From Rhodospirillales bacterium (GTDB lineage Bacteria > Pseudomonadota > Alphaproteobacteria > Rhodospirillales > Casp-alpha2), in the NCBI GenBank assembly GCA_013203955.1, contig JABMOY010000140.1, positions 1,362 to 65,361 of the forward strand: DNA of 64,000 nt, read 5' to 3'. Numbering within the stretch: the first letter of the stretch is position 1; every line of letters begins with the position of its first letter. Below the pieces are notes generated by a model. The model did not search any database. It had not been told where the DNA came from and worked only from the letters and a program-made list of their open reading frames with translations. A program made the position numbers and the translations under genes. Below, piece by piece: positions 1 to 64,000 of the stretch.

Positions 1-326
1 GTGACGTGCGGGCCGCCGGCGACCACGGAAATATCGGATGAGATGTCTTTAACCAGAAGGCTCAGGTCCCGCATCTGGTTGATCAGCGGCGTCGTTCCAG
101 TAATGCCAACGATGTCGGCCTTGTGCTCCAGAATTTTAGAGCGAACCAACTCGTAGTCATAGGGACGCCACGACAGATCGAGGATATTGATCTTGTGGCC
201 CCGCTGGCGGGCCATGGCGGAAATGGTCGCCAAGCCCAATGTCGGGAAAACCGGGTTGGTGATGCCGCCCTTGGTTCCCCCGTATGTGGGGTCGTAGGAC
301 GGGTTAATTAAAAGTACCGAGGCCAT
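1..326 (-). CDS. Class-B (B12-binding domain) radical SAM protein, N-terminal fragment; the gene runs off the left edge
   Basis: Not in the ORF track because it is open at the window edge. Reverse-strand ATG at 326-324 is preceded by GGAG. The translation MASVLLINPSYDPTYGG...FPTLGLATISAMARQRGHKINILDLS...ADIVGITGTTP...VVAGGPHV has the Rossmann-like cobalamin-binding N-domain layout. It sits in tandem with the next class-B radical SAM gene. Confidence 0.6.
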   Translation of the reverse strand, partial: MASVLLINPSYDPTYGGTKGGITNPVFPTLGLATISAMARQRGHKINILDLSWRPYDYELVRSKILEHKADIVGITGTTPLINQMRDLSLLVKDISSDISVVAGGPHV

Positions 327-410
327 AATATCTCCGCTGCCAGCGTTCCGGACGGTTTCCTGATTTATCTATATATAAAGCCAGAAACAGCCGATTCCAC
401 CCTTTATTTA

Positions 411-1787
411 TCAAGCTATGCGGGCATTCCGGGCGAGCCTTGTCCGCAGGTATTTAAATATCCAAGACGGCCTGAGGTAATAATCCCGATAGGCGTCGCT
501 CAACATTTTCCGGACTTGTCCCGGCGTCAACTCGCCGTGTTTAAAAACGAGATCGTATTGGGTGAAGCTTTCGTAATTGTCGACCAGGATTTTATCCTCG
601 AATTCCGAATATGCCGGTGTCCCCGGATAGGGCGTAAAGACGCTGATCTGGGCGAAGACGCTGTTTAGGTGCTGGGCATAACGGATCGTCGTCTTCCAGG
701 TTTCGGTCTTTTCTCCGGGCATGCCCAAAATGTAATGACACGTCAACTTGACGCCCAATTTCTCCAACTCGGCGATGCGCCGGGTTTGATCATCGCTTTT
801 CATGGCCATCCGTTTGGCCGCATTAAGCACCTCTGTATCGACGGTCTCAATCCCGACCTTGACCATGTCCATGCCGGCGGCACTCAGGCGCTTAGCCAAA
901 TCGGGCTCTAAGTTTCTAAGGTGGGTTTCGATAGTAAAGCGGAACGTGCGGCCACTGGCTTCTATAGCGTCACACAGGTCGTAAGTGTGCTTTTCATTGA
1001 TGCCGAACACCGGGTCGCGGAAGATGAAATAGGTTACGCCGAGCGTGTCCTGCCAATGCGCCATTTCATCGACGATTAATTGCGGCGATCGGGTGCGAAC
1101 CTTGCGCCCCTGCTGCAGGGGATAGGCGCAATAGTGCATGCACGAATAGGGGCAGCCGCGGCTGGCGGCGATCGGCAGCACCGGCTCTTTGCGGCCCAGC
1201 AGTCCGAAACGCGGCGGATGAACCGCATAAATCAGGTCCCACGCCGGCAGCGGCAGGTCGTCCAACGGCACCGCCGGGGCCGGTGCAATCAGCCCCTTCA
1301 GGCCTTTCAGGGATTCTGGGCTTAAGGGGTTGGCCATGAAATACATTTCCGGCTCGCCCGAAATCACGAAGGCGCCGCTTTCAAGATAGGGTGCCGATAC
1401 GGTGCCGCCGAAAGACCCGATGACGCCGACGGGGACGCCCCTGGCGACGACCTCCTTGGCGGCGGCCAATTCGGTTTCGTGGCAGACGATGGATGACGTC
1501 ATTAGGCAGAGGTCGTAATCACCCCCATTTCCGGCCTTTTCCGGCCATTCCCTGGCATATTCGACCTCATGACCCTGGGCCCGCAGCACGCCCGCGGCAT
1601 GGACGCAATAAAGCGGCGGCCAGTCGACTTCTTGAGAAACCAACCAGGTGATGGCGCGGCCTGTCCAACCGTCGCCAAAACGGTTGGCGGTGCCGAATCC
1701 GCCGATGGTGTCCTTTGATATCCGATAGGGGCGTTTCGGATAGGAGTCGAGAATTAGAACCTTCATTCCCGATATATGACTGTTCAT
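411..1787 (-). CDS. Class-B (B12-binding domain) radical SAM protein
   Basis: 458-aa ORF. N-terminal Rossmann-like region (MKVLILDSYP..., VGVIGSFGG), then a radical SAM core with the Cys cluster AASRGCPYSCMHYCAYP and downstream GIETV and ILGMPGE motifs. The start may be M1 (1787) or M8 (1766). Confidence 0.8.
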   Translation of the reverse strand: MNSHISGMKVLILDSYPKRPYRISKDTIGGFGTANRFGDGWTGRAITWLVSQEVDWPPLYCVHAAGVLRAQGHEVEYAREWPEKAGNGGDYDLCLMTSSIVCHETELAAAKEVVARGVPVGVIGSFGGTVSAPYLESGAFVISGEPEMYFMANPLSPESLKGLKGLIAPAPAVPLDDLPLPAWDLIYAVHPPRFGLLGRKEPVLPIAASRGCPYSCMHYCAYPLQQGRKVRTRSPQLIVDEMAHWQDTLGVTYFIFRDPVFGINEKHTYDLCDAIEASGRTFRFTIETHLRNLEPDLAKRLSAAGMDMVKVGIETVDTEVLNAAKRMAMKSDDQTRRIAELEKLGVKLTCHYILGMPGEKTETWKTTIRYAQHLNSVFAQISVFTPYPGTPAYSEFEDKILVDNYESFTQYDLVFKHGELTPGQVRKMLSDAYRDYYLRPSWIFKYLRTRLARNARIA

Positions 1788-1845
1788 TCAGGGTTTTAAA
1801 ACCGAAATTTTTTGTAAAAGCCTGAAGCCACCCAGTGGATTGAAT

Positions 1846-2223
1846 CTAGAATTCGACCAAAGCCGATTGCATGGCCAGAACGACGACGGCCAGCATGTAA
1901 AAAAGCGTCGCTAGGCCGATGAAGAAAAAAATATTGGCGAGCGTGCGCAATGGGTACTTATGGCGATCCTCGGCAAGGCGCTCATTGCCCCGCTTTTCAG
2001 AGCCGCCGACAACGGTGACATAGAATTTTTTACCAAAAAAAGGCAGCGAAAACCGAATATCGACGGGGGACTTGCTCCATGCCGGATCTTCGGACGCCTG
2101 ATGGATGGCCTCTTTCTGTTCGTTCGATAGGGTATCGACAACCCATTCGGGCAGGCGGTCGAAAAGCTGACCGGTTTGCGTCTCGCCCGCACCCGGGTCG
2201 AGGGTCCCGTTCCTGGCTGCCAT
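1846..2223 (-). CDS. Hypothetical small membrane protein
   Basis: 125-aa ORF with a strong SD (AGGGAGG, 5 nt before the ATG at 2223). Soluble N-half and one C-terminal hydrophobic helix (NIFFFIGLATLFYMLAVVVLAM). No family recognised. Confidence 0.6.
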   Translation of the reverse strand: MAARNGTLDPGAGETQTGQLFDRLPEWVVDTLSNEQKEAIHQASEDPAWSKSPVDIRFSLPFFGKKFYVTVVGGSEKRGNERLAEDRHKYPLRTLANIFFFIGLATLFYMLAVVVLAMQSALVEF

Positions 2224-2399
2224 TAAGACCTCCCTTTGGTTGCGGGTAGCTTAGCCGTTCGCACCTGTTTTGCCCATGGGTTTGGCCCCCAAGGATTTTC
2301 AAACCTTAACGAAACCATTGATAAAAAAGAACATTAGACTAGCCTTTTCGACATATATAGGGATATATGCTACCCGGGGGGTCCGATTAGGAGGAATAC
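2224..2399. promoter_or_regulatory. Divergent intergenic region (promoters not mapped) with the gdh Shine-Dalgarno
   Basis: 176 nt between divergently oriented genes, visibly more AT-rich than the flanks. AGGAGG at 2389-2394 lies 5 nt before the gdh ATG at 2400. I could not assign -35/-10 boxes. Confidence 0.4.
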
Positions 2400-5300
2400 A
2401 TGCCGAGCGATTCCGAAAAGCAAAAAACAGCCCTTATAAAAAAAGCGGCGGCGATTGGTAGCAAACGCCTGGGCAAAAATGCCCAAAAACGGTTTGCCCA
2501 CTTCCTTAAGGCTTATTACGCCAACGTTCCGCCCCGGGATATCCTCGATACCGGGCCCGAAGGATTGTTCGGGCTGGCGCACGGACATTGGAAATTGGCC
2601 CAAACCCGCAAGCCGGGCCGTCCCCTTGTCCGGGTCTTTTCCCCCGATCTCAAAAAAGACGGCTGGCAAAGCAACCATACGATCATCGAAATTATCACCG
2701 ACGATATGCCGTTTCTGGTCGATTCGGTGACGGCAGAACTCAACCGCCAGGAACTGGTCGTACACCTCGTCATTCACCCGGTCCTTAAGGCTAGGCGCGA
2801 TAGGGCCGGGAAGCTTCAGGACTTAAGCGGCTCGGGCCCGGGGACGATAGCGGGTGGGGAAAGGCCTGAATCGTTCATGCACCTGCAGGTTAACCATCTA
2901 TCGGGCGGCAAGCTGAAAGAAGTCGAAGCGGGCGTAAAAGGTGTTCTTTCCGATGTCCGCGCCGCGGTCAAGGATTGGCGTCAAATGCGGAGCAAGATGA
3001 CCGACCTGATCGAGGAGCTTGAGACGGCGCCCAAAGGTATCCATCCGGAGGAAGTTTCCGAAATACGTGAATTTCTGCGGTGGATTTATGGCAATCAATT
3101 CACGTTTTTGGGTTTTCGCGAATACCTTTACAAGGGGCGCGGCGCTAAGGCACGGATGAGCGTCGATAAAAAATCCGGCTTAGGGCTGCTGCGCGATCCC
3201 AAGGTTATCGCTTTCAGGGAAATCAGGGAGGCCCCCTCGGTTTCCCGCGAGGTTAGGGATTTTGTGTCATCGCCGGAACTGTTGATGGTGACCAAGACCA
3301 ATCGCCAGTCCACCGTTCACCGGCCCGTTCACATGGATGCCATCGGCATCAAGCGCCTCGATAAAAAAGGCCGCGTCATCGGCCAGCGGCTTTTTGTCGG
3401 CCTGTTTACATCCGCCGCTTACAGTCTCAGCCCCCGGGCAATTCCGTTGCTGCGCCGACGCCTTGAGATGACGGTCGAACGCGCCGGGTTCCCGCCTTCG
3501 AGCCACGACGCCAAGGCGCTGATGCATATTCTGGAAACATTTCCCCGGGACGAATTGTTCCAGATGTCCGATGACTATCTGTTTGAAACAAGCCTCGGCA
3601 TCCTGCACCTTCAAGACCGCCAGCGCGTGGCCCTATTTACCCGCAAGGACGATTTCGAGCGGTTTATTTCGTGTCTGATTTTCGTGCCCCGGGACCGATA
3701 CACGACGGTGCTTCGGCGTACCTTCCAGGATATTCTTTCAGGTGCCTTTGCCGGTGAGGTCACGGCCCATTACGCACAACTGGGCGATTCGCCACTGGCC
3801 AGACTGCACTTGATTGTCCGCACCACGCCTGGAAAAATTCCCGCCTTCAATACCGCCGAGTTGGAAGAGCGCCTAGCCGAAGCCGCCCGGTCGTGGGCCG
3901 ACAGCCTATACGGCGCCCTGGTCGATAAGCACGGCGAGGAACAGGGCCTACACCTGTTAAACCGTTACGCCGACGCCTTCGGGCCGGGCTACCGGGAAGA
4001 CTACGACGTCAACCAAACCCTGAAGGACATCGACAAAATCGAAAGCCTGCTGGTGGCGGGCGGCATCGGCATGAACCTTTACCACCCTTCGGGCGCGCCC
4101 AAGAACCAAGTTCGTTTCAAGGTCTTTCACCCGGATACGCCCGTGCCGCTGTCCGATGCCCTGCCTCTGTTCGAACACATGGGTTTCAGGGTGGTGGATG
4201 AAATACCCCATGATATCGACCTTCGGCTGGACCAGAACCGGGTGGTGATGATCCATGACTTCGGGCTTGAGTCCAAGGACGGCTCCGGCGTCGATATCGA
4301 AGGCATTCGCGCCAATTTCCAAGAAACCTTTAAGCGCGTCTGGCATGGCGATATCGAAAGCGACGGATTCAACGCGCTGGTATCGGGGGTTGGGCTGACG
4401 TGGCGCGAATTGGTAATTTTGCGGGCCTACGCCAAGTATTTGCGCCAAGTCGGCATTACTTTTTCTCAAACGTATATGGAGCAAACGCTTGCCAACAACG
4501 GCAAAATTACGCGCCAGATCGTCGATTTATTCCTGACCCTGTTCGATCCCAAAACCAAAGGCGCCGAGGCCAAGGCTAAGCGCATCAAGAAGCGCATTCT
4601 CGATGCGTTGGAAGCCGTCGTCAGCGCGGACGAAGACCGCATCCTCAGGCGCTTTCTGAATGCCGTCGACTCGACCCTTCGCACCAATTTCTTTCAGGTC
4701 GCCGAAGACGGGGAGCCGAAGCCGTATTTGTCCTTCAAGCTAAATTCCAAGGCCCTTGACGATCTACCCCTGCCGCGCCCGCTTCGCGAAATTTTTGTCT
4801 ATAGCCCCGATGTCGAAGGCATACACCTGCGCTTCGGCATGGTCGCTCGCGGCGGGCTTCGCTGGTCCGATCGTCGCGAAGACTTCCGCACCGAAGTCCT
4901 AGGCTTGGTCAAGGCACAGCAGGTCAAGAACGCCGTCATCGTGCCGGTCGGCTCGAAAGGCGGTTTCGTCGTCAAGCGTCCACCTCAGGGCGGTGACCGG
5001 GACGCCTTCCTGGCCGAAGGCATCCGATGCTACAAAATACTTATCTGCGGCCTGTTGGATTTGACCGACAACTACGTCGGGTCTCGGGTAGCGGTGCCCA
5101 AAAACGTCGTCCGGCTGGATGGGGACGACCCCTATTTGGTGGTCGCCGCCGACAAGGGGACGGCGACGTTTTCCGACATCGCCAACGGCGTTTCTGAAGC
5201 CTACGGCCATTGGCTGGGCGATGCCTTCGCATCCGGCGGCAGCCAGGGCTATGATCACAAGGGCATGGGCATCACGGCGCGCGGCGGCTGGGAATCTGTA

Positions 5301-7253
5301 AAGCGCCATTTCCGTGAAATTGGTGCCGATATCCAAAAACAAGACTTCACCGTCCTCGGCGTCGGCGATATGTCGGGGGATGTTTTCGGCAACGGCATGT
5401 TGTTGTCAAAGCACATCAAGCTGGTGGGCGCGTTCAACCATATGCATATCTTCGTCGACCCCGACCCCGATCCCGAAAAAAGCTTCGCCGAGCGCAAGCG
5501 GCTGTTCAAATTGCCGCGCTCGGCCTGGACCGATTACGACAAAAAACTGATCTCGAAAGGCGGCGCCATCTTTGAGCGCAGCGCCAAGACCCTCAGCCTG
5601 TCGCCGGAAATCCGAAACCTGTTCGACATCCCCAAAGACAAGGTGACGCCCAACGAATTGCTGGGCGCCATGCTGATGGCTGAAGTTGACCTTCTTTGGT
5701 TCGGCGGCATCGGCACTTATATCAAGTCCAGGGCCGAGTCCGACCAAGACGTCGGCGACCGCGCCAACGACGCCATTCGCATCAACGGCGCCGACATTCG
5801 CGCACAGGTCGTCGGTGAAGGGGCGAACCTGGGCACCACGCAGTTGGGCCGGGTCGAATATGCGCTCAAGGGCGGCCGGCTGAATACGGATTCCATCGAT
5901 AACTCCGCCGGCGTCGACTGTTCGGATCACGAGGTCAATATCAAGATCCTGATCGATTCGGTCGTTGCCCGCGGGCAACTTTCTGCGCCTCAGCGCAACA
6001 AGTTGTTGGCTTCCATGACCAAAGAGGTCGGCGAGCTGGTTCTTCGCCACAACTACCTGCAAAGCCAAGCCATTAGCATGATCCAGACCAAGGGCATCGA
6101 TACGCTGGACAGCCAAATTAGGCTCATGCGGATGCTGGAACGCGCCGACCGGTTGGACCGGGCGGTGGAATTTTTGCCCGACGACGAGACCTTGGGCGAA
6201 CGCGCCCTAGGCAAACAGGGCCTGACCCGGCCGGAAATCGCCATCGTCATGTCTTATGCGAAAATCTGGCTTTATGACGAGTTGCTGGCGTCCGACCTAC
6301 CGGACGACCCGAAACTGAAAGAAGACCTGATAGATTATTTCCCGACGCCGCTGAGATCTAAGTACATAAAGGAAATCGGCGAGCATCGCCTCAGCCGCGA
6401 AATCATCGCGACGCGGGTCACCAATTCGATCATCAACCGGGTCGGCGGCACCTTCATTCCCGACTTCATGGAAAAGACCGGCAAGTCGGCGCCCGAAATC
6501 GCCCGCGCCTATATCATCGCGCGCGAAGTCTTTGGCCTTAGGGATATTTGGGAGGCCATCGAAAAGTTGGACAACCGGGTGGCGGCGGCAACGCAGACGG
6601 CGATGAATCTCGATACCAACCACCTGATTGAATGGGTGACGCTTTGGTTCCTGCGCAACGGCAAGCCGGGCCTCGATCTCGGTCAGCACGTGAAGGAATT
6701 CCAAAAAGGCATTACCGCGCTTGCCGACGGCCTGTCACAAACGCTGCCCCACCATTACAGGGGCGATATGAAAAAACGCTCCCAGCCTTATATCGAACAG
6801 GGGACCCCGGAAGCCCTGGCGCACCGCGTCGGCAATATGGTCAACCTCTATTCCGGGTGCGACATCGTCCGTCTCGCCAATCGCCGCAAGGCGCCTGTCG
6901 GCGAGATCGCCCGGACTTATTTCGCCATCGGCACGCATTTTCATCTGGGCCGGCTTCGCGCCGCCGCCGAACACTTAAGCTCAGACAGCCATTGGCAGAA
7001 ACTGGCCGTGGCGGCTTTGATCGAGGAAATTTACGGCCACCAATTGGCGTTGGCACGCCAGGTCATCGATGACGCCGGCACCGGTAAGGACACGGACAAG
7101 GCGATCCGGGGCTGGGCGGAAAAACACGCCGCCGCCGTCAAGCCGACGGAACAGCTTCTGGCCGAACTGTGGGCGACGGAAATAAACGACCTTTCCATGA
7201 TCGCCGTCGCCAGCCGCTCGCTCCGGGCGATGACCGATACCGGCACTGAGTAA
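2400..7253 (+). CDS. gdhB: NAD-specific glutamate dehydrogenase, large (about 180 kDa) type
   Basis: 1617-aa ORF. Size and motifs fit the bacterial large NAD-GDH family: GMVARGGLRWSDRREDFRTEVLGLVKAQQVKNAVIVPVGSKGGF, AADKGTATFSD, GGSQGYDHKGMGITARG, GDMSGDVFGNGML. Confidence 0.95.
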   Translation: MPSDSEKQKTALIKKAAAIGSKRLGKNAQKRFAHFLKAYYANVPPRDILDTGPEGLFGLAHGHWKLAQTRKPGRPLVRVFSPDLKKDGWQSNHTIIEIITDDMPFLVDSVTAELNRQELVVHLVIHPVLKARRDRAGKLQDLSGSGPGTIAGGERPESFMHLQVNHLSGGKLKEVEAGVKGVLSDVRAAVKDWRQMRSKMTDLIEELETAPKGIHPEEVSEIREFLRWIYGNQFTFLGFREYLYKGRGAKARMSVDKKSGLGLLRDPKVIAFREIREAPSVSREVRDFVSSPELLMVTKTNRQSTVHRPVHMDAIGIKRLDKKGRVIGQRLFVGLFTSAAYSLSPRAIPLLRRRLEMTVERAGFPPSSHDAKALMHILETFPRDELFQMSDDYLFETSLGILHLQDRQRVALFTRKDDFERFISCLIFVPRDRYTTVLRRTFQDILSGAFAGEVTAHYAQLGDSPLARLHLIVRTTPGKIPAFNTAELEERLAEAARSWADSLYGALVDKHGEEQGLHLLNRYADAFGPGYREDYDVNQTLKDIDKIESLLVAGGIGMNLYHPSGAPKNQVRFKVFHPDTPVPLSDALPLFEHMGFRVVDEIPHDIDLRLDQNRVVMIHDFGLESKDGSGVDIEGIRANFQETFKRVWHGDIESDGFNALVSGVGLTWRELVILRAYAKYLRQVGITFSQTYMEQTLANNGKITRQIVDLFLTLFDPKTKGAEAKAKRIKKRILDALEAVVSADEDRILRRFLNAVDSTLRTNFFQVAEDGEPKPYLSFKLNSKALDDLPLPRPLREIFVYSPDVEGIHLRFGMVARGGLRWSDRREDFRTEVLGLVKAQQVKNAVIVPVGSKGGFVVKRPPQGGDRDAFLAEGIRCYKILICGLLDLTDNYVGSRVAVPKNVVRLDGDDPYLVVAADKGTATFSDIANGVSEAYGHWLGDAFASGGSQGYDHKGMGITARGGWESVKRHFREIGADIQKQDFTVLGVGDMSGDVFGNGMLLSKHIKLVGAFNHMHIFVDPDPDPEKSFAERKRLFKLPRSAWTDYDKKLISKGGAIFERSAKTLSLSPEIRNLFDIPKDKVTPNELLGAMLMAEVDLLWFGGIGTYIKSRAESDQDVGDRANDAIRINGADIRAQVVGEGANLGTTQLGRVEYALKGGRLNTDSIDNSAGVDCSDHEVNIKILIDSVVARGQLSAPQRNKLLASMTKEVGELVLRHNYLQSQAISMIQTKGIDTLDSQIRLMRMLERADRLDRAVEFLPDDETLGERALGKQGLTRPEIAIVMSYAKIWLYDELLASDLPDDPKLKEDLIDYFPTPLRSKYIKEIGEHRLSREIIATRVTNSIINRVGGTFIPDFMEKTGKSAPEIARAYIIAREVFGLRDIWEAIEKLDNRVAAATQTAMNLDTNHLIEWVTLWFLRNGKPGLDLGQHVKEFQKGITALADGLSQTLPHHYRGDMKKRSQPYIEQGTPEALAHRVGNMVNLYSGCDIVRLANRRKAPVGEIARTYFAIGTHFHLGRLRAAAEHLSSDSHWQKLAVAALIEEIYGHQLALARQVIDDAGTGKDTDKAIRGWAEKHAAAVKPTEQLLAELWATEINDLSMIAVASRSLRAMTDTGTE

Positions 7254-8512
7254 TGCCCCGAAAAGCACAGGGCGGGCTTTTTGCCTGGTGCCTTTACGAT
7301 TGGGCCAATTCGGCCTTTCCCACGGTCATCACCACGTTCGTCTTCGCCGCCTATTTCACCAAGGCCGTCGCCGTCGATGAAATAGGCGGCACCGCGGATT
7401 GGGGCTACGCCATCAGCCTGTCGGGCTTAGCCGTTGCGGTTTTGAGTCCTTTTCTAGGCGCTGTTGCCGATCACGGTGGCCGCCGCAAACCGTGGATCGC
7501 TGCTTTCACCGTGCTGTGCGTGGTGGCGACGGCGGCTTTGTGGCTAGCCGAACCCAACCCCGGCTTCGTGCTGTTGGCGTTAGTGCTGGTGGGGTCGGCC
7601 AACTTCGCCTTCGAAATGGCGATGGTTTTTTACAACGCCATGCTGCCGGACCTGGTGGCGAAAGATCACATCGGCAGGCTTTCCGGGTGGGGATGGGGGC
7701 TCGGCTACGCCGGGGGCCTTGCGTGTTTGGCGCTGGCGTTGCTTGCGTTGGTCGAGGCGGAGACCCCGGTTTTTGGGCTCAACAAAGACGCCGCCGAACA
7801 CCTGCGCGCCACCGGCCCACTGGCGGCCCTGTGGATGGCGGTTTTCGCCGTGCCGCTGTTTTTGTGGACGCCGGACAGGCCGTCCAAGGGGCTGGCCTTC
7901 GCCGTCGCCCTAAAAAAGGGCGGGGCGACGCTGGTTGATACGCTGAAGCGCGTCGGCGACTACAAAGACATCGCCCGCTACCTGATCGCCCACATGATTT
8001 ATGCCGACGGACTGGTCACGCTTTTCGCTTTTGGCGGCATTTACGCCGCCGGCACCTTCGGCATGGATTTTTCGGAACTGATCGTGTTCGGCATCGCCAT
8101 CAACGTCACCGCCGGCCTGGGCGCCGCTGCCTTCGCCTGGATCGATGACTGGATCGGGCCGAAACGCACCATCCAGATATCCGTCATCGCCTTGACCGTG
8201 TTGGGCGCTGCCCTGGTGCTGGCCGAGGGCAAGATCATGTTTTGGGCGCTGGCGTTGCCGCTTGGGATATTCGTCGGCCCGGCGCAAGCGGCGAGCCGGT
8301 CCTTGCTGGCGCATTTAGCCCCCGCCGCCGTCAGGACCGAAATGTTCGGGCTTTTCGCGCTTTCCGGCAAGGCGACGGCGTTCGCCGGCCCGGCGCTGCT
8401 GGCTTGGGCGACGGTGGCCTTCGATAGCCAACGCGCCGGCATGGCGACGATTTTAGTTTTTTTCATAGGCGGCCTCGTGCTCTTGGCCGGTGTCCCGGAT
8501 AAGCGAAATTAA
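7253..8512 (+). CDS. MFS transporter, UMF1/Atg22-like subfamily
   Basis: 419-aa ORF that is hydrophobic throughout with multiple TM helices. The N-terminus WCLYDWANSAFPTVITTFVF is typical of the UMF1 family. Its ATG overlaps the gdh stop by 1 nt (TAATG at 7251-7255). Confidence 0.8.
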   Translation: MPRKAQGGLFAWCLYDWANSAFPTVITTFVFAAYFTKAVAVDEIGGTADWGYAISLSGLAVAVLSPFLGAVADHGGRRKPWIAAFTVLCVVATAALWLAEPNPGFVLLALVLVGSANFAFEMAMVFYNAMLPDLVAKDHIGRLSGWGWGLGYAGGLACLALALLALVEAETPVFGLNKDAAEHLRATGPLAALWMAVFAVPLFLWTPDRPSKGLAFAVALKKGGATLVDTLKRVGDYKDIARYLIAHMIYADGLVTLFAFGGIYAAGTFGMDFSELIVFGIAINVTAGLGAAAFAWIDDWIGPKRTIQISVIALTVLGAALVLAEGKIMFWALALPLGIFVGPAQAASRSLLAHLAPAAVRTEMFGLFALSGKATAFAGPALLAWATVAFDSQRAGMATILVFFIGGLVLLAGVPDKRN

Positions 8513-8560
8513 CACCCTGAAACATTGAACAAGCGGTCGTTTTACCGGACAATCCAGGCC

Positions 8561-9181
8561 ATGACCTTTCCCGACGAAAAATTCGCTGCCATCGGCAATT
8601 ACGCCGACGCTTATTTCGAAAAGCAGCAAGCCGCGTCCGCGTCCGTCGACCGGGACGCGCTCGAGGGTGCCTTAGAGCTGCTGGATGCCGCTTATGAGCG
8701 GGGCGCGGTTCTTTATGTCTGCGGCAACGGGGGGTCTGCGTCGATTTCCAACCACTTGGCTTGCGATCATTCCAAGGGCGGACAGACGGACACCGACCTC
8801 AGGCCCAAGGTGGTGTCGCTGGCCAGCAACATGGAAATGATCACCGCCATCGCCAACGACATCTCCTACGACGATATTTTTGTCTATCAGCTCAAGACCC
8901 TGGCCGAAAAGGGCGACGTGCTGCTGACTGTCTCGTCGTCGGGGGATTCGGAAAATGTTGTCCGCGCCGCCGATTGGGCCAAGGGCCAAGGGCTCGACGT
9001 CATCGCGTTTACCGGGTTCGACGGCGGGCGCTCAGGCGCTCTGGCCACGGTCAACCTGCACGTCGAAGGCGACAACTACGGCGTTATCGAAGACATCCAC
9101 CAGAGCCTAATGCATATCTTAGCCCAATACATCCGGCTCAAGCGCATGGACGACGGCACCATCCGGGACCGCAAGTTCTAG
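8561..9181 (+). CDS. SIS-domain protein (phosphoheptose isomerase GmhA / DiaA-like)
   Basis: SIS motifs VCGNGGSASISNHLACD and LLTVSSSGDSENV. The track ORF opens at TTG 8525. ATG 8561 (MTFPDEK) is the more plausible start. Confidence 0.75.
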   Translation: MTFPDEKFAAIGNYADAYFEKQQAASASVDRDALEGALELLDAAYERGAVLYVCGNGGSASISNHLACDHSKGGQTDTDLRPKVVSLASNMEMITAIANDISYDDIFVYQLKTLAEKGDVLLTVSSSGDSENVVRAADWAKGQGLDVIAFTGFDGGRSGALATVNLHVEGDNYGVIEDIHQSLMHILAQYIRLKRMDDGTIRDRKF

Positions 9182-9192
9182 GGTCCTTTGGT

Positions 9193-9996
9193 ATGGCTGA
9201 CACAGACGTTTACCAACTCTACGCCGTCAAATACGCCACCCACGGCCGCACCCAGGCCGCCAACTTCGTCGACCCGCCCGATCCGCACGAAGCCATGCCC
9301 ATCGATTATTTCGTCTGGGCGGCGGTGTCGGATACGCGCACCGTCGTCATCGACATGGGCTTCACCGCTGACGTCGCCACCGAGCGGGGCCGCGAGTACA
9401 TCCGCTGCCCGACCGACGGGCTGAAATTAATCGGCGTCAATGCCGATACCGTCACCGACGTCATCGTCACCCATTTTCATTACGACCACATCGGCAATTT
9501 TGACAAGTTCCCGAAGGCCGATTTTCATTTACAGGACCGGGAAATGGCCTTCGCCACCGGTCGCCATATGCTCGATCCCGCCCACGGGTTTTCCATGAAC
9601 GCCGATGATGTCGTCGGCATGGTCCGCCATCTTTACGGCAAGCGTGTCGTTTTCCACGATGGCGACGATGATTTTGCGCCGGGGATTACGCTCCACCACA
9701 TCGGTGGCCACACGGACGGGCTGCAAGTGGTCCGCGTCAACACCAAGCGCGGGTTGGTGGTGGTGGCGTCCGATGCGTGTCACCTCTACGCCAACATGGA
9801 AACCGGCAATCCCTTCCCGATCATCTTCAAAAAAGAAGACGTGCTTGCCGGCTATGCGCGGCTGCATGAATTGGCCGACAGCCCCGATCACATTGTCCCC
9901 GGCCACGACCCTTTGGTCATGGCTCGCTATCCTTCGGTCTCGGACGACCTCGCCGGTATCGCCATCCGCCTGGATGAGCCGCCGCAAGCGGGCTGA
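9193..9996 (+). CDS. MBL-fold metallo-hydrolase (N-acyl-homoserine-lactonase-like family)
   Basis: HxHxDH motif (VIVTHFHYDHIGN) with later His/Asp ligands (HIGGHTDG, ASDACH, VPGHDP). The track ORF 8761-9996 has an Arg-rich N-terminal extension that overlaps the SIS gene out of frame. The in-frame ATG at 9193 (MADTDVYQLY) follows the SIS stop by 11 nt. Confidence 0.8.
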   Translation: MADTDVYQLYAVKYATHGRTQAANFVDPPDPHEAMPIDYFVWAAVSDTRTVVIDMGFTADVATERGREYIRCPTDGLKLIGVNADTVTDVIVTHFHYDHIGNFDKFPKADFHLQDREMAFATGRHMLDPAHGFSMNADDVVGMVRHLYGKRVVFHDGDDDFAPGITLHHIGGHTDGLQVVRVNTKRGLVVVASDACHLYANMETGNPFPIIFKKEDVLAGYARLHELADSPDHIVPGHDPLVMARYPSVSDDLAGIAIRLDEPPQAG

Positions 9997-11568
9997 CTAG
10001 TGCCGGAAATGGCGCATGCCGGTGAAGACCATGGCGATATCGAGTTCATCGGCGGCTTCGATGATTTCCAAATCGCGAATGGAACCGCCCGGCTGGATGA
10101 TCGCCGTGGCACCGGCCTCCACCGTTGCCAAAAGTCCGTCGGCGAAGGGAAAAAATGCATCCGACGCCGCCACCGAGCCTTGCGCCCATGAATTTTTGTC
10201 ACCGGCCAACCGGGCCGCGTCGGCGGCTTTCCAGGCGGCGATGCGCGATGAATTGACGCGGCTCATCTGCCCGGCGCCGACGCCGACGGTGGCGCCGCCC
10301 TTGGCGTAGACGATGGCGTTGGACGTAACGTGCTTGGCCACCGTGAAGGCGAATATGAGATCGGCCATCTCGGCGTCCGTGGGTTGGCGCTTGGTTGGAA
10401 CGTTGAAGCTCTGCTCCATCACCCGGTTGTCGCGGCCTTGCAGCAGGTAGCCGCCGGAAAGGCTGCGCAGCGTCATTCCCATAGCTGCCGGGTCCGGCAT
10501 GCCGCCGGCAACCAGTACGCGCAGGTTCTTCTTTTTGGCAAAAATTTCGCGGGCGACGGGGTCGATATCCGGCGCGATGATGACCTCGGCGAACAGATCG
10601 GCGATTTTGAGAGCCGTCGCCTCGTCCAGAGTCTGGTTGACGGCGACGATACCACCGAAGGCGCTTTCGGTGTCACATGCCAGCGCCTTTGAGTAGGCCT
10701 CGGTTAAGCTGTCGGCGACGGCGACCCCGCACGGGTTAGCGTGCTTGACGATAATGCACGCCGGGCCGTCGGTGAATTCGGCGGCCAACTCGAAGGCGGC
10801 GTCTGTATCGTTGAGATTGTTGAAGCTCAGCTCCTTGCCTTGGATCTGTTCGGCGGTGGCGACGCCGTTTCGGGCCGGGCCGCCGGTATAGAAGGCGGCT
10901 TCTTGATGCGGGTTTTCGCCATACCGCAGCGTCTGTTTGAGTGTCCCGCCGACGGCGAAGCGGGGCGGAAAGGGCTCGCCCAGCTGTTCTGAAAACCAGC
11001 CCGAGATGGCGGCGTCATAGGCGCCGGTGCGCCCATAGGCGCGCGCCGCCAGTTGTTTTCTGAGTTCCGGCGTCGTCGCGCCGTCGTTTGCGGCCATTTC
11101 TCCGATCACTTGCCCATAATCTGCGGGGTCGACGACAACGGTGACGAATTCGTGGTTCTTGGCCGCCGCCCTGATCAACGCCGGGCCGCCGATGTCGATG
11201 TTTTCGATGCAGTCCGCGAACGGGGCGCCGCCTTCAACCGTTGCTTCGAACGGATACAGATTGACGACCAGCAGATCGATGCGTCCGATGCCTTGCTCTG
11301 TCATGGCCTGAAGGTGGCCGTCGTCATCGCGCCTAGCCAACAGTCCACCGTGGATTTTGGGGTGCAGCGTCTTGACGCGGCCACCCATGATTTCCGGGAA
11401 GCCGGTTTCTTCGGACACGTCTTTGACGGCGAGGTCTAAATCCCGGATTGCCTTGGCGGTGCCACCGGTGGAAAGAATTTCAACATCATTTTCGGAAAGG
11501 TAACGGGCAAGGTCTTCCAGGCCGGTTTTGTCGGATACGGAAATAAGGGCGCGGGTTATTTTCGACAT
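9997..11568 (-). CDS. purH: Bifunctional AICAR formyltransferase / IMP cyclohydrolase
   Basis: 523-aa ORF. MGS-like N-domain ([20 protein letters not shown]), C-domain motifs ([18 protein letters not shown]) and the characteristic C-terminus FTGMRHFRH. Confidence 0.97.
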
Positions 11569-11598
11569 TAACTTATTTATTCCTTCGTTTTTCTTGAT

Positions 11599-13521
11599 TT
11601 AGCCAGCCGCCGCCTTGGCGCTGTCATCGTCATCAACATGATATTCGGGCACAAGCTTGCGGATGAGGGGTCGAATGGCGTCTAGGTCTCCTCCATGGCA
11701 GGCTTCGAGCAGTTCGTCGATCATCGGGGTCAGCTCGTCAAGGGACGACACCCGGGGCGCTGCCAGTAAAAGGCCCGGAAATTCTGTGCCGACGGGCGGC
11801 TCGGCGCCATGAAATATCTCTTCAAATAGTTTTTCGCCCGGGCGCGTGCCGACGATGTCGATTTTGATGTCCTTGCCGGGGGTCGATCCGGCCAGGCGGA
11901 TCATCTGTTCAGCCAAATCCATGATGCGGATGGGCTCGCCCATGTCCAAAACGAAAATCTTGCCGTCGTCGAATTCTTTCGAGCTGCCGAACGCCGATGC
12001 CTGAAGCACAAGTTCCACAGCTTCGCCGACGGTCATGAAGTACCGGGTCATATCCGGGTGGGTCACCGTCAACGGCCCGCCTTCGGCCAGTTGCCGCTGG
12101 AACAGCGGCACCACGGATCCGGTCGACCCCAAGACGTTGCCGAAGCGTACGGTCACGAAGCGGGTGCCGTCGCCGTCGCCGCGTTTGAGGTCGAGCGCCT
12201 GACAGTAGCTTTCGGCGATGCGCTTGGTGGCGCCCATGATGCTGGACGGGTTGACGGCCTTGTCCGTCGAAATCAGGACCATCACCGAAACGCCGGTGGC
12301 GATGCAGGTATCGGCGATGTTGATGGTGCCACCGACGTTGCTGGTGGTGCCTTCGACGATGTTATCTTCGACCAGCGGTACGTGCTTCAAGGCGGCGGCG
12401 TGGAAAACCAGTTCCGGACGCAAATCGGAGAATACCTTGGCGATGCGCTTAGCCTCGCGGACATCGGCGATAACCGAATGACGTTTCAGTAGCGGCCACC
12501 TTTCCATGGTTTCCCGGTCGATGGTGTAAAGGGCGTGTTCGGAATGATCCAAAAGCCCGATTTCGGCCGGGGCGAATGCGCAAACCTGGCGCACCAGTTC
12601 AGACCCGATGCTGCCGCCGGCGCCCGTTACCAACACCCGGCGGCCTTCGATCAGCTTGGCCATGGCGTCGCGGTCAAGCGGCATCTGCGGCCGGCCCAAC
12701 AGGTCTTCGACGGCAACCGGGCGGACCTCCACCTTGTCGGCGATGCCGCTCTTGAATTCTGTCAACTGCGGCAACCGGGCCAGGGTCATGCCGAAACTGT
12801 CTGCCTGTTCCAGAAGCTCTCGCACTTGCGCCCCATCCATGTCGTCCTTGGTCAGCACCAATCTTTGCGGTCGGATGCCTTCGCTTTTCAGCCTTTTCAT
12901 TACCGTTGGAATTTCGTGGGTGGTGCCCAGAACCTCGATCCCGTGTATTTGCCGCCCGACGCGGGCGGGATTGTCCGAAACGATCCCGACGGCCTTGTAA
13001 TTGGCCTCAGGCGACCTGCGAAGCGCCCGGATAAACAACTCGGCTCCGTCTCCGGCGCCGACCAACAGAACCGCAATGCTTTGTGAGGTCCCATTTTCCA
13101 CGGACAGATCGAAACGCCGGTCTTTGACCAGCCGGTATAAAAAACGAGGCCCGCCCAAAAGCGCCATCAAGGTGAACCAGGAAATGGGAATAACCGACCG
13201 GGGGACGTGCAAAAACCGGGTCCACAGAAACAGGATCAGCAGAAACGACAAGACCGTAACCGTCACGGCCCTGGTAATCGCCAAAAGATCATTTAAGGAC
13301 GCATAGCGCCAGACTCCCCGGTAAAGGCCGGAAAACCAGAAAACAACAGCCGAAAGCGCCATGAACAGGAGACCCGCCTTAACCATCGGTTCGACGGCGT
13401 AGAACTGGGAATCGTCGCCGAGCCGAAGGTAAATCGCCAACGCAAAGGCGATCCCGGACATGATGATGTCGTGGATATAGGCGACAAGCCCGCGGCTGGA
13501 AATATTACGAATGAAATTCAT
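11599..13521 (-). CDS. Membrane-bound NDP-sugar 4,6-dehydratase, WbpM/PglF/CapD family
   Basis: 640 aa. N-terminal TM helices followed by two Rossmann modules (VLLVGAGDGAE; VLVTGAGGSIGSEL) and an SDR catalytic region (MGATKRIAE). This is the classical WbpM/CapD architecture. Confidence 0.9.
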   Translation of the reverse strand: MNFIRNISSRGLVAYIHDIIMSGIAFALAIYLRLGDDSQFYAVEPMVKAGLLFMALSAVVFWFSGLYRGVWRYASLNDLLAITRAVTVTVLSFLLILFLWTRFLHVPRSVIPISWFTLMALLGGPRFLYRLVKDRRFDLSVENGTSQSIAVLLVGAGDGAELFIRALRRSPEANYKAVGIVSDNPARVGRQIHGIEVLGTTHEIPTVMKRLKSEGIRPQRLVLTKDDMDGAQVRELLEQADSFGMTLARLPQLTEFKSGIADKVEVRPVAVEDLLGRPQMPLDRDAMAKLIEGRRVLVTGAGGSIGSELVRQVCAFAPAEIGLLDHSEHALYTIDRETMERWPLLKRHSVIADVREAKRIAKVFSDLRPELVFHAAALKHVPLVEDNIVEGTTSNVGGTINIADTCIATGVSVMVLISTDKAVNPSSIMGATKRIAESYCQALDLKRGDGDGTRFVTVRFGNVLGSTGSVVPLFQRQLAEGGPLTVTHPDMTRYFMTVGEAVELVLQASAFGSSKEFDDGKIFVLDMGEPIRIMDLAEQMIRLAGSTPGKDIKIDIVGTRPGEKLFEEIFHGAEPPVGTEFPGLLLAAPRVSSLDELTPMIDELLEACHGGDLDAIRPLIRKLVPEYHVDDDDSAKAAAG

Positions 13522-13542
13522 TGGGCGATTGCACCGTTATAC

Positions 13543-14496
13543 TCATTTTCCCGAGGTAAACCAGGCGGCCATTTCATTCAGTCCTTGTACCACGTTGGTC
13601 CGCGGCTTCCACCCCAGTTCACGGCGTATTTTTGCATCATTCGACTGCAAGGAACCGAGGACTCGCGACGCCGCCAGGGATTTCCCTAAAATCCGTCCGC
13701 CCAGGCGAAGCAGCCCTACCGGGACTGAGAAAAGCCGGGCTGGGCGGCCCAAGCCCGCCGCGACATGGCGGATAAGCGACGGCGTCGAAACGTCGTCGCC
13801 GTCGCGGACGAAATAGGTCTGACCTGCTGCCTTGGCGGCCTCAAGGCAGCACAAGATGGCATCGGATAAATTGCCGACATGGATGAGGCTACGGTGGTTA
13901 TCTACAGAAGCAAACGGCAACGGCGGCGCCACCTGACAGATTTTCATCAACGACAAAGGCGTGCCCTTGGCGCCGGGGCCGTAGACCAGGGGCGGGCGCA
14001 AAACGACATAGTCGAGGCCGGTTTTTCCGGCGATCTCGGCCAGCGCTTGTTCACCGGCTAGCTTCGACATCCCGTAAGGGTCCTCAGGCGCGGGCGTATC
14101 GGTTTCTTGAAACGGCGTCGTCGAGCTTTCGCCCATGACCTTGATGGTGCTCAGGTAAATAAGCCGCCCGACCCCGGTCGTCGCCGCCGCCGCCGCCAAA
14201 TGCGCCGTGCCCTGGGCGTTGGTTCTGTTGAATTCGGCTTCTGGTTCCTTTGACCATTCCTCCAGGATATGGACGCGGGCGGCCAGGTGGATCACGGCCT
14301 GGGTATCAGTTAAGGCCTCGGCCCAATCCGTGTCGGGGCCGATTTCGGGAACGAGGCACGGCTCCACGCCCTCAGGGATATCGGGATGGTCGAGCCGCCG
14401 GACCGCCGCCCTGACGTCATAACCGGCGCCAAGAAGCTCCGGGCACAAAGCATTGCCGACGAACCCGGTGGCGCCAGTGACCAGGACCCTTGTCAT
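13543..14496 (-). CDS. NAD-dependent epimerase/dehydratase (WbpK / UDP-hexose 4-epimerase-like SDR)
   Basis: 317 aa. VLVTGATGFVGNAL Rossmann motif and YGMSK (YxxxK). The start overlaps the upstream GT4 stop by 4 nt. Confidence 0.85.
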   Translation of the reverse strand: MTRVLVTGATGFVGNALCPELLGAGYDVRAAVRRLDHPDIPEGVEPCLVPEIGPDTDWAEALTDTQAVIHLAARVHILEEWSKEPEAEFNRTNAQGTAHLAAAAATTGVGRLIYLSTIKVMGESSTTPFQETDTPAPEDPYGMSKLAGEQALAEIAGKTGLDYVVLRPPLVYGPGAKGTPLSLMKICQVAPPLPFASVDNHRSLIHVGNLSDAILCCLEAAKAAGQTYFVRDGDDVSTPSLIRHVAAGLGRPARLFSVPVGLLRLGGRILGKSLAASRVLGSLQSNDAKIRRELGWKPRTNVVQGLNEMAAWFTSGK

Positions 14497-15764
14497 GATA
14501 CTTTTGCTTCCGGGGCCATCACGGACGATGCCTCATGCCCGCGCTTAGCCGCCGCCAGTTCCAACACGGCGATCATGTGACGGGCCTGGACCTCGCGGCT
14601 GTAGCGGGGGGCCGCGGCCAGACTTTTTTCGGCCAGGGCCCTCAGGGATTTCGGGTCGGCGTGAAGGGCGATGACGGCTTCGGCCAATTGTTGCGGGTCT
14701 TGGGGGGCGACATGAAGCCCGGCCCCGGCGTCTTCTATCAAGATACTGGCTTCGCCGTCCGGCGCCGCCAGCAGGACAGGAAGGCCGGACGCCATGGCTT
14801 CGAAAATCTTTGACGGGATGACACCGGCGAAGACCGAATTGTCCCTCAGGTGGACCAGCGCCACGTCGCAGAGGCCCCACACCCGGGGCATGGCGTCTTT
14901 CGGTTGCGGGCCCATAAAGGCGACATTGCTTAGGCCCCGGCGGCTTGCATCGGCCATCAGGGCTTGGCGCTCTGCCCCGGCGCCGGCCAGCAGGAAACGG
15001 ATATCGTCACGGTCTTTCAGTTTTTCCGCCGCATCGAGAACGTTTCCCAGGGCATGGGCCATGCCGTGGGTGCCGACATAGCCGACGACGAATTTGTCAC
15101 CAAGTTTCCATTCACGGGCCAAGCCGGGATCTTTTTTACTGAGCCCGTACCGCCAAGTATCGACGCCGTTGCGGATGACGGCGATTTTTTCCGGTGCGAT
15201 GCCGCGCTCCACAAGGTTGTCCCGAAAGGCCTTGGTCAAGGCGACCACGGCTTCGGACCGGCGGTAAAGGTGAAGTTCGAGTTTTTCCAAAAGCCGCAAA
15301 AAAATATTCGGGCGCATGGCGCCAACGGCGGCGATGGATGCCGGCCAAAGATCACCCAGTTCAAACACGAAGGGCACACCTCGCCAAGCCCCCAGCACCC
15401 ACCCGGCGAAGGCGGCGAAGAACTGCGGCGAGGTGGCGGAGACGACATCCGGCTTCGGCAGCCAAAGCCCCGCCCAGACCGCTGAAACCATGAAGCTCAG
15501 GAAATCGAGCGAGCGCAGCAAAACGCCCCGGTTGGGGGCAATAAATGTTTTTACCCGGACGACGGTTATCCCGTCCATATCCCCGGTCTGCCGCCAGCGG
15601 TTCTTATAGCCTTCGAACAACCTTCCCTCGGGGAAGTTGGGGGCGGACGTCAATACCGTCACTTGATGGCCGTCCTTCACCCAATAACATGCGCGCTCAT
15701 AAACCCGGGTCGCGGCGGCGTTTGTTTCCGGCGGGAAATTTTCGGTCAGGAATAGGATGTTCAC
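14493..15764 (-). CDS. Glycosyltransferase family 4 (WbuB-like)
   Basis: 423 aa. GT-B fold pattern with the C-terminal EX7E region (GVIPSKIFEAMASGLPVL). N-terminus MNILFLTENFPPETNAAATRVYE is typical of WbuB-like GT4 enzymes. Confidence 0.85.
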   Translation of the reverse strand: MNILFLTENFPPETNAAATRVYERACYWVKDGHQVTVLTSAPNFPEGRLFEGYKNRWRQTGDMDGITVVRVKTFIAPNRGVLLRSLDFLSFMVSAVWAGLWLPKPDVVSATSPQFFAAFAGWVLGAWRGVPFVFELGDLWPASIAAVGAMRPNIFLRLLEKLELHLYRRSEAVVALTKAFRDNLVERGIAPEKIAVIRNGVDTWRYGLSKKDPGLAREWKLGDKFVVGYVGTHGMAHALGNVLDAAEKLKDRDDIRFLLAGAGAERQALMADASRRGLSNVAFMGPQPKDAMPRVWGLCDVALVHLRDNSVFAGVIPSKIFEAMASGLPVLLAAPDGEASILIEDAGAGLHVAPQDPQQLAEAVIALHADPKSLRALAEKSLAAAPRYSREVQARHMIAVLELAAAKRGHEASSVMAPEAKVS

Positions 15765-16792
15765 AGGCCACCCTCCGGCGATGACGGGAATTTTCTACCT
15801 GTTCCGAGATAATAAAGAAGCCATGAGACGACGATTACTGCGCCGATTAACGAAGCCCATACCCACCCGGCGGCGGCATAAACGGCGAGGAGGACCAAGA
15901 TGCCGTCGGCACACAAGACGTGGATGACGACCTGGGAATGACTGAGCCCCCGCCTCACCGCCCGTTGGTAGAAATGTTCGCGGTGCGCCTGCCAGATGAT
16001 TTCACCGCGAAGGGCGCGCCGCACCAGCGTGATGGTGGCATCCATAAGGTAATAAAACGGCAGGATAAGCGCCGCCGCCCAAAGGCCCGACTGCGCCAGC
16101 CCCAACAGCAGCCAGCCGAGAAGGAACCCCAGCGGCACGCTGCCGACATCGCCAAGAAAAACCTTGGCCGGGTGCCAATTCCACCAAAGAAACCCCAGCG
16201 CCGCCGCCGCCAACACCAGCCCGTATATGAAAAACGTTCCGCCCAAACCCGCCGTCGATGCCACCAAAGCGATACCGATGCCGATGCCGGCGGTTTCAAC
16301 CCCGGCGATGCCGTCGATGCCGTCCATGAAGTTGAACAGATTGATGAACCAGAGCCACAGCAAACCCGCCGCCAGCGGGTCGGCGAACGCGGGCAGCAGA
16401 CCGCCGAAATAAAGCGCGCCAGAAGGCGCCGACGCCAAAACGAAAGTGACGGCGGCGGTTTGTCCAAACAAACGCACCAGGGGGCTCAATCCCCTCAGGT
16501 CGTCAATCCAGGACAGCACCGCCAGGCCCAAAGCGGCGGCGATGACGATCAGGGTGATTCGGGATTCCGGTCCTTCCCAGCCGATTCCGATCCAGACCGC
16601 CGCAATCACCGGAATAATGGCGAGGCCCGCGCCTTTCGGCGTCGGCGTCGAATGGCTGGAACGCTCATTGGGATGATCGAAGATGGCCCGTTTCCGCAAC
16701 AGGCGGATAATCATGCCGGTGCCTATGAGCGAGGCTGCGAAAACGGCCGCCGCAACGGCGGCAGTCCAGGCAAGGGAAACGGTCAAGTCCAT
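15761..16792 (-). CDS. Polyprenyl-phosphate N-acetylhexosamine-1-phosphate transferase (WbpL/WecA/MraY family), initiating transferase
   Basis: 343 aa, polytopic. Motifs NLFNFMDGIDG and VFLGDVGS are diagnostic of the MraY/WecA superfamily. Confidence 0.85.
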   Translation of the reverse strand: MDLTVSLAWTAAVAAAVFAASLIGTGMIIRLLRKRAIFDHPNERSSHSTPTPKGAGLAIIPVIAAVWIGIGWEGPESRITLIVIAAALGLAVLSWIDDLRGLSPLVRLFGQTAAVTFVLASAPSGALYFGGLLPAFADPLAAGLLWLWFINLFNFMDGIDGIAGVETAGIGIGIALVASTAGLGGTFFIYGLVLAAAALGFLWWNWHPAKVFLGDVGSVPLGFLLGWLLLGLAQSGLWAAALILPFYYLMDATITLVRRALRGEIIWQAHREHFYQRAVRRGLSHSQVVIHVLCADGILVLLAVYAAAGWVWASLIGAVIVVSWLLYYLGTGRKFPSSPEGGL

Positions 16793-16825
16793 AGACGCAG
16801 TTTATAGGAGTCCCCGCCCCCCAAC

Positions 16826-16867
16826 AAAAAAAAGCGCCCCCCGGTTGGTCCGGGACGAGGCGCTTTT
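16826..16867 (-). terminator. Intrinsic terminator (bidirectional type: hairpin flanked by an A-run and a T-run)
   Basis: A8 (16826-16833), then GCGCC (16834-16838), inner stem CCCGG/CCGGG, GGCGC (16859-16863) and TTTT (16864-16867). On the minus strand the hairpin is followed by a U8 tract, 25 nt after the stop of the 16892-17827 gene. Confidence 0.6.
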
Positions 16868-16891
16868 GGCGGGAATCAGGATTATTGGGCC

Positions 16892-17827
16892 TTAATTGAT
16901 CGTCTTGGGCTCCAGTTGTTCCAGCACCCTGACGACATCGGCGCCCAAGCCGGCATCCGCAGTCGCCGGCTGGCCGGCAGCTATCGCCCCGGCGAAGGCC
17001 CGAACGATTCGTTCCAGGGGCGTGCCGGGGCCGAGTTTGGGCGCTCGGCCGAAGTCGCCGGGGGCCGTTTTGAGCCGCAACTTATCATCCGCGGTGTCGT
17101 CATAGACCAATTCGCCGCCTTGGAAAGAAGCGGTGAACAGGCGTTCTTTCTGGGGATGCAGGTTGCTCAGCGCGATGCGGGCAGTGACGTCGCCGAATCC
17201 GAGTTCCAGCGCCAGCGTCTGGCCCCGGCCGTCTGCTGTCTCGCGGTCCTCGATGCCGCGGGCCTCCGCCCGGTCGGGGGTTTGGCCGATAAGGTCCAGG
17301 CACATAGCGATATCGTGGCTGCCCCAGTCCCAAAGCATCGGTGTGTCCGGGCGGAACGGTCCCCAATTCCCGGCAACGGCGGAAATGGCACGAAGCGGGC
17401 CCAGGGCCTTGGCTTCGCGTTTCAATGCCTCCCAGGCGGCGCTATAGAGATGAATGTGATCGATCAAAACGATGGAATCTTTCGAGTCCGCCGCCGCCAG
17501 GACCGCCTTGGCGTCGACTGCCGACATCGTCATCGGTTTTTCCGCCAACACCGGCAGGCCAATGTTGATGGCCTCCAGCATCACTTCCGCATGAGTGGCG
17601 GGCGGTGTGGCAATGATGACGCCGTCTATGTCCCCGGTCTTGAGAGCGTCCCGCCAATCAGGGCTGATCACGCACGTGCTTGCCACCAAGTCCCGGCTTT
17701 CGGGGTTGCTGCTGGCGAGCCGGCTAAGGGTGACGCCCTCAAGGGCGCCGATGGTTTTGATATAATTTCGGCCCCAAGGGCCGGCGCCGATGAGGCCGAG
17801 ACGGATATTTTTTGAGGCTGCGCTCAC
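16892..17827 (-). CDS. Gfo/Idh/MocA family oxidoreductase
   Basis: 311 aa. N-terminal Rossmann motif RLGLIGAGPWGRNY, EKP motif (LAEKPM) and a C-terminal alpha/beta domain. Confidence 0.8.
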   Translation of the reverse strand: MSAASKNIRLGLIGAGPWGRNYIKTIGALEGVTLSRLASSNPESRDLVASTCVISPDWRDALKTGDIDGVIIATPPATHAEVMLEAINIGLPVLAEKPMTMSAVDAKAVLAAADSKDSIVLIDHIHLYSAAWEALKREAKALGPLRAISAVAGNWGPFRPDTPMLWDWGSHDIAMCLDLIGQTPDRAEARGIEDRETADGRGQTLALELGFGDVTARIALSNLHPQKERLFTASFQGGELVYDDTADDKLRLKTAPGDFGRAPKLGPGTPLERIVRAFAGAIAAGQPATADAGLGADVVRVLEQLEPKTIN

Positions 17828-18885
17828 GCTTCGCCGGTATAGACCTTGTCGGACCAGGAAAGAAAACGCTTAAGCCCGTCTTCGAGTCCAACCTTGGGCT
17901 CGAAACCGATTTGCAGGCGCGCCTTCTTGATGTCGGGGCAGCGGCGCAGTGGCTCATCGGCCGGATAGCTGTCCGGGTATTCGATGATGTTGACGTCAAG
18001 CTTTTTGCCGTGCGCCTTTTCAATGGCCTTGACCAGGTCGAGCATGGAAATTTCCGGCTTCGGGTTGCCGATGTTGTAGGCCTCGCCGGGCACGCCCTTG
18101 GCGATGACCCTAAGAAACCCGTTCATGGCATCGGTGATGTAGCAAAAGGTCCGGGTCTGGCCGCCGGACCCGTATACATTCAGCGGCATGCCGCCCTTGA
18201 TGCGGTTGGCGAAGTTGGGCATCACCCGGTAGTCGGTCTCCTGCATGCCGGGGCCGAAGACATTGAACGGCCGGATGGTGTTGGTGGCGAGGCCGTTGTT
18301 TTCGTGGAAGATGTAACAAAGCGTCTCGCCGACCCGCTTGCTTTCGTCGTAACACGCCCTGGGGCCTTGGGCGGCGACATTTCCGCGGTAGCTTTCGGGC
18401 GTCGGCACGTGCTTGGCGTCCGGGTCGCCGTAGATTTCGCTGGATGAAAAGAAGGTGAACCGGGCGCCGTTCTTTTGCGCCAGCGCCAGCATGTTCTGGG
18501 TGCCGGTGATCGCCACTTCCAGCGTTTGCAGTGGATACTTCCGGTAATAGAAGGGGCTGGCGATGCCGGCGGCGTGGACGATGAAATCGACTTTTTCATC
18601 CCAGTCCAGCGGCTTGATGACATCGTGCTCGAGGAACGTGACATTGGGACGCTCGTCCATGTTGGTGCCCTCTTCGCCGGCGGTAATCAAATTATCGAGG
18701 ACGACGACCTTGCAAGGCTCATCGAGCACGGTTTCGTTCAGGCAAACGAAGACCTCGGTGAAATAACGGCCCAGAAACCCGCGCCCGCCGGTCAGCATGA
18801 TCGTCTTGCCGGCAAAGGCCTGCGCTTCAGGGCCTAGGGTATCGGTGATTTCTTTGATATCGGCGGGGAGAAAAAATTCGCTCAT
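17824..18885 (-). CDS. UDP-glucuronate decarboxylase-like SDR (UXS/ArnA-C-like)
   Basis: 353 aa. LTGGRGFLGRYF Rossmann motif, SSSEIYG, YDESKRVGE (YxxxK). The overall pattern resembles UDP-xylose synthase-type enzymes. Confidence 0.75.
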   Translation of the reverse strand: MSEFFLPADIKEITDTLGPEAQAFAGKTIMLTGGRGFLGRYFTEVFVCLNETVLDEPCKVVVLDNLITAGEEGTNMDERPNVTFLEHDVIKPLDWDEKVDFIVHAAGIASPFYYRKYPLQTLEVAITGTQNMLALAQKNGARFTFFSSSEIYGDPDAKHVPTPESYRGNVAAQGPRACYDESKRVGETLCYIFHENNGLATNTIRPFNVFGPGMQETDYRVMPNFANRIKGGMPLNVYGSGGQTRTFCYITDAMNGFLRVIAKGVPGEAYNIGNPKPEISMLDLVKAIEKAHGKKLDVNIIEYPDSYPADEPLRRCPDIKKARLQIGFEPKVGLEDGLKRFLSWSDKVYTGEA

Positions 18886-18892
18886 CGTATGT

Positions 18893-19357
18893 TCAGTCTT
18901 CCGGCCTCCACGTCGTCAGGCCGTCGGTGTCGAGCATATCCACGCGCACCACATCGGCTTCATAGGACGCCTGGTCGCGAGGATTGCGAGATAGGGTCAA
19001 GAACACGGTGTCTTCCGGGAATTTCATGCCGTGGTCCACCATCGGTGGCGTGAACACCATTTCTCCTGCCTTGACGATAAGGCATTCCGGCTCTTCTTCG
19101 CTTCCGGTGGGGCGGTGGTAATATTCGATGCCGCCCGACACCACATAACAATAATGCCAGTCGGTCTTGTGATAGTGATTGGCACGCAATGATCCTTTCT
19201 TGGATTCGATCATCACAGCACTTTTCATCATTTCGTCGACAATCGGCTGAATGGCGCCTCGGGAATCCACAAACGGCTTTTCCAAAGCTACCTTGGGCCC
19301 GGTGGGCCAGGATGACTTTTCTTCCTCGGTTAAGGGGTCGATATCGTTTTTTCCCAT
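18893..19357 (-). CDS. RmlC-like cupin (NDP-sugar epimerase/keto-isomerase-like)
   Basis: 154 aa. FVDSRGAI and LRANHYHK motifs resemble RmlC/FdtA/WxcM-type cupins. Lies inside a sugar-modification sub-operon. Confidence 0.65.
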   Translation of the reverse strand: MGKNDIDPLTEEEKSSWPTGPKVALEKPFVDSRGAIQPIVDEMMKSAVMIESKKGSLRANHYHKTDWHYCYVVSGGIEYYHRPTGSEEEPECLIVKAGEMVFTPPMVDHGMKFPEDTVFLTLSRNPRDQASYEADVVRVDMLDTDGLTTWRPED

Positions 19358-19380
19358 AGGGTCTCCAGAAACTTGACGCC

Positions 19381-20088
19381 TTACCTAAAAAATCGCCGGA
19401 TTATGATCGTCGAGATAACGGCGAGGGCGTGGTAGGCCTTTATTTTTTTTCCTTCGCCGTAGGTTCGGCCGTAGTAACTGATCGGCACTTCGAACATGGC
19501 ATTTGCTTTGGCAACTGCCCGGGACAGAATTTCGGCCTGCTGCTCCCAGCCGTCGGCCTTCAGCTTTTCCACATCGACGAGACCGCGCCGGTACAGCAAA
19601 TAGCACGAATAGACGTCGGTGAAAGTGGTGTTGTTGAGAATATTAAAAATAAAGGTAATCATTTTGTTGCCGAACCGGTGCCAGAAATAGGACACCCGCG
19701 TGCAAGGGGACGCCACCAGCCGGCTTCCCATAACGATGTCGGCGTTATAATCGAGGGCCGGCTTTAACAATTTTTCATATTCGCTGGGGTCGTATTCCAG
19801 GTCGGCATCTTGAAATAACACGTAGTCGCCGGTTGCTTGCCTAAGCCCAGCCTTGACGGCAGCGCCTTTGCCGGCGTTTGCGGGCAGCCTGATAAATTTT
19901 GTGTAAAGGCCGGCATTTTTCTCAAGAAGCTCTACCGTTCCGTCCGTGGAGCCGTCATCAATGACCAGCACCTCAAAGCGCACACCTTTTATTTTCTGGC
20001 GGGCGACGCGATCGAGAAGCTCAAGGATAGTCGCCTCCTCGTTGAAGGCGGGAACGATGATCGTCAGGTCAATCATGGATTTTGGCAT
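19381..20088 (-). CDS. Glycosyltransferase family 2 (polyprenyl-phosphate sugar synthase-like)
   Basis: 235 aa. IIVPAFNEE, VIDDGSTDGT, QDADLEYDP (DxD). Paralogue of the next gene. Confidence 0.85.
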   Translation of the reverse strand: MPKSMIDLTIIVPAFNEEATILELLDRVARQKIKGVRFEVLVIDDGSTDGTVELLEKNAGLYTKFIRLPANAGKGAAVKAGLRQATGDYVLFQDADLEYDPSEYEKLLKPALDYNADIVMGSRLVASPCTRVSYFWHRFGNKMITFIFNILNNTTFTDVYSCYLLYRRGLVDVEKLKADGWEQQAEILSRAVAKANAMFEVPISYYGRTYGEGKKIKAYHALAVISTIIIRRFFR

Positions 20089-20105
20089 GGATTCTGGCTT
20101 ACCCG

Positions 20106-20819
20106 CTACCGAAACAAGTTGTAGCGGATAATGCAGATGATTACCCGGATGCCGTCCTGCCAGCCGATCTTCTTACCCTCATCGTAAGTGCGCCCGGCAT
20201 AGCGGATGCCGACTTCGAAAATGCGGGGCGTCGGTTTGAGGTGGCTGACCTTGGCGGTGATTTCCGGGTCGAATCCGAAGCGCGGCTCATTCAGCGTTAT
20301 CTGCTGCAAAAGCTCGCGGCGGAAAACCTTGTAACAGGTTTCCATGTCCGTGAGGCTGAGATCGGTCATCATATTCGACAGCAAGGTCAGGAAACGGTTG
20401 CCGACGCTGTGCCAGAAAAACAATACCCGCTGGCTTTCGAACCCCCTGAATCGCGACCCGTATACGACATCTGCCTTGCCCGACAGGATCGGCTGCAGCA
20501 GCTTTGCGTATTCGTCCGGGTCGTATTCCAGGTCGGCGTCCTGAACAATGACAATGTCGCCGGTGGCGGCGTCGAATCCAGTGCTGACGGCGGCGCCCTT
20601 TCCCTGGTTGTGATCAAGCTTGAGCATCTTGATGCGGGAGTCGTCTTTGCCAAGGCCCTCGATGATTTCAAGGGAATGGTCCTTTGACCCGTCATCAACG
20701 ATGACGACCTCAAGCTCCAACCCGCAGGTATCGGCGGCCAGCACCCGCCCGACCAGGGCCTCGATGGTGGCTTCCTCGTTGAAGCAGGGGATGACGACAC
20801 TCAGGCTTTTGAACGACAT
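20106..20819 (-). CDS. Glycosyltransferase family 2 (polyprenyl-phosphate sugar synthase-like), tandem paralogue
   Basis: 237 aa. VVIPCFNEE, IVDDGSKD, QDADLEYDP, GRTYDEGKKI. Collinear with 19381-20088 along the whole length. Confidence 0.85.
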   Translation of the reverse strand: MSFKSLSVVIPCFNEEATIEALVGRVLAADTCGLELEVVIVDDGSKDHSLEIIEGLGKDDSRIKMLKLDHNQGKGAAVSTGFDAATGDIVIVQDADLEYDPDEYAKLLQPILSGKADVVYGSRFRGFESQRVLFFWHSVGNRFLTLLSNMMTDLSLTDMETCYKVFRRELLQQITLNEPRFGFDPEITAKVSHLKPTPRIFEVGIRYAGRTYDEGKKIGWQDGIRVIICIIRYNLFR

Positions 20820-20865
20820 GCGCCATTCCTAGAGGGTTTTTCCGGTGGTGGCAATCGGTGGCCCG

Positions 20866-22752
20866 TCACTTGCGACAGCTTTCATACTTAAGCCGTAAAA
20901 GATCGAAAGTCTGCGTCCGTTGGCGCAGGGCGGGAAGCGTTCTCGACTTCATCCGCTTAGTTTTGAACCGCCGCACTCGTTCCAGGCACCCCATGCGGTA
21001 AAGAAGGTGCATGGGCTTTTGATAGGCTTCCGGCGACCCTTCGGGCTGTCGGAGCAGAAGGAAGTGAGTGATCCCTGCCGCCCTGGCCTGCCGGTAAAGA
21101 GTGTCGCCGTCGGTGACTTCGGCCCGGGCGTCGATGGCCGCCTGCATGGTCGATCCGAACAGGCTTGGCACCTTCAGGTAATATTTAAGTTGCCGTTCGA
21201 GGTGCAGGACCCGGTCTGTTTTTCCAAGGTTGGCGTTGATCCAGGGTACCGGGGAAAAGGCGTTGACGTTGCGCATCAAGAAAGCCTTCCGGGTTTCGCC
21301 GTTTGTCAGGTATTGAAGGTAGTTGATCCCGAATGCCCCCTGCCCGGCCATCTGCGCCAGTACCGTTACCACGGTGGCGCCGATAAGGGGCGCCCGGCAG
21401 GGTTTGTTTTCGCTCCACCGGATGGCGGCCACGGTGAAGCAAATCAAAAACAGCGGCAATACTGGAATTAGGTGCCTGATCCTTTGCGACCCACCGCCGA
21501 CAAACCAGGCAACATAAAACAACAAGGACAAGATGGCATAAGTCAAAAGCGGCCCGCGCCGGATGCGGGCCCGAAATTGCCAAACGCCAAGCGCTACAAA
21601 GGGCAGCAACAAAAGCCCGTAGGGGCCGAAACCGACGCGCCCTGTATCGGGTAGCCAGACAAGTCCAAGGGTGGCGGCGAAGGGATAGAAAACCAGCGAC
21701 CACGGCGTGCGGGCCAACGGCGCTTCGCTGCCGAAATAGGCCTGCTTGAAGATCAGGTCGTGGGCCTTCGGCCACAATGCTAGGTCATCCTGACCGAGCC
21801 ATTGAAACAGCATGGGGAACACTGGGTCGCCCGTATGCACGGCGTTCCAGGCATACCACTGAAATCCGGCGGCGAGCAGCGCCAGCCCAAAGGCGGCGCC
21901 ATGGACTAGCCAGCGGCGCTGGCAAACCAACACCAGCCCGGATCCGGCGGCGAACAGAAGGCCCGTATACTTGGCGGCCATGAAAAAACCGGCGCCCAAT
22001 CCCGCTAAAAGAGCATATTTGGCATGGCCTGTTTCGAAGGCCCGGGTCATGGCCCATGCGGTGAGCATGACGAAAAGCGCTGCCCGGGTTTCGATCTGTC
22101 CGGAGCCGCCACCGTAAATGACTGCCGGAACGGTCAGGAAGACAAGCGCCACGGTCAGCGACCAATTGACGCCTAAGTGAGCGCGGCACAAAACGTACAA
22201 CAGCGCCGCCGCCGCCCATCCGCTGATTAGCGTCCAAAACGTCAGCCCCATCTCGCCGCCCAGGGCCAATGCCGGGACATAGGTCATATGGATACCGAAG
22301 GGAATGGAGCCGTTAAGTGGCTGCAGAATAAAATTGATGCGCCCCGCCGCCAGAAATTCCTGGGGCCTGGCAAAGTGATAACCCAGCGTATCGGCATCGG
22401 CGGGCGGCGCTAGGGCTTCCAAAACATCAAAAACAAAAACAATGCCGAGAAGAATAATCAAGACCCGGCCCATAAAATCCAAACGAGGCCAGGTGATTTG
22501 TTTTAAGGAAGGCTTCAACAAGATTACGCCCAAGGCCCCCGCAACAAGGAGAATCAGTAACGGCGCATCAGAAAGAAACCCGCTAATGCCGATGGGAAAA
22601 ATCAACCAGCCCAGAAGGCCAAAACCCGCAGCGAAGGAAAGGGCCCAGTGTTCAGGCGCTTTCAGTTCGCCGTCAATCCCGAGAACTCGCATGGCGGCGG
22701 CCCCTAATCCTAAGCAGCAGAGTGCCTCAAGCAGGGCTGCAAAAATCGCCAT
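20866..22752 (-). CDS. Polytopic membrane protein, GT-C-like (ArnT/PMT_2-type glycosyltransferase or polymerase)
   Basis: 628 aa. More than ten hydrophobic helices in the first three quarters, then a soluble C-terminal domain. Lies immediately upstream of two polyprenyl-P-sugar-synthase-like GT2 genes. Confidence 0.65.
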   Translation of the reverse strand: MAIFAALLEALCCLGLGAAAMRVLGIDGELKAPEHWALSFAAGFGLLGWLIFPIGISGFLSDAPLLILLVAGALGVILLKPSLKQITWPRLDFMGRVLIILLGIVFVFDVLEALAPPADADTLGYHFARPQEFLAAGRINFILQPLNGSIPFGIHMTYVPALALGGEMGLTFWTLISGWAAAALLYVLCRAHLGVNWSLTVALVFLTVPAVIYGGGSGQIETRAALFVMLTAWAMTRAFETGHAKYALLAGLGAGFFMAAKYTGLLFAAGSGLVLVCQRRWLVHGAAFGLALLAAGFQWYAWNAVHTGDPVFPMLFQWLGQDDLALWPKAHDLIFKQAYFGSEAPLARTPWSLVFYPFAATLGLVWLPDTGRVGFGPYGLLLLPFVALGVWQFRARIRRGPLLTYAILSLLFYVAWFVGGGSQRIRHLIPVLPLFLICFTVAAIRWSENKPCRAPLIGATVVTVLAQMAGQGAFGINYLQYLTNGETRKAFLMRNVNAFSPVPWINANLGKTDRVLHLERQLKYYLKVPSLFGSTMQAAIDARAEVTDGDTLYRQARAAGITHFLLLRQPEGSPEAYQKPMHLLYRMGCLERVRRFKTKRMKSRTLPALRQRTQTFDLLRLKYESCRK

Positions 22753-22866
22753 CAGTTAAGCCCCAACAAGGCCAGGATCGGTCTGGCAAAGTCTCTAAAC
22801 TGGTAGCCATAGGCCAACGTCACTACCCCGACCCAAAGCCAAAGAAACCGGCTTGTGAGTTTTCCC

Positions 22867-23805
22867 CTATCCATCGTGGGCGCTCAAGAAATCCCGACGT
22901 TGGGTTGGGAGAAGGAAAAGAGCTTTTATTGTCATGCCCAGTATCCGAAACGGAAACAGCCCTGCCGTCAACAGAAGGTTGGTGATATTTCCGCGCTTTC
23001 TGTGGGCTCGAAAGGCTTCCCGGTGAAGGGCCAGAATTCTGAACCATAAATTCAACAGCGCCGACCCGGGACGGCTCTCCAGGTCTGGAAAATATCGCAG
23101 GGCGATTTCGAGCGTGCAATGAAGCCGGCGGTTTGTGTGACTCATGATGCCCCCGGGAGTGATGTGATAACGCAACAAAGGTTCACCGAAAACCAGGAAC
23201 GGCGTTTCCGGTTCCCGCAGCAAGGCCAGCCACAAATCGAAATCCTGGGCGTTCGCTAAGCTGGGATCGAACCCGCCGACAGAAACGACCGCGTCGCGGC
23301 GGGTAACGACGCTGGAACTGGGGATATAGCCCTTCCGGTAGAGGCCGATAAAGGGGTCTTGGGTTTCCTTGAAGCGGCGAACGCAATCATGGTGGACGGC
23401 CTGATCCCCCTCGCCGGTTATGTAGTCGTGGGCGACGAGGACAAAATCGCTTCCTTCCATGAACGCCATTGAGCGCTCCAGCTTTTCCGGAAGCCACTCA
23501 TCATCGGCGTCCAGAAAGGCCAGATAAGGCTGGTTGGATTCGGCGATGGCTCTGTTGCGGGCCGCGCCGGCGCCTTGATGATCTTGGCGGATGACTTTCA
23601 GGCCGATGCCGCCCATCTCCGGACCCAGACTTTCGGCTTTTTCGAACGTGCCGTCTTCGGAGCCGTCATCGACGATAATCACTTCCCGAGGCTTTAGGGT
23701 TTGCGTGGTAATACTGGCCAGCGTCCGGCCAATTGTATCGACCGCCTGATAGGCAGGCATGATGACGCTGATGTTTGCGAATTCGGGGGCGAACTCAGGC
23801 GGCAT
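22867..23805 (-). CDS. Glycosyltransferase family 2
   Basis: ISVIMPAYQ, IIVDDGSEDGT, LDADDEW (DxD). The track start at 23862 would overlap asnB by 68 nt. ATG 23805 (MPPEFAPEF) overlaps by 11 nt and keeps the GT2 N-terminus intact. Confidence 0.8.
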   Translation of the reverse strand: MPPEFAPEFANISVIMPAYQAVDTIGRTLASITTQTLKPREVIIVDDGSEDGTFEKAESLGPEMGGIGLKVIRQDHQGAGAARNRAIAESNQPYLAFLDADDEWLPEKLERSMAFMEGSDFVLVAHDYITGEGDQAVHHDCVRRFKETQDPFIGLYRKGYIPSSSVVTRRDAVVSVGGFDPSLANAQDFDLWLALLREPETPFLVFGEPLLRYHITPGGIMSHTNRRLHCTLEIALRYFPDLESRPGSALLNLWFRILALHREAFRAHRKRGNITNLLLTAGLFPFRILGMTIKALFLLPTQRRDFLSAHDG

Positions 23806-25699
23806 CGGCCAAGTCTTCCAAGCTGGGCAGGCTTTCCACCGGCCCTGTCGGGCGTTCGACATGGATGCGCACGCAAAGCTCCAACATCAACAGGGTATAG
23901 ACCCTGAAACCGTGACGGTCCGGGTTGGCCAGCAGCTTGTCTATCCCGGCCTTGGTCCACCAGCCCCGTTCAAGCGTTGCTGGGCGGGTCAGGATGCGCT
24001 TAGCCAACGGACCCAACCCTGCTTTCATCCAGGCCGGCACTGGCGACGCAAAACCCTGCTTCGGTGCGTTGAGAACGGCGTCGGGCAGATAGCGGGCGGC
24101 CATGGCGCGTTCCAGGGCTTTATGCCGGCCCCCGGGCGTGCGGATAGAGGGCGGCACGGCGAGCGCTGCCTCGACCAGCCGGTGATCGAGGAACGGCACC
24201 CGGCCCTCGACGCCAACGGCCATGGTTGTGCGGTCCAGCAACGTCAACAGGTCGTCCGGCAGATAGGTGCAAAGGTCGGCGTAAAGCGCCGCCGATTGGG
24301 CGGGCCCGGCAAAAGAATTTTTATATTCCGAAAAATACCGGGCTTGTGCGGGTTCCGGAAGGGGCTGGCGGTTGCCCACTAGGTCGCGGACGGGTGCCGG
24401 AAAATGGGTCGAGTGTTCGTGAATGTAGGCGCCCCGGTCATGGTCGAATTTCCCGGCCCGGTTCAATTGCCATGCGCGCATGGGCGAAAGATTTTTCATC
24501 ATAGGGTCAATGAGGCCGTAGCGAAGCCAACCGGGCAGGTGCAAGTAATGGGCTTCGATCGGCAGTTGAAAATAACGACCGTAGCCGGCGAACAATTCGT
24601 CGCCGCCGGTGCCGTTGAGCACCACCTTCATGTGGTGGCCCAATTCCTGCTCGATAAGATAATTAGGCAGCATTGCCGCGTCGTTCAGCGGCTCGTCCGA
24701 AAACCACGCCAAACGGGGCAGATATTCGGCAACGGAACCCGCCGGTACGGTCAAGTTGGTGTGGTGGGTGCCGTAGCGCTCGGCGACACTTTTGGCCAGG
24801 GGAGCTTCGTTAACGCTAGCGCCTCCGAAGCTGACGGTGAAGGTATTAAGCGGCCCGGACGACGCATGCGCCGCCAAGGCGACCATCAATCCGGAATCAA
24901 TGCCGCCCGATAACAGCGCGGCGACAGGCACGTCGCTTCGGAGCTGTAAGCGAACGCTGTCTTCAAGAAGCTCGATCAAGTGGTCTTCTATCTCGGCCGC
25001 CGTTTCGGGGAGATCATCGGCCGGCTTGGCGCGCCAATAGCGCCGTTGGCCGATGGCGCCGTCGGCATCCACGGTCATCATATAGCCGGGCGCCAGTTTT
25101 TGGATGCCCGCATATAAAGTCGTCGGCGCCGGCACGTAACCGTGGGACAGATACAGAGAAACCGCGTCTTCGTTGACGGCGGGATTGATTAGGCCGGAAG
25201 CAAAAATCGCCTTGATCTCGGATGCGAAGATGACGCCGCCGCCGGGTAACGCAGCCCAATACAGCGGCTTCACGCCCACCCGGTCGCGGACCAGAGTCAG
25301 CCGGTGGATACTTTGGTCGTAGAGCGCTAGGGCGAACATGCCGTTGAGTTTATTGACAAAATCATCGCCCAACCGTGCCGCCAGCGGCAGCACGACTTCC
25401 ATATCGCCGCTGGTTTTGTAGGGGTAGGCGGGTTCTTCTGTGCGCAGTTCCCGGTAATTGTAAATTTCGCCGTTGCCCATCAGCACCCGTTTGCCGCCAT
25501 CCTCGGCAATGGGCTGGTCGCCGGTTTCAAGGTCGATGATGGCGAGCCGCAAAAACCCAGCCTGATAACGGCGGTCCTGGGAAATAAACCGGCCCTCGCC
25601 GTCGGGACCGCGATGGCCCATCACTTTAAGAATGGCGTCCAGGTCGGCCTGTAGCGGGGCGACGTTCTTGGGAAAAAATAATCCGGCCAGACCACACAT
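23795..25699 (-). CDS. Asparagine synthase (glutamine-hydrolysing) family amidotransferase
   Basis: An Ntn Cys2 start (MCGLAG) requires the ATG at 25699, not 25735. PP-loop LLSGGIDSG is present. Length and order are typical of AsnB-like enzymes in O-antigen loci. Confidence 0.9.
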   Translation of the reverse strand: MCGLAGLFFPKNVAPLQADLDAILKVMGHRGPDGEGRFISQDRRYQAGFLRLAIIDLETGDQPIAEDGGKRVLMGNGEIYNYRELRTEEPAYPYKTSGDMEVVLPLAARLGDDFVNKLNGMFALALYDQSIHRLTLVRDRVGVKPLYWAALPGGGVIFASEIKAIFASGLINPAVNEDAVSLYLSHGYVPAPTTLYAGIQKLAPGYMMTVDADGAIGQRRYWRAKPADDLPETAAEIEDHLIELLEDSVRLQLRSDVPVAALLSGGIDSGLMVALAAHASSGPLNTFTVSFGGASVNEAPLAKSVAERYGTHHTNLTVPAGSVAEYLPRLAWFSDEPLNDAAMLPNYLIEQELGHHMKVVLNGTGGDELFAGYGRYFQLPIEAHYLHLPGWLRYGLIDPMMKNLSPMRAWQLNRAGKFDHDRGAYIHEHSTHFPAPVRDLVGNRQPLPEPAQARYFSEYKNSFAGPAQSAALYADLCTYLPDDLLTLLDRTTMAVGVEGRVPFLDHRLVEAALAVPPSIRTPGGRHKALERAMAARYLPDAVLNAPKQGFASPVPAWMKAGLGPLAKRILTRPATLERGWWTKAGIDKLLANPDRHGFRVYTLLMLELCVRIHVERPTGPVESLPSLEDLADAA

Positions 25700-25701
25700 T
25701 T

Positions 25702-27420
25702 TCAGAGCACCTCGAGCCGGATTTCGCCGGACCACGGCAAGGTCGCCTTGTCAGTGAAATCGATGGCGTATCCAGGCTTGCCGTTGCCGTAGGCTCGCCA
25801 CAGGGTTGTTTTGGAAACCACCGGTGCCGTGTCCGGGGAATTTAGGTGAAATGTCTTGTTGCCACCTTTTAGGATAATGCCGCCGGCCCCGGCCTCGGCG
25901 TCAAGCGGCGTCACCAATCTTCGGGTGAGGGAATGGGAGCCGTCGCCTTCAAGGCTGTCATTAAGAACCATGGCGTTTTCCGTGAATCGCCATTGCCGCC
26001 TTAGTGCGCCGACGCCCTTCAACCGTTGAAAGCCCTGATGAACAACCACCACTTCGTCGCCACCGCCGGTTATTTCCGGTGGCGGGCCGGCGATGTCCCG
26101 GCGGAAGGCGTCGTCGTAATAAGGCTTGTTGACGGGGTAGGATTCGGCGCCATCGATGGTCAAGGTATTGTGAACCAAAGATGAACGGTAATGGGTGGCC
26201 TCTCCGTTTTCGCCATATTTGCCTCGTCCCGGATCGACGAATACCGGCAAGTCATGGAAATGAAGTTCGAAGCCGCCGGCATCCTGGTGGCCGTGCCCCG
26301 GTGAATGGGACCAGCCGCCGGGCGCCGTATGCCACAGTCCGGCCCAAGGCCCATGTCTCAACCGCAACCAGCCGTCCGCCAATAGCGCCTCGGCGTTGGC
26401 GGGTCCGACATCGGCAATCAACGCCGACAAAGCCGCCCGGTCGTCCTTGGGCAATTGGCGCATCCAGCCTATTTCGGCGCCGGTTAGCCCCAGCAAAAAT
26501 TCAGGTGGGCAGTCCGGCGAGGCGTCACCGATAATCGGCAGGCCTCCGGGCAAGACCAGCCAGGGAATGACCGACAGCGCCCTTTCCGTAATGTCGCGAA
26601 GGGCTCCTTCCTCGGCCCGGCCATGTCGTCGCGCCGCCAGCCAGGCGTCGGCGTAATTGCGGGTCAACAGAAAATGATAATGGCTCGATCCTTCGCGCAG
26701 CATGCCTGACGGCAGGAAGATGCGCTTGGCTTCTTCCTCAAGGATTTTCGCCCCCGTATCCGCCGCCCATTCGAGTCCCAGGGCGAGGCCCAGACGGTAA
26801 AGCCCGCGTCCGTTGTTGGACAAATGGTTGGATGTGTTGTGGTCGCCGAAATATTCAAGCCGACCCTGGATGGCGTTCGCATGGCGGGCCAGCAGGGTTA
26901 AGGTTTCATCGACCGGGTCGGGCAATCCTTTGTTTAACGCCAAGTCTAAAATATTGATGACGCGTTCGGTCGCCGTATAAGGATGCCAGGCCCAGCTTTT
27001 GTCGGGTTCGGAAAAAGTCTTCCGCCATTGGTCCCACAACGCCTGTACCCAGGACGCCGTATTACCGCCGCCCGCTACCAGCGGGACCCAGGCGAAGCGA
27101 TGGAGCGCCAGCAAGGTTTCGATGTCATCGAAGGTACGGCTGAACACATTCGTCTCGTCTCCGGGTTTCAGTTCTAGGATAGTTCCGGCGAGGGGCAATT
27201 TGATCGGACCCGTGGGCGGCGGCGATGTCAGCGACCTAAAAGCAATCGGCGGGGCAGGAGGTGAGGCCGGCGTTGCCGAATAGTCCTTTAGATAAGACGG
27301 CCGATGTGCCGTGAACGCCAAAGGGCCGCGAACGCCGCCAGTGACGCGCCGCCATAACCAGTTCCGGAGCACCGGGTCGGAGGCCGCCTGCCGGGTTTTG
27401 CGGATGAGTCCGTTAATCAA
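25702..27420 (-). CDS. Heparinase II/III-like family protein
   Basis: 572 aa. The C-terminal HSPGHGHQDAGGFELHF block is typical of the heparinase II/III-like domain. The track start is TTG at 27420, so the true start is uncertain. Confidence 0.7.
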   Translation of the reverse strand: MINGLIRKTRQAASDPVLRNWLWRRVTGGVRGPLAFTAHRPSYLKDYSATPASPPAPPIAFRSLTSPPPTGPIKLPLAGTILELKPGDETNVFSRTFDDIETLLALHRFAWVPLVAGGGNTASWVQALWDQWRKTFSEPDKSWAWHPYTATERVINILDLALNKGLPDPVDETLTLLARHANAIQGRLEYFGDHNTSNHLSNNGRGLYRLGLALGLEWAADTGAKILEEEAKRIFLPSGMLREGSSHYHFLLTRNYADAWLAARRHGRAEEGALRDITERALSVIPWLVLPGGLPIIGDASPDCPPEFLLGLTGAEIGWMRQLPKDDRAALSALIADVGPANAEALLADGWLRLRHGPWAGLWHTAPGGWSHSPGHGHQDAGGFELHFHDLPVFVDPGRGKYGENGEATHYRSSLVHNTLTIDGAESYPVNKPYYDDAFRRDIAGPPPEITGGGDEVVVVHQGFQRLKGVGALRRQWRFTENAMVLNDSLEGDGSHSLTRRLVTPLDAEAGAGGIILKGGNKTFHLNSPDTAPVVSKTTLWRAYGNGKPGYAIDFTDKATLPWSGEIRLEVL

Positions 27421-27488
27421 TGAAATTTCTCAAAAAAACGTGTTTGTCAAAGACATGCCGTAGGGGCAAGTGTTATAGGGAGCGAGTC
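27421..27488. promoter_or_regulatory. Short divergent intergenic region with the SD for the plus-strand methyltransferase
   Basis: AGGGAG at 27477-27482, 6 nt before ATG 27489. This is the only strand switch inside the glycan locus. Confidence 0.35.
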
Positions 27489-28394
27489 ATGAGCGATTTA
27501 GCAGGAAAACAAGATATCCAGGCGTTTTGGGGAGCTCTTTACGACTCTCTCTATGACGGCACCACCGATGTATCCAAGGAACAATTGCTGGAAAGCATCG
27601 ATGCCATGGAAGACATGTTCCGGTTACGCGGCCATATGGCGGTGGCCGACATGTCGCTCATGGATATTTCGGGCTTGCGGGTTCTCGAAATCGGCCCTGG
27701 CGCCGGCGGCCATTCGGCCATGTTCGCGCGCCACGGCGCTATTGTCACTGCCATCGACATCACCCAAGCTCGCGCCGAAGCGACGGCGGCGAAGTTCGCC
27801 CTTTTGGGCGATGACGCCCGGGGCTGTCGGGCCATGCAGGGCGATGCGGAAAACCTGCCCTTTGCCGATGGCGTTTTCGATATCGTTTATTCAAACGGTG
27901 TCCTGCACCACACCACGTCGACGGAAAAGGCCATGGACCAAGTCTATAGGGTTCTGAAGCCAGGCGGCCGGGCGGTGATCATGCTCTATTGCAAAAGTTC
28001 GTGGCATTACTGGATCAATATGTGGCTTTGCGTGGGAATCTTGATGGGCCGCGCCTTTGGCGGCGCCAACTGGCTCGGTCGTGCCACCGAATGGGGCGGT
28101 AAGGACGAGCAGACCATGGAAAATCCGATCACGCGGTGTTACTCAGGCGGTGGCGTCCGCCGCCTGTTTCACCGCTTCCGGGATGTGCGCATGCGGAAGG
28201 CCGAATTTTATTTCTACCTGATCCCGAAACTGGGTCGGATTTACCGTCGGTTTCAGATCAAGCGCTATGGCGTCCATCCCGGCGGCATCCTGGTTTACGG
28301 TGAACCGTGGCCCAAGCAATCACCGTTGGAATTTTGGCTCGGCCGTTTCATCGGCTGGTCATGGTTTATTACCGCCGAAAAACCCGAGAATTAA
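27489..28394 (+). CDS. Class I SAM-dependent methyltransferase
   Basis: Motif I VLEIGPGAGGHSAMF, then DIVYSNGVLHH and LKPGGRAVIM. ATG 27489 is preferred over the track start at 27420 because of the SD. Confidence 0.8.
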   Translation: MSDLAGKQDIQAFWGALYDSLYDGTTDVSKEQLLESIDAMEDMFRLRGHMAVADMSLMDISGLRVLEIGPGAGGHSAMFARHGAIVTAIDITQARAEATAAKFALLGDDARGCRAMQGDAENLPFADGVFDIVYSNGVLHHTTSTEKAMDQVYRVLKPGGRAVIMLYCKSSWHYWINMWLCVGILMGRAFGGANWLGRATEWGGKDEQTMENPITRCYSGGGVRRLFHRFRDVRMRKAEFYFYLIPKLGRIYRRFQIKRYGVHPGGILVYGEPWPKQSPLEFWLGRFIGWSWFITAEKPEN

Positions 28395-29348
28395 TTACCA
28401 AGCACCCGGCGGAAAGACCCCGAGTTCAGGGATCTGATTGTTGTCCAACCCGTCAATGGCGGCGCGCCCCATGGCAAGGATTGCCTCTTCGGCGCTGCCG
28501 CCGATATGTGGCGTAACGATAAAATTTGATAGCTGTAATAACCCCTGGTCGTCGGGGGGCTCCACGGCGAACACGTCCAGCGCGGCGCCGGCGAGGCGGC
28601 CTTCCGTTAGCGCCGCCTTCAAGGCGCCTTCGTCAACCAGACCGCCGCGGGCGGCGTTAATCAGGACGGCGTCGGGCTTCATCAGGCACAATCGTTCGGC
28701 AGACAAAATGTTTTTCGTGCTGTCGTCGATGGGCAAGTGCAGGGTGACGATGTCGGAAGCTTTCAACAATTCTTCCAGGCCCATCGGCTCGACGCCGATC
28801 TCCCTATAGTAATCCGGGAAATCGAGAATATCGTGGGCCAACACCCGGCAGCCGAAGGCACGCAACAGAACGCCCAAGTCCTTGCCAACATGGCCGCAGC
28901 CGACAATACCGACGGTGCAGTCTGACAATTGACGTCCGATATGCTGGCGCCATGTTCCGTCCAGAACCTCCCGCCCGGCCTCAGGCGTGTGCCGCAGAAG
29001 CTGAACGGCGAAGGATATGACCAGCTCTGACACAGAGCGCTTGTTGGTGCCGCCGGTCCAGCCCAGCTTCACCTCGGCGGTAGCCATCGCTTTGAGATCT
29101 ATGGAATCGAACCCGACCCCGTATTTCGAGACCACCTTCAGTTCCGCCAAGGCGGCGAATACCCCGGCGTCGAGAACCTCTAGCGCCGTGATTGCTTTGT
29201 CGTGGCCGCGAAGGAAGTTGATCAATTCGTCCCCGGTGAGCTTCAGCCCGTCGTCGTTGAAGGTAACCTCGGGATAAACGGCGATCAGTTCTTGGCGTAG
29301 CACCGGATGGCGGGAAAACGACCGGGACGTGACGGCGATGCGGGTCAT
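28395..29348 (-). CDS. D-isomer-specific 2-hydroxyacid dehydrogenase (phosphoglycerate dehydrogenase-like)
   Basis: 317 aa. GIVGCGHVGKDLG (NAD site), ARGGLVDEGAL, DVFAVEPP, TPHIGGS. Confidence 0.85.
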   Translation of the reverse strand: MTRIAVTSRSFSRHPVLRQELIAVYPEVTFNDDGLKLTGDELINFLRGHDKAITALEVLDAGVFAALAELKVVSKYGVGFDSIDLKAMATAEVKLGWTGGTNKRSVSELVISFAVQLLRHTPEAGREVLDGTWRQHIGRQLSDCTVGIVGCGHVGKDLGVLLRAFGCRVLAHDILDFPDYYREIGVEPMGLEELLKASDIVTLHLPIDDSTKNILSAERLCLMKPDAVLINAARGGLVDEGALKAALTEGRLAGAALDVFAVEPPDDQGLLQLSNFIVTPHIGGSAEEAILAMGRAAIDGLDNNQIPELGVFPPGAW

Positions 29349-30043
29349 GCGCGCACCCCTAACCCGGCGATGTCATTGAGCGCCGTTTCTAAATCATCAA
29401 AATGGTCGATCAACGCGTCGGCGCCGAGATCTTCCAGCGGGCAGTGGGCATAACCGAAAGTCACGGCGACGGAACGTATGCCCGCATCTATGGCGGCGGA
29501 AATGTCGCTTTCGCTGTCGCCGACCATGGCCGCCGTTTCTCGGCTTTCGCCGAGCTGTTCGGCGACGAGCAGGATATGACGCCCGTCGGGCTTGCAGTGG
29601 GGTACCGCGTCGCCACAAGAAACGACATCGAAAAACCCGTCCAGCCCCATCGCCTCAAGCACCGGCGGTGTTGTCGCCGTCGGCTTGTTGGTACAGATGC
29701 CCATCTTGACGCCATCGGCTTGGAATTTTTCCAAGGCTTTCAGAACGCCGGGGAAAACCCGCGTATGATCGGCCGGATGGGCGGCGTAGGTTTCGAGAAA
29801 CCCTTGTAAGGCGTTGTCGACTTCGCCCTCTGTCCCGGCTTCTCCGGTCAATGCCAACGCCTTTTCCACCAACACCCGGCCGCCCCAGCCGACCATGCCT
29901 TTGGCTTCGGCGACGGTTAGGTCTCGCCGCCCTGCCGCAGACAACACCCGGTTTATGGAAGCGCAGACGTCGGGCACAGAATCAATCAGCGTGCCGTCGA
30001 GGTCGAAAATCAAGGCGCCAAAGGGAAATAAACGGTCGGTCAC
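29345..30043 (-). CDS. HAD-superfamily phosphatase (phosphoglycolate-phosphatase-like)
   Basis: DxDGT motif (LIFDLDGTLIDS), CTNKP, MVGDSESDI. An in-frame GTG at 30043 forms a GTGA overlap with the upstream stop. The track start at 30148 would overlap the upstream gene by 109 nt. Confidence 0.8.
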   Translation of the reverse strand: MTDRLFPFGALIFDLDGTLIDSVPDVCASINRVLSAAGRRDLTVAEAKGMVGWGGRVLVEKALALTGEAGTEGEVDNALQGFLETYAAHPADHTRVFPGVLKALEKFQADGVKMGICTNKPTATTPPVLEAMGLDGFFDVVSCGDAVPHCKPDGRHILLVAEQLGESRETAAMVGDSESDISAAIDAGIRSVAVTFGYAHCPLEDLGADALIDHFDDLETALNDIAGLGVRA

Positions 30044-31011
30044 GTGTTTTCCATTTCCAAAAGGGCAAGGCGGTGGCGGATTAGTTTCCCGCTCCTTGGA
30101 CGCCGGTGCCAGAAAGGCGGCCTGGCGCTGTAATTCCATTGGCTCCACTCACAGATGCTGTCGTGCAGGATGGTATCCCCGGGGCGCCACGGGTAATCGT
30201 CGAAATTGGTGACCTTGATTTCTTTGTTGCTGCAGTAAAAGGCCGTCTGCCGGGCCCGGTTTCCCCTGAGCAGGCGAAAATAATTTTTGACGACCCCAGA
30301 ATCCATTTCCTGCATGGACAGGATATTGATGGCCAGTCCGATGGCGGCGTCGCCAATGCAATCGGCATCATCGGCTCGAACGGCGATTAAGCGGATGCCG
30401 CCGTCGGCTAGGGCGTCCCGCATTTCCTGGGCGCTTTCAACCAGGGCCAGCCGCGCTTCCGGCACCGCCTGGCGGCTATAGGCCAGGTCCAGCAACAGCG
30501 GCTTGGTAAGATTGACGGTGATGACCTTGCGCCGGGGCGCGTGCATCAACAGCAACGTCGTCATGACGCCGTATCCATCACCGATGACAAGGCTGCAGTC
30601 TTCGCCCGAGGAAATGTCCAGGTAATTGCGGATCAGCGCCAGAGTAAATGATTGGCGCAGCATGTCGTACGTGAACTGGCGGTTTTGGCGCCGGGCGATT
30701 TGACGGCCCAGGCGCACGCAATCGGCAAGGTCCGGAAAAGGCGCGGCCAGCCGGTGCAGCGGCCGCTGCAGGGCCGCGTGGGCGAAGTTGCGAAGCAGCG
30801 AAACCTTTTTCGAGGCATTGCCGAGCGCCGTTTGCCCGGTCATGGTGCCGTCGGCGGCGACTTGGAAATTACCGATTTGGTGTTCCCAGTAATCCGACCG
30901 ACTGCCCTCCGCTTCGTCCGTGCGTGCAGCCAACGCCTTGATTGCGTCATCGCCTATCAGCATCAAGGAAATTTCATCTGTTGGATCAATATTTTCCCCA
31001 TAGGTCATCAT
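30040..31011 (-). CDS. Hypothetical protein, possibly a sugar O-methyltransferase-like Rossmann protein
   Basis: About 323 aa from the ATG pair at 31011/31008. The only suggestive motif is the Gly-rich LVIGDGYGVMTTLL followed by acidic residues. Function is weakly supported. Confidence 0.45.
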   Translation of the reverse strand: MMTYGENIDPTDEISLMLIGDDAIKALAARTDEAEGSRSDYWEHQIGNFQVAADGTMTGQTALGNASKKVSLLRNFAHAALQRPLHRLAAPFPDLADCVRLGRQIARRQNRQFTYDMLRQSFTLALIRNYLDISSGEDCSLVIGDGYGVMTTLLLMHAPRRKVITVNLTKPLLLDLAYSRQAVPEARLALVESAQEMRDALADGGIRLIAVRADDADCIGDAAIGLAINILSMQEMDSGVVKNYFRLLRGNRARQTAFYCSNKEIKVTNFDDYPWRPGDTILHDSICEWSQWNYSARPPFWHRRPRSGKLIRHRLALLEMENT

Positions 31012-31750
31012 CCCTGATGACGGCCTCGACGCGGGCGACGTCTTCGGGGCTATCGACCGAGACATAAGCGCGGTCCGGCGCCGGTGCGATCCGCTGCTTG
31101 CGGCCGTTGTCGTAGACGCGGTTGGAATCGCAGGCTTCGGCTTTTTCCATGGGGCTTTCCGGAAGATCGGTGAACCATTTCAGAAAATGCCAGCGGAATC
31201 CGAAAATGCCGCCGACCCGCTTGGCGCCGATGTCGGGCGAAAATTCCTTGGCGTAGGGGATCGGTGCGCGTGACGTGAACAGCACGTCGCCTTTCAAGTC
31301 ATGCACCAGCTTGACCATGTCGGGATTGTTAAAGACCTCTTCCTCGGTGATCGGCACCGACAGCATGGTGCCTTCGACGCTGTCGTCGTCGTCGAAAGGC
31401 TTGATCACGGCTTCGATCATGTCGGGCCCCAAAAGCGGTTCGTCGCCTTGAACGCAGACGACGATATCGTCATCGGCGACGGCTTGCCCGCAAATTTCCG
31501 CCGCTTCGGCAACCCGATCAAGGGCGCGCGTGTGGGTGTCGGCGGTCATCAGGACGGGATAGTCCCCGTCTTCGGCGAAGGCGCGGATATCGTCGTCACA
31601 GGTACATATCCAAAGCCCGTCCCAGCGGTCATAAAGGCGGGCGCGCTGGAAGCAATGCTCCAACAACGGTTTGCCGGCAATGTTGTGCAAGGGCTTGCCG
31701 GGAAAGCGGCTGGCAGCCATGCGGGCGGGGACGAAGCCGAAGATTTTCAT
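30986..31750 (-). CDS. CMP-sugar synthase family cytidylyltransferase (KdsB/NeuA-like)
   Basis: MKIFGFVPARMAASRFPGKPL and VCVQGDEPL motifs. ATG 31750 forms an ATGA overlap with the upstream stop. Confidence 0.8.
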   Translation of the reverse strand: MKIFGFVPARMAASRFPGKPLHNIAGKPLLEHCFQRARLYDRWDGLWICTCDDDIRAFAEDGDYPVLMTADTHTRALDRVAEAAEICGQAVADDDIVVCVQGDEPLLGPDMIEAVIKPFDDDDSVEGTMLSVPITEEEVFNNPDMVKLVHDLKGDVLFTSRAPIPYAKEFSPDIGAKRVGGIFGFRWHFLKWFTDLPESPMEKAEACDSNRVYDNGRKQRIAPAPDRAYVSVDSPEDVARVEAVIRDDDLWGKY

Positions 31751-32796
31751 TTGCCGATGCCCTGGCCCCGCAACCATTCGGCGGCCATGCGTCCGGCAAT
31801 TTGGTGGCCCAAGGGGGACCAATGGCCGTCATGGGCGAAGTGGGTCGGTGCGAACCCGGCTTTTTGGAATTTATCAAAGGGGTCGATGACGGCGATGCCG
31901 CGGTTTAATAACGCTTTTCCCATTCCTAAGCGGAGTCGATGGAAATAAGAATCCCCATCGCGTATCTCGAAACGGGCCGGGGCAATAAGCACCGCAAAAG
32001 GCGTTCCGGCGGGAAGCCGGGACCGAAAAATGTCAATCTCAGCGGCGGTCCGTTTTATGGCATTTTCCAATTTTTCCGGAGCCAGAGGCCTATTGTAGGA
32101 ATGGCCTTTGTTGACCACGCCTAAGGAAATCAGCATCCGGTTTACAAAAGGCACGCGCTTTAAGACGACAGCAAAGAAATTATAAAGCGCCGTGTTTTTT
32201 GTTAGAAACGCTTTGATGTTGTTGGTGGATAATTTTTCTGCTTGCTTGGTCGGGGAAGCTTTGGTCGCAGCTTTCGCACAGTCGTATTCACGAATATCGT
32301 TTTCAAGGATCAAGCCGATGACGACGGCGCGGGGGTTGACGGTTTTTGGCATGCGCGCCACCAGGGCCTGATACCCGCAAACGTTGGTTCCCGGGCTGGC
32401 GACGTTGTATGTGGGAAAATTAAGCGCCTGCCCGGCTACGGATGAATAAATTTCATCGTGCTCGACGCCCCAACCGAAGGTCATGGAATCGCCGACGAAC
32501 CAGACCCGATCTCCGGCGTCTTTGACGGGGTCCGGGTTGCGTAGCCCGAATTCATTGACCCGAATCCGGACGCGGAAATCGCCGTTGTTTTGGGCGAAGT
32601 AACCTTCAAAGCCGGGCCGCCCGGTGGTTACGACGATGTGTCCGGGGACGGCGGTCGTTTGCATAAACCGGCCGCTATGGAATTCCTGCCAATGGGGCAT
32701 GAGAAGGCGAAGGATTCCCTCGGCGGCGAAAAGGGTGAGGACGCTGCCGACGAGCAACGCCGCTAAAACACCTTTAGGGGTCGGGCGATCATTCAC
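31747..32796 (-). CDS. SGNH/GDSL-family hydrolase with an N-terminal signal anchor
   Basis: 349 aa. Hydrophobic N-terminus (VLAALLVGSVLTLFAA), block I VWFVGDSMTFGWG and block V-like DGHWS. Confidence 0.7.
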   Translation of the reverse strand: MNDRPTPKGVLAALLVGSVLTLFAAEGILRLLMPHWQEFHSGRFMQTTAVPGHIVVTTGRPGFEGYFAQNNGDFRVRIRVNEFGLRNPDPVKDAGDRVWFVGDSMTFGWGVEHDEIYSSVAGQALNFPTYNVASPGTNVCGYQALVARMPKTVNPRAVVIGLILENDIREYDCAKAATKASPTKQAEKLSTNNIKAFLTKNTALYNFFAVVLKRVPFVNRMLISLGVVNKGHSYNRPLAPEKLENAIKRTAAEIDIFRSRLPAGTPFAVLIAPARFEIRDGDSYFHRLRLGMGKALLNRGIAVIDPFDKFQKAGFAPTHFAHDGHWSPLGHQIAGRMAAEWLRGQGIGK

Positions 32797-32799
32797 GGA

Positions 32800-33801
32800 T
32801 CAAGCCCGCTTCCGACCGATGACGTCGAACAAGGCACCTTCCCGGGCGATGGTGCCGATCCAGGAAAGCTGCGTCACCAATCGCTGGTAGGCATTCCCCG
32901 GGCTGGTGCTGTCAAACAAACCCGGGGCATCTTCGCCATCGGTCCCTAAGATCGCAGGCGAACAGTTTTGATATTCGATGCCGTTCTGGTTGAACCACGC
33001 CAACACTTCATCGATGGAGTGCCAGGTTTCATGGGGATTATAATACTGGTCCTTGATCCAGATATCGGCTTTGCGGCTATCCAGGATACGATTGCGCACC
33101 ACATAATCGATGTTGCCGCCGGTGAGGCCGATGACTTTGGAGCGAACCCAAGTGGGGATACGGGCATAGCGGTTGTACAGACCGACCATGATGAGCCCCC
33201 CCGGCTTGACCTTGCGGGCGATGGCGGCGAAGGCGCGCTTGGCATCGAAGGTATGGTGAAGGACGCCGTGGGAAATGACGACGTCGAAGGACGCGTCCTT
33301 GATTGCCAACTCGAAGATATTCATCTGCGTGAAGCTCGATCGGTCCAAGCCGTTTCGTTGTTTGTGTTCAAGGGCGAGCTTAAGGCTGCCCAACGACATA
33401 TCGATGCCGAGCACATGATTGTTATTGAGCTGCAGGAAATGAGACAACTGGCCGGTGCCGCAACCGCATTCCAGGACCGTCTTGTTATAGCCAATGGCTT
33501 TCAGAAGGTTGGCGGAAAACGGGTTCTGGCTGCCCTTGGAAACCAGCTCTCCAAATTCTTCCAGGCCTTCGTAATTGGGAAAGGGGTTTTCCTCATAAAA
33601 CGATTTGACGCGGGCGGTGACGTCTTTGCCTTCGCCTTCGAGGGGCTGGTATAGGGACGGCACGCCGTCGATGAAGGGAAACTCTTGGCCGGTCTCGGCG
33701 CATTTAAGGCCATCCTCGACGGCCTCAATCATCGTCGCGTCATCGCCACCCGGGGTCTTCAGGCAGGCTAAAATCCGGTCCGAAAACATTAGCGCCGTCA
33801 T
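32800..33801 (-). CDS. Class I SAM-dependent methyltransferase with a Trm112-like N-terminal segment
   Basis: 333 aa. N-terminal LACLKTPGG...LKCAETGQEFPFIDGVPSL, motif I VLECGCGTGQLSHFL, then VISHGVLHH. Confidence 0.8.
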   Translation of the reverse strand: MTALMFSDRILACLKTPGGDDATMIEAVEDGLKCAETGQEFPFIDGVPSLYQPLEGEGKDVTARVKSFYEENPFPNYEGLEEFGELVSKGSQNPFSANLLKAIGYNKTVLECGCGTGQLSHFLQLNNNHVLGIDMSLGSLKLALEHKQRNGLDRSSFTQMNIFELAIKDASFDVVISHGVLHHTFDAKRAFAAIARKVKPGGLIMVGLYNRYARIPTWVRSKVIGLTGGNIDYVVRNRILDSRKADIWIKDQYYNPHETWHSIDEVLAWFNQNGIEYQNCSPAILGTDGEDAPGLFDSTSPGNAYQRLVTQLSWIGTIAREGALFDVIGRKRA

Positions 33802-35594
33802 TGCTTGCCCTTTTCAAGAACAAAATTGCCAAGCACCAGGACATCCATCTCTGTGGCCATGAAGCATTTATAAGCGTCCTCGGGCGTGCACACGATGGGT
33901 TCATCGCGAACGTTGAAGCTCGTATTAACCAAAACACCCCGCCCGGTTTCCGTTTTGAAATTTTCCAGCAACCGGTGGAAGCGGGGATTGGTCTTCTTGT
34001 CGACGGTCTGCACGCGGGCTGAATTATCGACATGCGTGATCGCCGGCACGTCGCTGCGGACGATGCCTAGTTTGTCGAGGCCCGAAAGATTTTTGTCTTT
34101 TCCGCTAAGCTCAAGTCTTTTGTCCTTGGCGACATCGGCGACCAACAGCATATAGGGGCTGTCGCCGTCCATTTCGAAAAATTCCGAAACATCTTCCTTA
34201 AGGACCGCCGGGGCAAAGGGGCGAAAACTTTCCCGATATTTTATCTTAAGGTTCAATGTCTTTTGCATGGCTGCCGAATGGGGGTCGCCCAGGATCGACC
34301 GGTTGCCGAGCGCGCGTGGCCCAAACTCCATCCGCCCCTGGAACCAGCCGACGACTTTTTCCTGTGCCAGCGCCTTGGCGGTAAATCCGAAAAGGCCATC
34401 GTCGTCCATTTCGTCGTACACGGCGGAATATTCGTCTAGGGCTTCGCAGATTTCTTCTACTCCGAATGCCGGACCCAGATAAGCGCCCTTCATGGCGTCG
34501 GCGCCGCTGGCGGCGGGCGGGCGCTCTGTGGCCGGGCCGTTGGCGTTGGCGATGGCCAAAGCGACGCCCAGGGACGACCCGGCATCCCCGGCAGCCGGTT
34601 GAATCCAAATGTTTTCAAAAGGGCCCTCGCGAAGGACACGACCGTTGGCAACGCAATTCAAGGCGACGCCGCCGGCCATGCACAGATTCTTGTCGCCGGT
34701 TTTTTCATGCAGGTTGCGACACAACCGAAGAACGATTTCCTCGACCACGACCTGGACCGACCGGGCTAGGTCCATGTGTTGCTGGTTTAGCGGCTCAGCC
34801 GCGGCGCGGGGTGGGGCACCGAAAAGGTCGTCAAACCGCCCGTTGGTCATGGTCAATCCGGTACAGTAATTGAAATATCGCATGTCCAAGCGAAAGGACC
34901 CGTCCTCTTTAACGTTAATCAGGTGCTCCAAAATCAGATCCCGGTATTTGGGCTCGCCATAAGGTGCCAGCCCCATGACCTTGTATTCACCGTCGTTGAC
35001 CTTGAAGCCCAGGTAATAGGTGAAGGCCGAATACAAGAGCCCCAAGGAATGAGGAAAGCGGATTTCCTCGAAAAGGCTCAACTCTCGCCCGCGGCCGGTA
35101 CCAAAGGATGTGGTTGCCCATTCGCCGACCCCATCCATGACCAGCACGGCGGCGCTGTCGAACGGCGACGGGTAATAAGCGCTGGCGGCGTGAGAATGAT
35201 GATGAAAACCGAACAGAACCTTGTCTGGGTTGACTTCCCCCCGGCCCAGGGCGTTGAGCCCGTCAACGAGCAGGGTTTTCTGGAAGACCTTTTCCTTGAC
35301 CCACACCGGGATCGCCTTGACGAAAGAGCTAATCCCTGCCGGCGCAAAGGCCAGATAGGTTTCCAACAATCGGTTGAAGGTCAGCAGTGGCTTGTCGTAG
35401 AAGCCGACGTAATCAACCTCGTCCAAGGAAACGCCCGCTTCGTCCAGGCAATAAGCCGCCGCCGCTCCGGGAAAGGCGCTGTCGTTCTTTTTGCGGGAGA
35501 AACGCTCCTCTTGCGCGGCGGCGACGATGCCGCCATCGCGGACGATGGCGGCGGCGCTGTCGTGATAGAACGCTGAAAGACCAAGAACGATCAT
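33798..35594 (-). CDS. Carbamoyltransferase (NodU/CmcH family)
   Basis: 598 aa. MIVLGLSAFYHDSAAAIVRDGGIVAAAQEERFSRKKND N-terminus, HHHSHAASAYY, and a C-terminal TSFN motif (NTSFNVRDEPIV). Confidence 0.9.
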   Translation of the reverse strand: MIVLGLSAFYHDSAAAIVRDGGIVAAAQEERFSRKKNDSAFPGAAAAYCLDEAGVSLDEVDYVGFYDKPLLTFNRLLETYLAFAPAGISSFVKAIPVWVKEKVFQKTLLVDGLNALGRGEVNPDKVLFGFHHHSHAASAYYPSPFDSAAVLVMDGVGEWATTSFGTGRGRELSLFEEIRFPHSLGLLYSAFTYYLGFKVNDGEYKVMGLAPYGEPKYRDLILEHLINVKEDGSFRLDMRYFNYCTGLTMTNGRFDDLFGAPPRAAAEPLNQQHMDLARSVQVVVEEIVLRLCRNLHEKTGDKNLCMAGGVALNCVANGRVLREGPFENIWIQPAAGDAGSSLGVALAIANANGPATERPPAASGADAMKGAYLGPAFGVEEICEALDEYSAVYDEMDDDGLFGFTAKALAQEKVVGWFQGRMEFGPRALGNRSILGDPHSAAMQKTLNLKIKYRESFRPFAPAVLKEDVSEFFEMDGDSPYMLLVADVAKDKRLELSGKDKNLSGLDKLGIVRSDVPAITHVDNSARVQTVDKKTNPRFHRLLENFKTETGRGVLVNTSFNVRDEPIVCTPEDAYKCFMATEMDVLVLGNFVLEKGKQ

Positions 35595-35612
35595 GATGGC
35601 AGGTGGGCTTGA

Positions 35613-35765
35613 CTAGAAGATGGCATAAATAAAGGGTGCGATGGCGGTGCTTTGGGCTGCGATCAGAAGACCGCCAAGCGCAATAAGGCCAAGGATAATG
35701 GGCGCCATCCAAAACTTTTTGTAGACGCGCATGAATTTTATTAGCTGGCTTAAGGTGGAGAGCAT
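35613..35765 (-). CDS. Small membrane protein (SxtK/DUF5989-like micro-ORF), absent from the ORF track
   Basis: 50 codons read by hand: MLSTLSQLIKFMRVYKKFWMAPIILGLIALGGLLIAAQSTAIAPFIYAIF, then TAG at 35615-35613. It sits between the SxtJ-like gene and the carbamoyltransferase, the position this family normally occupies. Confidence 0.6.
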   Translation of the reverse strand: MLSTLSQLIKFMRVYKKFWMAPIILGLIALGGLLIAAQSTAIAPFIYAIF

Positions 35766-35804
35766 TTATTCTTTGTTTTTGCGATAAAGGTTTTTCAGAA
35801 GTCT

Positions 35805-36194
35805 CTAGAACATATCCCGAAGGGTTTCTTTGTCTGTGTGCCGGGCCACCGGCGTCCAATAGGTTTTAGCCTCTGCGTCCGGGTTGCGGAGCATGGGGTC
35901 GCTTCCGAAGAGCCGGATTATAAGACCGAACGGCATAACGAAAAGGTAGAAAAAGGTCCCCAACAGAAGAAAGTTCGTGACGGCCCCCAGCTTTTCAGAG
36001 AATACCCCCCAAAGACGGTTGAGTGGCAGCAGCGCTACGGGCAGGACAAGGCCGATAAGCCCGAACAGGGCGGCGGCGATAAGGACACCCTTGTAAATCG
36101 AGGCAAAGAAAAACCAGCCGACGGCGGCGATAACAAGAAGGGCGGCGGCCATCATCAAGCCGAACTGGCGGTCGGTGAGTTTTTTCTGTGCCAT
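35805..36194 (-). CDS. SxtJ-like membrane protein
   Basis: About 129 aa from ATG 36194 (MAQKKLTDRQFG), which follows the upstream stop directly. Has hydrophobic helices (LMMAAALLVIAAVGWFFF, LIAAALFGLIGLVLPVALL). This family typically accompanies carbamoyltransferases. Confidence 0.65.
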   Translation of the reverse strand: MAQKKLTDRQFGLMMAAALLVIAAVGWFFFASIYKGVLIAAALFGLIGLVLPVALLPLNRLWGVFSEKLGAVTNFLLLGTFFYLFVMPFGLIIRLFGSDPMLRNPDAEAKTYWTPVARHTDKETLRDMF

Positions 36195-36195
36195 C

Positions 36196-37236
36196 TTATG
36201 GTGCCCCGTCATTCAGACCCCATTTGGCCTTCCAATCCCCATCGGCGCAATAGATTTGATAAACCAGCCGCATGGTCCTGAGCGCGTCATCAGATGACCC
36301 GTTGGTGACGGCCCCGCCGTTTTCGATGACGGCGGCGAATTCGGCGACCTCGTCGGCCCAGGAAGGGTCCTGCGTATAACGCCGTATTTCCTCTTCCGGG
36401 TCGCCCATATCGTCGCCACCAGTCCGGGCGATGGTCAGCGTTTCCTCACCGTAGCTTTTAGAGCCTGACAGGATCCCGGCCAAGTTCAACGCTCCCTTGG
36501 TAAAGTTAATCTCCAGTCCGAAGCGGTGGCGCCATTGGCTGGCCGATGAATGCAGCATCGCAACCTTGCCGTCGTTCGTCCGCATCAAGGCGTAGGCGTT
36601 ATCTTCAACATCGTGGTTCCAAACGCTATTGGAAACAAAGCTGTGGATTTCATCGAACTCACCGGCGAACAGGCGTAACAGGTCGACCATGTGGATGCCC
36701 TGGTCGAGCAGCACCCCGCCACCGGAGAGCGCCCGTTCCGTCCGCCAAGTTGTCTGGTCGAAGGTGATCAGCTTCGATTTCCCGTAAACACCGCGCAGGT
36801 TGATGACCTCGCCCAATTCTTCCGACTTCAGGATCGCCAGCGCGTCGCGGACGGAATCATGGAACCGGTGATTGAAGCCATATTGCAGCTTCAGTTCCGG
36901 ATGCGTCTTCTCGCATTCGATGACGCGGACGACATCGCCGACATCCCGGCCTGGCGGCTTTTCGCAGAACACGTGCATGCCGCCCTCGAGCCCGGCGATG
37001 GTGGCGTCGGGGTTAATGTCGTTGGTCAAACAGACGAACAGGACATCGAGTTTTTCTTCTAGCAGTTTCCTGTAATCGTCGTAATAGCGAACGCCGTCGT
37101 CGAAAGCGCCGTCGCCGTCCAGGGTCCGGTCCGACACGGCCACCGTTTCAAAGACTGGATGCGGGTCAATGACTGATCTGCGGCGCTTGCCGACGACGCC
37201 GTAACCGGCGATTCCAACTTTCAATTTATCGGTCAC
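36196..37236 (-). CDS. Gfo/Idh/MocA family oxidoreductase
   Basis: 346 aa. KVGIAGYGVVGKRR Rossmann motif and EKP motif (FCEKPPG). Confidence 0.8.
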   Translation of the reverse strand: MTDKLKVGIAGYGVVGKRRRSVIDPHPVFETVAVSDRTLDGDGAFDDGVRYYDDYRKLLEEKLDVLFVCLTNDINPDATIAGLEGGMHVFCEKPPGRDVGDVVRVIECEKTHPELKLQYGFNHRFHDSVRDALAILKSEELGEVINLRGVYGKSKLITFDQTTWRTERALSGGGVLLDQGIHMVDLLRLFAGEFDEIHSFVSNSVWNHDVEDNAYALMRTNDGKVAMLHSSASQWRHRFGLEINFTKGALNLAGILSGSKSYGEETLTIARTGGDDMGDPEEEIRRYTQDPSWADEVAEFAAVIENGGAVTNGSSDDALRTMRLVYQIYCADGDWKAKWGLNDGAP

Positions 37237-38354
37237 GTTTTAGGCGTCCGATAGAGCTTGGATATGTCGTCGTTGGGTTGCCCAAGGCGGTTGGATTCTT
37301 CATCGCTTTCGACATCCACCCAACCTTGGGATTCGTCTGACCGGTAAAAAGCATGCAGCAGCTTCAAAGTGCCCAGACAATCTTCGCGGCTGACCGGGTA
37401 GGGTGCGGAGTCCTTAAAAAAAGCGACGATGTCTTCGTACATTTGGACATGGCCGTAACCGTAGACGGCGCCGTGGCCCTTGATGCCCTGAAAGTCTTCG
37501 GAATGGGCGGCGCAGGCTTTCGGGTCGGGGGTGAAGACCTGCAACTCGTTGACGGCGATGCCGCCGATTTGCGCCAGCCCCTTGGACCCAACGATGGAAA
37601 TCGAGGCCTCGAAATCATCGGGCCGGGCCGCCGTCGTCGCCTCGACGATGCCGACGCCGCCGTCTTTGAATTCAAATGTCGCGGCGACCGTGTCCTCGAC
37701 TTCGATGTCGGCGCCGAGCGTGCGCATCGTCGCGTTGACTTTTTCGACTTCGCCGCCGAGGTGGCGAATCAGGTCAACATGGTGGATGCTCTGGTTGGTC
37801 AACGCCCCGCCGTCATGGGAAAAGGTGCCGCGCCACGGCGCCATGTCGTAATACCGCTGCGGCCGGCACCAGCGCACACGCACGGAAACGATGCGGACAT
37901 CGCCCAGTTCGCCCGCCGCCAGTGCTTGCTTGACCCGACGCACGGCCTTGTTGTGGCGGTTCTGGAAAACCGGAAAGATTTCAAGCCCAGCTTCATCAGC
38001 CACACCGTAGGCTTTGCTCAGATTGCCTGGGCGCATAAAGGTCGGTTTTTCCATGATTACGTGCTTGCTGTAATCACCCAACATCTCCAGCCCGTGTTCC
38101 AGGTGCATGCCCGACGGCGTGATGACGGCGGCGACGTCGATATCCGGCACCCGGGCGAACATGTCGCGGTAGCTGGTGAAGGCAGGAACGGAAAATTCTT
38201 CACCGTAGGCATCGGCCTTTTCTTTTTGCAGGTCACAGACGGCGGCTAGTTCCACGCCGTCGACTTCGGCGATGGACTTGCAGTGATGACCGGCGATGCG
38301 ACCGCAGCCGATGAGGGCGATACGAAGACCGTTTTTTTGGGGATTTCCAGTCAT
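37233..38354 (-). CDS. Gfo/Idh/MocA family oxidoreductase (WbpB-like NDP-sugar dehydrogenase candidate)
   Basis: 373 aa. RIALIGCGRIAGHH and MEKPT motifs. 4-nt overlap with the downstream paralogous gene. Confidence 0.8.
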   Translation of the reverse strand: MTGNPQKNGLRIALIGCGRIAGHHCKSIAEVDGVELAAVCDLQKEKADAYGEEFSVPAFTSYRDMFARVPDIDVAAVITPSGMHLEHGLEMLGDYSKHVIMEKPTFMRPGNLSKAYGVADEAGLEIFPVFQNRHNKAVRRVKQALAAGELGDVRIVSVRVRWCRPQRYYDMAPWRGTFSHDGGALTNQSIHHVDLIRHLGGEVEKVNATMRTLGADIEVEDTVAATFEFKDGGVGIVEATTAARPDDFEASISIVGSKGLAQIGGIAVNELQVFTPDPKACAAHSEDFQGIKGHGAVYGYGHVQMYEDIVAFFKDSAPYPVSREDCLGTLKLLHAFYRSDESQGWVDVESDEESNRLGQPNDDISKLYRTPKT

Positions 38355-38378
38355 GGGGTCACTCGGGGAGTCGTTCCG

Positions 38379-39989
38379 TTAAAAGTCGTTTCGGGGGGGC
38401 GGGTCCAGTGTGCGCCGCCATAGGTCTAAGTCAACCGGCGCCATAATCTCATCGAAGGATACCGGCTGCGGTTCACTTGCCGTCTTCAAGGCGCCCTCCA
38501 AACTTTCCGCCGTCACCGGCGCCGCCGCCACCCCGTCGGGCATGATGTCGAGGGCGATGGCATGGCGGGGCAGCAACCGAAAAGACGGTACCCCGGCGAA
38601 TAGTCCTTCCAGCCCCGGCGTACCGGTGGCGTACAACACTGCCGAAATCCCGGCCTGTTGGGGGACGGTGTTAGCGGTGCGTTTCATGGCGCCCGTTTCC
38701 GGGAAGGCGAAGGGGTACATGGGATGGTCCTTGATCAGGAAGCGCCAGCCTTTTTCCGCCAGCGACCCGACGGCCGCCATCATTTCCCGAGTGACGCCGG
38801 GAATCGCCGACAGGGCGACGTAGACGGGACCTTCGGCGTCGAAATGGCCGCCTTCGGGTGCAGACAAGCGAAAGGCGCCACCGATGACGAGCCGGCTTTC
38901 CGGTATGCCCAACCGCGCCAGTTGGGACCGGTAGGCGGGGCCGTTGCAGATGATCGTATCCGGCAGGCTGTCCAGCCCGTCGGGGTTGCTGGCGGGGCTG
39001 AAATTAAACTGGTGCGGGCCGATTACAGCGTGCTGATAACCGGCGGTGCGCACCCCCAGGGTCCGGGCGGTGCGACAGAAGGCCCGTTCCCAGGCGTGAT
39101 TTTCCCACGGCCAGGCGACCACCCGGGGGTACGCCGAGCGCAGCCACCGGTTCTGGCAATGGATTTGCCAGCGGGTCATGGCCGGCCCGCCGCCGCCGTT
39201 TTCCCGGGCCGCCGCCCGCCTGACCAGCCAGCCGTAGGAACCGGCCAGGTCTTCCGGGCCGGGCCGCCAGCGGGTGAAAACCAGGGCCAGGGCGAAAAGC
39301 GGGTTGCCAAAAGCATGTAAGCTTCCGGTCCGCCCATCGCCTACCAGTGCCTTTGCCCGCCCGGCTCGGCAATCGGTGTGCAGCGCACGTGCCAGCGCCG
39401 GAATATCGCCCATCAGGCCGCCGAAATAGGCATCGTAACCATCCGCCGTGCTTGCGGGATGGCCGTAGGCCAGGATGGCCGATTGCGCCTGACCGAGGGT
39501 GCGCCGCTGGCCGGACAGCATTACGGATGAGGCCATGACCCGGACGGTGACGGCAAAGCGGGCCAACAGGCCACGCAGGAATAACCGAAGGCCAGGGAAC
39601 CAAAGCCCGGGCGACTTTCCAGGGTTAACCTCGGGAAGGACCGCCAATTGACGGAATAGCCACGGATCGTCGCAAACAACGAGGGTGGTTTGTCCCTCTT
39701 TCGCCAAACCGGCGACCAACCGGGACCAAGCCAGCATCAGGCCGAAATCCGAACCGTAGGATCCGGCTGTCGGCGTATGGGCTAGGCGCCCCCCCGGCAC
39801 GTTCCCCATGTGCCGGCCTAGCTCCTGCCAGGTGTCGCCGATGGCGCCGAAGGCTTCTTCTAGGCGCCGGGCCGCTTGGGGTAACGCCCTGGTCCGCGCT
39901 AAGGGGACATCGGTCCCAGAAACGGAAAGCCAGACGTCATAGCTTTGGGGGCCCGAAAGATCGCTTGATGTTCGTAACAAGACGGGCAC
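38379..39989 (-). CDS. Hypothetical protein (uncharacterised surface-carbohydrate biosynthesis protein)
   Basis: 536-aa ORF, the longest frame in this interval; the plus-strand ORFs here are shadows. Visibly GC- and Arg/Ala/Gly-rich. The block VVAWPWENHAWERAF...AGYQHAV...ICNGPAY and the C-terminal half suggest a Rossmann/GT-B-like domain, but I recognise no family securely. Confidence 0.5.
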   Translation of the reverse strand: MPVLLRTSSDLSGPQSYDVWLSVSGTDVPLARTRALPQAARRLEEAFGAIGDTWQELGRHMGNVPGGRLAHTPTAGSYGSDFGLMLAWSRLVAGLAKEGQTTLVVCDDPWLFRQLAVLPEVNPGKSPGLWFPGLRLFLRGLLARFAVTVRVMASSVMLSGQRRTLGQAQSAILAYGHPASTADGYDAYFGGLMGDIPALARALHTDCRAGRAKALVGDGRTGSLHAFGNPLFALALVFTRWRPGPEDLAGSYGWLVRRAAARENGGGGPAMTRWQIHCQNRWLRSAYPRVVAWPWENHAWERAFCRTARTLGVRTAGYQHAVIGPHQFNFSPASNPDGLDSLPDTIICNGPAYRSQLARLGIPESRLVIGGAFRLSAPEGGHFDAEGPVYVALSAIPGVTREMMAAVGSLAEKGWRFLIKDHPMYPFAFPETGAMKRTANTVPQQAGISAVLYATGTPGLEGLFAGVPSFRLLPRHAIALDIMPDGVAAAPVTAESLEGALKTASEPQPVSFDEIMAPVDLDLWRRTLDPPPRNDF

Positions 39990-40000
39990 GGGTTGCTGCT

Positions 40001-40927
40001 TTAAGCCCTTTCCGTCCCTGGCAGGCGGGGCAGGAGTAGAAGATTGACGGCGATTTCCGGCGGCTCCTCTTGCAAAGGCTGCAGTCTGAAATAGGGGTTC
40101 GCCGGGGTCGTTTCATAAGAAATCAGTACGTGATAATCGGGAAACGTCTCCGGGTACCATTGAAAAGATAAACCCGCTTGGGCTAGGCGAGCGCTGTGGG
40201 CTTCGATGATCATCACCGGGCGGTGCCGGCGGATGGTTGCCATGCCGCCTCGGATGACAAAGGGCTCGAAGCCTTCGGTGTCGATCTTGATGAAGGAAAC
40301 ACGGCTCTTCGGATTGGCTTCGGCCATTACATCATCGAGCCGGCGGACAGGAATGGTCCGCGCCTGGTAATCGGTAGGCCGTTTTTCGACGTGCACCGTT
40401 TTCAAGATCGAGCTGGTGCCTTCCATGCCGGGGCCGGCGACGTTGACGTTGATTTCTGCCTCGCCGGTTTCTTCGCCCAGCGCACAATGGAACAAGGTCA
40501 CGTTGTCGAGCCCGTTGAGCGCACAGTTGAGTGACGCTTGTTCGGCCATTTCCGCGACCGGCTCGAAAGCGTAGACATGGCCTTGGTGGGCGGCGCGGGC
40601 CAGGGCTGCCGTGTGTAGCCCGACATTGGCGCCGATGTCGATGGCCGTGTCTTCGGGTTTGACAAGGGACTGGATCAGGTAGGCAATTTCCGGCTCATAG
40701 GTCCCGGGGTCGAAGCGGACGATTTGATCCTGGGACGCTTCCAGGGCGAGGTACGTATCCGCTCTGGCCAAGTAGCGAGCGCCGTTCCTGTCGATGAAAT
40801 AATGGGAAACGTGAAGCGGGTTCTTCAGCCCCATGACGGTGGGTCGGTGGCGCAAGAAGCCGAACAGGCCGCCGATCAAGGCGCCCGGAAACGGCCGATC
40901 GAGAAGGGACAGGATAAATTTTTTCAT
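40001..40927 (-). CDS. FkbM-family methyltransferase
   Basis: 308 aa. AIDIGANVGLHTAALA and FIKIDTEGFEPFVIRG motifs. Confidence 0.85.
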   Translation of the reverse strand: MKKFILSLLDRPFPGALIGGLFGFLRHRPTVMGLKNPLHVSHYFIDRNGARYLARADTYLALEASQDQIVRFDPGTYEPEIAYLIQSLVKPEDTAIDIGANVGLHTAALARAAHQGHVYAFEPVAEMAEQASLNCALNGLDNVTLFHCALGEETGEAEINVNVAGPGMEGTSSILKTVHVEKRPTDYQARTIPVRRLDDVMAEANPKSRVSFIKIDTEGFEPFVIRGGMATIRRHRPVMIIEAHSARLAQAGLSFQWYPETFPDYHVLISYETTPANPYFRLQPLQEEPPEIAVNLLLLPRLPGTERA

Positions 40928-40951
40928 CGTCGGGTTCCTTCCAGGGCGGGC

Positions 40952-41875
40952 TTAGGGCTGTTCTGTCTCTCCGGGGATATCATAGCCGTCCCTAGCCGCC
41001 CAACCGAGCGCATGGTCTCGGCCCATCAAGGTGCCGCGGACGTCGCAGCCCCGGCATGGGGCCAAGGACCGATTGCCCTGGTTCAACTGCTCGCGGGCAG
41101 TGTTGAAGGCCGGCGACAACCAGATATCGAGAAAATCCTTCTCGTTCATGTTGCCGGCGACATATTTCTTGCCCCAGTCGTGAGAACACAGCAAAACGTC
41201 GCCCTGATAGTCCATGAAGAACATGTAGCTTGGGTAATAACAGGTTTCCGCAAGCGGTTCATCCAATCCGGGGCGGACGTATTCGGTGTTGGTCATCATG
41301 CCGCCCCGGTTGCTCATGGTAATGCCATAGTCCTGCTCCGGGGGAAGATAGCGGCGGCGAATGACGAATTGGTGATCTTCGAGCCCTTCGTCCTCGCACA
41401 TCTTCTGGAACTTATCCGCGTCTTCCGGGCCGTCGTAGATGCTGATCAACAGGGTCGAAATGCCGCTTTCGAACAACCGCCGCAGCACCGAAGTTGTCAG
41501 GACATCGCCGTTGGTGATTACCTCGATGCGGGCGTTGGGAAGAATTTTCTTGGTTAGCGCCAATTTCTCAAAAATCTTTTTGTCGAGCAGAGGTTCGACG
41601 AACCCGGAAAAAATGATGAGCCCGTCAAACCCGCAATCGGCCAATTGCGTCGCCAACTTTTCCAACAACTCGAATTTGATGAATTCCTTGATGTCGGGGA
41701 AGTCGGGGTCGCTGCGCGGACAAAAGGCGCAGGTCCGGTTGCAGGTGCCGGACTCGCTAATCTCGACAACACCCGGCAGGACCACGGCCTTGTCTGTTTC
41801 CTTGTAGCCGTCGGCGATAATCCGCTGTTTGCGGGGAATCGACGGATCAAGAAATACGGGCGGTGGAAGCGTCAT
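40952..41875 (-). CDS. Radical SAM protein with a SPASM/twitch-like C-terminal Cys cluster
   Basis: 307 aa. Canonical CNRTCAFC (C-x3-C-x2-C). C-terminal cysteines: CYYP...LLCSHDW...APCRGCDVRG. Confidence 0.8.
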   Translation of the reverse strand: MTLPPPVFLDPSIPRKQRIIADGYKETDKAVVLPGVVEISESGTCNRTCAFCPRSDPDFPDIKEFIKFELLEKLATQLADCGFDGLIIFSGFVEPLLDKKIFEKLALTKKILPNARIEVITNGDVLTTSVLRRLFESGISTLLISIYDGPEDADKFQKMCEDEGLEDHQFVIRRRYLPPEQDYGITMSNRGGMMTNTEYVRPGLDEPLAETCYYPSYMFFMDYQGDVLLCSHDWGKKYVAGNMNEKDFLDIWLSPAFNTAREQLNQGNRSLAPCRGCDVRGTLMGRDHALGWAARDGYDIPGETEQP

Positions 41876-41890
41876 CGTGCGCCAATCTCC

Positions 41891-42670
41891 TTAAAGCCAA
41901 TCGCCGCCGGTCAGCGGGACCATCTGGCCGGTGATGAAGCCGGCCCAGTTGGACATCAGGTAAACCATCAACGCCGCCGCTTCTTCGGGGTTGCCGCCGC
42001 GCTTAAGCGGCACCATGTCGGCTCGTTCCGCCATGTCCTTGTCTTTTTTGTCATGCCAGCGTTGATGAAAGCCGCTTTCGATAAAACCGAACCGTACACC
42101 GTTGACTAGGATATTGTCGGGCGCCCCTTCGCGGGCCAGCCCCTGGACCAAGCATTCGGTACCACGCTTGGCGATGGCATAAGGAAATGACTGGGCGCTG
42201 CCCCCGTGCAGCGCCGATTCGGTGCCGGTCAGCAAGATGCGCCCGCCAGTTTTCTGGCCATGCATGTGGGCCATGGCGGCGCGGGCAAGGTAAAAGGGCT
42301 GGTTGAGGTTGACGGCCATGTCCTTCTCCCAGTCGTCGGCCGGCATGTCCTGCCAATGGCCGCTGAAATGGATGCCGCCAGATAGCACCACCAAGGCGTC
42401 GATTCCGCCGGCCTTGTCTGCGAATTCATCGACCACAGCGACACAGTCGGCCTCGGACTCAAAAGTTTTTTTCAGGCGGATAATCCTCTCGTCTTCTCCC
42501 TCGAATTCCTTGGTTGAGCCATGGGCGCCGATCATACAATCGGACCCGTCCAGTAACATGGCGACAAGCGCGCGGCCGAGTCCGCCGCTGGCCCCGGTGA
42601 TCAGAATCCGCTGGCCCTTTTCGACGCTCGGAGTCCATTCTGGGCGGCTGAATGTGATTGTAACTGTCAT
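41891..42670 (-). CDS. Short-chain dehydrogenase/reductase (classical SDR)
   Basis: 259 aa. ILITGASGGLGRAL and YAIAKRG (YxxxK). Confidence 0.85.
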   Translation of the reverse strand: MTVTITFSRPEWTPSVEKGQRILITGASGGLGRALVAMLLDGSDCMIGAHGSTKEFEGEDERIIRLKKTFESEADCVAVVDEFADKAGGIDALVVLSGGIHFSGHWQDMPADDWEKDMAVNLNQPFYLARAAMAHMHGQKTGGRILLTGTESALHGGSAQSFPYAIAKRGTECLVQGLAREGAPDNILVNGVRFGFIESGFHQRWHDKKDKDMAERADMVPLKRGGNPEEAAALMVYLMSNWAGFITGQMVPLTGGDWL

Positions 42671-43476
42671 GTGTAAGCCTTTCTCAGCACCTGGGCGCTT
42701 TTTTCGATGTCGGCCAGGGGGTCGTCTTCGTTGGCCATTCGTTGTTCGATGGAGACATAGCCGTCATAGCCGATTTCGTGAAGAGCGGTTCCGAAAAATT
42801 CGTGGTCTATTTTGCCGCTCGTGCCCAAAACGTCCAGACCCGGTTCGTTGGCGTGGAAATGCACCAGCATCTCTTTGACGGCGTCAAAGGTCTCCTTCCT
42901 CGCTTCTTCGTTCTCGACCAGCGCCTTGGCGTCCAGCTGTACGCCAAGCGCCGGGCTATCGATTTCCTTAGCGATGGATAGACTATCGAGGGCCGAGTTT
43001 ATGAAGTCGCTGTCCTTAGGGCCTAGCGGTTCGAAACAGAAGCATGTGCCGTGGGGTTCGGTGCGTTTTGTCAACTCGCCGAAAAAAGCCACCGCCTCGG
43101 CCCGGGCCTCGGGTTCGGGCACCATGCCACGCTTACGCCCGCCGCCATATATAAGAGTCCGCCCGCCTAAGTCCCGGCAAACCTTTGATAGGTGCTCGAG
43201 GAAATCCAGGCTTTCGGCGCGTGCGGCCGGTTCTTTGAAAAGCCCCAAGGAGGGTTGATCAAAAAAAAGCGAATGCAAGCCGACAACGCCCAGCCCGGCA
43301 TCTTCAATTTGCCGCCGGTAATCGGCAACTTGGTCCGCCGTTAGGCCCTTCCAGGTATCTGGCCAAACCCGACTCGGTGCCACTTCGACGGCTTCAAGTC
43401 CCAGGTCCGAAAGCCGCCCAAGTTCCTGGCCGTGATCGAAAGCCGGGAGCGCGATGTTGGAAACGGCAAACCTCAC
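42667..43476 (-). CDS. Xylose-isomerase-like TIM-barrel protein (sugar phosphate isomerase/epimerase family)
   Basis: 269 aa. MRFAVSNIALP...LEAVEVAP N-terminus and the HFHANE metal-site pattern typical of the AP_endonuc_2 fold. Confidence 0.75.
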   Translation of the reverse strand: MRFAVSNIALPAFDHGQELGRLSDLGLEAVEVAPSRVWPDTWKGLTADQVADYRRQIEDAGLGVVGLHSLFFDQPSLGLFKEPAARAESLDFLEHLSKVCRDLGGRTLIYGGGRKRGMVPEPEARAEAVAFFGELTKRTEPHGTCFCFEPLGPKDSDFINSALDSLSIAKEIDSPALGVQLDAKALVENEEARKETFDAVKEMLVHFHANEPGLDVLGTSGKIDHEFFGTALHEIGYDGYVSIEQRMANEDDPLADIEKSAQVLRKAYT

Positions 43477-43479
43477 GCT

Positions 43480-44922
43480 TCAAGTCCGTCCGTAGATGTC
43501 ATCCAGCCTGACGATATCATCTTCACTCAAATAATCGCCGGATTGCACCTCGATCAGCCTGAGCGAGCTTTTTCCTTTGTTTTCCAGCCGGTGATCGGTG
43601 CCGAGAGGAATAAAGGTTGATTCGTTGACGTTGAGTTCAAAGGTCTTATCGCCGCGGGTGACGGTGGCGGTGCCTTCAACGACCACCCAATGTTCGGCGC
43701 GTTTTTCATGGCGTTGCAGGCTGAGCTTGGCGCCCGGGTTCAACATCAACTGCTTGGCTTGAAATTTCTCGCCGCTGTCGATGATTTGGTAATATCCCCA
43801 CGGTCGATAGACGCGACTGGCGGTTTCCGATTCGGTGCGGCCCTGATCCTTCAGCCAATCGGCGATGCGGCGAACGTCCTGGGCATGGTCCTTGCCGACC
43901 ACCAACACCGCGTCGTCGGTGGCGACGACGATGATGTCGTCCAAGCCGACAACGGCGACAAAAGGCTTTTCGCTATGGATGTAAGACCCCCGAACGGAAT
44001 CGGTCATGACGTCGCCGACAATGACGTTTCCGTTCTCGTCCTTTTCGCCGGCTTGCAGCAGCGCCGTCCAGGCACCGACATCGGACCAGCCCATATCCGC
44101 CGGAACGACGGCGGCAGCCTCGGTTTTTTCCATCACCGCATAGTCGATGGAAATGGAGACCGTTGATTTATACGCCGCTTCGTCCAAGCGGAAGAAATCA
44201 AGGTCACGTTTCCCACTGGCGACGGCCTGGCGGCAGGTCTCGACGATGGCCGAATGCGTCTTTTCCAGTTCTTTCAGATAGCGGTCCGCCTGGAACATGA
44301 ACATGCCCGAGTTCCAGGTGTAGCGCCCTTCGGCCAAATAGGCCTTCGCCGTTTCGGCGTCGGGCTTTTCGACGAAACGTTCAACCCGGAAACACCCATC
44401 TGTTCCTTTTATCGGTTCCCCCTGCAGGATATATCCGTAACCGGTTGCTGCCGACATTGGCGCAATGCCGAAGGTGACGAGATGGCCTTTGCGGGCTGCT
44501 TGTTCCGCAACCAGCACCGCGTCTTCGAAGCCCTTCTGGTCGGCGATCACATGATCGGACGGCAACACCATAAGGAGCGCGTCCGGATCATTTTCCAAGG
44601 CAATCAGGGCGGCCGCGGCAATGGCGGGCGCCGTATTGCGGCCCACCGGTTCTAAAACGATCGCTTCCGGCGACAGGCCTAAATCCCTGAACTGTTCGGC
44701 GACAAGAAAACGGTGGTCTTGGTTACAGACCACCAAGGGCGCACCGAAACCGTCACCGGAAACCCGCTTTACGGTTTCTTGAAACAGCGTGACGTCTGAA
44801 TGAATTTTCAAGAACTGTTTCGGGCGTGCCGAACGCGAAAGCGGCCACAGCCGGCTGCCGACGCCGCCGGAAAGGACTACGGGGGTTATGGCCCCGATTT
44901 TTTGGTCAGATGGGGGTGTCAT
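43480..44922 (-). CDS. manC: Mannose-1-phosphate guanylyltransferase / mannose-6-phosphate isomerase (type II PMI-GMP)
   Basis: 480 aa. VVLSGGVGSRLWPLSR nucleotidyltransferase motif, C-terminal cupin with RPWGYY and GTDHRLENKG, ending in DDIVRLDDIYGR. Confidence 0.92.
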   Translation of the reverse strand: MTPPSDQKIGAITPVVLSGGVGSRLWPLSRSARPKQFLKIHSDVTLFQETVKRVSGDGFGAPLVVCNQDHRFLVAEQFRDLGLSPEAIVLEPVGRNTAPAIAAAALIALENDPDALLMVLPSDHVIADQKGFEDAVLVAEQAARKGHLVTFGIAPMSAATGYGYILQGEPIKGTDGCFRVERFVEKPDAETAKAYLAEGRYTWNSGMFMFQADRYLKELEKTHSAIVETCRQAVASGKRDLDFFRLDEAAYKSTVSISIDYAVMEKTEAAAVVPADMGWSDVGAWTALLQAGEKDENGNVIVGDVMTDSVRGSYIHSEKPFVAVVGLDDIIVVATDDAVLVVGKDHAQDVRRIADWLKDQGRTESETASRVYRPWGYYQIIDSGEKFQAKQLMLNPGAKLSLQRHEKRAEHWVVVEGTATVTRGDKTFELNVNESTFIPLGTDHRLENKGKSSLRLIEVQSGDYLSEDDIVRLDDIYGRT

Positions 44923-44936
44923 GGTTGGATCGGTTT

Positions 44937-45455
44937 CTAGCCTTCGCGCGCACGGTTTAAAATTTCAAGGGCGACCGGGCGCAAGTCGGCAAGGTCCTGG
45001 CTGTTGTCGACGACCATATCCGGGGACCGGGGCGGGGAGAACTCCATATCGACGCCGACTACGTTTTTGACTTCACCGGCCAAGGCGGGCGCATAAAGGT
45101 TTTTTTGGTCGCGGGCATAAAGGGTTTCCATAGGCACTTTGACGTAAACCTCGAAATATTTGGAAAGAGTCTTGCGGTTTCTTTCCCGCAGCTCTTCGAA
45201 AGAGGAAATGGTGCAGCAAATAACGTTGATGCCCTGCCTGTCCAGCCAAACGCACAGGTCGCAATACCTTTCGGCGATATAGTGCCGACCTAGTTCCGTG
45301 TATGCGTTGTTTCCCGTGGATGATTTTAGAATATCGCGGATTTCATCGCCGTCGACGATTACCGTATTCTGCTCTTCCACAGTCCATAGTTCGTAAAGGT
45401 GGCGGCCGATGGTTGTTTTACCGGACGCCGATAAGCCCGTAAGCCAAATGATCAC
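44937..45455 (-). CDS. APS-kinase-like P-loop kinase (divergent CysC homologue)
   Basis: 172 aa with a GTG start at 45455 preceded by GGGGGA. P-loop IWLTGLSASGKTT and DGDEIR motif. The LGFS/ENIRR block of canonical APS kinases is not conserved. Confidence 0.65.
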   Translation of the reverse strand: MIIWLTGLSASGKTTIGRHLYELWTVEEQNTVIVDGDEIRDILKSSTGNNAYTELGRHYIAERYCDLCVWLDRQGINVICCTISSFEELRERNRKTLSKYFEVYVKVPMETLYARDQKNLYAPALAGEVKNVVGVDMEFSPPRSPDMVVDNSQDLADLRPVALEILNRAREG

Positions 45456-45466
45456 GTTATTTTCCC

Positions 45467-45481
45467 CCGGTGTGTTTCAAT
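45467..45481. repeat. Direct repeat copy 1 (CCGGTGTGTTTCAAT)
   Basis: Shares CCGG plus the exact 10-mer GTGTTTCAAT with 45549-45562. The copies bracket the 102-nt gap between the Fe-ADH and APS-kinase-like genes. Confidence 0.3.
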
Positions 45482-45548
45482 GGAAATCTGTTTCGCCAAA
45501 TTTTTTTTATTCGGCTTCAACGAACTGATGGGGGTGGTTAAAACAAAA

Positions 45549-45562
45549 CCGGGTGTTTCAAT
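45549..45562. repeat. Direct repeat copy 2 (CCGGGTGTTTCAAT)
   Basis: See copy 1. This copy overlaps the stop codon of the Fe-ADH gene (45558-45560). Confidence 0.3.
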
Positions 45563-46718
45563 TGTTGACGGCGGCATCCAGCTCGCTGGCTGGACAAAAA
45601 TAGTTCAGTGCAAGCCGGGCAATTCGTCGTGCAGCCTCTTCATCAACGCTGCGAATGTTGTTAGCGGCGCGGGAACGGGTGATGAGATTACCTTCAAGGG
45701 TATCTGCGACATCGGGCGTTACATACGCGGCGAGAAGCGGGCCGACGCCCAGTTCCCCGAACCATTTCTCCAGATGTTCCGGGATTTCATCGACGGAACA
45801 CTCGAGCCCCTCGGCGATAGGAAGAAGCCGGCTGGGGTCATCTTTCATGTTGTAGCGGGCGATTTCGGGCAAGGTGAAACTGCAGGCAAGGCCATGCGGA
45901 ACGTCGAAATGAGCGGTAAAGGGATAACTGATGGAATGGGCGGCGGCAGTCTGGGTCGTTCCCATGGTCAGGCCTGACAGAAGCGAGGCTATTTGTACCC
46001 GGCTTCTGAGTACGATGTCGTTTGGTTCTCTCATTGCCGCCAACAGATGGCGGCGGAGCGTACGGATGGCCTTTTCCGCCAGCGCATCCGTGACTTCCGT
46101 ATGGCGCCTGTTCCACACCGATTCCATGGCATGGCTAAGCGCGTCCAACCCCGTAGCAAGGGTCAGGTTTCCGGGCATGGAAACGCACAAAGCTGGGTCA
46201 AGAACGGCGTTGCTGGGATAGAGGCTCGTATGGGAAACCGAATGCTTGATCCTATCTTCCCCCCAGATGGTTCCCCAGCAGGTGACTTCCGACCCGGTGC
46301 CGGATGTCGTTGGCACCGCTATGATGGGTATTGGGGCAAAAGAGTCCGGTAGCGGTTCGCCATCCCTGAGATGGGTCATGAAGGGCCTAAGGTTGTTGCT
46401 CAGGGCCTTAAGGGCGACGGCGCCTTTGGCGGCGTCGATGACGCTGCCGCCGCCGAGGGCAACGACGGTATCGACATCCGGCAACTCATCTGCCAATCCG
46501 ACCACGGTCGGGACATCGGGGTTGCTACAGACGTTCGCCAGCAGCGCCCGGGGTGGGCCGCAACGGTTCTGGATTTTGCCGACTGCACCTCGCATCAGCC
46601 AGCCGGCGCTGGTAACCAGGACCCAGGACTTGCCATCCAGGAGGCCCGCCAGTGCCTCATCGAAGTCCTGGCCTTGGGCAACCACGGTCGGACAATGGAA
46701 GGGACGCTTTAGAACCAT
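45558..46718 (-). CDS. Iron-containing alcohol dehydrogenase (phosphonoacetaldehyde-reductase-like by context)
   Basis: 386 aa. VVALGGGSVIDAAKG and His-rich metal-site segments (LDALSHAMESVWN, AAAHSISYP). The start overlaps the upstream HEPD/MPnS-family gene by 10 nt. Confidence 0.8.
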   Translation of the reverse strand: MVLKRPFHCPTVVAQGQDFDEALAGLLDGKSWVLVTSAGWLMRGAVGKIQNRCGPPRALLANVCSNPDVPTVVGLADELPDVDTVVALGGGSVIDAAKGAVALKALSNNLRPFMTHLRDGEPLPDSFAPIPIIAVPTTSGTGSEVTCWGTIWGEDRIKHSVSHTSLYPSNAVLDPALCVSMPGNLTLATGLDALSHAMESVWNRRHTEVTDALAEKAIRTLRRHLLAAMREPNDIVLRSRVQIASLLSGLTMGTTQTAAAHSISYPFTAHFDVPHGLACSFTLPEIARYNMKDDPSRLLPIAEGLECSVDEIPEHLEKWFGELGVGPLLAAYVTPDVADTLEGNLITRSRAANNIRSVDEEAARRIARLALNYFCPASELDAAVNN

Positions 46719-48100
46719 TGTTTGGTCTCTCCGGCGACGCGGCTGCGGCCCTCAACGGCAAAGGTTGAGAATTCATCGATGACGGCATCGCTTAGCGTTC
46801 CCGGTATGCGGACAATGACAAGCCTACCCTCGTCCTGATCCGGGGCAACGGAGAAAGAATGGCTAACCATCGGTCGAATATAGGCAGAATCGCCGGGGTT
46901 GATAATGTCCGCATTTTCGTTTTCGCCCTCGTTCCAAAGAACGGAGACGGGCACGCCGCCGTAATTGTAGACATATTGATGAAGGCTGTGGCGGAATTGC
47001 CCTTCGGTCGTATCCACGCCGGACAGTACGCTGAGATCGAATCCCTTTAGGCCCGGCTGGCGCCGGGTGCGGGCTAATTCACGCATCCGGTAAGCAGGAT
47101 TATTGACTTTCGGATAAAGACGCTCGGGGGTATCACCGGCATAGCGGACGGTCACAGGACCTTCATCTTCCAGCGGCGTCACCATCAAGTCTTCGGCCCG
47201 GATGTGAAGGGCCTTGGCCAGGGCGACCGTTTCGTCGGCTGTCGGCACCTCGTTTCCGCCTGTCAACATGTCGATGCGGGTCCGATCCATCCCGCCCGCT
47301 AGCAACCGGTCGGCCAGGTCTTGTCGGTTGAGGGACTCGGCGGCTAGATACCTGTCGAGCCGCGCTCGGAACGCGCCGATGCTGTTCGTCGGATTTCCGG
47401 CCAATTCGTCGGCGCTGTTAGGGCCGATCAATCCGAATTGGCCCAGCGCCCGGCGAACATCACCGCCGTAGGTGACGGCGAGGATCAGGCCGGGCCGGTC
47501 GGGGTTACGACCGGCGAACGAGTGCGGCACAAAAGGAGAAATGTAATTGGAATCACCGGTATTCATTTCCGTGCAGTAGCCCTGCCCGGCGATCCGCCAA
47601 TAAAAGTTCACTTCGCCGATGAAGAACGTGCATTGATGCATCAGGTGGCCGTGGTTATAGGCGACATCCGGGTTGTCCGGGTCGGCATCGTCGACGAGGC
47701 GAATCGGCTGTATCCATTCCGGCTTGAAAGGCGCGGTACGGCTCATGGCGGTATCACGGTATTCGTAATAGGGCGTAAGATCGCCGTCGCGGTCCTTGCG
47801 ATCAAAGAAGCGTAGGGTCGCCCGGCTTTCTTCGTCCCGCATGATTTTCACGCCGGATTCGGTATCGTCAGGTTCCACCCAAAGGTCGGCCAGGGAAACC
47901 GGATATTTATCCGCCATGGCACGGATGATCGCTTCCGCCGTTTCCACGGGGGAGCGACCATCGATGGCGGCATGAATGGTATCAATATCGAATTCTATTT
48001 CTTCCGCTAGGGCCTCGGGGGTGCGCTTTAGGTCGTTGGCTTCGGAAAAGATTCGGGAACCCAATGCCGCTAAATGTCTTTTATCGCGAGTCTCATTCAT
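46709..48100 (-). CDS. mpnS: HEPD/MPnS-family non-haem iron oxygenase (tandem HTH-like plus cupin repeats); candidate methylphosphonate synthase
   Basis: 463 aa. Two repeats of helical HTH-like segment plus cupin. The first cupin carries AYNHGH(152)LMHQ(156)CTFFIGEVNF(166)...NYI(187)SPFVPH(193), the His-x3-Gln...His pattern with Phe/Ile neighbours that I recall for MPnS. The second cupin lacks an equivalent ligand set. Confidence 0.6.
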   Translation of the reverse strand: MNETRDKRHLAALGSRIFSEANDLKRTPEALAEEIEFDIDTIHAAIDGRSPVETAEAIIRAMADKYPVSLADLWVEPDDTESGVKIMRDEESRATLRFFDRKDRDGDLTPYYEYRDTAMSRTAPFKPEWIQPIRLVDDADPDNPDVAYNHGHLMHQCTFFIGEVNFYWRIAGQGYCTEMNTGDSNYISPFVPHSFAGRNPDRPGLILAVTYGGDVRRALGQFGLIGPNSADELAGNPTNSIGAFRARLDRYLAAESLNRQDLADRLLAGGMDRTRIDMLTGGNEVPTADETVALAKALHIRAEDLMVTPLEDEGPVTVRYAGDTPERLYPKVNNPAYRMRELARTRRQPGLKGFDLSVLSGVDTTEGQFRHSLHQYVYNYGGVPVSVLWNEGENENADIINPGDSAYIRPMVSHSFSVAPDQDEGRLVIVRIPGTLSDAVIDEFSTFAVEGRSRVAGETKQWF

Positions 48101-48110
48101 CGGCCGCGCC

Positions 48111-49223
48111 TTATTCCTTGAATACCTTTAGGGCTTTTTCATAATCCTCGACGGTGTCGATTTCCTTCCAGCCGCGCTCAATCATGACGCAGTGGACAGG
48201 AACGCCTAGATCAACCATTTCCTGGATCATGTCGGTCAGATATGCTTTCTGGAAAACCGCTGCACGCTGGAAAGGTTTGTCCCAGAAAACTTCCTTGGCG
48301 CGGTGGAAGTGTTTCTTGAAAATTCCGGCGCCCCTTGGCGACAATTTCATCATGCCGATGAATTCGCCATGAACGTCGTGCTTATCGGCAAAAATTTTTC
48401 CAATTTCAACGACGTTATTGTTGGCGTCGAAGATGACCGTTTCGGCTTCTTCCAAGGGGTGGTCATTGCGGTCGACGTAGTACCCGCGCCAATCAAGATC
48501 GACGACGACGGAGATATCGGCTTCAGACCGCAGGAGTCGTTGGACGACCTGACTCTCAAATAGGATGTCGGAATAGGAAACGATGATATGCCCGTCCAAT
48601 TCTTTTTCCGCATAGAACAGTGAATTGAGGATGTTGTTGTCATGGTAATCAGGGTTCTCGTAATACCGAATGCCCGGGTAGTTGATCTTTTCCTTCGCAA
48701 AACCACGGATCAGGGCGACATTATTTAGCCCGCATTCCTGAAACGCCGCCAATTGCCGCTGCAACAGGGTCTGGCCATCGAAATCAAGCATGCATTTAGG
48801 CTGTGACTCGGTGTGCGCTTTCAACCGGCTTCCCATGCCGGCGGCGATGATCAGCACCTTGGTATTGGAGGACGTTATGGTTTCTCTCATTTCGTCTATC
48901 TGCTCGCCGGAAAGATTGAATTTGTGTATAGCGCGGATTAGGGGAATTGTTTCGGGCCTGTCGCGCATAATAGGGTCGACATCGGGGGCAACGGCGTTTT
49001 TCGACTGACCGGCAAGATCGAAAAGTTTTTCGGTGTCGGCATCCAGAATTTCAGCAAGGGATTCGATGGCTTCAACCCTCGGAGCAACACGTTTGTTTTT
49101 TTCGATATCATTCAGATAAGAAGGCGAAACCTTCAGCGCACGCGCCAGTTCCCGCTGTCCAATTTCCCTTTGCATCCTTAAGGACCGGACATATTCGCCA
49201 AAAGTCTCTTTTCCTTCATGCAT
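48111..49223 (-). CDS. XRE-type HTH domain fused to a LicC/PntC-like nucleotidyltransferase
   Basis: 370 aa. N-terminal HTH (GQRELARALKVSPSYLNDIEKNKR). A nucleotidyltransferase domain follows from about residue 120 (VLIIAAGMGSRLK...). Visibly lower GC than neighbouring genes. Confidence 0.8.
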   Translation of the reverse strand: MHEGKETFGEYVRSLRMQREIGQRELARALKVSPSYLNDIEKNKRVAPRVEAIESLAEILDADTEKLFDLAGQSKNAVAPDVDPIMRDRPETIPLIRAIHKFNLSGEQIDEMRETITSSNTKVLIIAAGMGSRLKAHTESQPKCMLDFDGQTLLQRQLAAFQECGLNNVALIRGFAKEKINYPGIRYYENPDYHDNNILNSLFYAEKELDGHIIVSYSDILFESQVVQRLLRSEADISVVVDLDWRGYYVDRNDHPLEEAETVIFDANNNVVEIGKIFADKHDVHGEFIGMMKLSPRGAGIFKKHFHRAKEVFWDKPFQRAAVFQKAYLTDMIQEMVDLGVPVHCVMIERGWKEIDTVEDYEKALKVFKE

Positions 49224-49305
49224 GTAAAACCTTGATTCTCCAGTGTTCTACTGTTCGCAAACAAGTTAACACTTAAATAAACCCTGTCGCAATACTAAAA
49301 AAACA

Positions 49306-51150
49306 TTACTTTCCAATGGCTTGATCTCTCTTGCAGCCTGCAGCGACGGCATCTCTGCCAATATCGCCGAAACAATCGATGATGCGTTGGTCGGTGATTT
49401 CAGGAATCTCGGCCATGCGTTCCGCAATCAGGGCATTGAAGCGGGAAATCAGTTGGTGGTCGGGGCGGTACAGGTTGTGGGTTTCCGACGGGTCGTCCCG
49501 GATATTGAACAGTTCTGGGCCATCGGGGCTGAACTTGTCGGCCGGGTCCTTGTATTCGCGCCAGCAATAAAGGTGGTCTTTCGTGCGCACGGCGAAATAA
49601 AGGGGTCGGTGGTCGAACAGGCAATTGCCGCCGTAGAAGGTTTCCAGCAACACATGATCCCTATCGCCGCCTCCCGGTTCGGTGACCGCTAGGCCCTCCC
49701 AGTCCGGGGCCGGGTCGACCCCTGCCAGGGCGGCTACCGTCGGCGGCATGTCGGCGATGGTGAACAGCCCGTCGAGGCGCGTCTTGCCGATTTTCGGGTG
49801 GGAAAAAACCATCGGCACCCGCGTGTTGTGGGTGTAGTGCAGGAAATAATGGCCGAAATCGCCGTGATCGCCCAACTCCTCTCCGTGGTCGCCGGCAACG
49901 ATAATCAATGTGTCGTCCCTGAGGCCTAGCCGTTCGACGGCGTCGACGATGCGCCCGATCTCATCATCTGTTGAGCGCACGGCGCAATCGTAAAGGGCGG
50001 AAAAGGCATCGCCGTCTTGTTTTCTTTTCGGCTTGCCGTCGAAGGACAGGGAAGGATCGATATCCGGAGAATAACCGAGTGCCTCCAGCAGCCGGGGGGT
50101 GTGCCGATACCACTTTCGGCCCGGCCCTGAAACATAAGGGTGGTGAGTGTCCATGAAGTGGGTCCAGATGAAAAAGGGCTTCGTTTTATCCCGCTGCTCC
50201 AGCAGGCCGATGACCTTGTCGGCCAGGGAGTGGGCATCGGGGTAGATCTTGAAGCGGTTTTGCCGCGCCCGCGCCCATTTGGCATTTACCCAGCCAAGCA
50301 ACAGGTTGCCGGCGCGGAAAAAAAGCTCTGCGATCAGCCTGGAAGGTTTCCGGCAATAACGCCATTCCCTGACCAGCCAGCGGTTCATCCATTCCTTGCC
50401 GACCGGCGTCGGGATCAGGTGGCGGCGGATATAGGCAATCTTACCGGCCTGGTATTCCTGCCGGTGGCGACCGATGGCGGCCTTGATCTTGGCGAAGTCG
50501 TAGCGCGAATTGACCAGCGCCGAATCAGGAAAGTCGCGGTCGATTTCATCGCCCCGCTCAAGTATCAGGTCGCAATAAACCGACGTGTTGTCAAAAAACC
50601 GCAACAGCACGGGATCGACTTTGCCTAACAGTTCGCCGTCGTTGATGTTGCCTTTCTCAAACTCCAGAAGGGTGTTGCGGATCATCGCCAGGGCGACGCC
50701 CGGCAAGGAGTTCAGCCCGAAGGTTTGGATTTCCTCGTCAATGCCTTCGTCATATCCGAAAAACCTGTTGACCCAATGAAGCGTGGTCAAGCACGTGGTT
50801 TTGTAGCCAGCGTCATGGAACCGCTTGAACACGGTTTCGGGCCGGCCTTCGGCGCCGTAATCGTATCCTCCGTAGGACAAGGGGCGGCTTGACGTGAACA
50901 TCTGCGCGCTGGCGGCCTGGGTGAAGGTGGCCATGGAAAAAGCGTTTTCACAGACGACGGCCGTTTTGGCCAGCCGTTCCAGGGTGGGGGTCGTCGGACG
51001 GTCGTAGCCATGCAGGCTGGTACGGTCGGCGCGTAGCGCGTCGACGGTCAGCATCAGGATGTTGGGTTGTTGATGTCGATGATCCATCAAATTATATCCA
51101 GGAGAAGGCTTTTGGCGTCGTTCTGGGAATCGCCGAAACGGAATTCCCAA
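49306..51150 (-). CDS. Alkaline-phosphatase-superfamily (sulfatase-fold) protein lacking the formylglycine motif
   Basis: 614 aa. Sulfatase-like N-terminus PNILMLTVDALRAD...TPTLERLA...NAFSMATFTQAASAQMFTSSRP and a later VAGDHGEELGDHG block. The position of C-x-P-x-R is occupied by T-Q-A-A-S. An alternative start is M22 at 51087. Confidence 0.75.
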   Translation of the reverse strand: MGIPFRRFPERRQKPSPGYNLMDHRHQQPNILMLTVDALRADRTSLHGYDRPTTPTLERLAKTAVVCENAFSMATFTQAASAQMFTSSRPLSYGGYDYGAEGRPETVFKRFHDAGYKTTCLTTLHWVNRFFGYDEGIDEEIQTFGLNSLPGVALAMIRNTLLEFEKGNINDGELLGKVDPVLLRFFDNTSVYCDLILERGDEIDRDFPDSALVNSRYDFAKIKAAIGRHRQEYQAGKIAYIRRHLIPTPVGKEWMNRWLVREWRYCRKPSRLIAELFFRAGNLLLGWVNAKWARARQNRFKIYPDAHSLADKVIGLLEQRDKTKPFFIWTHFMDTHHPYVSGPGRKWYRHTPRLLEALGYSPDIDPSLSFDGKPKRKQDGDAFSALYDCAVRSTDDEIGRIVDAVERLGLRDDTLIIVAGDHGEELGDHGDFGHYFLHYTHNTRVPMVFSHPKIGKTRLDGLFTIADMPPTVAALAGVDPAPDWEGLAVTEPGGGDRDHVLLETFYGGNCLFDHRPLYFAVRTKDHLYCWREYKDPADKFSPDGPELFNIRDDPSETHNLYRPDHQLISRFNALIAERMAEIPEITDQRIIDCFGDIGRDAVAAGCKRDQAIGK

Positions 51151-51188
51151 AGTTTGGGGCGTCCTTGGTCATGAGACGCACATGGAAA

Positions 51189-52985
51189 TCAAAGCTTGGC
51201 GAGCTCGACAAGGTTGTTGAAGTTTGAATTGCGTGCGGCCAGTTCCTCGAATGTCCCGATATCGTCAATGCGACCGTCTTTCAAAAAAACCACGCGATCG
51301 CATGCTCGAACCGTACTTAGCCGGTGGGCAATGATGATCATGGTTTTTTCGCCGCGGAATTTTTCGATGGCCTGATTGACCTCCTGCTCGGTTTCGCTAT
51401 CGAGCGAAGACGTCGCTTCGTCAAAAATAAGAACCCCAGGATCACGGTAGAGAGCTCGGGCGATGCCCACGCGTTGGCGTTGCCCGCCGGAGAGGCGGGT
51501 TCCCCGGTCGCCTAATTGCGTTTCCAGGCCATCGGGCAGACCCCTAACGAAGCTCTCCAACTGCGCCAGGCGGACGGCGTTTTGTATCATGTCCTCGCTG
51601 ATCTCATGGTCAGCCAGCCCAAAGGCAATGTTACGGCGCAGGGTGTCATCGGTAATGTATATGGATTGTGGCACGTATCCGATTTGGCGGCGCCAGGCGC
51701 TAGGTGCGTCCCGTATATTCGTGCCATCGACGGTCACAGCGCCCGAGTCCGGAACCAAAAGGCTAAGCACTATATCGACCAGAGTGGTTTTGCCCGAACC
51801 GGACCGCCCCACCAAGCCCATGGACTCGCCCTTGTTTAAGACGAGATCAATGTCCTTCAAAACGGCACCGTTGCCTTGGTCATAGCTAAAGGACACTCCA
51901 TTTATAGATAGCGCCGTTTTAAATGCCAGGGTCTGGCCGTCGTCTTCCGACTCTTCGTCCGGGTTGGCACGGAATGCATGAAGGTCTTGATAGATGAGTT
52001 CGACGGCGTGCGACCCACTCTTGATGCCGTTAAGGGCGATGATGATCCTGTTCATCGACGGAATCATGCGAAAGGCGGCAATCGCGAAAAGGGTGATTGA
52101 CGAAAGAATTTCCGCCGATCGGCCGCCGCTGGAAAGAATGGATATGACAGCCAATAGGACGGCGGCGACAATCACGGACTCGACCCACAGTCGCGGCGCC
52201 CCGCTCATTGCCCTGAGCTTGGTTCGGATTCCGGCAAGTTCCAGACAGGGGCTTTCAAAGCTTTCGAGAATGTAACGCTGCCGGCCCAGAATTTTCACCT
52301 CTTTGATGTTGTGAAATCCCTGCTGCAGGGATTTTAGGACTTCCCCAGTCGCTTTTTGCTCGCGCATACCCCAGGCCGAGAACCGACTTTTTGAAAAGCT
52401 GAAAAATATGGCGACCGCCGCGCCTAGCACGAGAAACGCGCCAAGGGTCAACATCGGTTCTGCCATGAGCAGGACAACGATCAGCGCGACGATCATGACG
52501 GCTTCCGAAGCAAGGTTGATGAAACCCGTAATCACGGTGCCGAAAATAGCCGTCACAGAGCCGGTAATGTTGCGAATTAAATCTGCAGAATTCCGTCTCA
52601 AATGCAGGGAATAGGCGCCTTTAAGGTAACTGTCCAACAGGCGTACGGCCAACGAAGCTTCGTTGGCGGCGGTAAAGCTTGCCTGAAAGTAATAAAATCC
52701 GATAAGGATCAGGTTCTTGATAAGGAACCCCGCAAGGAGACCGAATGACATGAGGATCAATGCCTCGGTTTCGTTCTCGACAAAGGCCGGGCCGACTAAC
52801 TTTCCGACCACCGCAATATTTTGTATCTGGGTGGGGTCAATCAGTGCTTGGACGAAAACGAATATTAACCCGATTCCAATCGCTTCGAGCATGCCGGCAA
52901 CCAAAGCCAAAATGCTGACCGCCCCGGCATGCCACAGGGTTTTTCGCTCGATCATGGCGAGGCATTTTCGGAGTTCAGTCAACAT
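51189..52985 (-). CDS. ABC exporter, fused permease-ATPase (MsbA/PglK/Wzk-like)
   Basis: 598 aa. Six-helix TMD followed by an NBD with Walker A GRSGSGKTT, signature LSGGQRQR and Walker B LIFDEATSSLD. Confidence 0.9.
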   Translation of the reverse strand: MLTELRKCLAMIERKTLWHAGAVSILALVAGMLEAIGIGLIFVFVQALIDPTQIQNIAVVGKLVGPAFVENETEALILMSFGLLAGFLIKNLILIGFYYFQASFTAANEASLAVRLLDSYLKGAYSLHLRRNSADLIRNITGSVTAIFGTVITGFINLASEAVMIVALIVVLLMAEPMLTLGAFLVLGAAVAIFFSFSKSRFSAWGMREQKATGEVLKSLQQGFHNIKEVKILGRQRYILESFESPCLELAGIRTKLRAMSGAPRLWVESVIVAAVLLAVISILSSGGRSAEILSSITLFAIAAFRMIPSMNRIIIALNGIKSGSHAVELIYQDLHAFRANPDEESEDDGQTLAFKTALSINGVSFSYDQGNGAVLKDIDLVLNKGESMGLVGRSGSGKTTLVDIVLSLLVPDSGAVTVDGTNIRDAPSAWRRQIGYVPQSIYITDDTLRRNIAFGLADHEISEDMIQNAVRLAQLESFVRGLPDGLETQLGDRGTRLSGGQRQRVGIARALYRDPGVLIFDEATSSLDSETEQEVNQAIEKFRGEKTMIIIAHRLSTVRACDRVVFLKDGRIDDIGTFEELAARNSNFNNLVELAKL

Positions 52986-53069
52986 GGTTCAGTCAAGCCA
53001 GTCGTTCCAGCATTGTCCCCTTGCTGAAGAATTGGAACGGCGGGGCTTTCTTTTCCGAGATGCTAAGGG

Positions 53070-53627
53070 TCATGGCCGATCCTTGCCGTCGATTTCAAGG
53101 CGCGAACGGATAAAAGCATATAACGTGCCGACGGCGTCCTCTGGGCTTTGATGGGCGGTGTCGAGTTCAAGGTCGGGCGATTGCGGCGGCTCGTATACAC
53201 TACCTGAAGAAAAGCCGATCATGCCGTCCATTTCACCTCCAGCCGCCTTGGCGTACAGGCCCTTGACGTCGCGACCGACGACCGTGTCCAGATCCGCATT
53301 GCAGAAGATTTCAAAAAAACCGGGGCCCAGCTTTTCGCGCGCGTCCCGCCGGCTCTCGCCATAAGGTGAAATAATCGGCACCAAGATGACGTCGTAAAGC
53401 CCTCGTTGTTCGGCGCAGATTTCGGCGATTAACATGTTGTTTTCCTTAACCTCGGGCTCGCTGAAACCGAGGTGACGGTGAAAGCGGCGGCGTACGTCGT
53501 CGCCGTCCAGGGTCAAGACGTCGAGCCCGTCCTTGGTCAGCTGTTCCCTGACGCCGTCGGCGATGGTGCTTTTTCCCGCCCCTGACAGCCCTGTGAACCA
53601 GATAACGCCGCCCGGCTTGCTCGTCAT
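53070..53627 (-). CDS. cysC: Adenylyl-sulfate (APS) kinase
   Basis: 185 aa from ATG 53627, which forms an ATGA overlap with the upstream stop. VIWFTGLSGAGKSTIA, LDGDDVRR, LGFS, IISPYGESR. The track start at 53762 adds an Arg-rich extension overlapping the upstream gene. Confidence 0.88.
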   Translation of the reverse strand: MTSKPGGVIWFTGLSGAGKSTIADGVREQLTKDGLDVLTLDGDDVRRRFHRHLGFSEPEVKENNMLIAEICAEQRGLYDVILVPIISPYGESRRDAREKLGPGFFEIFCNADLDTVVGRDVKGLYAKAAGGEMDGMIGFSSGSVYEPPQSPDLELDTAHQSPEDAVGTLYAFIRSRLEIDGKDRP

Positions 53628-55588
53628 GACGTCGAGGCCTTCGGAGGGAATACAGGCGTAATGCCGATATCGCCCAGGCGGTCGAACAGGTCCCGGGCGG
53701 CGTTCGTTCCGTCTTCGCTGGCGGCGGGAATGAAATAGCCGCAGCCCATGTTTTTCAGGCAAAGGGCGGCGAAGACCATTTCCCGGGGACCGCTGAGCCG
53801 GCCATAGGCAGCGAACCCGCCGAGAACCACCCGGCCTTCGGGATAGATCCCCGATTGCAAGGCCGCTTGATAGCTTTCCATCACCGGGTCGGGTTGGGAT
53901 TCGCCCGGCGCATCGGGGTCGATGGACGGGCTGATGTAGAGCCCGTCGGCCTTGGTTGAAGCCAAGGCATCAATGTGGAAATTCTGCAATTTCTGGGTGG
54001 ACGAGGCTTCACCGTAAAACCCGGCGACCCGGCTCCAGCCCTTCTGGTTGAAGATAAAACGGGTCTGGGCCGGGAAAAGCTGGTAATGGCGCCACGGCGA
54101 TGGAATTCGATTGACCAGCGTTACCGGCCCGGCGACGGCCATGTCCCCGGCGGCCAGCAACCGCTGCACGCCCGGATGGTCCCGAGCGTCGGTCTCGAAC
54201 AAGGCTTTGGCCGTCTTGTCGAAATCAAGCGGATAAATTTCCGTGACATCCATGAAGGCGTGGGCCTCGCGGCTATCCGACGTCAGCGCGATCCTGTCCC
54301 CGGGGGCGAAGGCTTTGGTCTTTTCCACCATCGTCTGCAAAACGACCGGCAGGGTCCAGGCGAGGCCATCGTTAAGTTGGTATTTGGTCAAAACCGATTC
54401 CAAGGTCGCCTGGTCCATGAAGCCGGTCAAAGGGGAATAGGTGCCCAGCGCAATCTGCTGGCAATCGAGAAGATCCCTGGCCGAAACCTGGAGCCGGGGC
54501 AGGCCATCCAACGCTTCGCCATCGGCGGCCTCGCGGTGGACTAAGGCGCCACCGTGCGGTTCGGGCAGCAGCGACACGGGGTCAAGGTGGTAGCGGTCGG
54601 TTTCGTCGTCGTCCCGATTTTCGAAGACGTTGATCATCTTCGCCACCATGTTGGCGCAGCGCACCGGGTATTGGCCGATGGCCGTTTCCGCCGCCAAGAC
54701 GACCCCGTCGGCACCGTCCAAGAAGGTATTGTAGATGTCGTTGACTTCGGCCCGGGTGGGCACGGGCTCTGTGACCATCGATTCAAGCAGGTTGGTTGCC
54801 ACATAGACCTTTCGGTTTTTGGCGCCGGCCGTTTTGATAATCTTTTTCTGGTAGGCGGGGATGAGTTCGATGGGAACTTCGCGCGATAAATCGCCCCGGT
54901 CGATCAATATGGCATCGGACAGTTCGGCGATTTCTTCAAGATTGTCGACGCCGTTGCGGCATTCGATCTTGGAAATGATGGAGGAACCTTTTCCGGTCAG
55001 CGTTCGAAGCTCCCTTACGTCCTTTCCGGAATTGGCGAACGATAGGGCGAAATGAGTGACTCCTAAGTCGACGCCGATGGCGACTGCCGCTCGATCCTTT
55101 TCCGTCAGCGCTGGCATAGTGATGGGTCGGTCCACGGTAACGGCCTTATTGCGACCAAATTTTCCGCCGTTGAGAACCCTCATGGAGAGCGTATCGGCGG
55201 TGCAATCGATGACCTGAACCAGGACGGCGTTGAAATCGATGCTGATTATGTCGCCGACTTGGAATTCCGAAATGATGCCGTGGGGATAAAAATTGAAATC
55301 TTTGCCGTTTCCCGGAACCGTTTCCCGGTGCGCCCGGACGATGGCATTTTCATCCATTTGAAAGGTTGGCTCCGTTAGGTCCCCGGTGCGGATCTGCGCG
55401 CCTTCCGTATCCAAGGACAGCGGCACCCGGGTTAACGAGGTAACGAAACGGATGGCGTCGGCGACGTCGTCCAGCTTAGTGTGGGACAGGTTGATCCTGA
55501 ACAACGTCACGCCCAGCTCTTCCAGCCGGGCAATGACGTGCTCGTTCATGGAAGCCGGGCCGAGGGTGCAGAGAATTTCTTTGGTCAT
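53624..55588 (-). CDS. Fusion protein: pyruvate-kinase-like barrel (about aa 1-335) plus ATP-sulfurylase-like domain with degenerate catalytic motifs (about aa 340-654)
   Basis: PK motifs: ILCTLGPAS, RINLSH, LDTEGAQIRTG, ISKIE, IDRGDLSREVP, ATNLLESM, PTRAEVND, LAAETA. Sat-like part: GTYSPLTGFM, GPREMVFAALCLKNMGCGYFI. GFYGEASSTQ replaces QTRNPxHxxH, and PAASEDG replaces GRDHAG. Confidence 0.8.
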   Translation of the reverse strand: MTKEILCTLGPASMNEHVIARLEELGVTLFRINLSHTKLDDVADAIRFVTSLTRVPLSLDTEGAQIRTGDLTEPTFQMDENAIVRAHRETVPGNGKDFNFYPHGIISEFQVGDIISIDFNAVLVQVIDCTADTLSMRVLNGGKFGRNKAVTVDRPITMPALTEKDRAAVAIGVDLGVTHFALSFANSGKDVRELRTLTGKGSSIISKIECRNGVDNLEEIAELSDAILIDRGDLSREVPIELIPAYQKKIIKTAGAKNRKVYVATNLLESMVTEPVPTRAEVNDIYNTFLDGADGVVLAAETAIGQYPVRCANMVAKMINVFENRDDDETDRYHLDPVSLLPEPHGGALVHREAADGEALDGLPRLQVSARDLLDCQQIALGTYSPLTGFMDQATLESVLTKYQLNDGLAWTLPVVLQTMVEKTKAFAPGDRIALTSDSREAHAFMDVTEIYPLDFDKTAKALFETDARDHPGVQRLLAAGDMAVAGPVTLVNRIPSPWRHYQLFPAQTRFIFNQKGWSRVAGFYGEASSTQKLQNFHIDALASTKADGLYISPSIDPDAPGESQPDPVMESYQAALQSGIYPEGRVVLGGFAAYGRLSGPREMVFAALCLKNMGCGYFIPAASEDGTNAARDLFDRLGDIGITPVFPPKASTS

Positions 55589-55677
55589 GGGTAGGTTTTA
55601 TTCATTTCCGGAGCGCTCGCACATGCGGACAGTGCTCAGCCGGTAGGCGATATAGATGGGTATAAAAATCAGAAAAC

Positions 55678-56349
55678 TTAACATCCTTTCGGTGTGACGC
55701 AGAGCGCCCAAAGGAAATGGCTCATGGCGGGGAAGCCCGTGTGGATCACCTCGTCGTTCATGCCGAACATGAAGACGGTTTGGAAATAGGCCTCACCTAG
55801 TTTTTTCAGCGTTTCGTGTGTCTTCAAGTTGATATGGCCCTTTTTCGACCATTCCGACGCGTATTGGTCGGCGGTTTTATTGGGCGTGCCGATTAACAAG
55901 ACGCCGTGATCTTCAAGGGAAGCCGCCAGGTTTTCCATGAAGCCGGCTTCTTCCTTGGGTGCGATGTGTTCGATCACGTCAATCAGGTAAATGGCATTGA
56001 CCGGTTTGGAATAAGGCCCTTCGCGAAAATCGACATATTCAAAAGAGGCGTTCTCGACGAAAGAAAGTCGGCCACGGATATCCGCTAACATGTCTTCGTT
56101 GATGTCGGTACCGATAAGTGCGCCGACGGCATCGGCGACGATGGGGGCGCCGAAACCGTCACCGCAGCCGACCTCGATGGCGGTCTTGCAGCCATCCAGC
56201 ATTTTGGCGGCAAATTTATAGCGGGCAGCGACGAAGGCGATGCGCTTCGGATCATTGGCGTAGGTGTGGGACATGTAGCGGCCGAGCGTCACCGGCTCGC
56301 CGCCGACGTCTTTTTCTAGGTCTTGCCAGTGTTTCTTCGAATCGGTCAT
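55678..56349 (-). CDS. Class I SAM-dependent methyltransferase
   Basis: 223 aa. Motif I AIEVGCGDGFGAPIV, then IYLIDVIEH. Confidence 0.8.
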   Translation of the reverse strand: MTDSKKHWQDLEKDVGGEPVTLGRYMSHTYANDPKRIAFVAARYKFAAKMLDGCKTAIEVGCGDGFGAPIVADAVGALIGTDINEDMLADIRGRLSFVENASFEYVDFREGPYSKPVNAIYLIDVIEHIAPKEEAGFMENLAASLEDHGVLLIGTPNKTADQYASEWSKKGHINLKTHETLKKLGEAYFQTVFMFGMNDEVIHTGFPAMSHFLWALCVTPKGC

Positions 56350-56367
56350 GGGGTTCTCCGCCGTCCG

Positions 56368-57291
56368 TCAGCCGCCGGCTCGAACGGCGGCCAAAATGGT
56401 ATCCTTATCCAGGCCGTGCTTGGCCCTGAGATCGTCGTGCGATCCGTAACAGTGAATGAATTCGTCCTTAAGCGTGAAGGTATGTAGTTGGCACGTCGCC
56501 TTTTCGTCCCAAGCGATCTGCTTTGTCATCGGCGCCAGTCCACCCCGGGGCGCGTGCTCCTCGATGACAATGGCGGTCTTGTGGTCGCGTAGCGCTTTGG
56601 CGATGCCTTCGCGGTCCAGGGGCTTTAAGGTATGGACGTTCAACACCGAAACCGACGCGCCGCCGACTTCCAGCGTGTCGGCGATTTCCATCGCCATCGA
56701 CATGATGGGGCCGTGCGACAGGACGCAAATGTCCCGGCCTTCCCGGAGACGGCGGACTTTGCCGAACTCGAACGGATCGAGGGCGTTTCCTGTCAACACC
56801 GGCTCGCCCGCCTTGCCAAGCTTGAAATACATCGGCCCCTTGTTTTCCAGCGCGCAGTAACGAGTCATCTCCATTGTTTCCGCCGGGTCGCAAGGCGTCA
56901 GGATCTGCATGTTGGGCAGTGCCCCGGCGATGGCAATATCTTCCTGGGTGTGATGGGTTCCCCCCAGCGTTGAATAAACGATGCCGCTGCCCATGCCGAC
57001 GACGGTGACGGGCAAGTTCTGGTAACACAGATCGTCGCGGACCATTTCGAACGGCCGGTAAAGGGTGAACGTAGCGATGGTATAGGCAAACGGCCGGAAC
57101 CCTTTCAGGGCCATGCCGGCGCAGATGCCGATCATGTTCTGCTCGGCGACTCCGACATTGATGAAACGTTCGGGGCATTCTTCCTGGAACTTGACCATGG
57201 ACCCGGCCGGCGAAATATCGGCGACGACGATGCTGACCCGATCGTCCTCGACGGCCGCTTGGTAAAGGGATTCGGCGAAGGCATTTCTCAT
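56368..57291 (-). CDS. Transketolase-family protein, C-terminal (pyrimidine-binding) subunit
   Basis: ERFINVGVAEQNMIGICAGMALKGFRPF motif. ATG 57291 forms an ATGA overlap with the N-terminal-subunit gene. Confidence 0.88.
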   Translation of the reverse strand: MRNAFAESLYQAAVEDDRVSIVVADISPAGSMVKFQEECPERFINVGVAEQNMIGICAGMALKGFRPFAYTIATFTLYRPFEMVRDDLCYQNLPVTVVGMGSGIVYSTLGGTHHTQEDIAIAGALPNMQILTPCDPAETMEMTRYCALENKGPMYFKLGKAGEPVLTGNALDPFEFGKVRRLREGRDICVLSHGPIMSMAMEIADTLEVGGASVSVLNVHTLKPLDREGIAKALRDHKTAIVIEEHAPRGGLAPMTKQIAWDEKATCQLHTFTLKDEFIHCYGSHDDLRAKHGLDKDTILAAVRAGG

Positions 57292-58118
57292 GAACTGGAC
57301 TCGAGCTCTTTCATGGCTTGTTCGTATTCTTCTGGGTTGGGTGCCCGGTAGTGCCATATCGGCACATTTTCCATATAGCTCACGCCCTTGCCCTTGGTCG
57401 TCTTGGCGATGGCCATGAAGGGCTTGCCCCCCTGGCGATCCGTTGCCGCCTTAAAAAGGGGCTCTGCGTCGTGGCCGTCGAGTTCGACGGCTTCCCAGCC
57501 GAAGGCGGTAATCTTGTCGAGGACCGGATAGAAGCTGGGGTGGGTTTCCGATGTTCTCCCTAAGCTTTGGAAATCGTTGTTGTCCATGAACACGATCAGG
57601 TTATCCAACCCCATTGAAGACGCCATCATGAGGGCTTCCCAGGTTGATCCTTCCTGCGCTTCGCCATCGCTGATAACAACGTAAATTTTTACACCCCGGC
57701 CTTTGAGCTTTTCCGCATAGGCCATGCCGACGGCCATGGATAGGCCGTGGCCTAACGACCCGGTGGATGCCTCGATCCCGGGATTGCCGTAATCGGGATG
57801 GCACCCCAGCCGCCCTTCGGGCGTGCAGTATAGGTCAAGGTCCTTGCGGTTCAGTATGCCAAGGTCCTCCAAGACCACGTACTGGATCATGCAGCCGTGA
57901 CCCTTGGACATCAGGAAGGTATCCATTGGCGTTCCATCGTCTGTCCGGTTCATCAAGCCGTTGTAGATCAAATCGACGATTTCCGTGCACGAAAAGGCGG
58001 CGGCGATGTGCAGCGCCGTAACCTGCTGGGAAATCTCCAGTATGCGCTTGCGGTAGTCCCGGCACCGGGACTTGGCGGCCTCGGCATCGAAGCTGTTGGA
58101 TTGTTTGTTTGCAGTCAT
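57288..58118 (-). CDS. Transketolase-family protein, N-terminal (ThDP diphosphate-binding) subunit
   Basis: SKGHGCM, GSLGHGLSMAVG, VVISDGEAQEGSTWEALMMAS...NLIVFMDNN (ThDP motif). ATG 58118 (MTANKQ) is preferred over the track start at 58220, which overlaps the upstream gene. Confidence 0.88.
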   Translation of the reverse strand: MTANKQSNSFDAEAAKSRCRDYRKRILEISQQVTALHIAAAFSCTEIVDLIYNGLMNRTDDGTPMDTFLMSKGHGCMIQYVVLEDLGILNRKDLDLYCTPEGRLGCHPDYGNPGIEASTGSLGHGLSMAVGMAYAEKLKGRGVKIYVVISDGEAQEGSTWEALMMASSMGLDNLIVFMDNNDFQSLGRTSETHPSFYPVLDKITAFGWEAVELDGHDAEPLFKAATDRQGGKPFMAIAKTTKGKGVSYMENVPIWHYRAPNPEEYEQAMKELESSS

Positions 58119-58131
58119 TCTTTGATGGGTA

Positions 58132-58797
58132 TTATTCGAAAAAGATGAACCCGTAATCGCCGTGAAAGCCGTTTTTCTTGTAGATCCAGACCCATTCTTC
58201 AGGCGAATAGAACGATTCACAAGTCAATTGCCAATAGAGCAGGTTGGCCTTCTCTTTTTCGTTCCGATAGGACTCGAGCAGTATGTATTTCTTGTCGTTC
58301 TTGCCGACCCGCTCGATTTCCCCAACGGCTTTGTAGAGGTTGGGAAGTTGGAGATTATGGAGCGTGTTCAGGGTGTAGACGAAATCGAATTCGTTGTCTT
58401 CGAACGGCAGATCGGTTGCGGTTGCGAGCTTGAGGAACGGCTTGACCTCTTCTTTGGCATGCTCAAGCCCGTATTCGGAAACATCGATGCCGGCGACTTC
58501 TATCCCCGGCACAGCCTGGGTGAGCTCATACAATAGAAAGGCCTTACCGCAGCCGACGTCGAGGATTCTGTCGCCGGCTTTCAAGTCGTAATGATTGGCC
58601 ATGGCGTCGGCAACAGCGCGCCAGCGTCCGTCATAGGTGTAGCCGCCATAACCGTAACGGCGGTCGCCGTCCCAATAGTCCTTACCCCACTGTTTGGCCA
58701 CCGTGGCGCTTTCCGCCTTGTCGTGCTCGACCACGCGTTGGACATAATCGCGTTTGGTGCTGGTGTGAAGGCTTGAGATGAAATCGATTTCCTTCAT
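58132..58797 (-). CDS. Class I SAM-dependent methyltransferase
   Basis: 221 aa. Motif I ILDVGCGKAFLLYEL. The start abuts the upstream stop (TAAATG). Confidence 0.8.
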   Translation of the reverse strand: MKEIDFISSLHTSTKRDYVQRVVEHDKAESATVAKQWGKDYWDGDRRYGYGGYTYDGRWRAVADAMANHYDLKAGDRILDVGCGKAFLLYELTQAVPGIEVAGIDVSEYGLEHAKEEVKPFLKLATATDLPFEDNEFDFVYTLNTLHNLQLPNLYKAVGEIERVGKNDKKYILLESYRNEKEKANLLYWQLTCESFYSPEEWVWIYKKNGFHGDYGFIFFE

Positions 58798-59862
58798 TTA
58801 GACGAAGACCGCGTGGTCGGGATCAAGCGTCAACTGGTCGATGATGGCCAGGTTCTTTGCATGGGCGACGCAATGATGGTTGCATGACTTTGACGGGTCC
58901 AGTGCGTACAGTCGTTCACGAGCCTCGTCGGAAAACCAGAAATCCTTGAACGACCGGTCCTTGATCGACCCCAGCAGCCCGGCCTGAGTGAAAGCCTTGT
59001 CCTGGCAGGTGTAGACGTTGCTATCGGCGCCGATGACGGTCAGAAATTGGAGAAATGGACAGGATGTATAGGACTTGGCGAATCGGTCTTCCATTTCATG
59101 ATAATGATTGACGACGGCGAAGTTGTTATCCTGAAGCGCCTGGGTCCGTTCAATTTCGGCCAGGACAACATCTTGAAATTTTCTATGATAGGCGTTGTTG
59201 GCTTCAACTTCGTTATCGACAACGGCGGCTGATAATTTTACATGATCGGCGCCGGCCTCTTTTAATTGGACGCAAGCGTCATAGATGTGATTGTGGTTAT
59301 CCTTGCCGATTATAAAGCTGATACCCATGACACAAGACGATTTCATGGATGAAAAATTTTTCATGTTTCGAAGAAGCTTGGTGAAATTACCATCGGCAAT
59401 TCCACGGGACGCGCTGTAGCTGGCATCATCCCAACCGTCCACGGAAATCCTGATCCATGTTCCGTGTTCGGCGAAGGCTTCGGCCACCTTGCCTTTCAGG
59501 TTAGACCCGTTGGTCAGGCTGGCGACCTTGATGCCGTTGGTGGCCAAGCGTTCGACAACCTTAGGCAACGGTTTGTAGAGCAGAGGTTCTCCGCCTCCGG
59601 AAAAGGTCACTGCCTTGACCCCCATGTCGATAACATCATCGACGATTTCGAACATCTTGTTGGTGGGCAAAACGTCCTTCAGGTCCATGTCCTCACCCAA
59701 TTGCAGATTGTCGACCCGATAGGCGCAGTACCAGCAATTGTGGTTGCAATGGTTGAACGGCTTGATGCGAATATGGACGGGCGCGACGACGCTGTGTTCT
59801 TTGAGAGCGTCGATATGGCCTGTATGGCCGAGAAATTTCAGGTTGCTGTATAACCTAGACAC
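58798..59862 (-). CDS. Radical SAM protein with a SPASM-like C-terminal Cys cluster
   Basis: 354 aa with a GTG start at 59862 preceded by GGAGG. CNHNCWYC (C-x3-C-x2-C), GGGEPL. C-terminal cysteines: SCPFLQ...YTCQD...SCNHHC. Confidence 0.8.
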   Translation of the reverse strand: MSRLYSNLKFLGHTGHIDALKEHSVVAPVHIRIKPFNHCNHNCWYCAYRVDNLQLGEDMDLKDVLPTNKMFEIVDDVIDMGVKAVTFSGGGEPLLYKPLPKVVERLATNGIKVASLTNGSNLKGKVAEAFAEHGTWIRISVDGWDDASYSASRGIADGNFTKLLRNMKNFSSMKSSCVMGISFIIGKDNHNHIYDACVQLKEAGADHVKLSAAVVDNEVEANNAYHRKFQDVVLAEIERTQALQDNNFAVVNHYHEMEDRFAKSYTSCPFLQFLTVIGADSNVYTCQDKAFTQAGLLGSIKDRSFKDFWFSDEARERLYALDPSKSCNHHCVAHAKNLAIIDQLTLDPDHAVFV

Positions 59863-59963
59863 GGTGGGCGCCTCCGGCTGTCTGTGTGGGTTTAGTGAAA
59901 TCCAAGAATCTGTCCCCGGTTATCCCGGTTGAAGGGCTGTTTTGTTATTTAAGAACTGAGCGG

Positions 59964-61550
59964 CTATTTCAAAAGCCCGATAATGGCTTTCTTTACATCG
60001 CCCTTTTCGATCAAGGTTCGGTGCCCGATCTGCTTGGCCTTGATCCCCCCGACGACGTTGCCGATAAACCCGACGTCTTCGACATCGCCCCCCAAAGCCA
60101 ACAGAACGGCAGTGATGGCGAGAAAAGCATCACCCGAGCCCATAGTGTCAACCGGACCATATTCCAGGGCAGGGACGAACTTGGTCCCGGTTTCGCGACC
60201 CCAGCACGAACTGCCGACGCTGCCACGGGTAACGAAGAACCTGTCACAGTTTAGGCGGGGAATAAGGAGTTGTTTGAGAATATCATCGATATTCATGTGC
60301 TTGTCGCAGACCGCCAGTCGGGCCTCGCGTTCGTCGATGCAAATGTAATCGGCCTTGGGGTATTTGGTAATCAAGTTGAACCCCATGTTGGCGCTGTTGG
60401 CCTGGGCGTTGACGGCTAGGAACTTCGACTTGTCCATGAGGGTCTCGATCATCGGTTTCTCGATCATGCCGTGTCCGAAATCGCAAACGACAACGACGTC
60501 CGCTTTGCCGACGCGGGATCTGATTTCGTTATTTATGGCCCGGATTTCAGAATCGGAAATCGGCGTGTCGTCAATGTGCGAGACCTCGAACAACTTCCTG
60601 AGAAGGCCCAAGTACCGGGAGCCTGAATCCACGTACCGCCGTTTGCGGATGGTCGGTCGACCGTCCAGCCGGACGGACGACAAGGTAACGTTGGGTGCCA
60701 GGAGCGAGCGTACGAAGTCTTCGTAATCGTCATTGCCGCCCAGGACGGTCACGATCTCGACTTCGGCGCAGAAGCTGGCGGCGTGGTTGGCGGCAGCGAT
60801 AACGCCGCCGGCGAACAGTTCGCGTTCGTGAAACTGGGTGGCAATGATGCTGTCCTTGGCCGTCTTCCCGAGGGGCGAAACATACAAATATTCATCAAGG
60901 ATGGTTTCCCCGACGAATAGCGCCTTCGTTTTTGCCGCACGGTCGATCAGTCTGATAAGACCCTCCAGCCGGTTGCCATCGCGAAGTTGGCCTAAGAAAT
61001 TCTGAACCGCTGGTGGCCGCGACAGCAAATGTTCGTTGATCAATTGCGACGAGGAGAAGGTCAGGTCATCGGTAAAGGCTAGCCGCCCTCCGTGTTTTTC
61101 GACGATTTCCTGTTCGTTGACGATTTTCCCCGTCGGATCGTCCCCGGCGTCACCGTAATCGCTACCCTTGACGTAGACGCTCGGCTTTATGGCTTCCAGC
61201 AAATTTTCGGCCGTCGCTTCGAAATTGACGCCGGCCCAATCCACGTATTCCAGGGCCGCCAGCATTTCCGCCCTAAGCTCCTCGGGGAAAACGGGCCGAC
61301 CGGGGCCTTTATTGACGAATTGGTCCGCAGTGACCGTAACCATCAGCACATCACCCAGTTCACGGGCTTTTTCAAGGTGACGGACATGGCCCAGGTGCAG
61401 CAGATCAAACACGCCGTGAGCCAAAACCACGGCCTTGCCCTCGGCCTTGGCCTTTTCACTGATATCGGCCAGTTCGGGCACCGTCTTGATCAAATCCCTG
61501 ACGGAAGCCATGCTCCGGGCTTGGTTTTTTTTATCGTTCGTTTTGCTCAT
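59964..61550 (-). CDS. Bifunctional cytidylyltransferase-like nucleotidyltransferase (N-terminal) plus PfkB-family sugar kinase (C-terminal); HldE-like with inverted domain order
   Basis: 528 aa. N-domain VLAHGVFDLLHLGHVRHLEKAREL (HxGH nucleotidyltransferase motif). C-domain ends with the PfkB signature VDTMGSGDAF. Confidence 0.8.
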   Translation of the reverse strand: MSKTNDKKNQARSMASVRDLIKTVPELADISEKAKAEGKAVVLAHGVFDLLHLGHVRHLEKARELGDVLMVTVTADQFVNKGPGRPVFPEELRAEMLAALEYVDWAGVNFEATAENLLEAIKPSVYVKGSDYGDAGDDPTGKIVNEQEIVEKHGGRLAFTDDLTFSSSQLINEHLLSRPPAVQNFLGQLRDGNRLEGLIRLIDRAAKTKALFVGETILDEYLYVSPLGKTAKDSIIATQFHERELFAGGVIAAANHAASFCAEVEIVTVLGGNDDYEDFVRSLLAPNVTLSSVRLDGRPTIRKRRYVDSGSRYLGLLRKLFEVSHIDDTPISDSEIRAINNEIRSRVGKADVVVVCDFGHGMIEKPMIETLMDKSKFLAVNAQANSANMGFNLITKYPKADYICIDEREARLAVCDKHMNIDDILKQLLIPRLNCDRFFVTRGSVGSSCWGRETGTKFVPALEYGPVDTMGSGDAFLAITAVLLALGGDVEDVGFIGNVVGGIKAKQIGHRTLIEKGDVKKAIIGLLK

Positions 61551-61576
61551 TTAGGCCTTAACTTTTCAAAAAATTC

Positions 61577-62572
61577 TTATTTTTGTAAATGGTCGAACCA
61601 GGCGGCAGTTGCCTTTTCAATAGATTCCGGATTCCACAACGGAGCATCACGCCAATCGTCTATATTTTCCAGCATATTGGCGATGCCGTCCTCGAACGAA
61701 ATGGCGGGTTCCCATCCCAGGTGATCCCTGATCTTGGAAATATCCGCCCAGGTGCAATCAGGCTCGCCTGGACGCTTGGGTACCGACACCGTTTCTCCGC
61801 CCAGCAGCTCGACCAGCCGGTTGACGGGTTGTGGGGCGCCGGCGCCCAGGTTGTAAATTTCGCCGGCCCGGTCTGTTTCGGCGGCCAGAAGGAAGGCCTT
61901 GACGACGTCAGTAACATATAAGAAGTCGCGGCGTTGCGTGCCGTCGCCGACGACGGTGAAAGGTTCGCCCGCTAGCTTTTGTTTCAGGAACACCCCGAAA
62001 ACGGCGCCATAAACGCCGGTGGTTCTAACACGCGGGCCATAGGCATTAAAAATTCTGATCGAGTTCACCGGCAGCCCATAAACGCGGTGCCAGTGGAAGA
62101 CGGCTTCTTCGCCTAGGTTTTTACTGAGCGCATAAGGATATTCTGGCCGAACACGATGATCTTCCGTAGTCGGCACATCGGCCAAGCCGTAGCACGAGCT
62201 CGACGCCGCATAAACCAGCTTTTCACAGCCAGCGTGGCGGGCGGCTTCGAGAACACTAACCGTTCCCATGATGTTGGTGGACATGTAGTCCGCTGGGTTT
62301 TCAATAGACGGAACGATGTCGCCGATACCGGCAAAATGAAAAACGTATTTTGCGTCTGAAAACAAATTGTCATCGGTGAGCAGATCGCGGATATCACGGG
62401 TGTCGAGGTCGAGCCCGGGGTTGTCTTTGACGTGGGCGAGATTGGATTCGCGCCCGCCCGTCAGGTTGTCGATGATGCGAACCGAATGCCCTCGTTCCAG
62501 TAACAAGTCAACCATGTGGCTGCCGACAAAACCGGCGCCCCCGGTGACGACGGTGACAGGCGCCTTGCTCAT
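61577..62572 (-). CDS. NAD-dependent epimerase/dehydratase (extended SDR)
   Basis: 331 aa. VVTGGAGFVGSHMVDLL and YALSK (YxxxK). Confidence 0.85.
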   Translation of the reverse strand: MSKAPVTVVTGGAGFVGSHMVDLLLERGHSVRIIDNLTGGRESNLAHVKDNPGLDLDTRDIRDLLTDDNLFSDAKYVFHFAGIGDIVPSIENPADYMSTNIMGTVSVLEAARHAGCEKLVYAASSSCYGLADVPTTEDHRVRPEYPYALSKNLGEEAVFHWHRVYGLPVNSIRIFNAYGPRVRTTGVYGAVFGVFLKQKLAGEPFTVVGDGTQRRDFLYVTDVVKAFLLAAETDRAGEIYNLGAGAPQPVNRLVELLGGETVSVPKRPGEPDCTWADISKIRDHLGWEPAISFEDGIANMLENIDDWRDAPLWNPESIEKATAAWFDHLQK

Positions 62573-63591
62573 GTGGCGTTCAACGCCTTCATGGTGCGGA
62601 CATTATAGTAGGTATCGTCGCCCATGCTGTTGGGCAGCTTGCCGTCGCGGAACGCTTGGCACAGGTCGCGGACAGCGTCTTCGATGGTTCGTTTGGCTTC
62701 GAAGCCCAGCACGCGTTTTATTTTGTCCGAATTGATATGATAGGAACGGTTGTCGTCCGAAGGCGTGGTGACGATGTCGATGGGGGCTTTTTCGGGGAAT
62801 TCCGCCTCGACCACGCCGCGCACAATATCGGCGATATCGGCGACGCTTTTGTTCTGGTAGCCGGCATTGAAGGTTTCGCCGTGAATTTTTTCATGCGGCG
62901 CCTTGAGCATGAGTCGATAAAGATCGCACATGTCTTGGATATGGAAGTTGGGACGAAGCTGGGTGCCACCGAAGACGGTAATCTTGCCGTTGGTGATGGC
63001 GTGGTTGGTCAGGATATTGACCGTCAAGTCGAGCCGCGTCCGGGGACTATAGCCGCACACCGTCGCCGGGCGGATGGTGACGCAGGTAAAATCATCGGCC
63101 ATGTGTTTAAACAACAGCGGTTCACACATGCCCTTATACTTGTTATACAGGGTCAGCGGCACCAGGGGGTGGTCTTCGGTCACATCCGGCGCGTCAGACA
63201 CGCCGTAAACGGAGCTCGATGAACAATAAACGAACCGCTTGACGCCGGCATCCTTGGCGGCAGTGACCATGGGCTCAAAACAATCCAGGTTGGACGACGT
63301 ACTCAAGTCCTCGTCGAGCTCGAAACTGGCGTCATTGGAAATGCAAGCCAAGTGCAGAACTGCGTCAATCCCGGCGAAGGCCCTAGCCAGCGCCTGAGTG
63401 TCGCGGATATCGCCTTTGATGATGGTTAAGTTGGGATGGTCCGGCAGCCATTCGTCGCCGAAGTACATGATGTCGAAAACGGTGACGTTGTGCCCATCTT
63501 CCAGTAATTTTGGCACTAGGGCACAGCCGACGTATCCGGCGCCGCCGGTCACCAGGACATTTTCGAATTCGGTTTTTTGTTTTTCGTTCAC
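62569..63591 (-). CDS. NAD-dependent epimerase/dehydratase (extended SDR)
   Basis: 340 aa. VLVTGGAGYVGCALV and YNKYK (YxxxK). 4-nt overlap with the downstream SDR gene. Confidence 0.85.
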   Translation of the reverse strand: MNEKQKTEFENVLVTGGAGYVGCALVPKLLEDGHNVTVFDIMYFGDEWLPDHPNLTIIKGDIRDTQALARAFAGIDAVLHLACISNDASFELDEDLSTSSNLDCFEPMVTAAKDAGVKRFVYCSSSSVYGVSDAPDVTEDHPLVPLTLYNKYKGMCEPLLFKHMADDFTCVTIRPATVCGYSPRTRLDLTVNILTNHAITNGKITVFGGTQLRPNFHIQDMCDLYRLMLKAPHEKIHGETFNAGYQNKSVADIADIVRGVVEAEFPEKAPIDIVTTPSDDNRSYHINSDKIKRVLGFEAKRTIEDAVRDLCQAFRDGKLPNSMGDDTYYNVRTMKALNAT

Positions 63592-63606
63592 GCGATGGCT
63601 CCTGTT

Positions 63607-64000
63607 TTAAGTGTCTTTTTGGGCATGGTAATTATTGCCATCAATGCGGCGAAGGGTGTTGCGGCAGGATTTATTAAGTCCGTTTATATCTCGGGCCAAG
63701 CCATCAGGGGTATCCCAGCGGGCGCTCAGCACCTTGCCGGTTAATTTTCCGGACCGCTCGGAAGCGAGGAAGGCGACCAGTTGAGCTGCTGCCTCGGGTG
63801 ACAGGTCGGCCTCCTTGGCCTTGAGGTCCCGGCGTTCTTCTGCGGTTAGAACATTATCCCAGATTTTGGTTTCGACCGGGCCGGGCGACAGGGCGTTGAC
63901 CTGGATGTTGTCGCCTTCGACCTCGGTGGCCAGCGTTTCCGTGAACCCGCAGACGGCGACCTTGGACGTGACATAGGCGGTTTGGCGTTCCGGGTGGTGT
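63607..64000 (-). CDS. Short-chain dehydrogenase/reductase, C-terminal fragment (gene starts beyond the right edge)
   Basis: Read by hand in the frame from 63999: HHPERQTAYVTSKVAVCGFTETLATEVEGDNIQVNALSPGPVETK... with a YxxxK motif. Ends at TAA 63609-63607. Not in the ORF track because it is open at the edge. Confidence 0.7.
   Translation of the reverse strand, partial: HHPERQTAYVTSKVAVCGFTETLATEVEGDNIQVNALSPGPVETKIWDNVLTAEERRDLKAKEADLSPEAAAQLVAFLASERSGKLTGKVLSARWDTPDGLARDINGLNKSCRNTLRRIDGNNYHAQKDT

What the first reader, a model, noticed from the sequence alone, without database searches (positions are those of the whole stretch)
53624..55588. Unusual fusion: pyruvate-kinase catalytic barrel joined to an ATP-sulfurylase-like domain with ablated catalytic motifs, translationally coupled to APS kinase
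Residues 1 to about 335 retain essentially all pyruvate kinase A-domain motifs: TLGPAS, NLSH, LDTEG..IRTG, SKIE, DRGDL..E, LLESM, PTRAEVND, ETA. The normal allosteric C-domain of PK is missing.

It is replaced by about 310 aa that align with ATP sulfurylase (PUA-like GTYSPLTGFM, GPREMVFAALCLKNMGCGYFI). Two catalytic signatures are replaced:
- QTRNPxHxxH is replaced by GFYGEASSTQ (aa 523-532)
- GRDHAG is replaced by PAASEDG (aa 621-627)

The stop overlaps (ATGA) the start of a canonical cysC. I can see three readings:
- A PK regulated by a nucleotide- or (P)APS-binding pseudo-sulfurylase domain.
- A sulfurylase fold retooled to adenylylate a different tetrahedral oxyanion. Methylphosphonate is an obvious candidate given the neighbouring genes, with the PK part supplying ATP.
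- A scaffold for local PAPS synthesis.

I do not know of a characterised protein with this architecture.
Basis: partly seen in the sequence, partly recalled or inferred. Interest (0 to 1): 0.75.

Follow-up and report, generated by a model that had tools for sequence, protein, structure and literature searches.

The report
Pyruvate kinase fused to dead sulfurylase
This gene joins an apparently working pyruvate kinase to a sulfate-activating (ATP sulfurylase) domain that has lost its catalytic residues; it is a degenerate member of a widespread, apparently unstudied fusion family that usually sits beside genes for adding sulfate to cell-surface sugars.

Summary
A 654-aa ORF on the minus strand (53624-55588) has a pyruvate-kinase A+B barrel, a PUA-like domain and an ATP-sulfurylase Rossmann half. 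That half lacks all three sulfurylase signatures and the last ~70 residues. Its stop overlaps (ATGA) the start of a canonical cysC. The DNA is identical in three assemblies, so it is not an artefact.

The fusion itself is not rare. At least 544 species genomes across at least ten phyla encode it, and I found no paper, NCBIfam model or solved structure for it. Of 197 members, 176 keep all three motifs. Neighbours are typically an APS kinase (34/84 loci, mostly within -4 to +32 nt) and a sulfotransferase (~42/84), so the family looks like a PAPS-supply module for glycan sulfation.

Motif loss arose at least 8 times. Here only the catalytic half is accelerated (39-49 versus 6-9 unique changes); PK and PUA are not.

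Best reading (inferred): PK stays active and the dead sulfurylase-like domain survives as a scaffold or regulator for PK and the coupled APS kinase, as in Thiobacillus and Entamoeba APS kinases. Methylphosphonate adenylylation is not supported. No sulfotransferase was found in the window, so partial decay of a sulfation module remains a live rival.

The parts
53624..55588 (-). Whole ORF, 654 aa plus stop: pyruvate-kinase barrel, PUA-like domain and a degenerate, truncated ATP-sulfurylase-like domain
   Evidence: ORF list and translation; three Pfam domains; identical in three assemblies from different samples
54584..55588 (-). Pyruvate-kinase A+B domains (aa 1-335). The motifs that I take, from my own knowledge of pyruvate kinase, to carry the catalytic residues are kept; the allosteric C-domain is absent
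   Evidence: Pfam PK 1.7e-70. PDB PK 7oo1 E=3e-56 over aa 4-327. Foldseek rmsd 2.7-3.1 A to PKM2 over ~340 columns. R31, N33, S35, D60, K207, E209, D233 and T278 are invariant across 60 family members. No rate acceleration
54107..54562 (-). PUA-like N-terminal domain of ATP sulfurylase (aa 343-494)
   Evidence: Pfam PUA_2 6.9e-40. Evolves at roughly the sister-lineage rate with two of three outgroups
53627..54106 (-). Sulfurylase-like Rossmann half (aa 495-654): catalytically ablated, C-terminally truncated by ~70 aa, fast-evolving
   Evidence: Pfam ATP-sulfurylase covers only profile 2-153 of 212. 53% identity to nearest relatives against 80% between those relatives. 39-49 window-unique versus 6-9 sister-unique changes, p<=2.4e-6. 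AF2 block pLDDT mostly 80-95 for aa 495-650, with dips to 66-74 and 36 for the last four residues
53984..54022 (-). GFYGEASSTQKLQ (aa 523-535), in place of the family motif GFH[TSG]RNxxHRxHE (the QTRNPxHxxH nucleotidyl-transfer motif of ATP sulfurylase)
   Evidence: Alignments; position check
53708..53728 (-). PAASEDG (aa 621-627), in place of GRDHxG, followed by a 6-residue deletion
   Evidence: Alignments; position check
53624..53627 (-). ATGA stop/start overlap between the fusion gene and cysC
   Evidence: DNA read. Spacing of -4 to +32 nt in 28 of 30 related loci that carry CysC
53070..53627 (-). Canonical APS kinase (cysC), 185 aa
   Evidence: Pfam APS_kinase 2.2e-40; TIGR00455 155.9 bits, above the 138.7 cut-off
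51189..52985 (-). Context: PglK/MsbA-like ABC exporter, a conserved neighbour of the fusion gene
   Evidence: present in 25 of 84 related loci
44937..51150 (-). Context: putative methylphosphonate-decoration module. It comprises a sulfatase-fold protein with no Cys/Ser-x-Pro-x-Arg motif, an HTH-nucleotidyltransferase, an MpnS/HEPD homologue, an Fe-ADH and a second APS-kinase-like gene of the PRK05541 subfamily
   Evidence: (6b9s E=6.6e-81)

Best explanation
The gene is a degenerate member of a widespread, apparently uncharacterised family in which a pyruvate kinase (A+B domains) is fused to a Sat-type ATP sulfurylase. That family normally works with an adjacent APS kinase and sulfotransferase to supply PAPS for sulfating surface glycans.

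In this Rhodospirillales lineage the sulfurylase half has lost catalysis: all three signature motifs are gone and the C-terminal ~70 residues are deleted. The PK and PUA-like domains and the co-translated APS kinase remain under normal constraint.

Most likely mechanism (inferred):
- The PK half still converts PEP plus ADP (or another NDP) into ATP.
- The dead sulfurylase-like domain (SLD) takes the place of the missing PK C-domain as the oligomerisation and docking module.
- It contacts the APS kinase made from the overlapping cistron. ADP released by the kinase is then re-phosphorylated locally.
- APS would come from a sulfurylase encoded elsewhere in the genome.

Shown: the architecture, the motif loss, the domain-specific rate acceleration, the family context, the recurrent losses, and that the sequence is not an artefact.
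Inferred: PK activity, SLD inactivity, the SLD-kinase contact, and an external APS source.
For: 1. Family and context.
- All top 120 homologues have PK + PUA_2 + ATP-sulfurylase; at least 544 species genomes encode a relative.
- A CysC-type kinase lies directly downstream in 34 of 84 loci, at -4 to +32 nt in 28 of 30 measured.
- A Sulfotransfer_3-like ORF lies within 10 kb in about 42 of 84 loci, mostly immediately adjacent.

2. Loss of catalysis is specific to this member.
- 176 of 197 members keep all three motifs.
- The window lacks all three and is the only complete member among the 197 that lacks the C-terminal ~70 aa. Two other short entries, L041 and L046, are cut by a contig end.

3. 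Constraint is lost only in the catalytic half.
- PK identity to nearest relatives is 77-79%, equal to the identity between those relatives. The catalytic half is 53% against 80%.
- Tajima counts: 39-49 versus 6-9 in the catalytic half; 10-16 versus 13-26 in PK.
- The 312-codon SLD is still an open frame with only one in-frame 6-residue deletion.

4. Pseudo-sulfurylase versions recur and persist.
- At least 8 independent losses on a PK-domain tree.
- One motif-less clade (Cytophagia, Planctomycetaceae, Gammaproteobacteria) keeps the full-length domain. Its catalytic half is 50-84% identical among members. That is less than in intact pairs at similar PK identity (mean 83-88%) but far from random.
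- These motif-less members still sit next to sulfotransferases or ATGA-coupled CysC.

5. Precedent.
- Non-catalytic sulfurylase-like domains N-terminal to APS kinase occur in T. denitrificans and E. histolytica. There they stabilise the oligomer and enhance kinase activity (PMC13213808).
- The domain order SLD then kinase is the same here, split only by the ATGA junction.

6. The AF2 model is confident overall (mean pLDDT 87.3).
Against: - No sulfotransferase was detected anywhere in the 64-kb window (phmmer and iterated jackhmmer; Pfam). The syntenic locus L017 has one between cysC and the ABC gene, where the window has only 85 bp. The PAPS consumer is therefore unidentified, and the sulfation module may be partly lost.
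- No other ATP sulfurylase or CysDN is in the window, so the APS source is assumed.
- No interaction, PK activity or inactivity of the SLD has been measured.
- The AF2 fold is driven by an alignment of intact homologues.
- Only one sequence of this variant exists (the next relative is 68% identical). Selection on the variant itself therefore cannot be measured by dN/dS.
Confidence: 0.5

Rival explanations
1. Decaying remnant. The cluster switched its decoration from sulfate to methylphosphonate. The sulfotransferase was lost, and the sulfurylase half is an eroding relic with no function of its own. PK and cysC are either still useful for unrelated reasons or simply have not decayed yet.
For: - No sulfotransferase in the window, whereas about half of family loci, including the syntenic L017, have one adjacent.
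- The sulfurylase half is truncated and evolves 5-8 times faster than its sister.
- The MpnS module sits where relatives carry a glutamine-kinase/amidotransferase/nucleotidyltransferase module.
Against: - After divergence large enough to change ~47% of catalytic-half residues, there is no stop or frameshift in 312 codons.
- The PUA-like domain and PK evolve at normal rates.
- The ATGA coupling to an intact cysC is preserved.
- Independent motif-less lineages keep the domain over long divergence.
Confidence: 0.22
2. Allosteric pseudo-sulfurylase. The SLD still binds APS, PAPS or another nucleotide and uses it to switch PK activity, functionally replacing the PK C-domain effector site.
For: - The SLD occupies the position of the PK C-domain.
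- From my own knowledge (not checked in a paper here), the APS-kinase-like domain of Penicillium ATP sulfurylase (1i2d, matched) is a PAPS allosteric site, which is a precedent for a ligand-sensing pseudo-domain in this pathway.
- The fold is predicted to be preserved.
Against: - The residues that make the anion- and nucleotide-binding pocket basic are replaced by neutral or acidic ones: R, N and two or three H in HTRNxxHRxH become GEASSTQKLQ, and R and H in GRDHxG become AASEDG.
- The C-terminal part that closes the site is missing.
- Different motif-less lineages have different replacements.
- In EhAPSK the SLD 'lost substrate binding capacity' (PMC13213808).
Confidence: 0.15
3. Retooled adenylyltransferase. 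The altered sulfurylase site adenylylates methylphosphonate or another oxyanion, and the downstream kinase makes a PAPS-like donor.
For: - Proximity to an MpnS homologue (6b9s E=6.6e-81).
- Two APS-kinase-like genes in the cluster.
- From my own knowledge, the Campylobacter phosphoramidate pathway uses a 3'-phosphorylated nucleotide donor.
Against: - All three motifs are lost, including the HxxH-type motif that I understand to be needed for nucleotidyl transfer, and so is the C-terminal lid.
- No MpnS or Fe-ADH homologue in any of 84 related loci.
- Other motif-less members pair with sulfotransferases.
- No convergent new motif.
- A dedicated HTH-nucleotidyltransferase and a PRK05541-type kinase already flank mpnS.
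Confidence: 0.04
4. Artefact: a sequencing or assembly error, or two genes mis-joined.
For: None found.
Against: - Identical DNA (0 of 2519 nt differ) in two JGI metagenome assemblies and one Logan assembly of an SRA run.
- A single colinear frame against homologues.
- The same fusion in hundreds of genomes.
Confidence: 0.01

Closest known systems
Sulfurylase-like domain (SLD) of the APS kinases of Thiobacillus denitrificans (PDB 3cr8) and Entamoeba histolytica
   Same: A Sat-type sulfurylase fold has lost catalysis. It sits immediately N-terminal to an APS kinase and is kept for oligomer stability or kinase enhancement (PMC13213808). EhAPSK also lacks a substrate-binding loop and has a shortened C-terminal linker, comparable to the truncation here. 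3cr8 matches the PUA part (E=2.3e-13).
   Different: Here the SLD and the kinase are separate polypeptides joined only by an ATGA overlap. The SLD also carries a complete pyruvate-kinase barrel at its N-terminus. The loss is recent within an otherwise active family.
Sat-type homo-oligomeric ATP sulfurylase (e.g. Methanothermococcus thermolithotrophicus 8a8d, Thermus thermophilus 1v47)
   Same: PUA-like plus Rossmann catalytic fold; these are the best sequence matches (E=9.5e-50 and 9.1e-41).
   Different: All three signature motifs are absent, the last ~65-70 residues are missing, and the protein is fused to PK.
Bifunctional PAPS synthases and fused sulfate-activation enzymes (Aquifex aeolicus 2gks, human PAPSS1; fungal ATPS with an APS-kinase-like allosteric domain, 1i2d)
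   Same: The sulfate-activation steps are physically coupled, with the domain order sulfurylase then kinase (hits).
   Different: None of these contains pyruvate kinase. In the fungal enzyme, from my own knowledge, it is the kinase-like domain that is the pseudo-enzyme, not the sulfurylase.
Pyruvate kinase (e.g. P. aeruginosa 7oo1, E. coli PykF 1pky) and the short, C-domain-less PK subfamily NF005234 (PRK06739)
   Same: A+B barrel with the catalytic motifs.
   Different: No C-terminal allosteric or tetramerisation domain; a sulfurylase fold takes its place. The motif DTEGAQIR replaces what I recall as the canonical DTKGPEIR (sequence).
The PK-ATP sulfurylase fusion family itself (uncharacterised; annotated 'pyruvate kinase' or 'sulfate adenylyltransferase')
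   Same: Same three-domain order, 50-69% identity, same ATGA-coupled cysC and ABC-exporter neighbours.
   Different: 654 rather than ~720 aa, all three sulfurylase motifs lost, and no adjacent sulfotransferase.

Membership tests
Pyruvate kinase (Pfam PF00224; TIGR01064) | A-domain TIM barrel with inserted B domain | tested here: met
   Pfam 238 bits, profile 5-326 of 328. PDB alignments over aa 4-327. Foldseek rmsd ~3 A.
Pyruvate kinase (Pfam PF00224; TIGR01064) | Motifs carrying the catalytic and metal-binding residues (RxNxSH, DT..R, K-I-E, GD, T-R-A-E; residue roles are from my own knowledge) | tested here: met
   R31, N33, S35, D60, R67, K207, E209, D233 and T278 are present and invariant in 60 family members.
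Pyruvate kinase (Pfam PF00224; TIGR01064) | C-terminal alpha/beta allosteric domain; full-length equivalog score | tested here: not met
   No PK_C hit. TIGR01064 scores 274 bits, below the 306.4 cut-off, and covers only profile 4-338 of 476.
Pyruvate kinase (Pfam PF00224; TIGR01064) | PEP + ADP -> pyruvate + ATP activity | not testable with these tools
   Needs an enzyme assay.
ATP sulfurylase, Sat type (PF14306 + PF01747; TIGR00339) | PUA-like N-domain plus Rossmann catalytic domain | tested here: met
   PUA_2 6.9e-40 and ATP-sulfurylase 9.1e-20, but only profile positions 2-153 of 212.
ATP sulfurylase, Sat type (PF14306 + PF01747; TIGR00339) | QTRNPxHxxH-type motif (FH[TSG]RNxxHRxHE in this family) | tested here: not met
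   FYGEASSTQKLQ at the aligned position.
ATP sulfurylase, Sat type (PF14306 + PF01747; TIGR00339) | GRDHAG motif | tested here: not met
   AASEDG at the aligned position.
ATP sulfurylase, Sat type (PF14306 + PF01747; TIGR00339) | C-terminal segment with the ISGTxxR loop; equivalog score | tested here: not met
   The protein ends ~70 residues early. TIGR00339 scores 163 bits, below the 322.95 cut-off.
PK-ATP sulfurylase fusion family (uncharacterised) | PK barrel, PUA_2 and ATP-sulfurylase in one polypeptide | tested here: met
PK-ATP sulfurylase fusion family (uncharacterised) | Intact sulfurylase motifs and a length of ~715-745 aa | tested here: not met
   176 of 197 members are intact; the window lacks all three motifs and is 654 aa.
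PK-ATP sulfurylase fusion family (uncharacterised) | APS kinase immediately downstream | tested here: met
   ATGA overlap; the same arrangement in 28 of 30 measured loci.
PK-ATP sulfurylase fusion family (uncharacterised) | Sulfotransferase gene nearby | tested here: not met
   None in 64 kb, against about 42 of 84 related loci.
Non-catalytic sulfurylase-like domains (SLD) associated with APS kinase | Sulfurylase fold with the catalytic and substrate-binding elements lost | tested here: met
Non-catalytic sulfurylase-like domains (SLD) associated with APS kinase | Covalent fusion to the APS kinase domain | tested here: not met
   A stop codon separates them; they are coupled only by the ATGA overlap.
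Non-catalytic sulfurylase-like domains (SLD) associated with APS kinase | Absence of sulfurylase activity; stabilising or activating effect on the kinase | not testable with these tools
   Needs biochemistry; the precedent is in PMC13213808.

The most novel reading that the evidence does not exclude
PK-sulfurylase fusions are an unrecognised, PEP-fuelled sulfate-activation machine used by hundreds of bacterial species for glycan sulfation. Within it the sulfurylase half is repeatedly converted into a pseudo-enzyme that remains essential as the assembly and activating subunit for PK and the APS kinase. In this window that PK-SLD/CysC unit has been carried over into a methylphosphonate-decorating cluster. 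There it may fuel or 3'-phosphorylate a PAPS-like nucleotide-phosphonate donor rather than PAPS.
Probability: 0.2. Interest if true: 0.75.

Novelty: new variant of a known kind. Interest (0 to 1): 0.52.

Why it matters
From my own knowledge, sulfate activation is thermodynamically uphill, and the known ways of driving it are GTP hydrolysis (CysDN), pyrophosphatase fusions and kinase fusions. A pyruvate kinase welded to the sulfurylase, next to APS kinase and sulfotransferase genes in at least ten phyla, would be a further way of powering PAPS supply from PEP. It appears unstudied, although it occurs in culturable Methyloversatilis, Mesorhizobium and Ensifer.

The window's copy, together with at least seven other independent motif losses, is a natural experiment. 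It indicates that the sulfurylase fold has a second, non-catalytic job, which is how pseudo-enzymes are thought to arise.

Practically, these genes are annotated as 'pyruvate kinase' or 'sulfate adenylyltransferase'. For the roughly 7% of sampled members with dead motifs, the second name predicts an activity that is probably absent.

Tried and rejected
- **Frameshift or compensated-frameshift origin of the lost motifs.** tblastn of intact homologues against all frames, plus three-frame translation, found only one colinear frame and no remnant of HTRN, GRDH, ISGT or the C-terminus downstream.
- **Assembly artefact.** Rejected: identical DNA in three assemblies from different samples.
- **Hidden sulfotransferase in the window.**
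  - phmmer and 4-round jackhmmer, seeded with five sulfotransferases from related loci, hit only the two APS kinases.
  - The 536-aa protein with no Pfam hit (38379-39989) had no PDB match by sequence or by profile. Its AF2 model (pLDDT 91.7) is a GT-B glycosyltransferase/epimerase-like fold, not a sulfotransferase.
  - The 341-aa protein with no Pfam hit (30040-31065) stayed unassigned.
- **PepM/Ppd or another sulfurylase/CysDN in the window.** None among the ORFs scanned. The 1.6 kb beyond the window end holds an SDR, a ferredoxin and a B12-radical SAM gene.
- **Literature.** Five full-text searches found no description of a PK-sulfurylase fusion. PMC2756168 (the T. denitrificans structure paper) is not held.
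- **Plasmid collection.** Two rhizobial megaplasmids (Ensifer adhaerens, Sinorhizobium chiapasense) carry full-length homologues, but nothing is annotated at those positions.
- **NCBIfam.** There is no dedicated model; only partial PK and Sat models matched, all below their cut-offs.
- **dN/dS on this variant.** Not possible, because the only relatives closer than 68% identity are identical copies.


Full report
**1. The observation**

The ORF is on the minus strand, 53624..55588, and encodes 654 aa. Pfam finds three domains:
- a pyruvate-kinase barrel, aa 4-310, E=1.7e-70, covering profile positions 5-326 of 328, so the A and B domains are both present;
- a PUA_2 domain, aa 343-494, E=6.9e-40;
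- an ATP-sulfurylase domain, aa 501-648, E=9.1e-20, covering only positions 2-153 of the 212-position profile.

The stop codon overlaps the ATG of the next gene (…TCATGA…). That gene encodes a 185-aa APS kinase that passes the TIGR00455 cut-off.

Against solved ATP sulfurylases (8a8d, E=9.5e-50; 1v47, E=9.1e-41) the alignment is colinear. GFYGEASSTQKLQ stands where the enzymes have the QTRN..H..H motif, and PAASEDG stands where they have GRDHAG.

The PK half aligns over aa 4-327 with real pyruvate kinases (7oo1, E=3e-56). It keeps the motifs that, from my own knowledge of pyruvate kinase, carry the phosphate-, K+- and Mg2+-binding and catalytic residues (R31, N33, S35, D60, K207, E209, D233, T278). 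These positions are invariant across 60 family members.

**2. Not an artefact**

tblastn of two intact homologues against the region gives a single colinear frame. No alternative frame holds a remnant of the lost motifs or of the missing C-terminus.

The same 654-aa protein and its coupled cysC occur in two JGI metagenome assemblies and in an independent Logan assembly of an SRA run. There are 0 differences over 2519 nt, and 0 over the 20.4 kb (or 6.2 kb for the short contig) that each locus shares with the window.

**3. The fusion is common and the dead motifs are not**

- All 120 best database hits have the same three Pfam domains and are ~700-754 aa long. Sources name them 'pyruvate kinase' or 'ATP sulfurylase'.
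They include Alpha-, Beta- and Gammaproteobacteria, Chloroflexota, Verrucomicrobiota, Planctomycetota, Actinomycetota, Omnitrophota, Elusimicrobiota, Gemmatimonadota, Calditrichota and Bacteroidota.
- Cultured hosts include Methyloversatilis universalis, several Mesorhizobium, Sinorhizobium saheli, Pseudaminobacter soli and Salsipaludibacter albus. Ensifer adhaerens and Sinorhizobium chiapasense megaplasmids also carry it.
- Of 197 distinct members, 176 keep all three signatures: FH[TSG]RNxxHRxHE, GR[DN]HxG and ISGTxxR.
- The window lacks all three. It is the only complete member among the 197 that also lacks the last ~70 residues. Two other short entries, L041 and L046, are cut by a contig end.
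- I found no NCBIfam model for the fusion, no PDB chain covering both halves (best TM-score normalised to the query 0.46, all PK) and no paper in five full-text searches.

**4. What the family does, judged from its neighbours**

In the 84 fetched loci (81 distinct):
- A CysC-type APS kinase lies directly downstream in 34. Spacing is -4 to +32 nt in 28 of the 30 measured, and ten have the same 4-nt overlap as the window.
- A Sulfotransfer_3-like ORF lies within 10 kb in about 42, usually immediately up- or downstream.
- One locus has an APS-kinase domain with a faint Sulfotransfer_1 hit in one 538-aa protein, directly after the fusion gene.
- The surrounding genes are polysaccharide genes: Wzy, flippases, glycosyltransferases, sugar-modifying enzymes and PglK/MsbA-like ABC exporters.

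The family is therefore best read as a PAPS-supply module inside surface-glycan clusters. The PK half plausibly regenerates ATP from PEP for the two ATP-consuming steps. That last point is inference, not measurement.

**5. What happened in the window lineage**

Identity to the nearest relatives (P0002, P0005), compared with the identity between those two:

| Region | Window vs P0002 / P0005 | P0002 vs P0005 |
|---|---|---|
| PK | 79 / 77% | 79% |
| PUA | 62 / 61% | 70% |
| Catalytic half | 53 / 53% | 80% |

Tajima relative-rate counts, window-unique against sister-unique changes:
- catalytic half: 39-49 against 6-9 (p between 7e-9 and 2.4e-6);
- PK: 10-16 against 13-26;
- PUA: roughly equal with two of three outgroups.

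Constraint was therefore lost specifically on the catalytic half, and long enough ago to change about half its residues. PK, the PUA-like domain and the canonical cysC stayed conserved, and the 312-codon sulfurylase-like region stayed an open frame with only one in-frame 6-residue deletion.

The replacements remove the basic residues of the anion and nucleotide pocket and add acidic ones. Binding of ATP, APS or sulfate is therefore unlikely; this is inference.

An AlphaFold2 model is confident overall (mean pLDDT 87.3, pTM 0.72). The 10-residue block means for the sulfurylase-like catalytic half (aa 495-650) are mostly 80-95, with dips to 66-74. The caveat is that the alignment consists of intact homologues.

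**6. Pseudo-sulfurylase versions recur**

- About 13 of the 197 members have degenerate motifs. On a neighbour-joining tree of the PK domain they fall into at least 8 separate lineages.
- One of these is a diversified clade spanning Cytophagia, Planctomycetaceae and Gammaproteobacteria. It keeps a full-length domain.
- In that clade the catalytic half is 50-84% identical among members. Intact pairs at PK identity of 70-90% average 83-88% there. The clade is thus clearly relaxed but not random.
- In intact members the catalytic half is the most conserved region. In motif-less members it is among the least conserved.
- Motif-less members still sit next to sulfotransferases (L074, L077, L051, L058, L072, L081, L026) or have an ATGA/GTGA-coupled CysC (L026, L035, L037, L048; the P0041 locus has a kinase 10 nt downstream).

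This argues that the fold has a non-catalytic role that outlives catalysis.

**7. Precedent**

APS kinases of Thiobacillus denitrificans (3cr8) and Entamoeba histolytica carry an N-terminal, non-catalytic sulfurylase-like domain (PMC13213808).
- In T. denitrificans the domain is proposed to stabilise the hexamer.
- In E. histolytica it has lost a substrate-binding loop, has a shortened linker, is needed for solubility, and enhances kinase activity through inter-protomer contacts.

The window has the same order, SLD then kinase, split by an ATGA junction, with a PK barrel added in front.

**8. The window's own context**

Downstream of cysC, on the minus strand, lie:
- a PglK/MsbA-like ABC exporter;
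- a sulfatase-fold protein. By eye it has Thr where sulfatases have the Cys/Ser of C/S-x-P-x-R (…ATFTQAASAQMFTSSRP…), and its N-terminus resembles phosphoethanolamine transferases;
- an HTH-nucleotidyltransferase;
- an MpnS/HEPD homologue (best match methylphosphonate synthase 6b9s, E=6.6e-81);
- an Fe-alcohol dehydrogenase;
- a second APS-kinase-like gene of the PRK05541 subfamily;
- ManC.

In related loci (L001-3, L017, L025, L037, L049, L056, L085) the equivalent position holds a different module. It comprises a PPDK_N/PEP-utilizer protein, a Peptidase_C26/GATase protein, a nucleotidyltransferase, a sulfatase-fold protein and, in most of these loci, a small APS-kinase-like gene. From my own knowledge this matches the gene set of the Campylobacter O-methyl-phosphoramidate pathway (Cj1418, Cj1417, Cj1416, Cj1415).

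The window thus appears to have a methylphosphonate module where relatives have a phosphoramidate module, each with its own nucleotidyltransferase and kinase.

No MpnS or Fe-ADH homologue was found in any of the 84 related loci. The PK-sulfurylase/MpnS association is therefore specific to this contig, not a property of the family.

No sulfotransferase was found in the window. The syntenic locus L017 has one between cysC and the ABC gene, where the window has 85 bp. No PepM, Ppd, Sat or CysDN is in the window either.

**9. Verdict on mechanism**

- **Best supported (about 0.5).** PK stays active. The dead, truncated sulfurylase-like domain is kept as the assembly and docking module for PK and the co-translated APS kinase. 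APS comes from elsewhere in the genome.
- **Main rival (about 0.2).** The sulfation module is being dismantled in a cluster that now uses methylphosphonate, and the sulfurylase-like domain is a relic. The missing sulfotransferase favours this. The intact frame, the normal PK and PUA rates, the preserved coupling and the recurrent long-lived pseudo-versions count against it.
- **Ligand-sensing domain (about 0.15).** Weakened by the loss of the basic pocket.
- **Methylphosphonate adenylylation (about 0.04).** Contradicted by the loss of every nucleotidyl-transfer element, by the family context, and by the presence of a dedicated nucleotidyltransferase.

**10. Novelty and interest**

The specific gene is a new variant of known kinds: multi-domain sulfate-activation enzymes and sulfurylase-like pseudo-domains. 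The more interesting result is at family level. A widespread PK-sulfurylase fusion, tied to APS kinase and sulfotransferase genes and apparently undescribed, has repeatedly turned its sulfurylase half into a pseudo-enzyme. Interest is moderate (0.52): real, testable in culturable hosts and somewhat surprising to sulfur-metabolism specialists, but mechanistically unproven.

Noticed in passing
window 44937-51150 (minus strand): A methylphosphonate-type module: an MpnS/HEPD homologue (46709-48100; PDB 6b9s E=6.6e-81), an Fe-ADH, an HTH-fused NTP_transf_3 nucleotidyltransferase, a sulfatase-fold protein and a PRK05541-type APS-kinase-like gene. No PepM or Ppd was found anywhere in the 64-kb window or in the 1.6 kb beyond its end, so the source of 2-hydroxyethylphosphonate is unexplained.
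   Followed up: partly
L001-L003 (13690-21226), L017, L025, L037, L049, L056, L085: Marine and soil Alphaproteobacteria carry a PPDK_N/PEP-utilizer protein, a Peptidase_C26/GATase protein, a nucleotidyltransferase, a sulfatase-fold protein and usually a small APS-kinase-like gene next to the PK-sulfurylase gene. From my own knowledge this is the gene set of the Campylobacter O-methyl-phosphoramidate pathway (Cj1418-Cj1415). It suggests phosphoramidate-decorated glycans well outside Campylobacter, and the window has an MpnS module at the equivalent position.
   Followed up: partly
window 49306-51150 (minus strand): A sulfatase-family protein (Pfam Sulfatase 8.4e-39) with no Cys/Ser-x-Pro-x-Arg formylglycine motif. 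By eye a Thr sits at that position (ATFTQAAS), and its N-terminus resembles phosphoethanolamine transferases. It is a candidate phosphoryl or phosphonyl transferase rather than a sulfatase. It is a conserved neighbour of the fusion gene (15 of 84 loci).
   Followed up: partly
window 38379-39989 (minus strand): A 536-aa protein from a widespread family (607 hits at E<=1e-10) with no Pfam domain and no PDB match by sequence or profile. Its AF2 model (pLDDT 91.7) is a GT-B glycosyltransferase/UDP-GlcNAc-2-epimerase-like fold. It co-occurs with the PK-sulfurylase/CysC/ABC genes in L004, L056, L064, L066 and L083.
   Followed up: yes
L051, L058, L072, L074, L077, L082: A diversified clade of full-length PK-sulfurylase fusions in Cytophagia, Planctomycetaceae and Gammaproteobacteria. 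Their sulfurylase motifs are replaced by shared alternatives (e.g. GFxTGxxxNRLxE, HFIVExDxGHF, MSDxAIQAAL). Five of the six have a sulfotransferase gene immediately downstream; the sixth (L082) is on a short contig. This is a stable pseudo- or neo-sulfurylase lineage that deserves its own study.
   Followed up: partly
L085 7785-9401: A single 538-aa protein with an APS_kinase domain and a faint Sulfotransfer_1 hit. It lies directly downstream of a motif-degenerate PK-sulfurylase (P0041) and looks like a possible kinase-sulfotransferase fusion.
   Followed up: no
window 56368-58220 and 59964-61550 (minus strand): A split transketolase-like pair (Transketolase_N; Transket_pyr + Transketolase_C) and a bifunctional CTP_transf_like + PfkB protein lie upstream of the fusion gene. 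The same genes recur in L037 and L038, which suggests an unusual branched or higher-carbon sugar in this glycan.
   Followed up: no
window 30040-31065 (minus strand): A 341-aa ORF with no Pfam hit (E<=0.1) and no PDB sequence match. Its function is unknown, and it is the only remaining unassigned candidate in the cluster for a missing activity such as a sulfotransferase.
   Followed up: partly
window 2400-7253 (plus strand): A large (1617-aa) bacterial NAD-glutamate dehydrogenase with its full ACT/helical-motif architecture. It is ordinary housekeeping and marks the edge of the glycan cluster together with purH (9997-11568).
   Followed up: no
family alignment A1/A2, PK motif around window aa 59-69: The whole fusion family has LDTEGAQIRTG where, as I recall, canonical pyruvate kinases have LDTKGPEIRTG. 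The Lys becomes Glu, and the Glu that I recall as linked to K+ dependence becomes Gln. This may indicate altered monovalent-cation dependence or altered nucleotide preference of the PK half.
   Followed up: no
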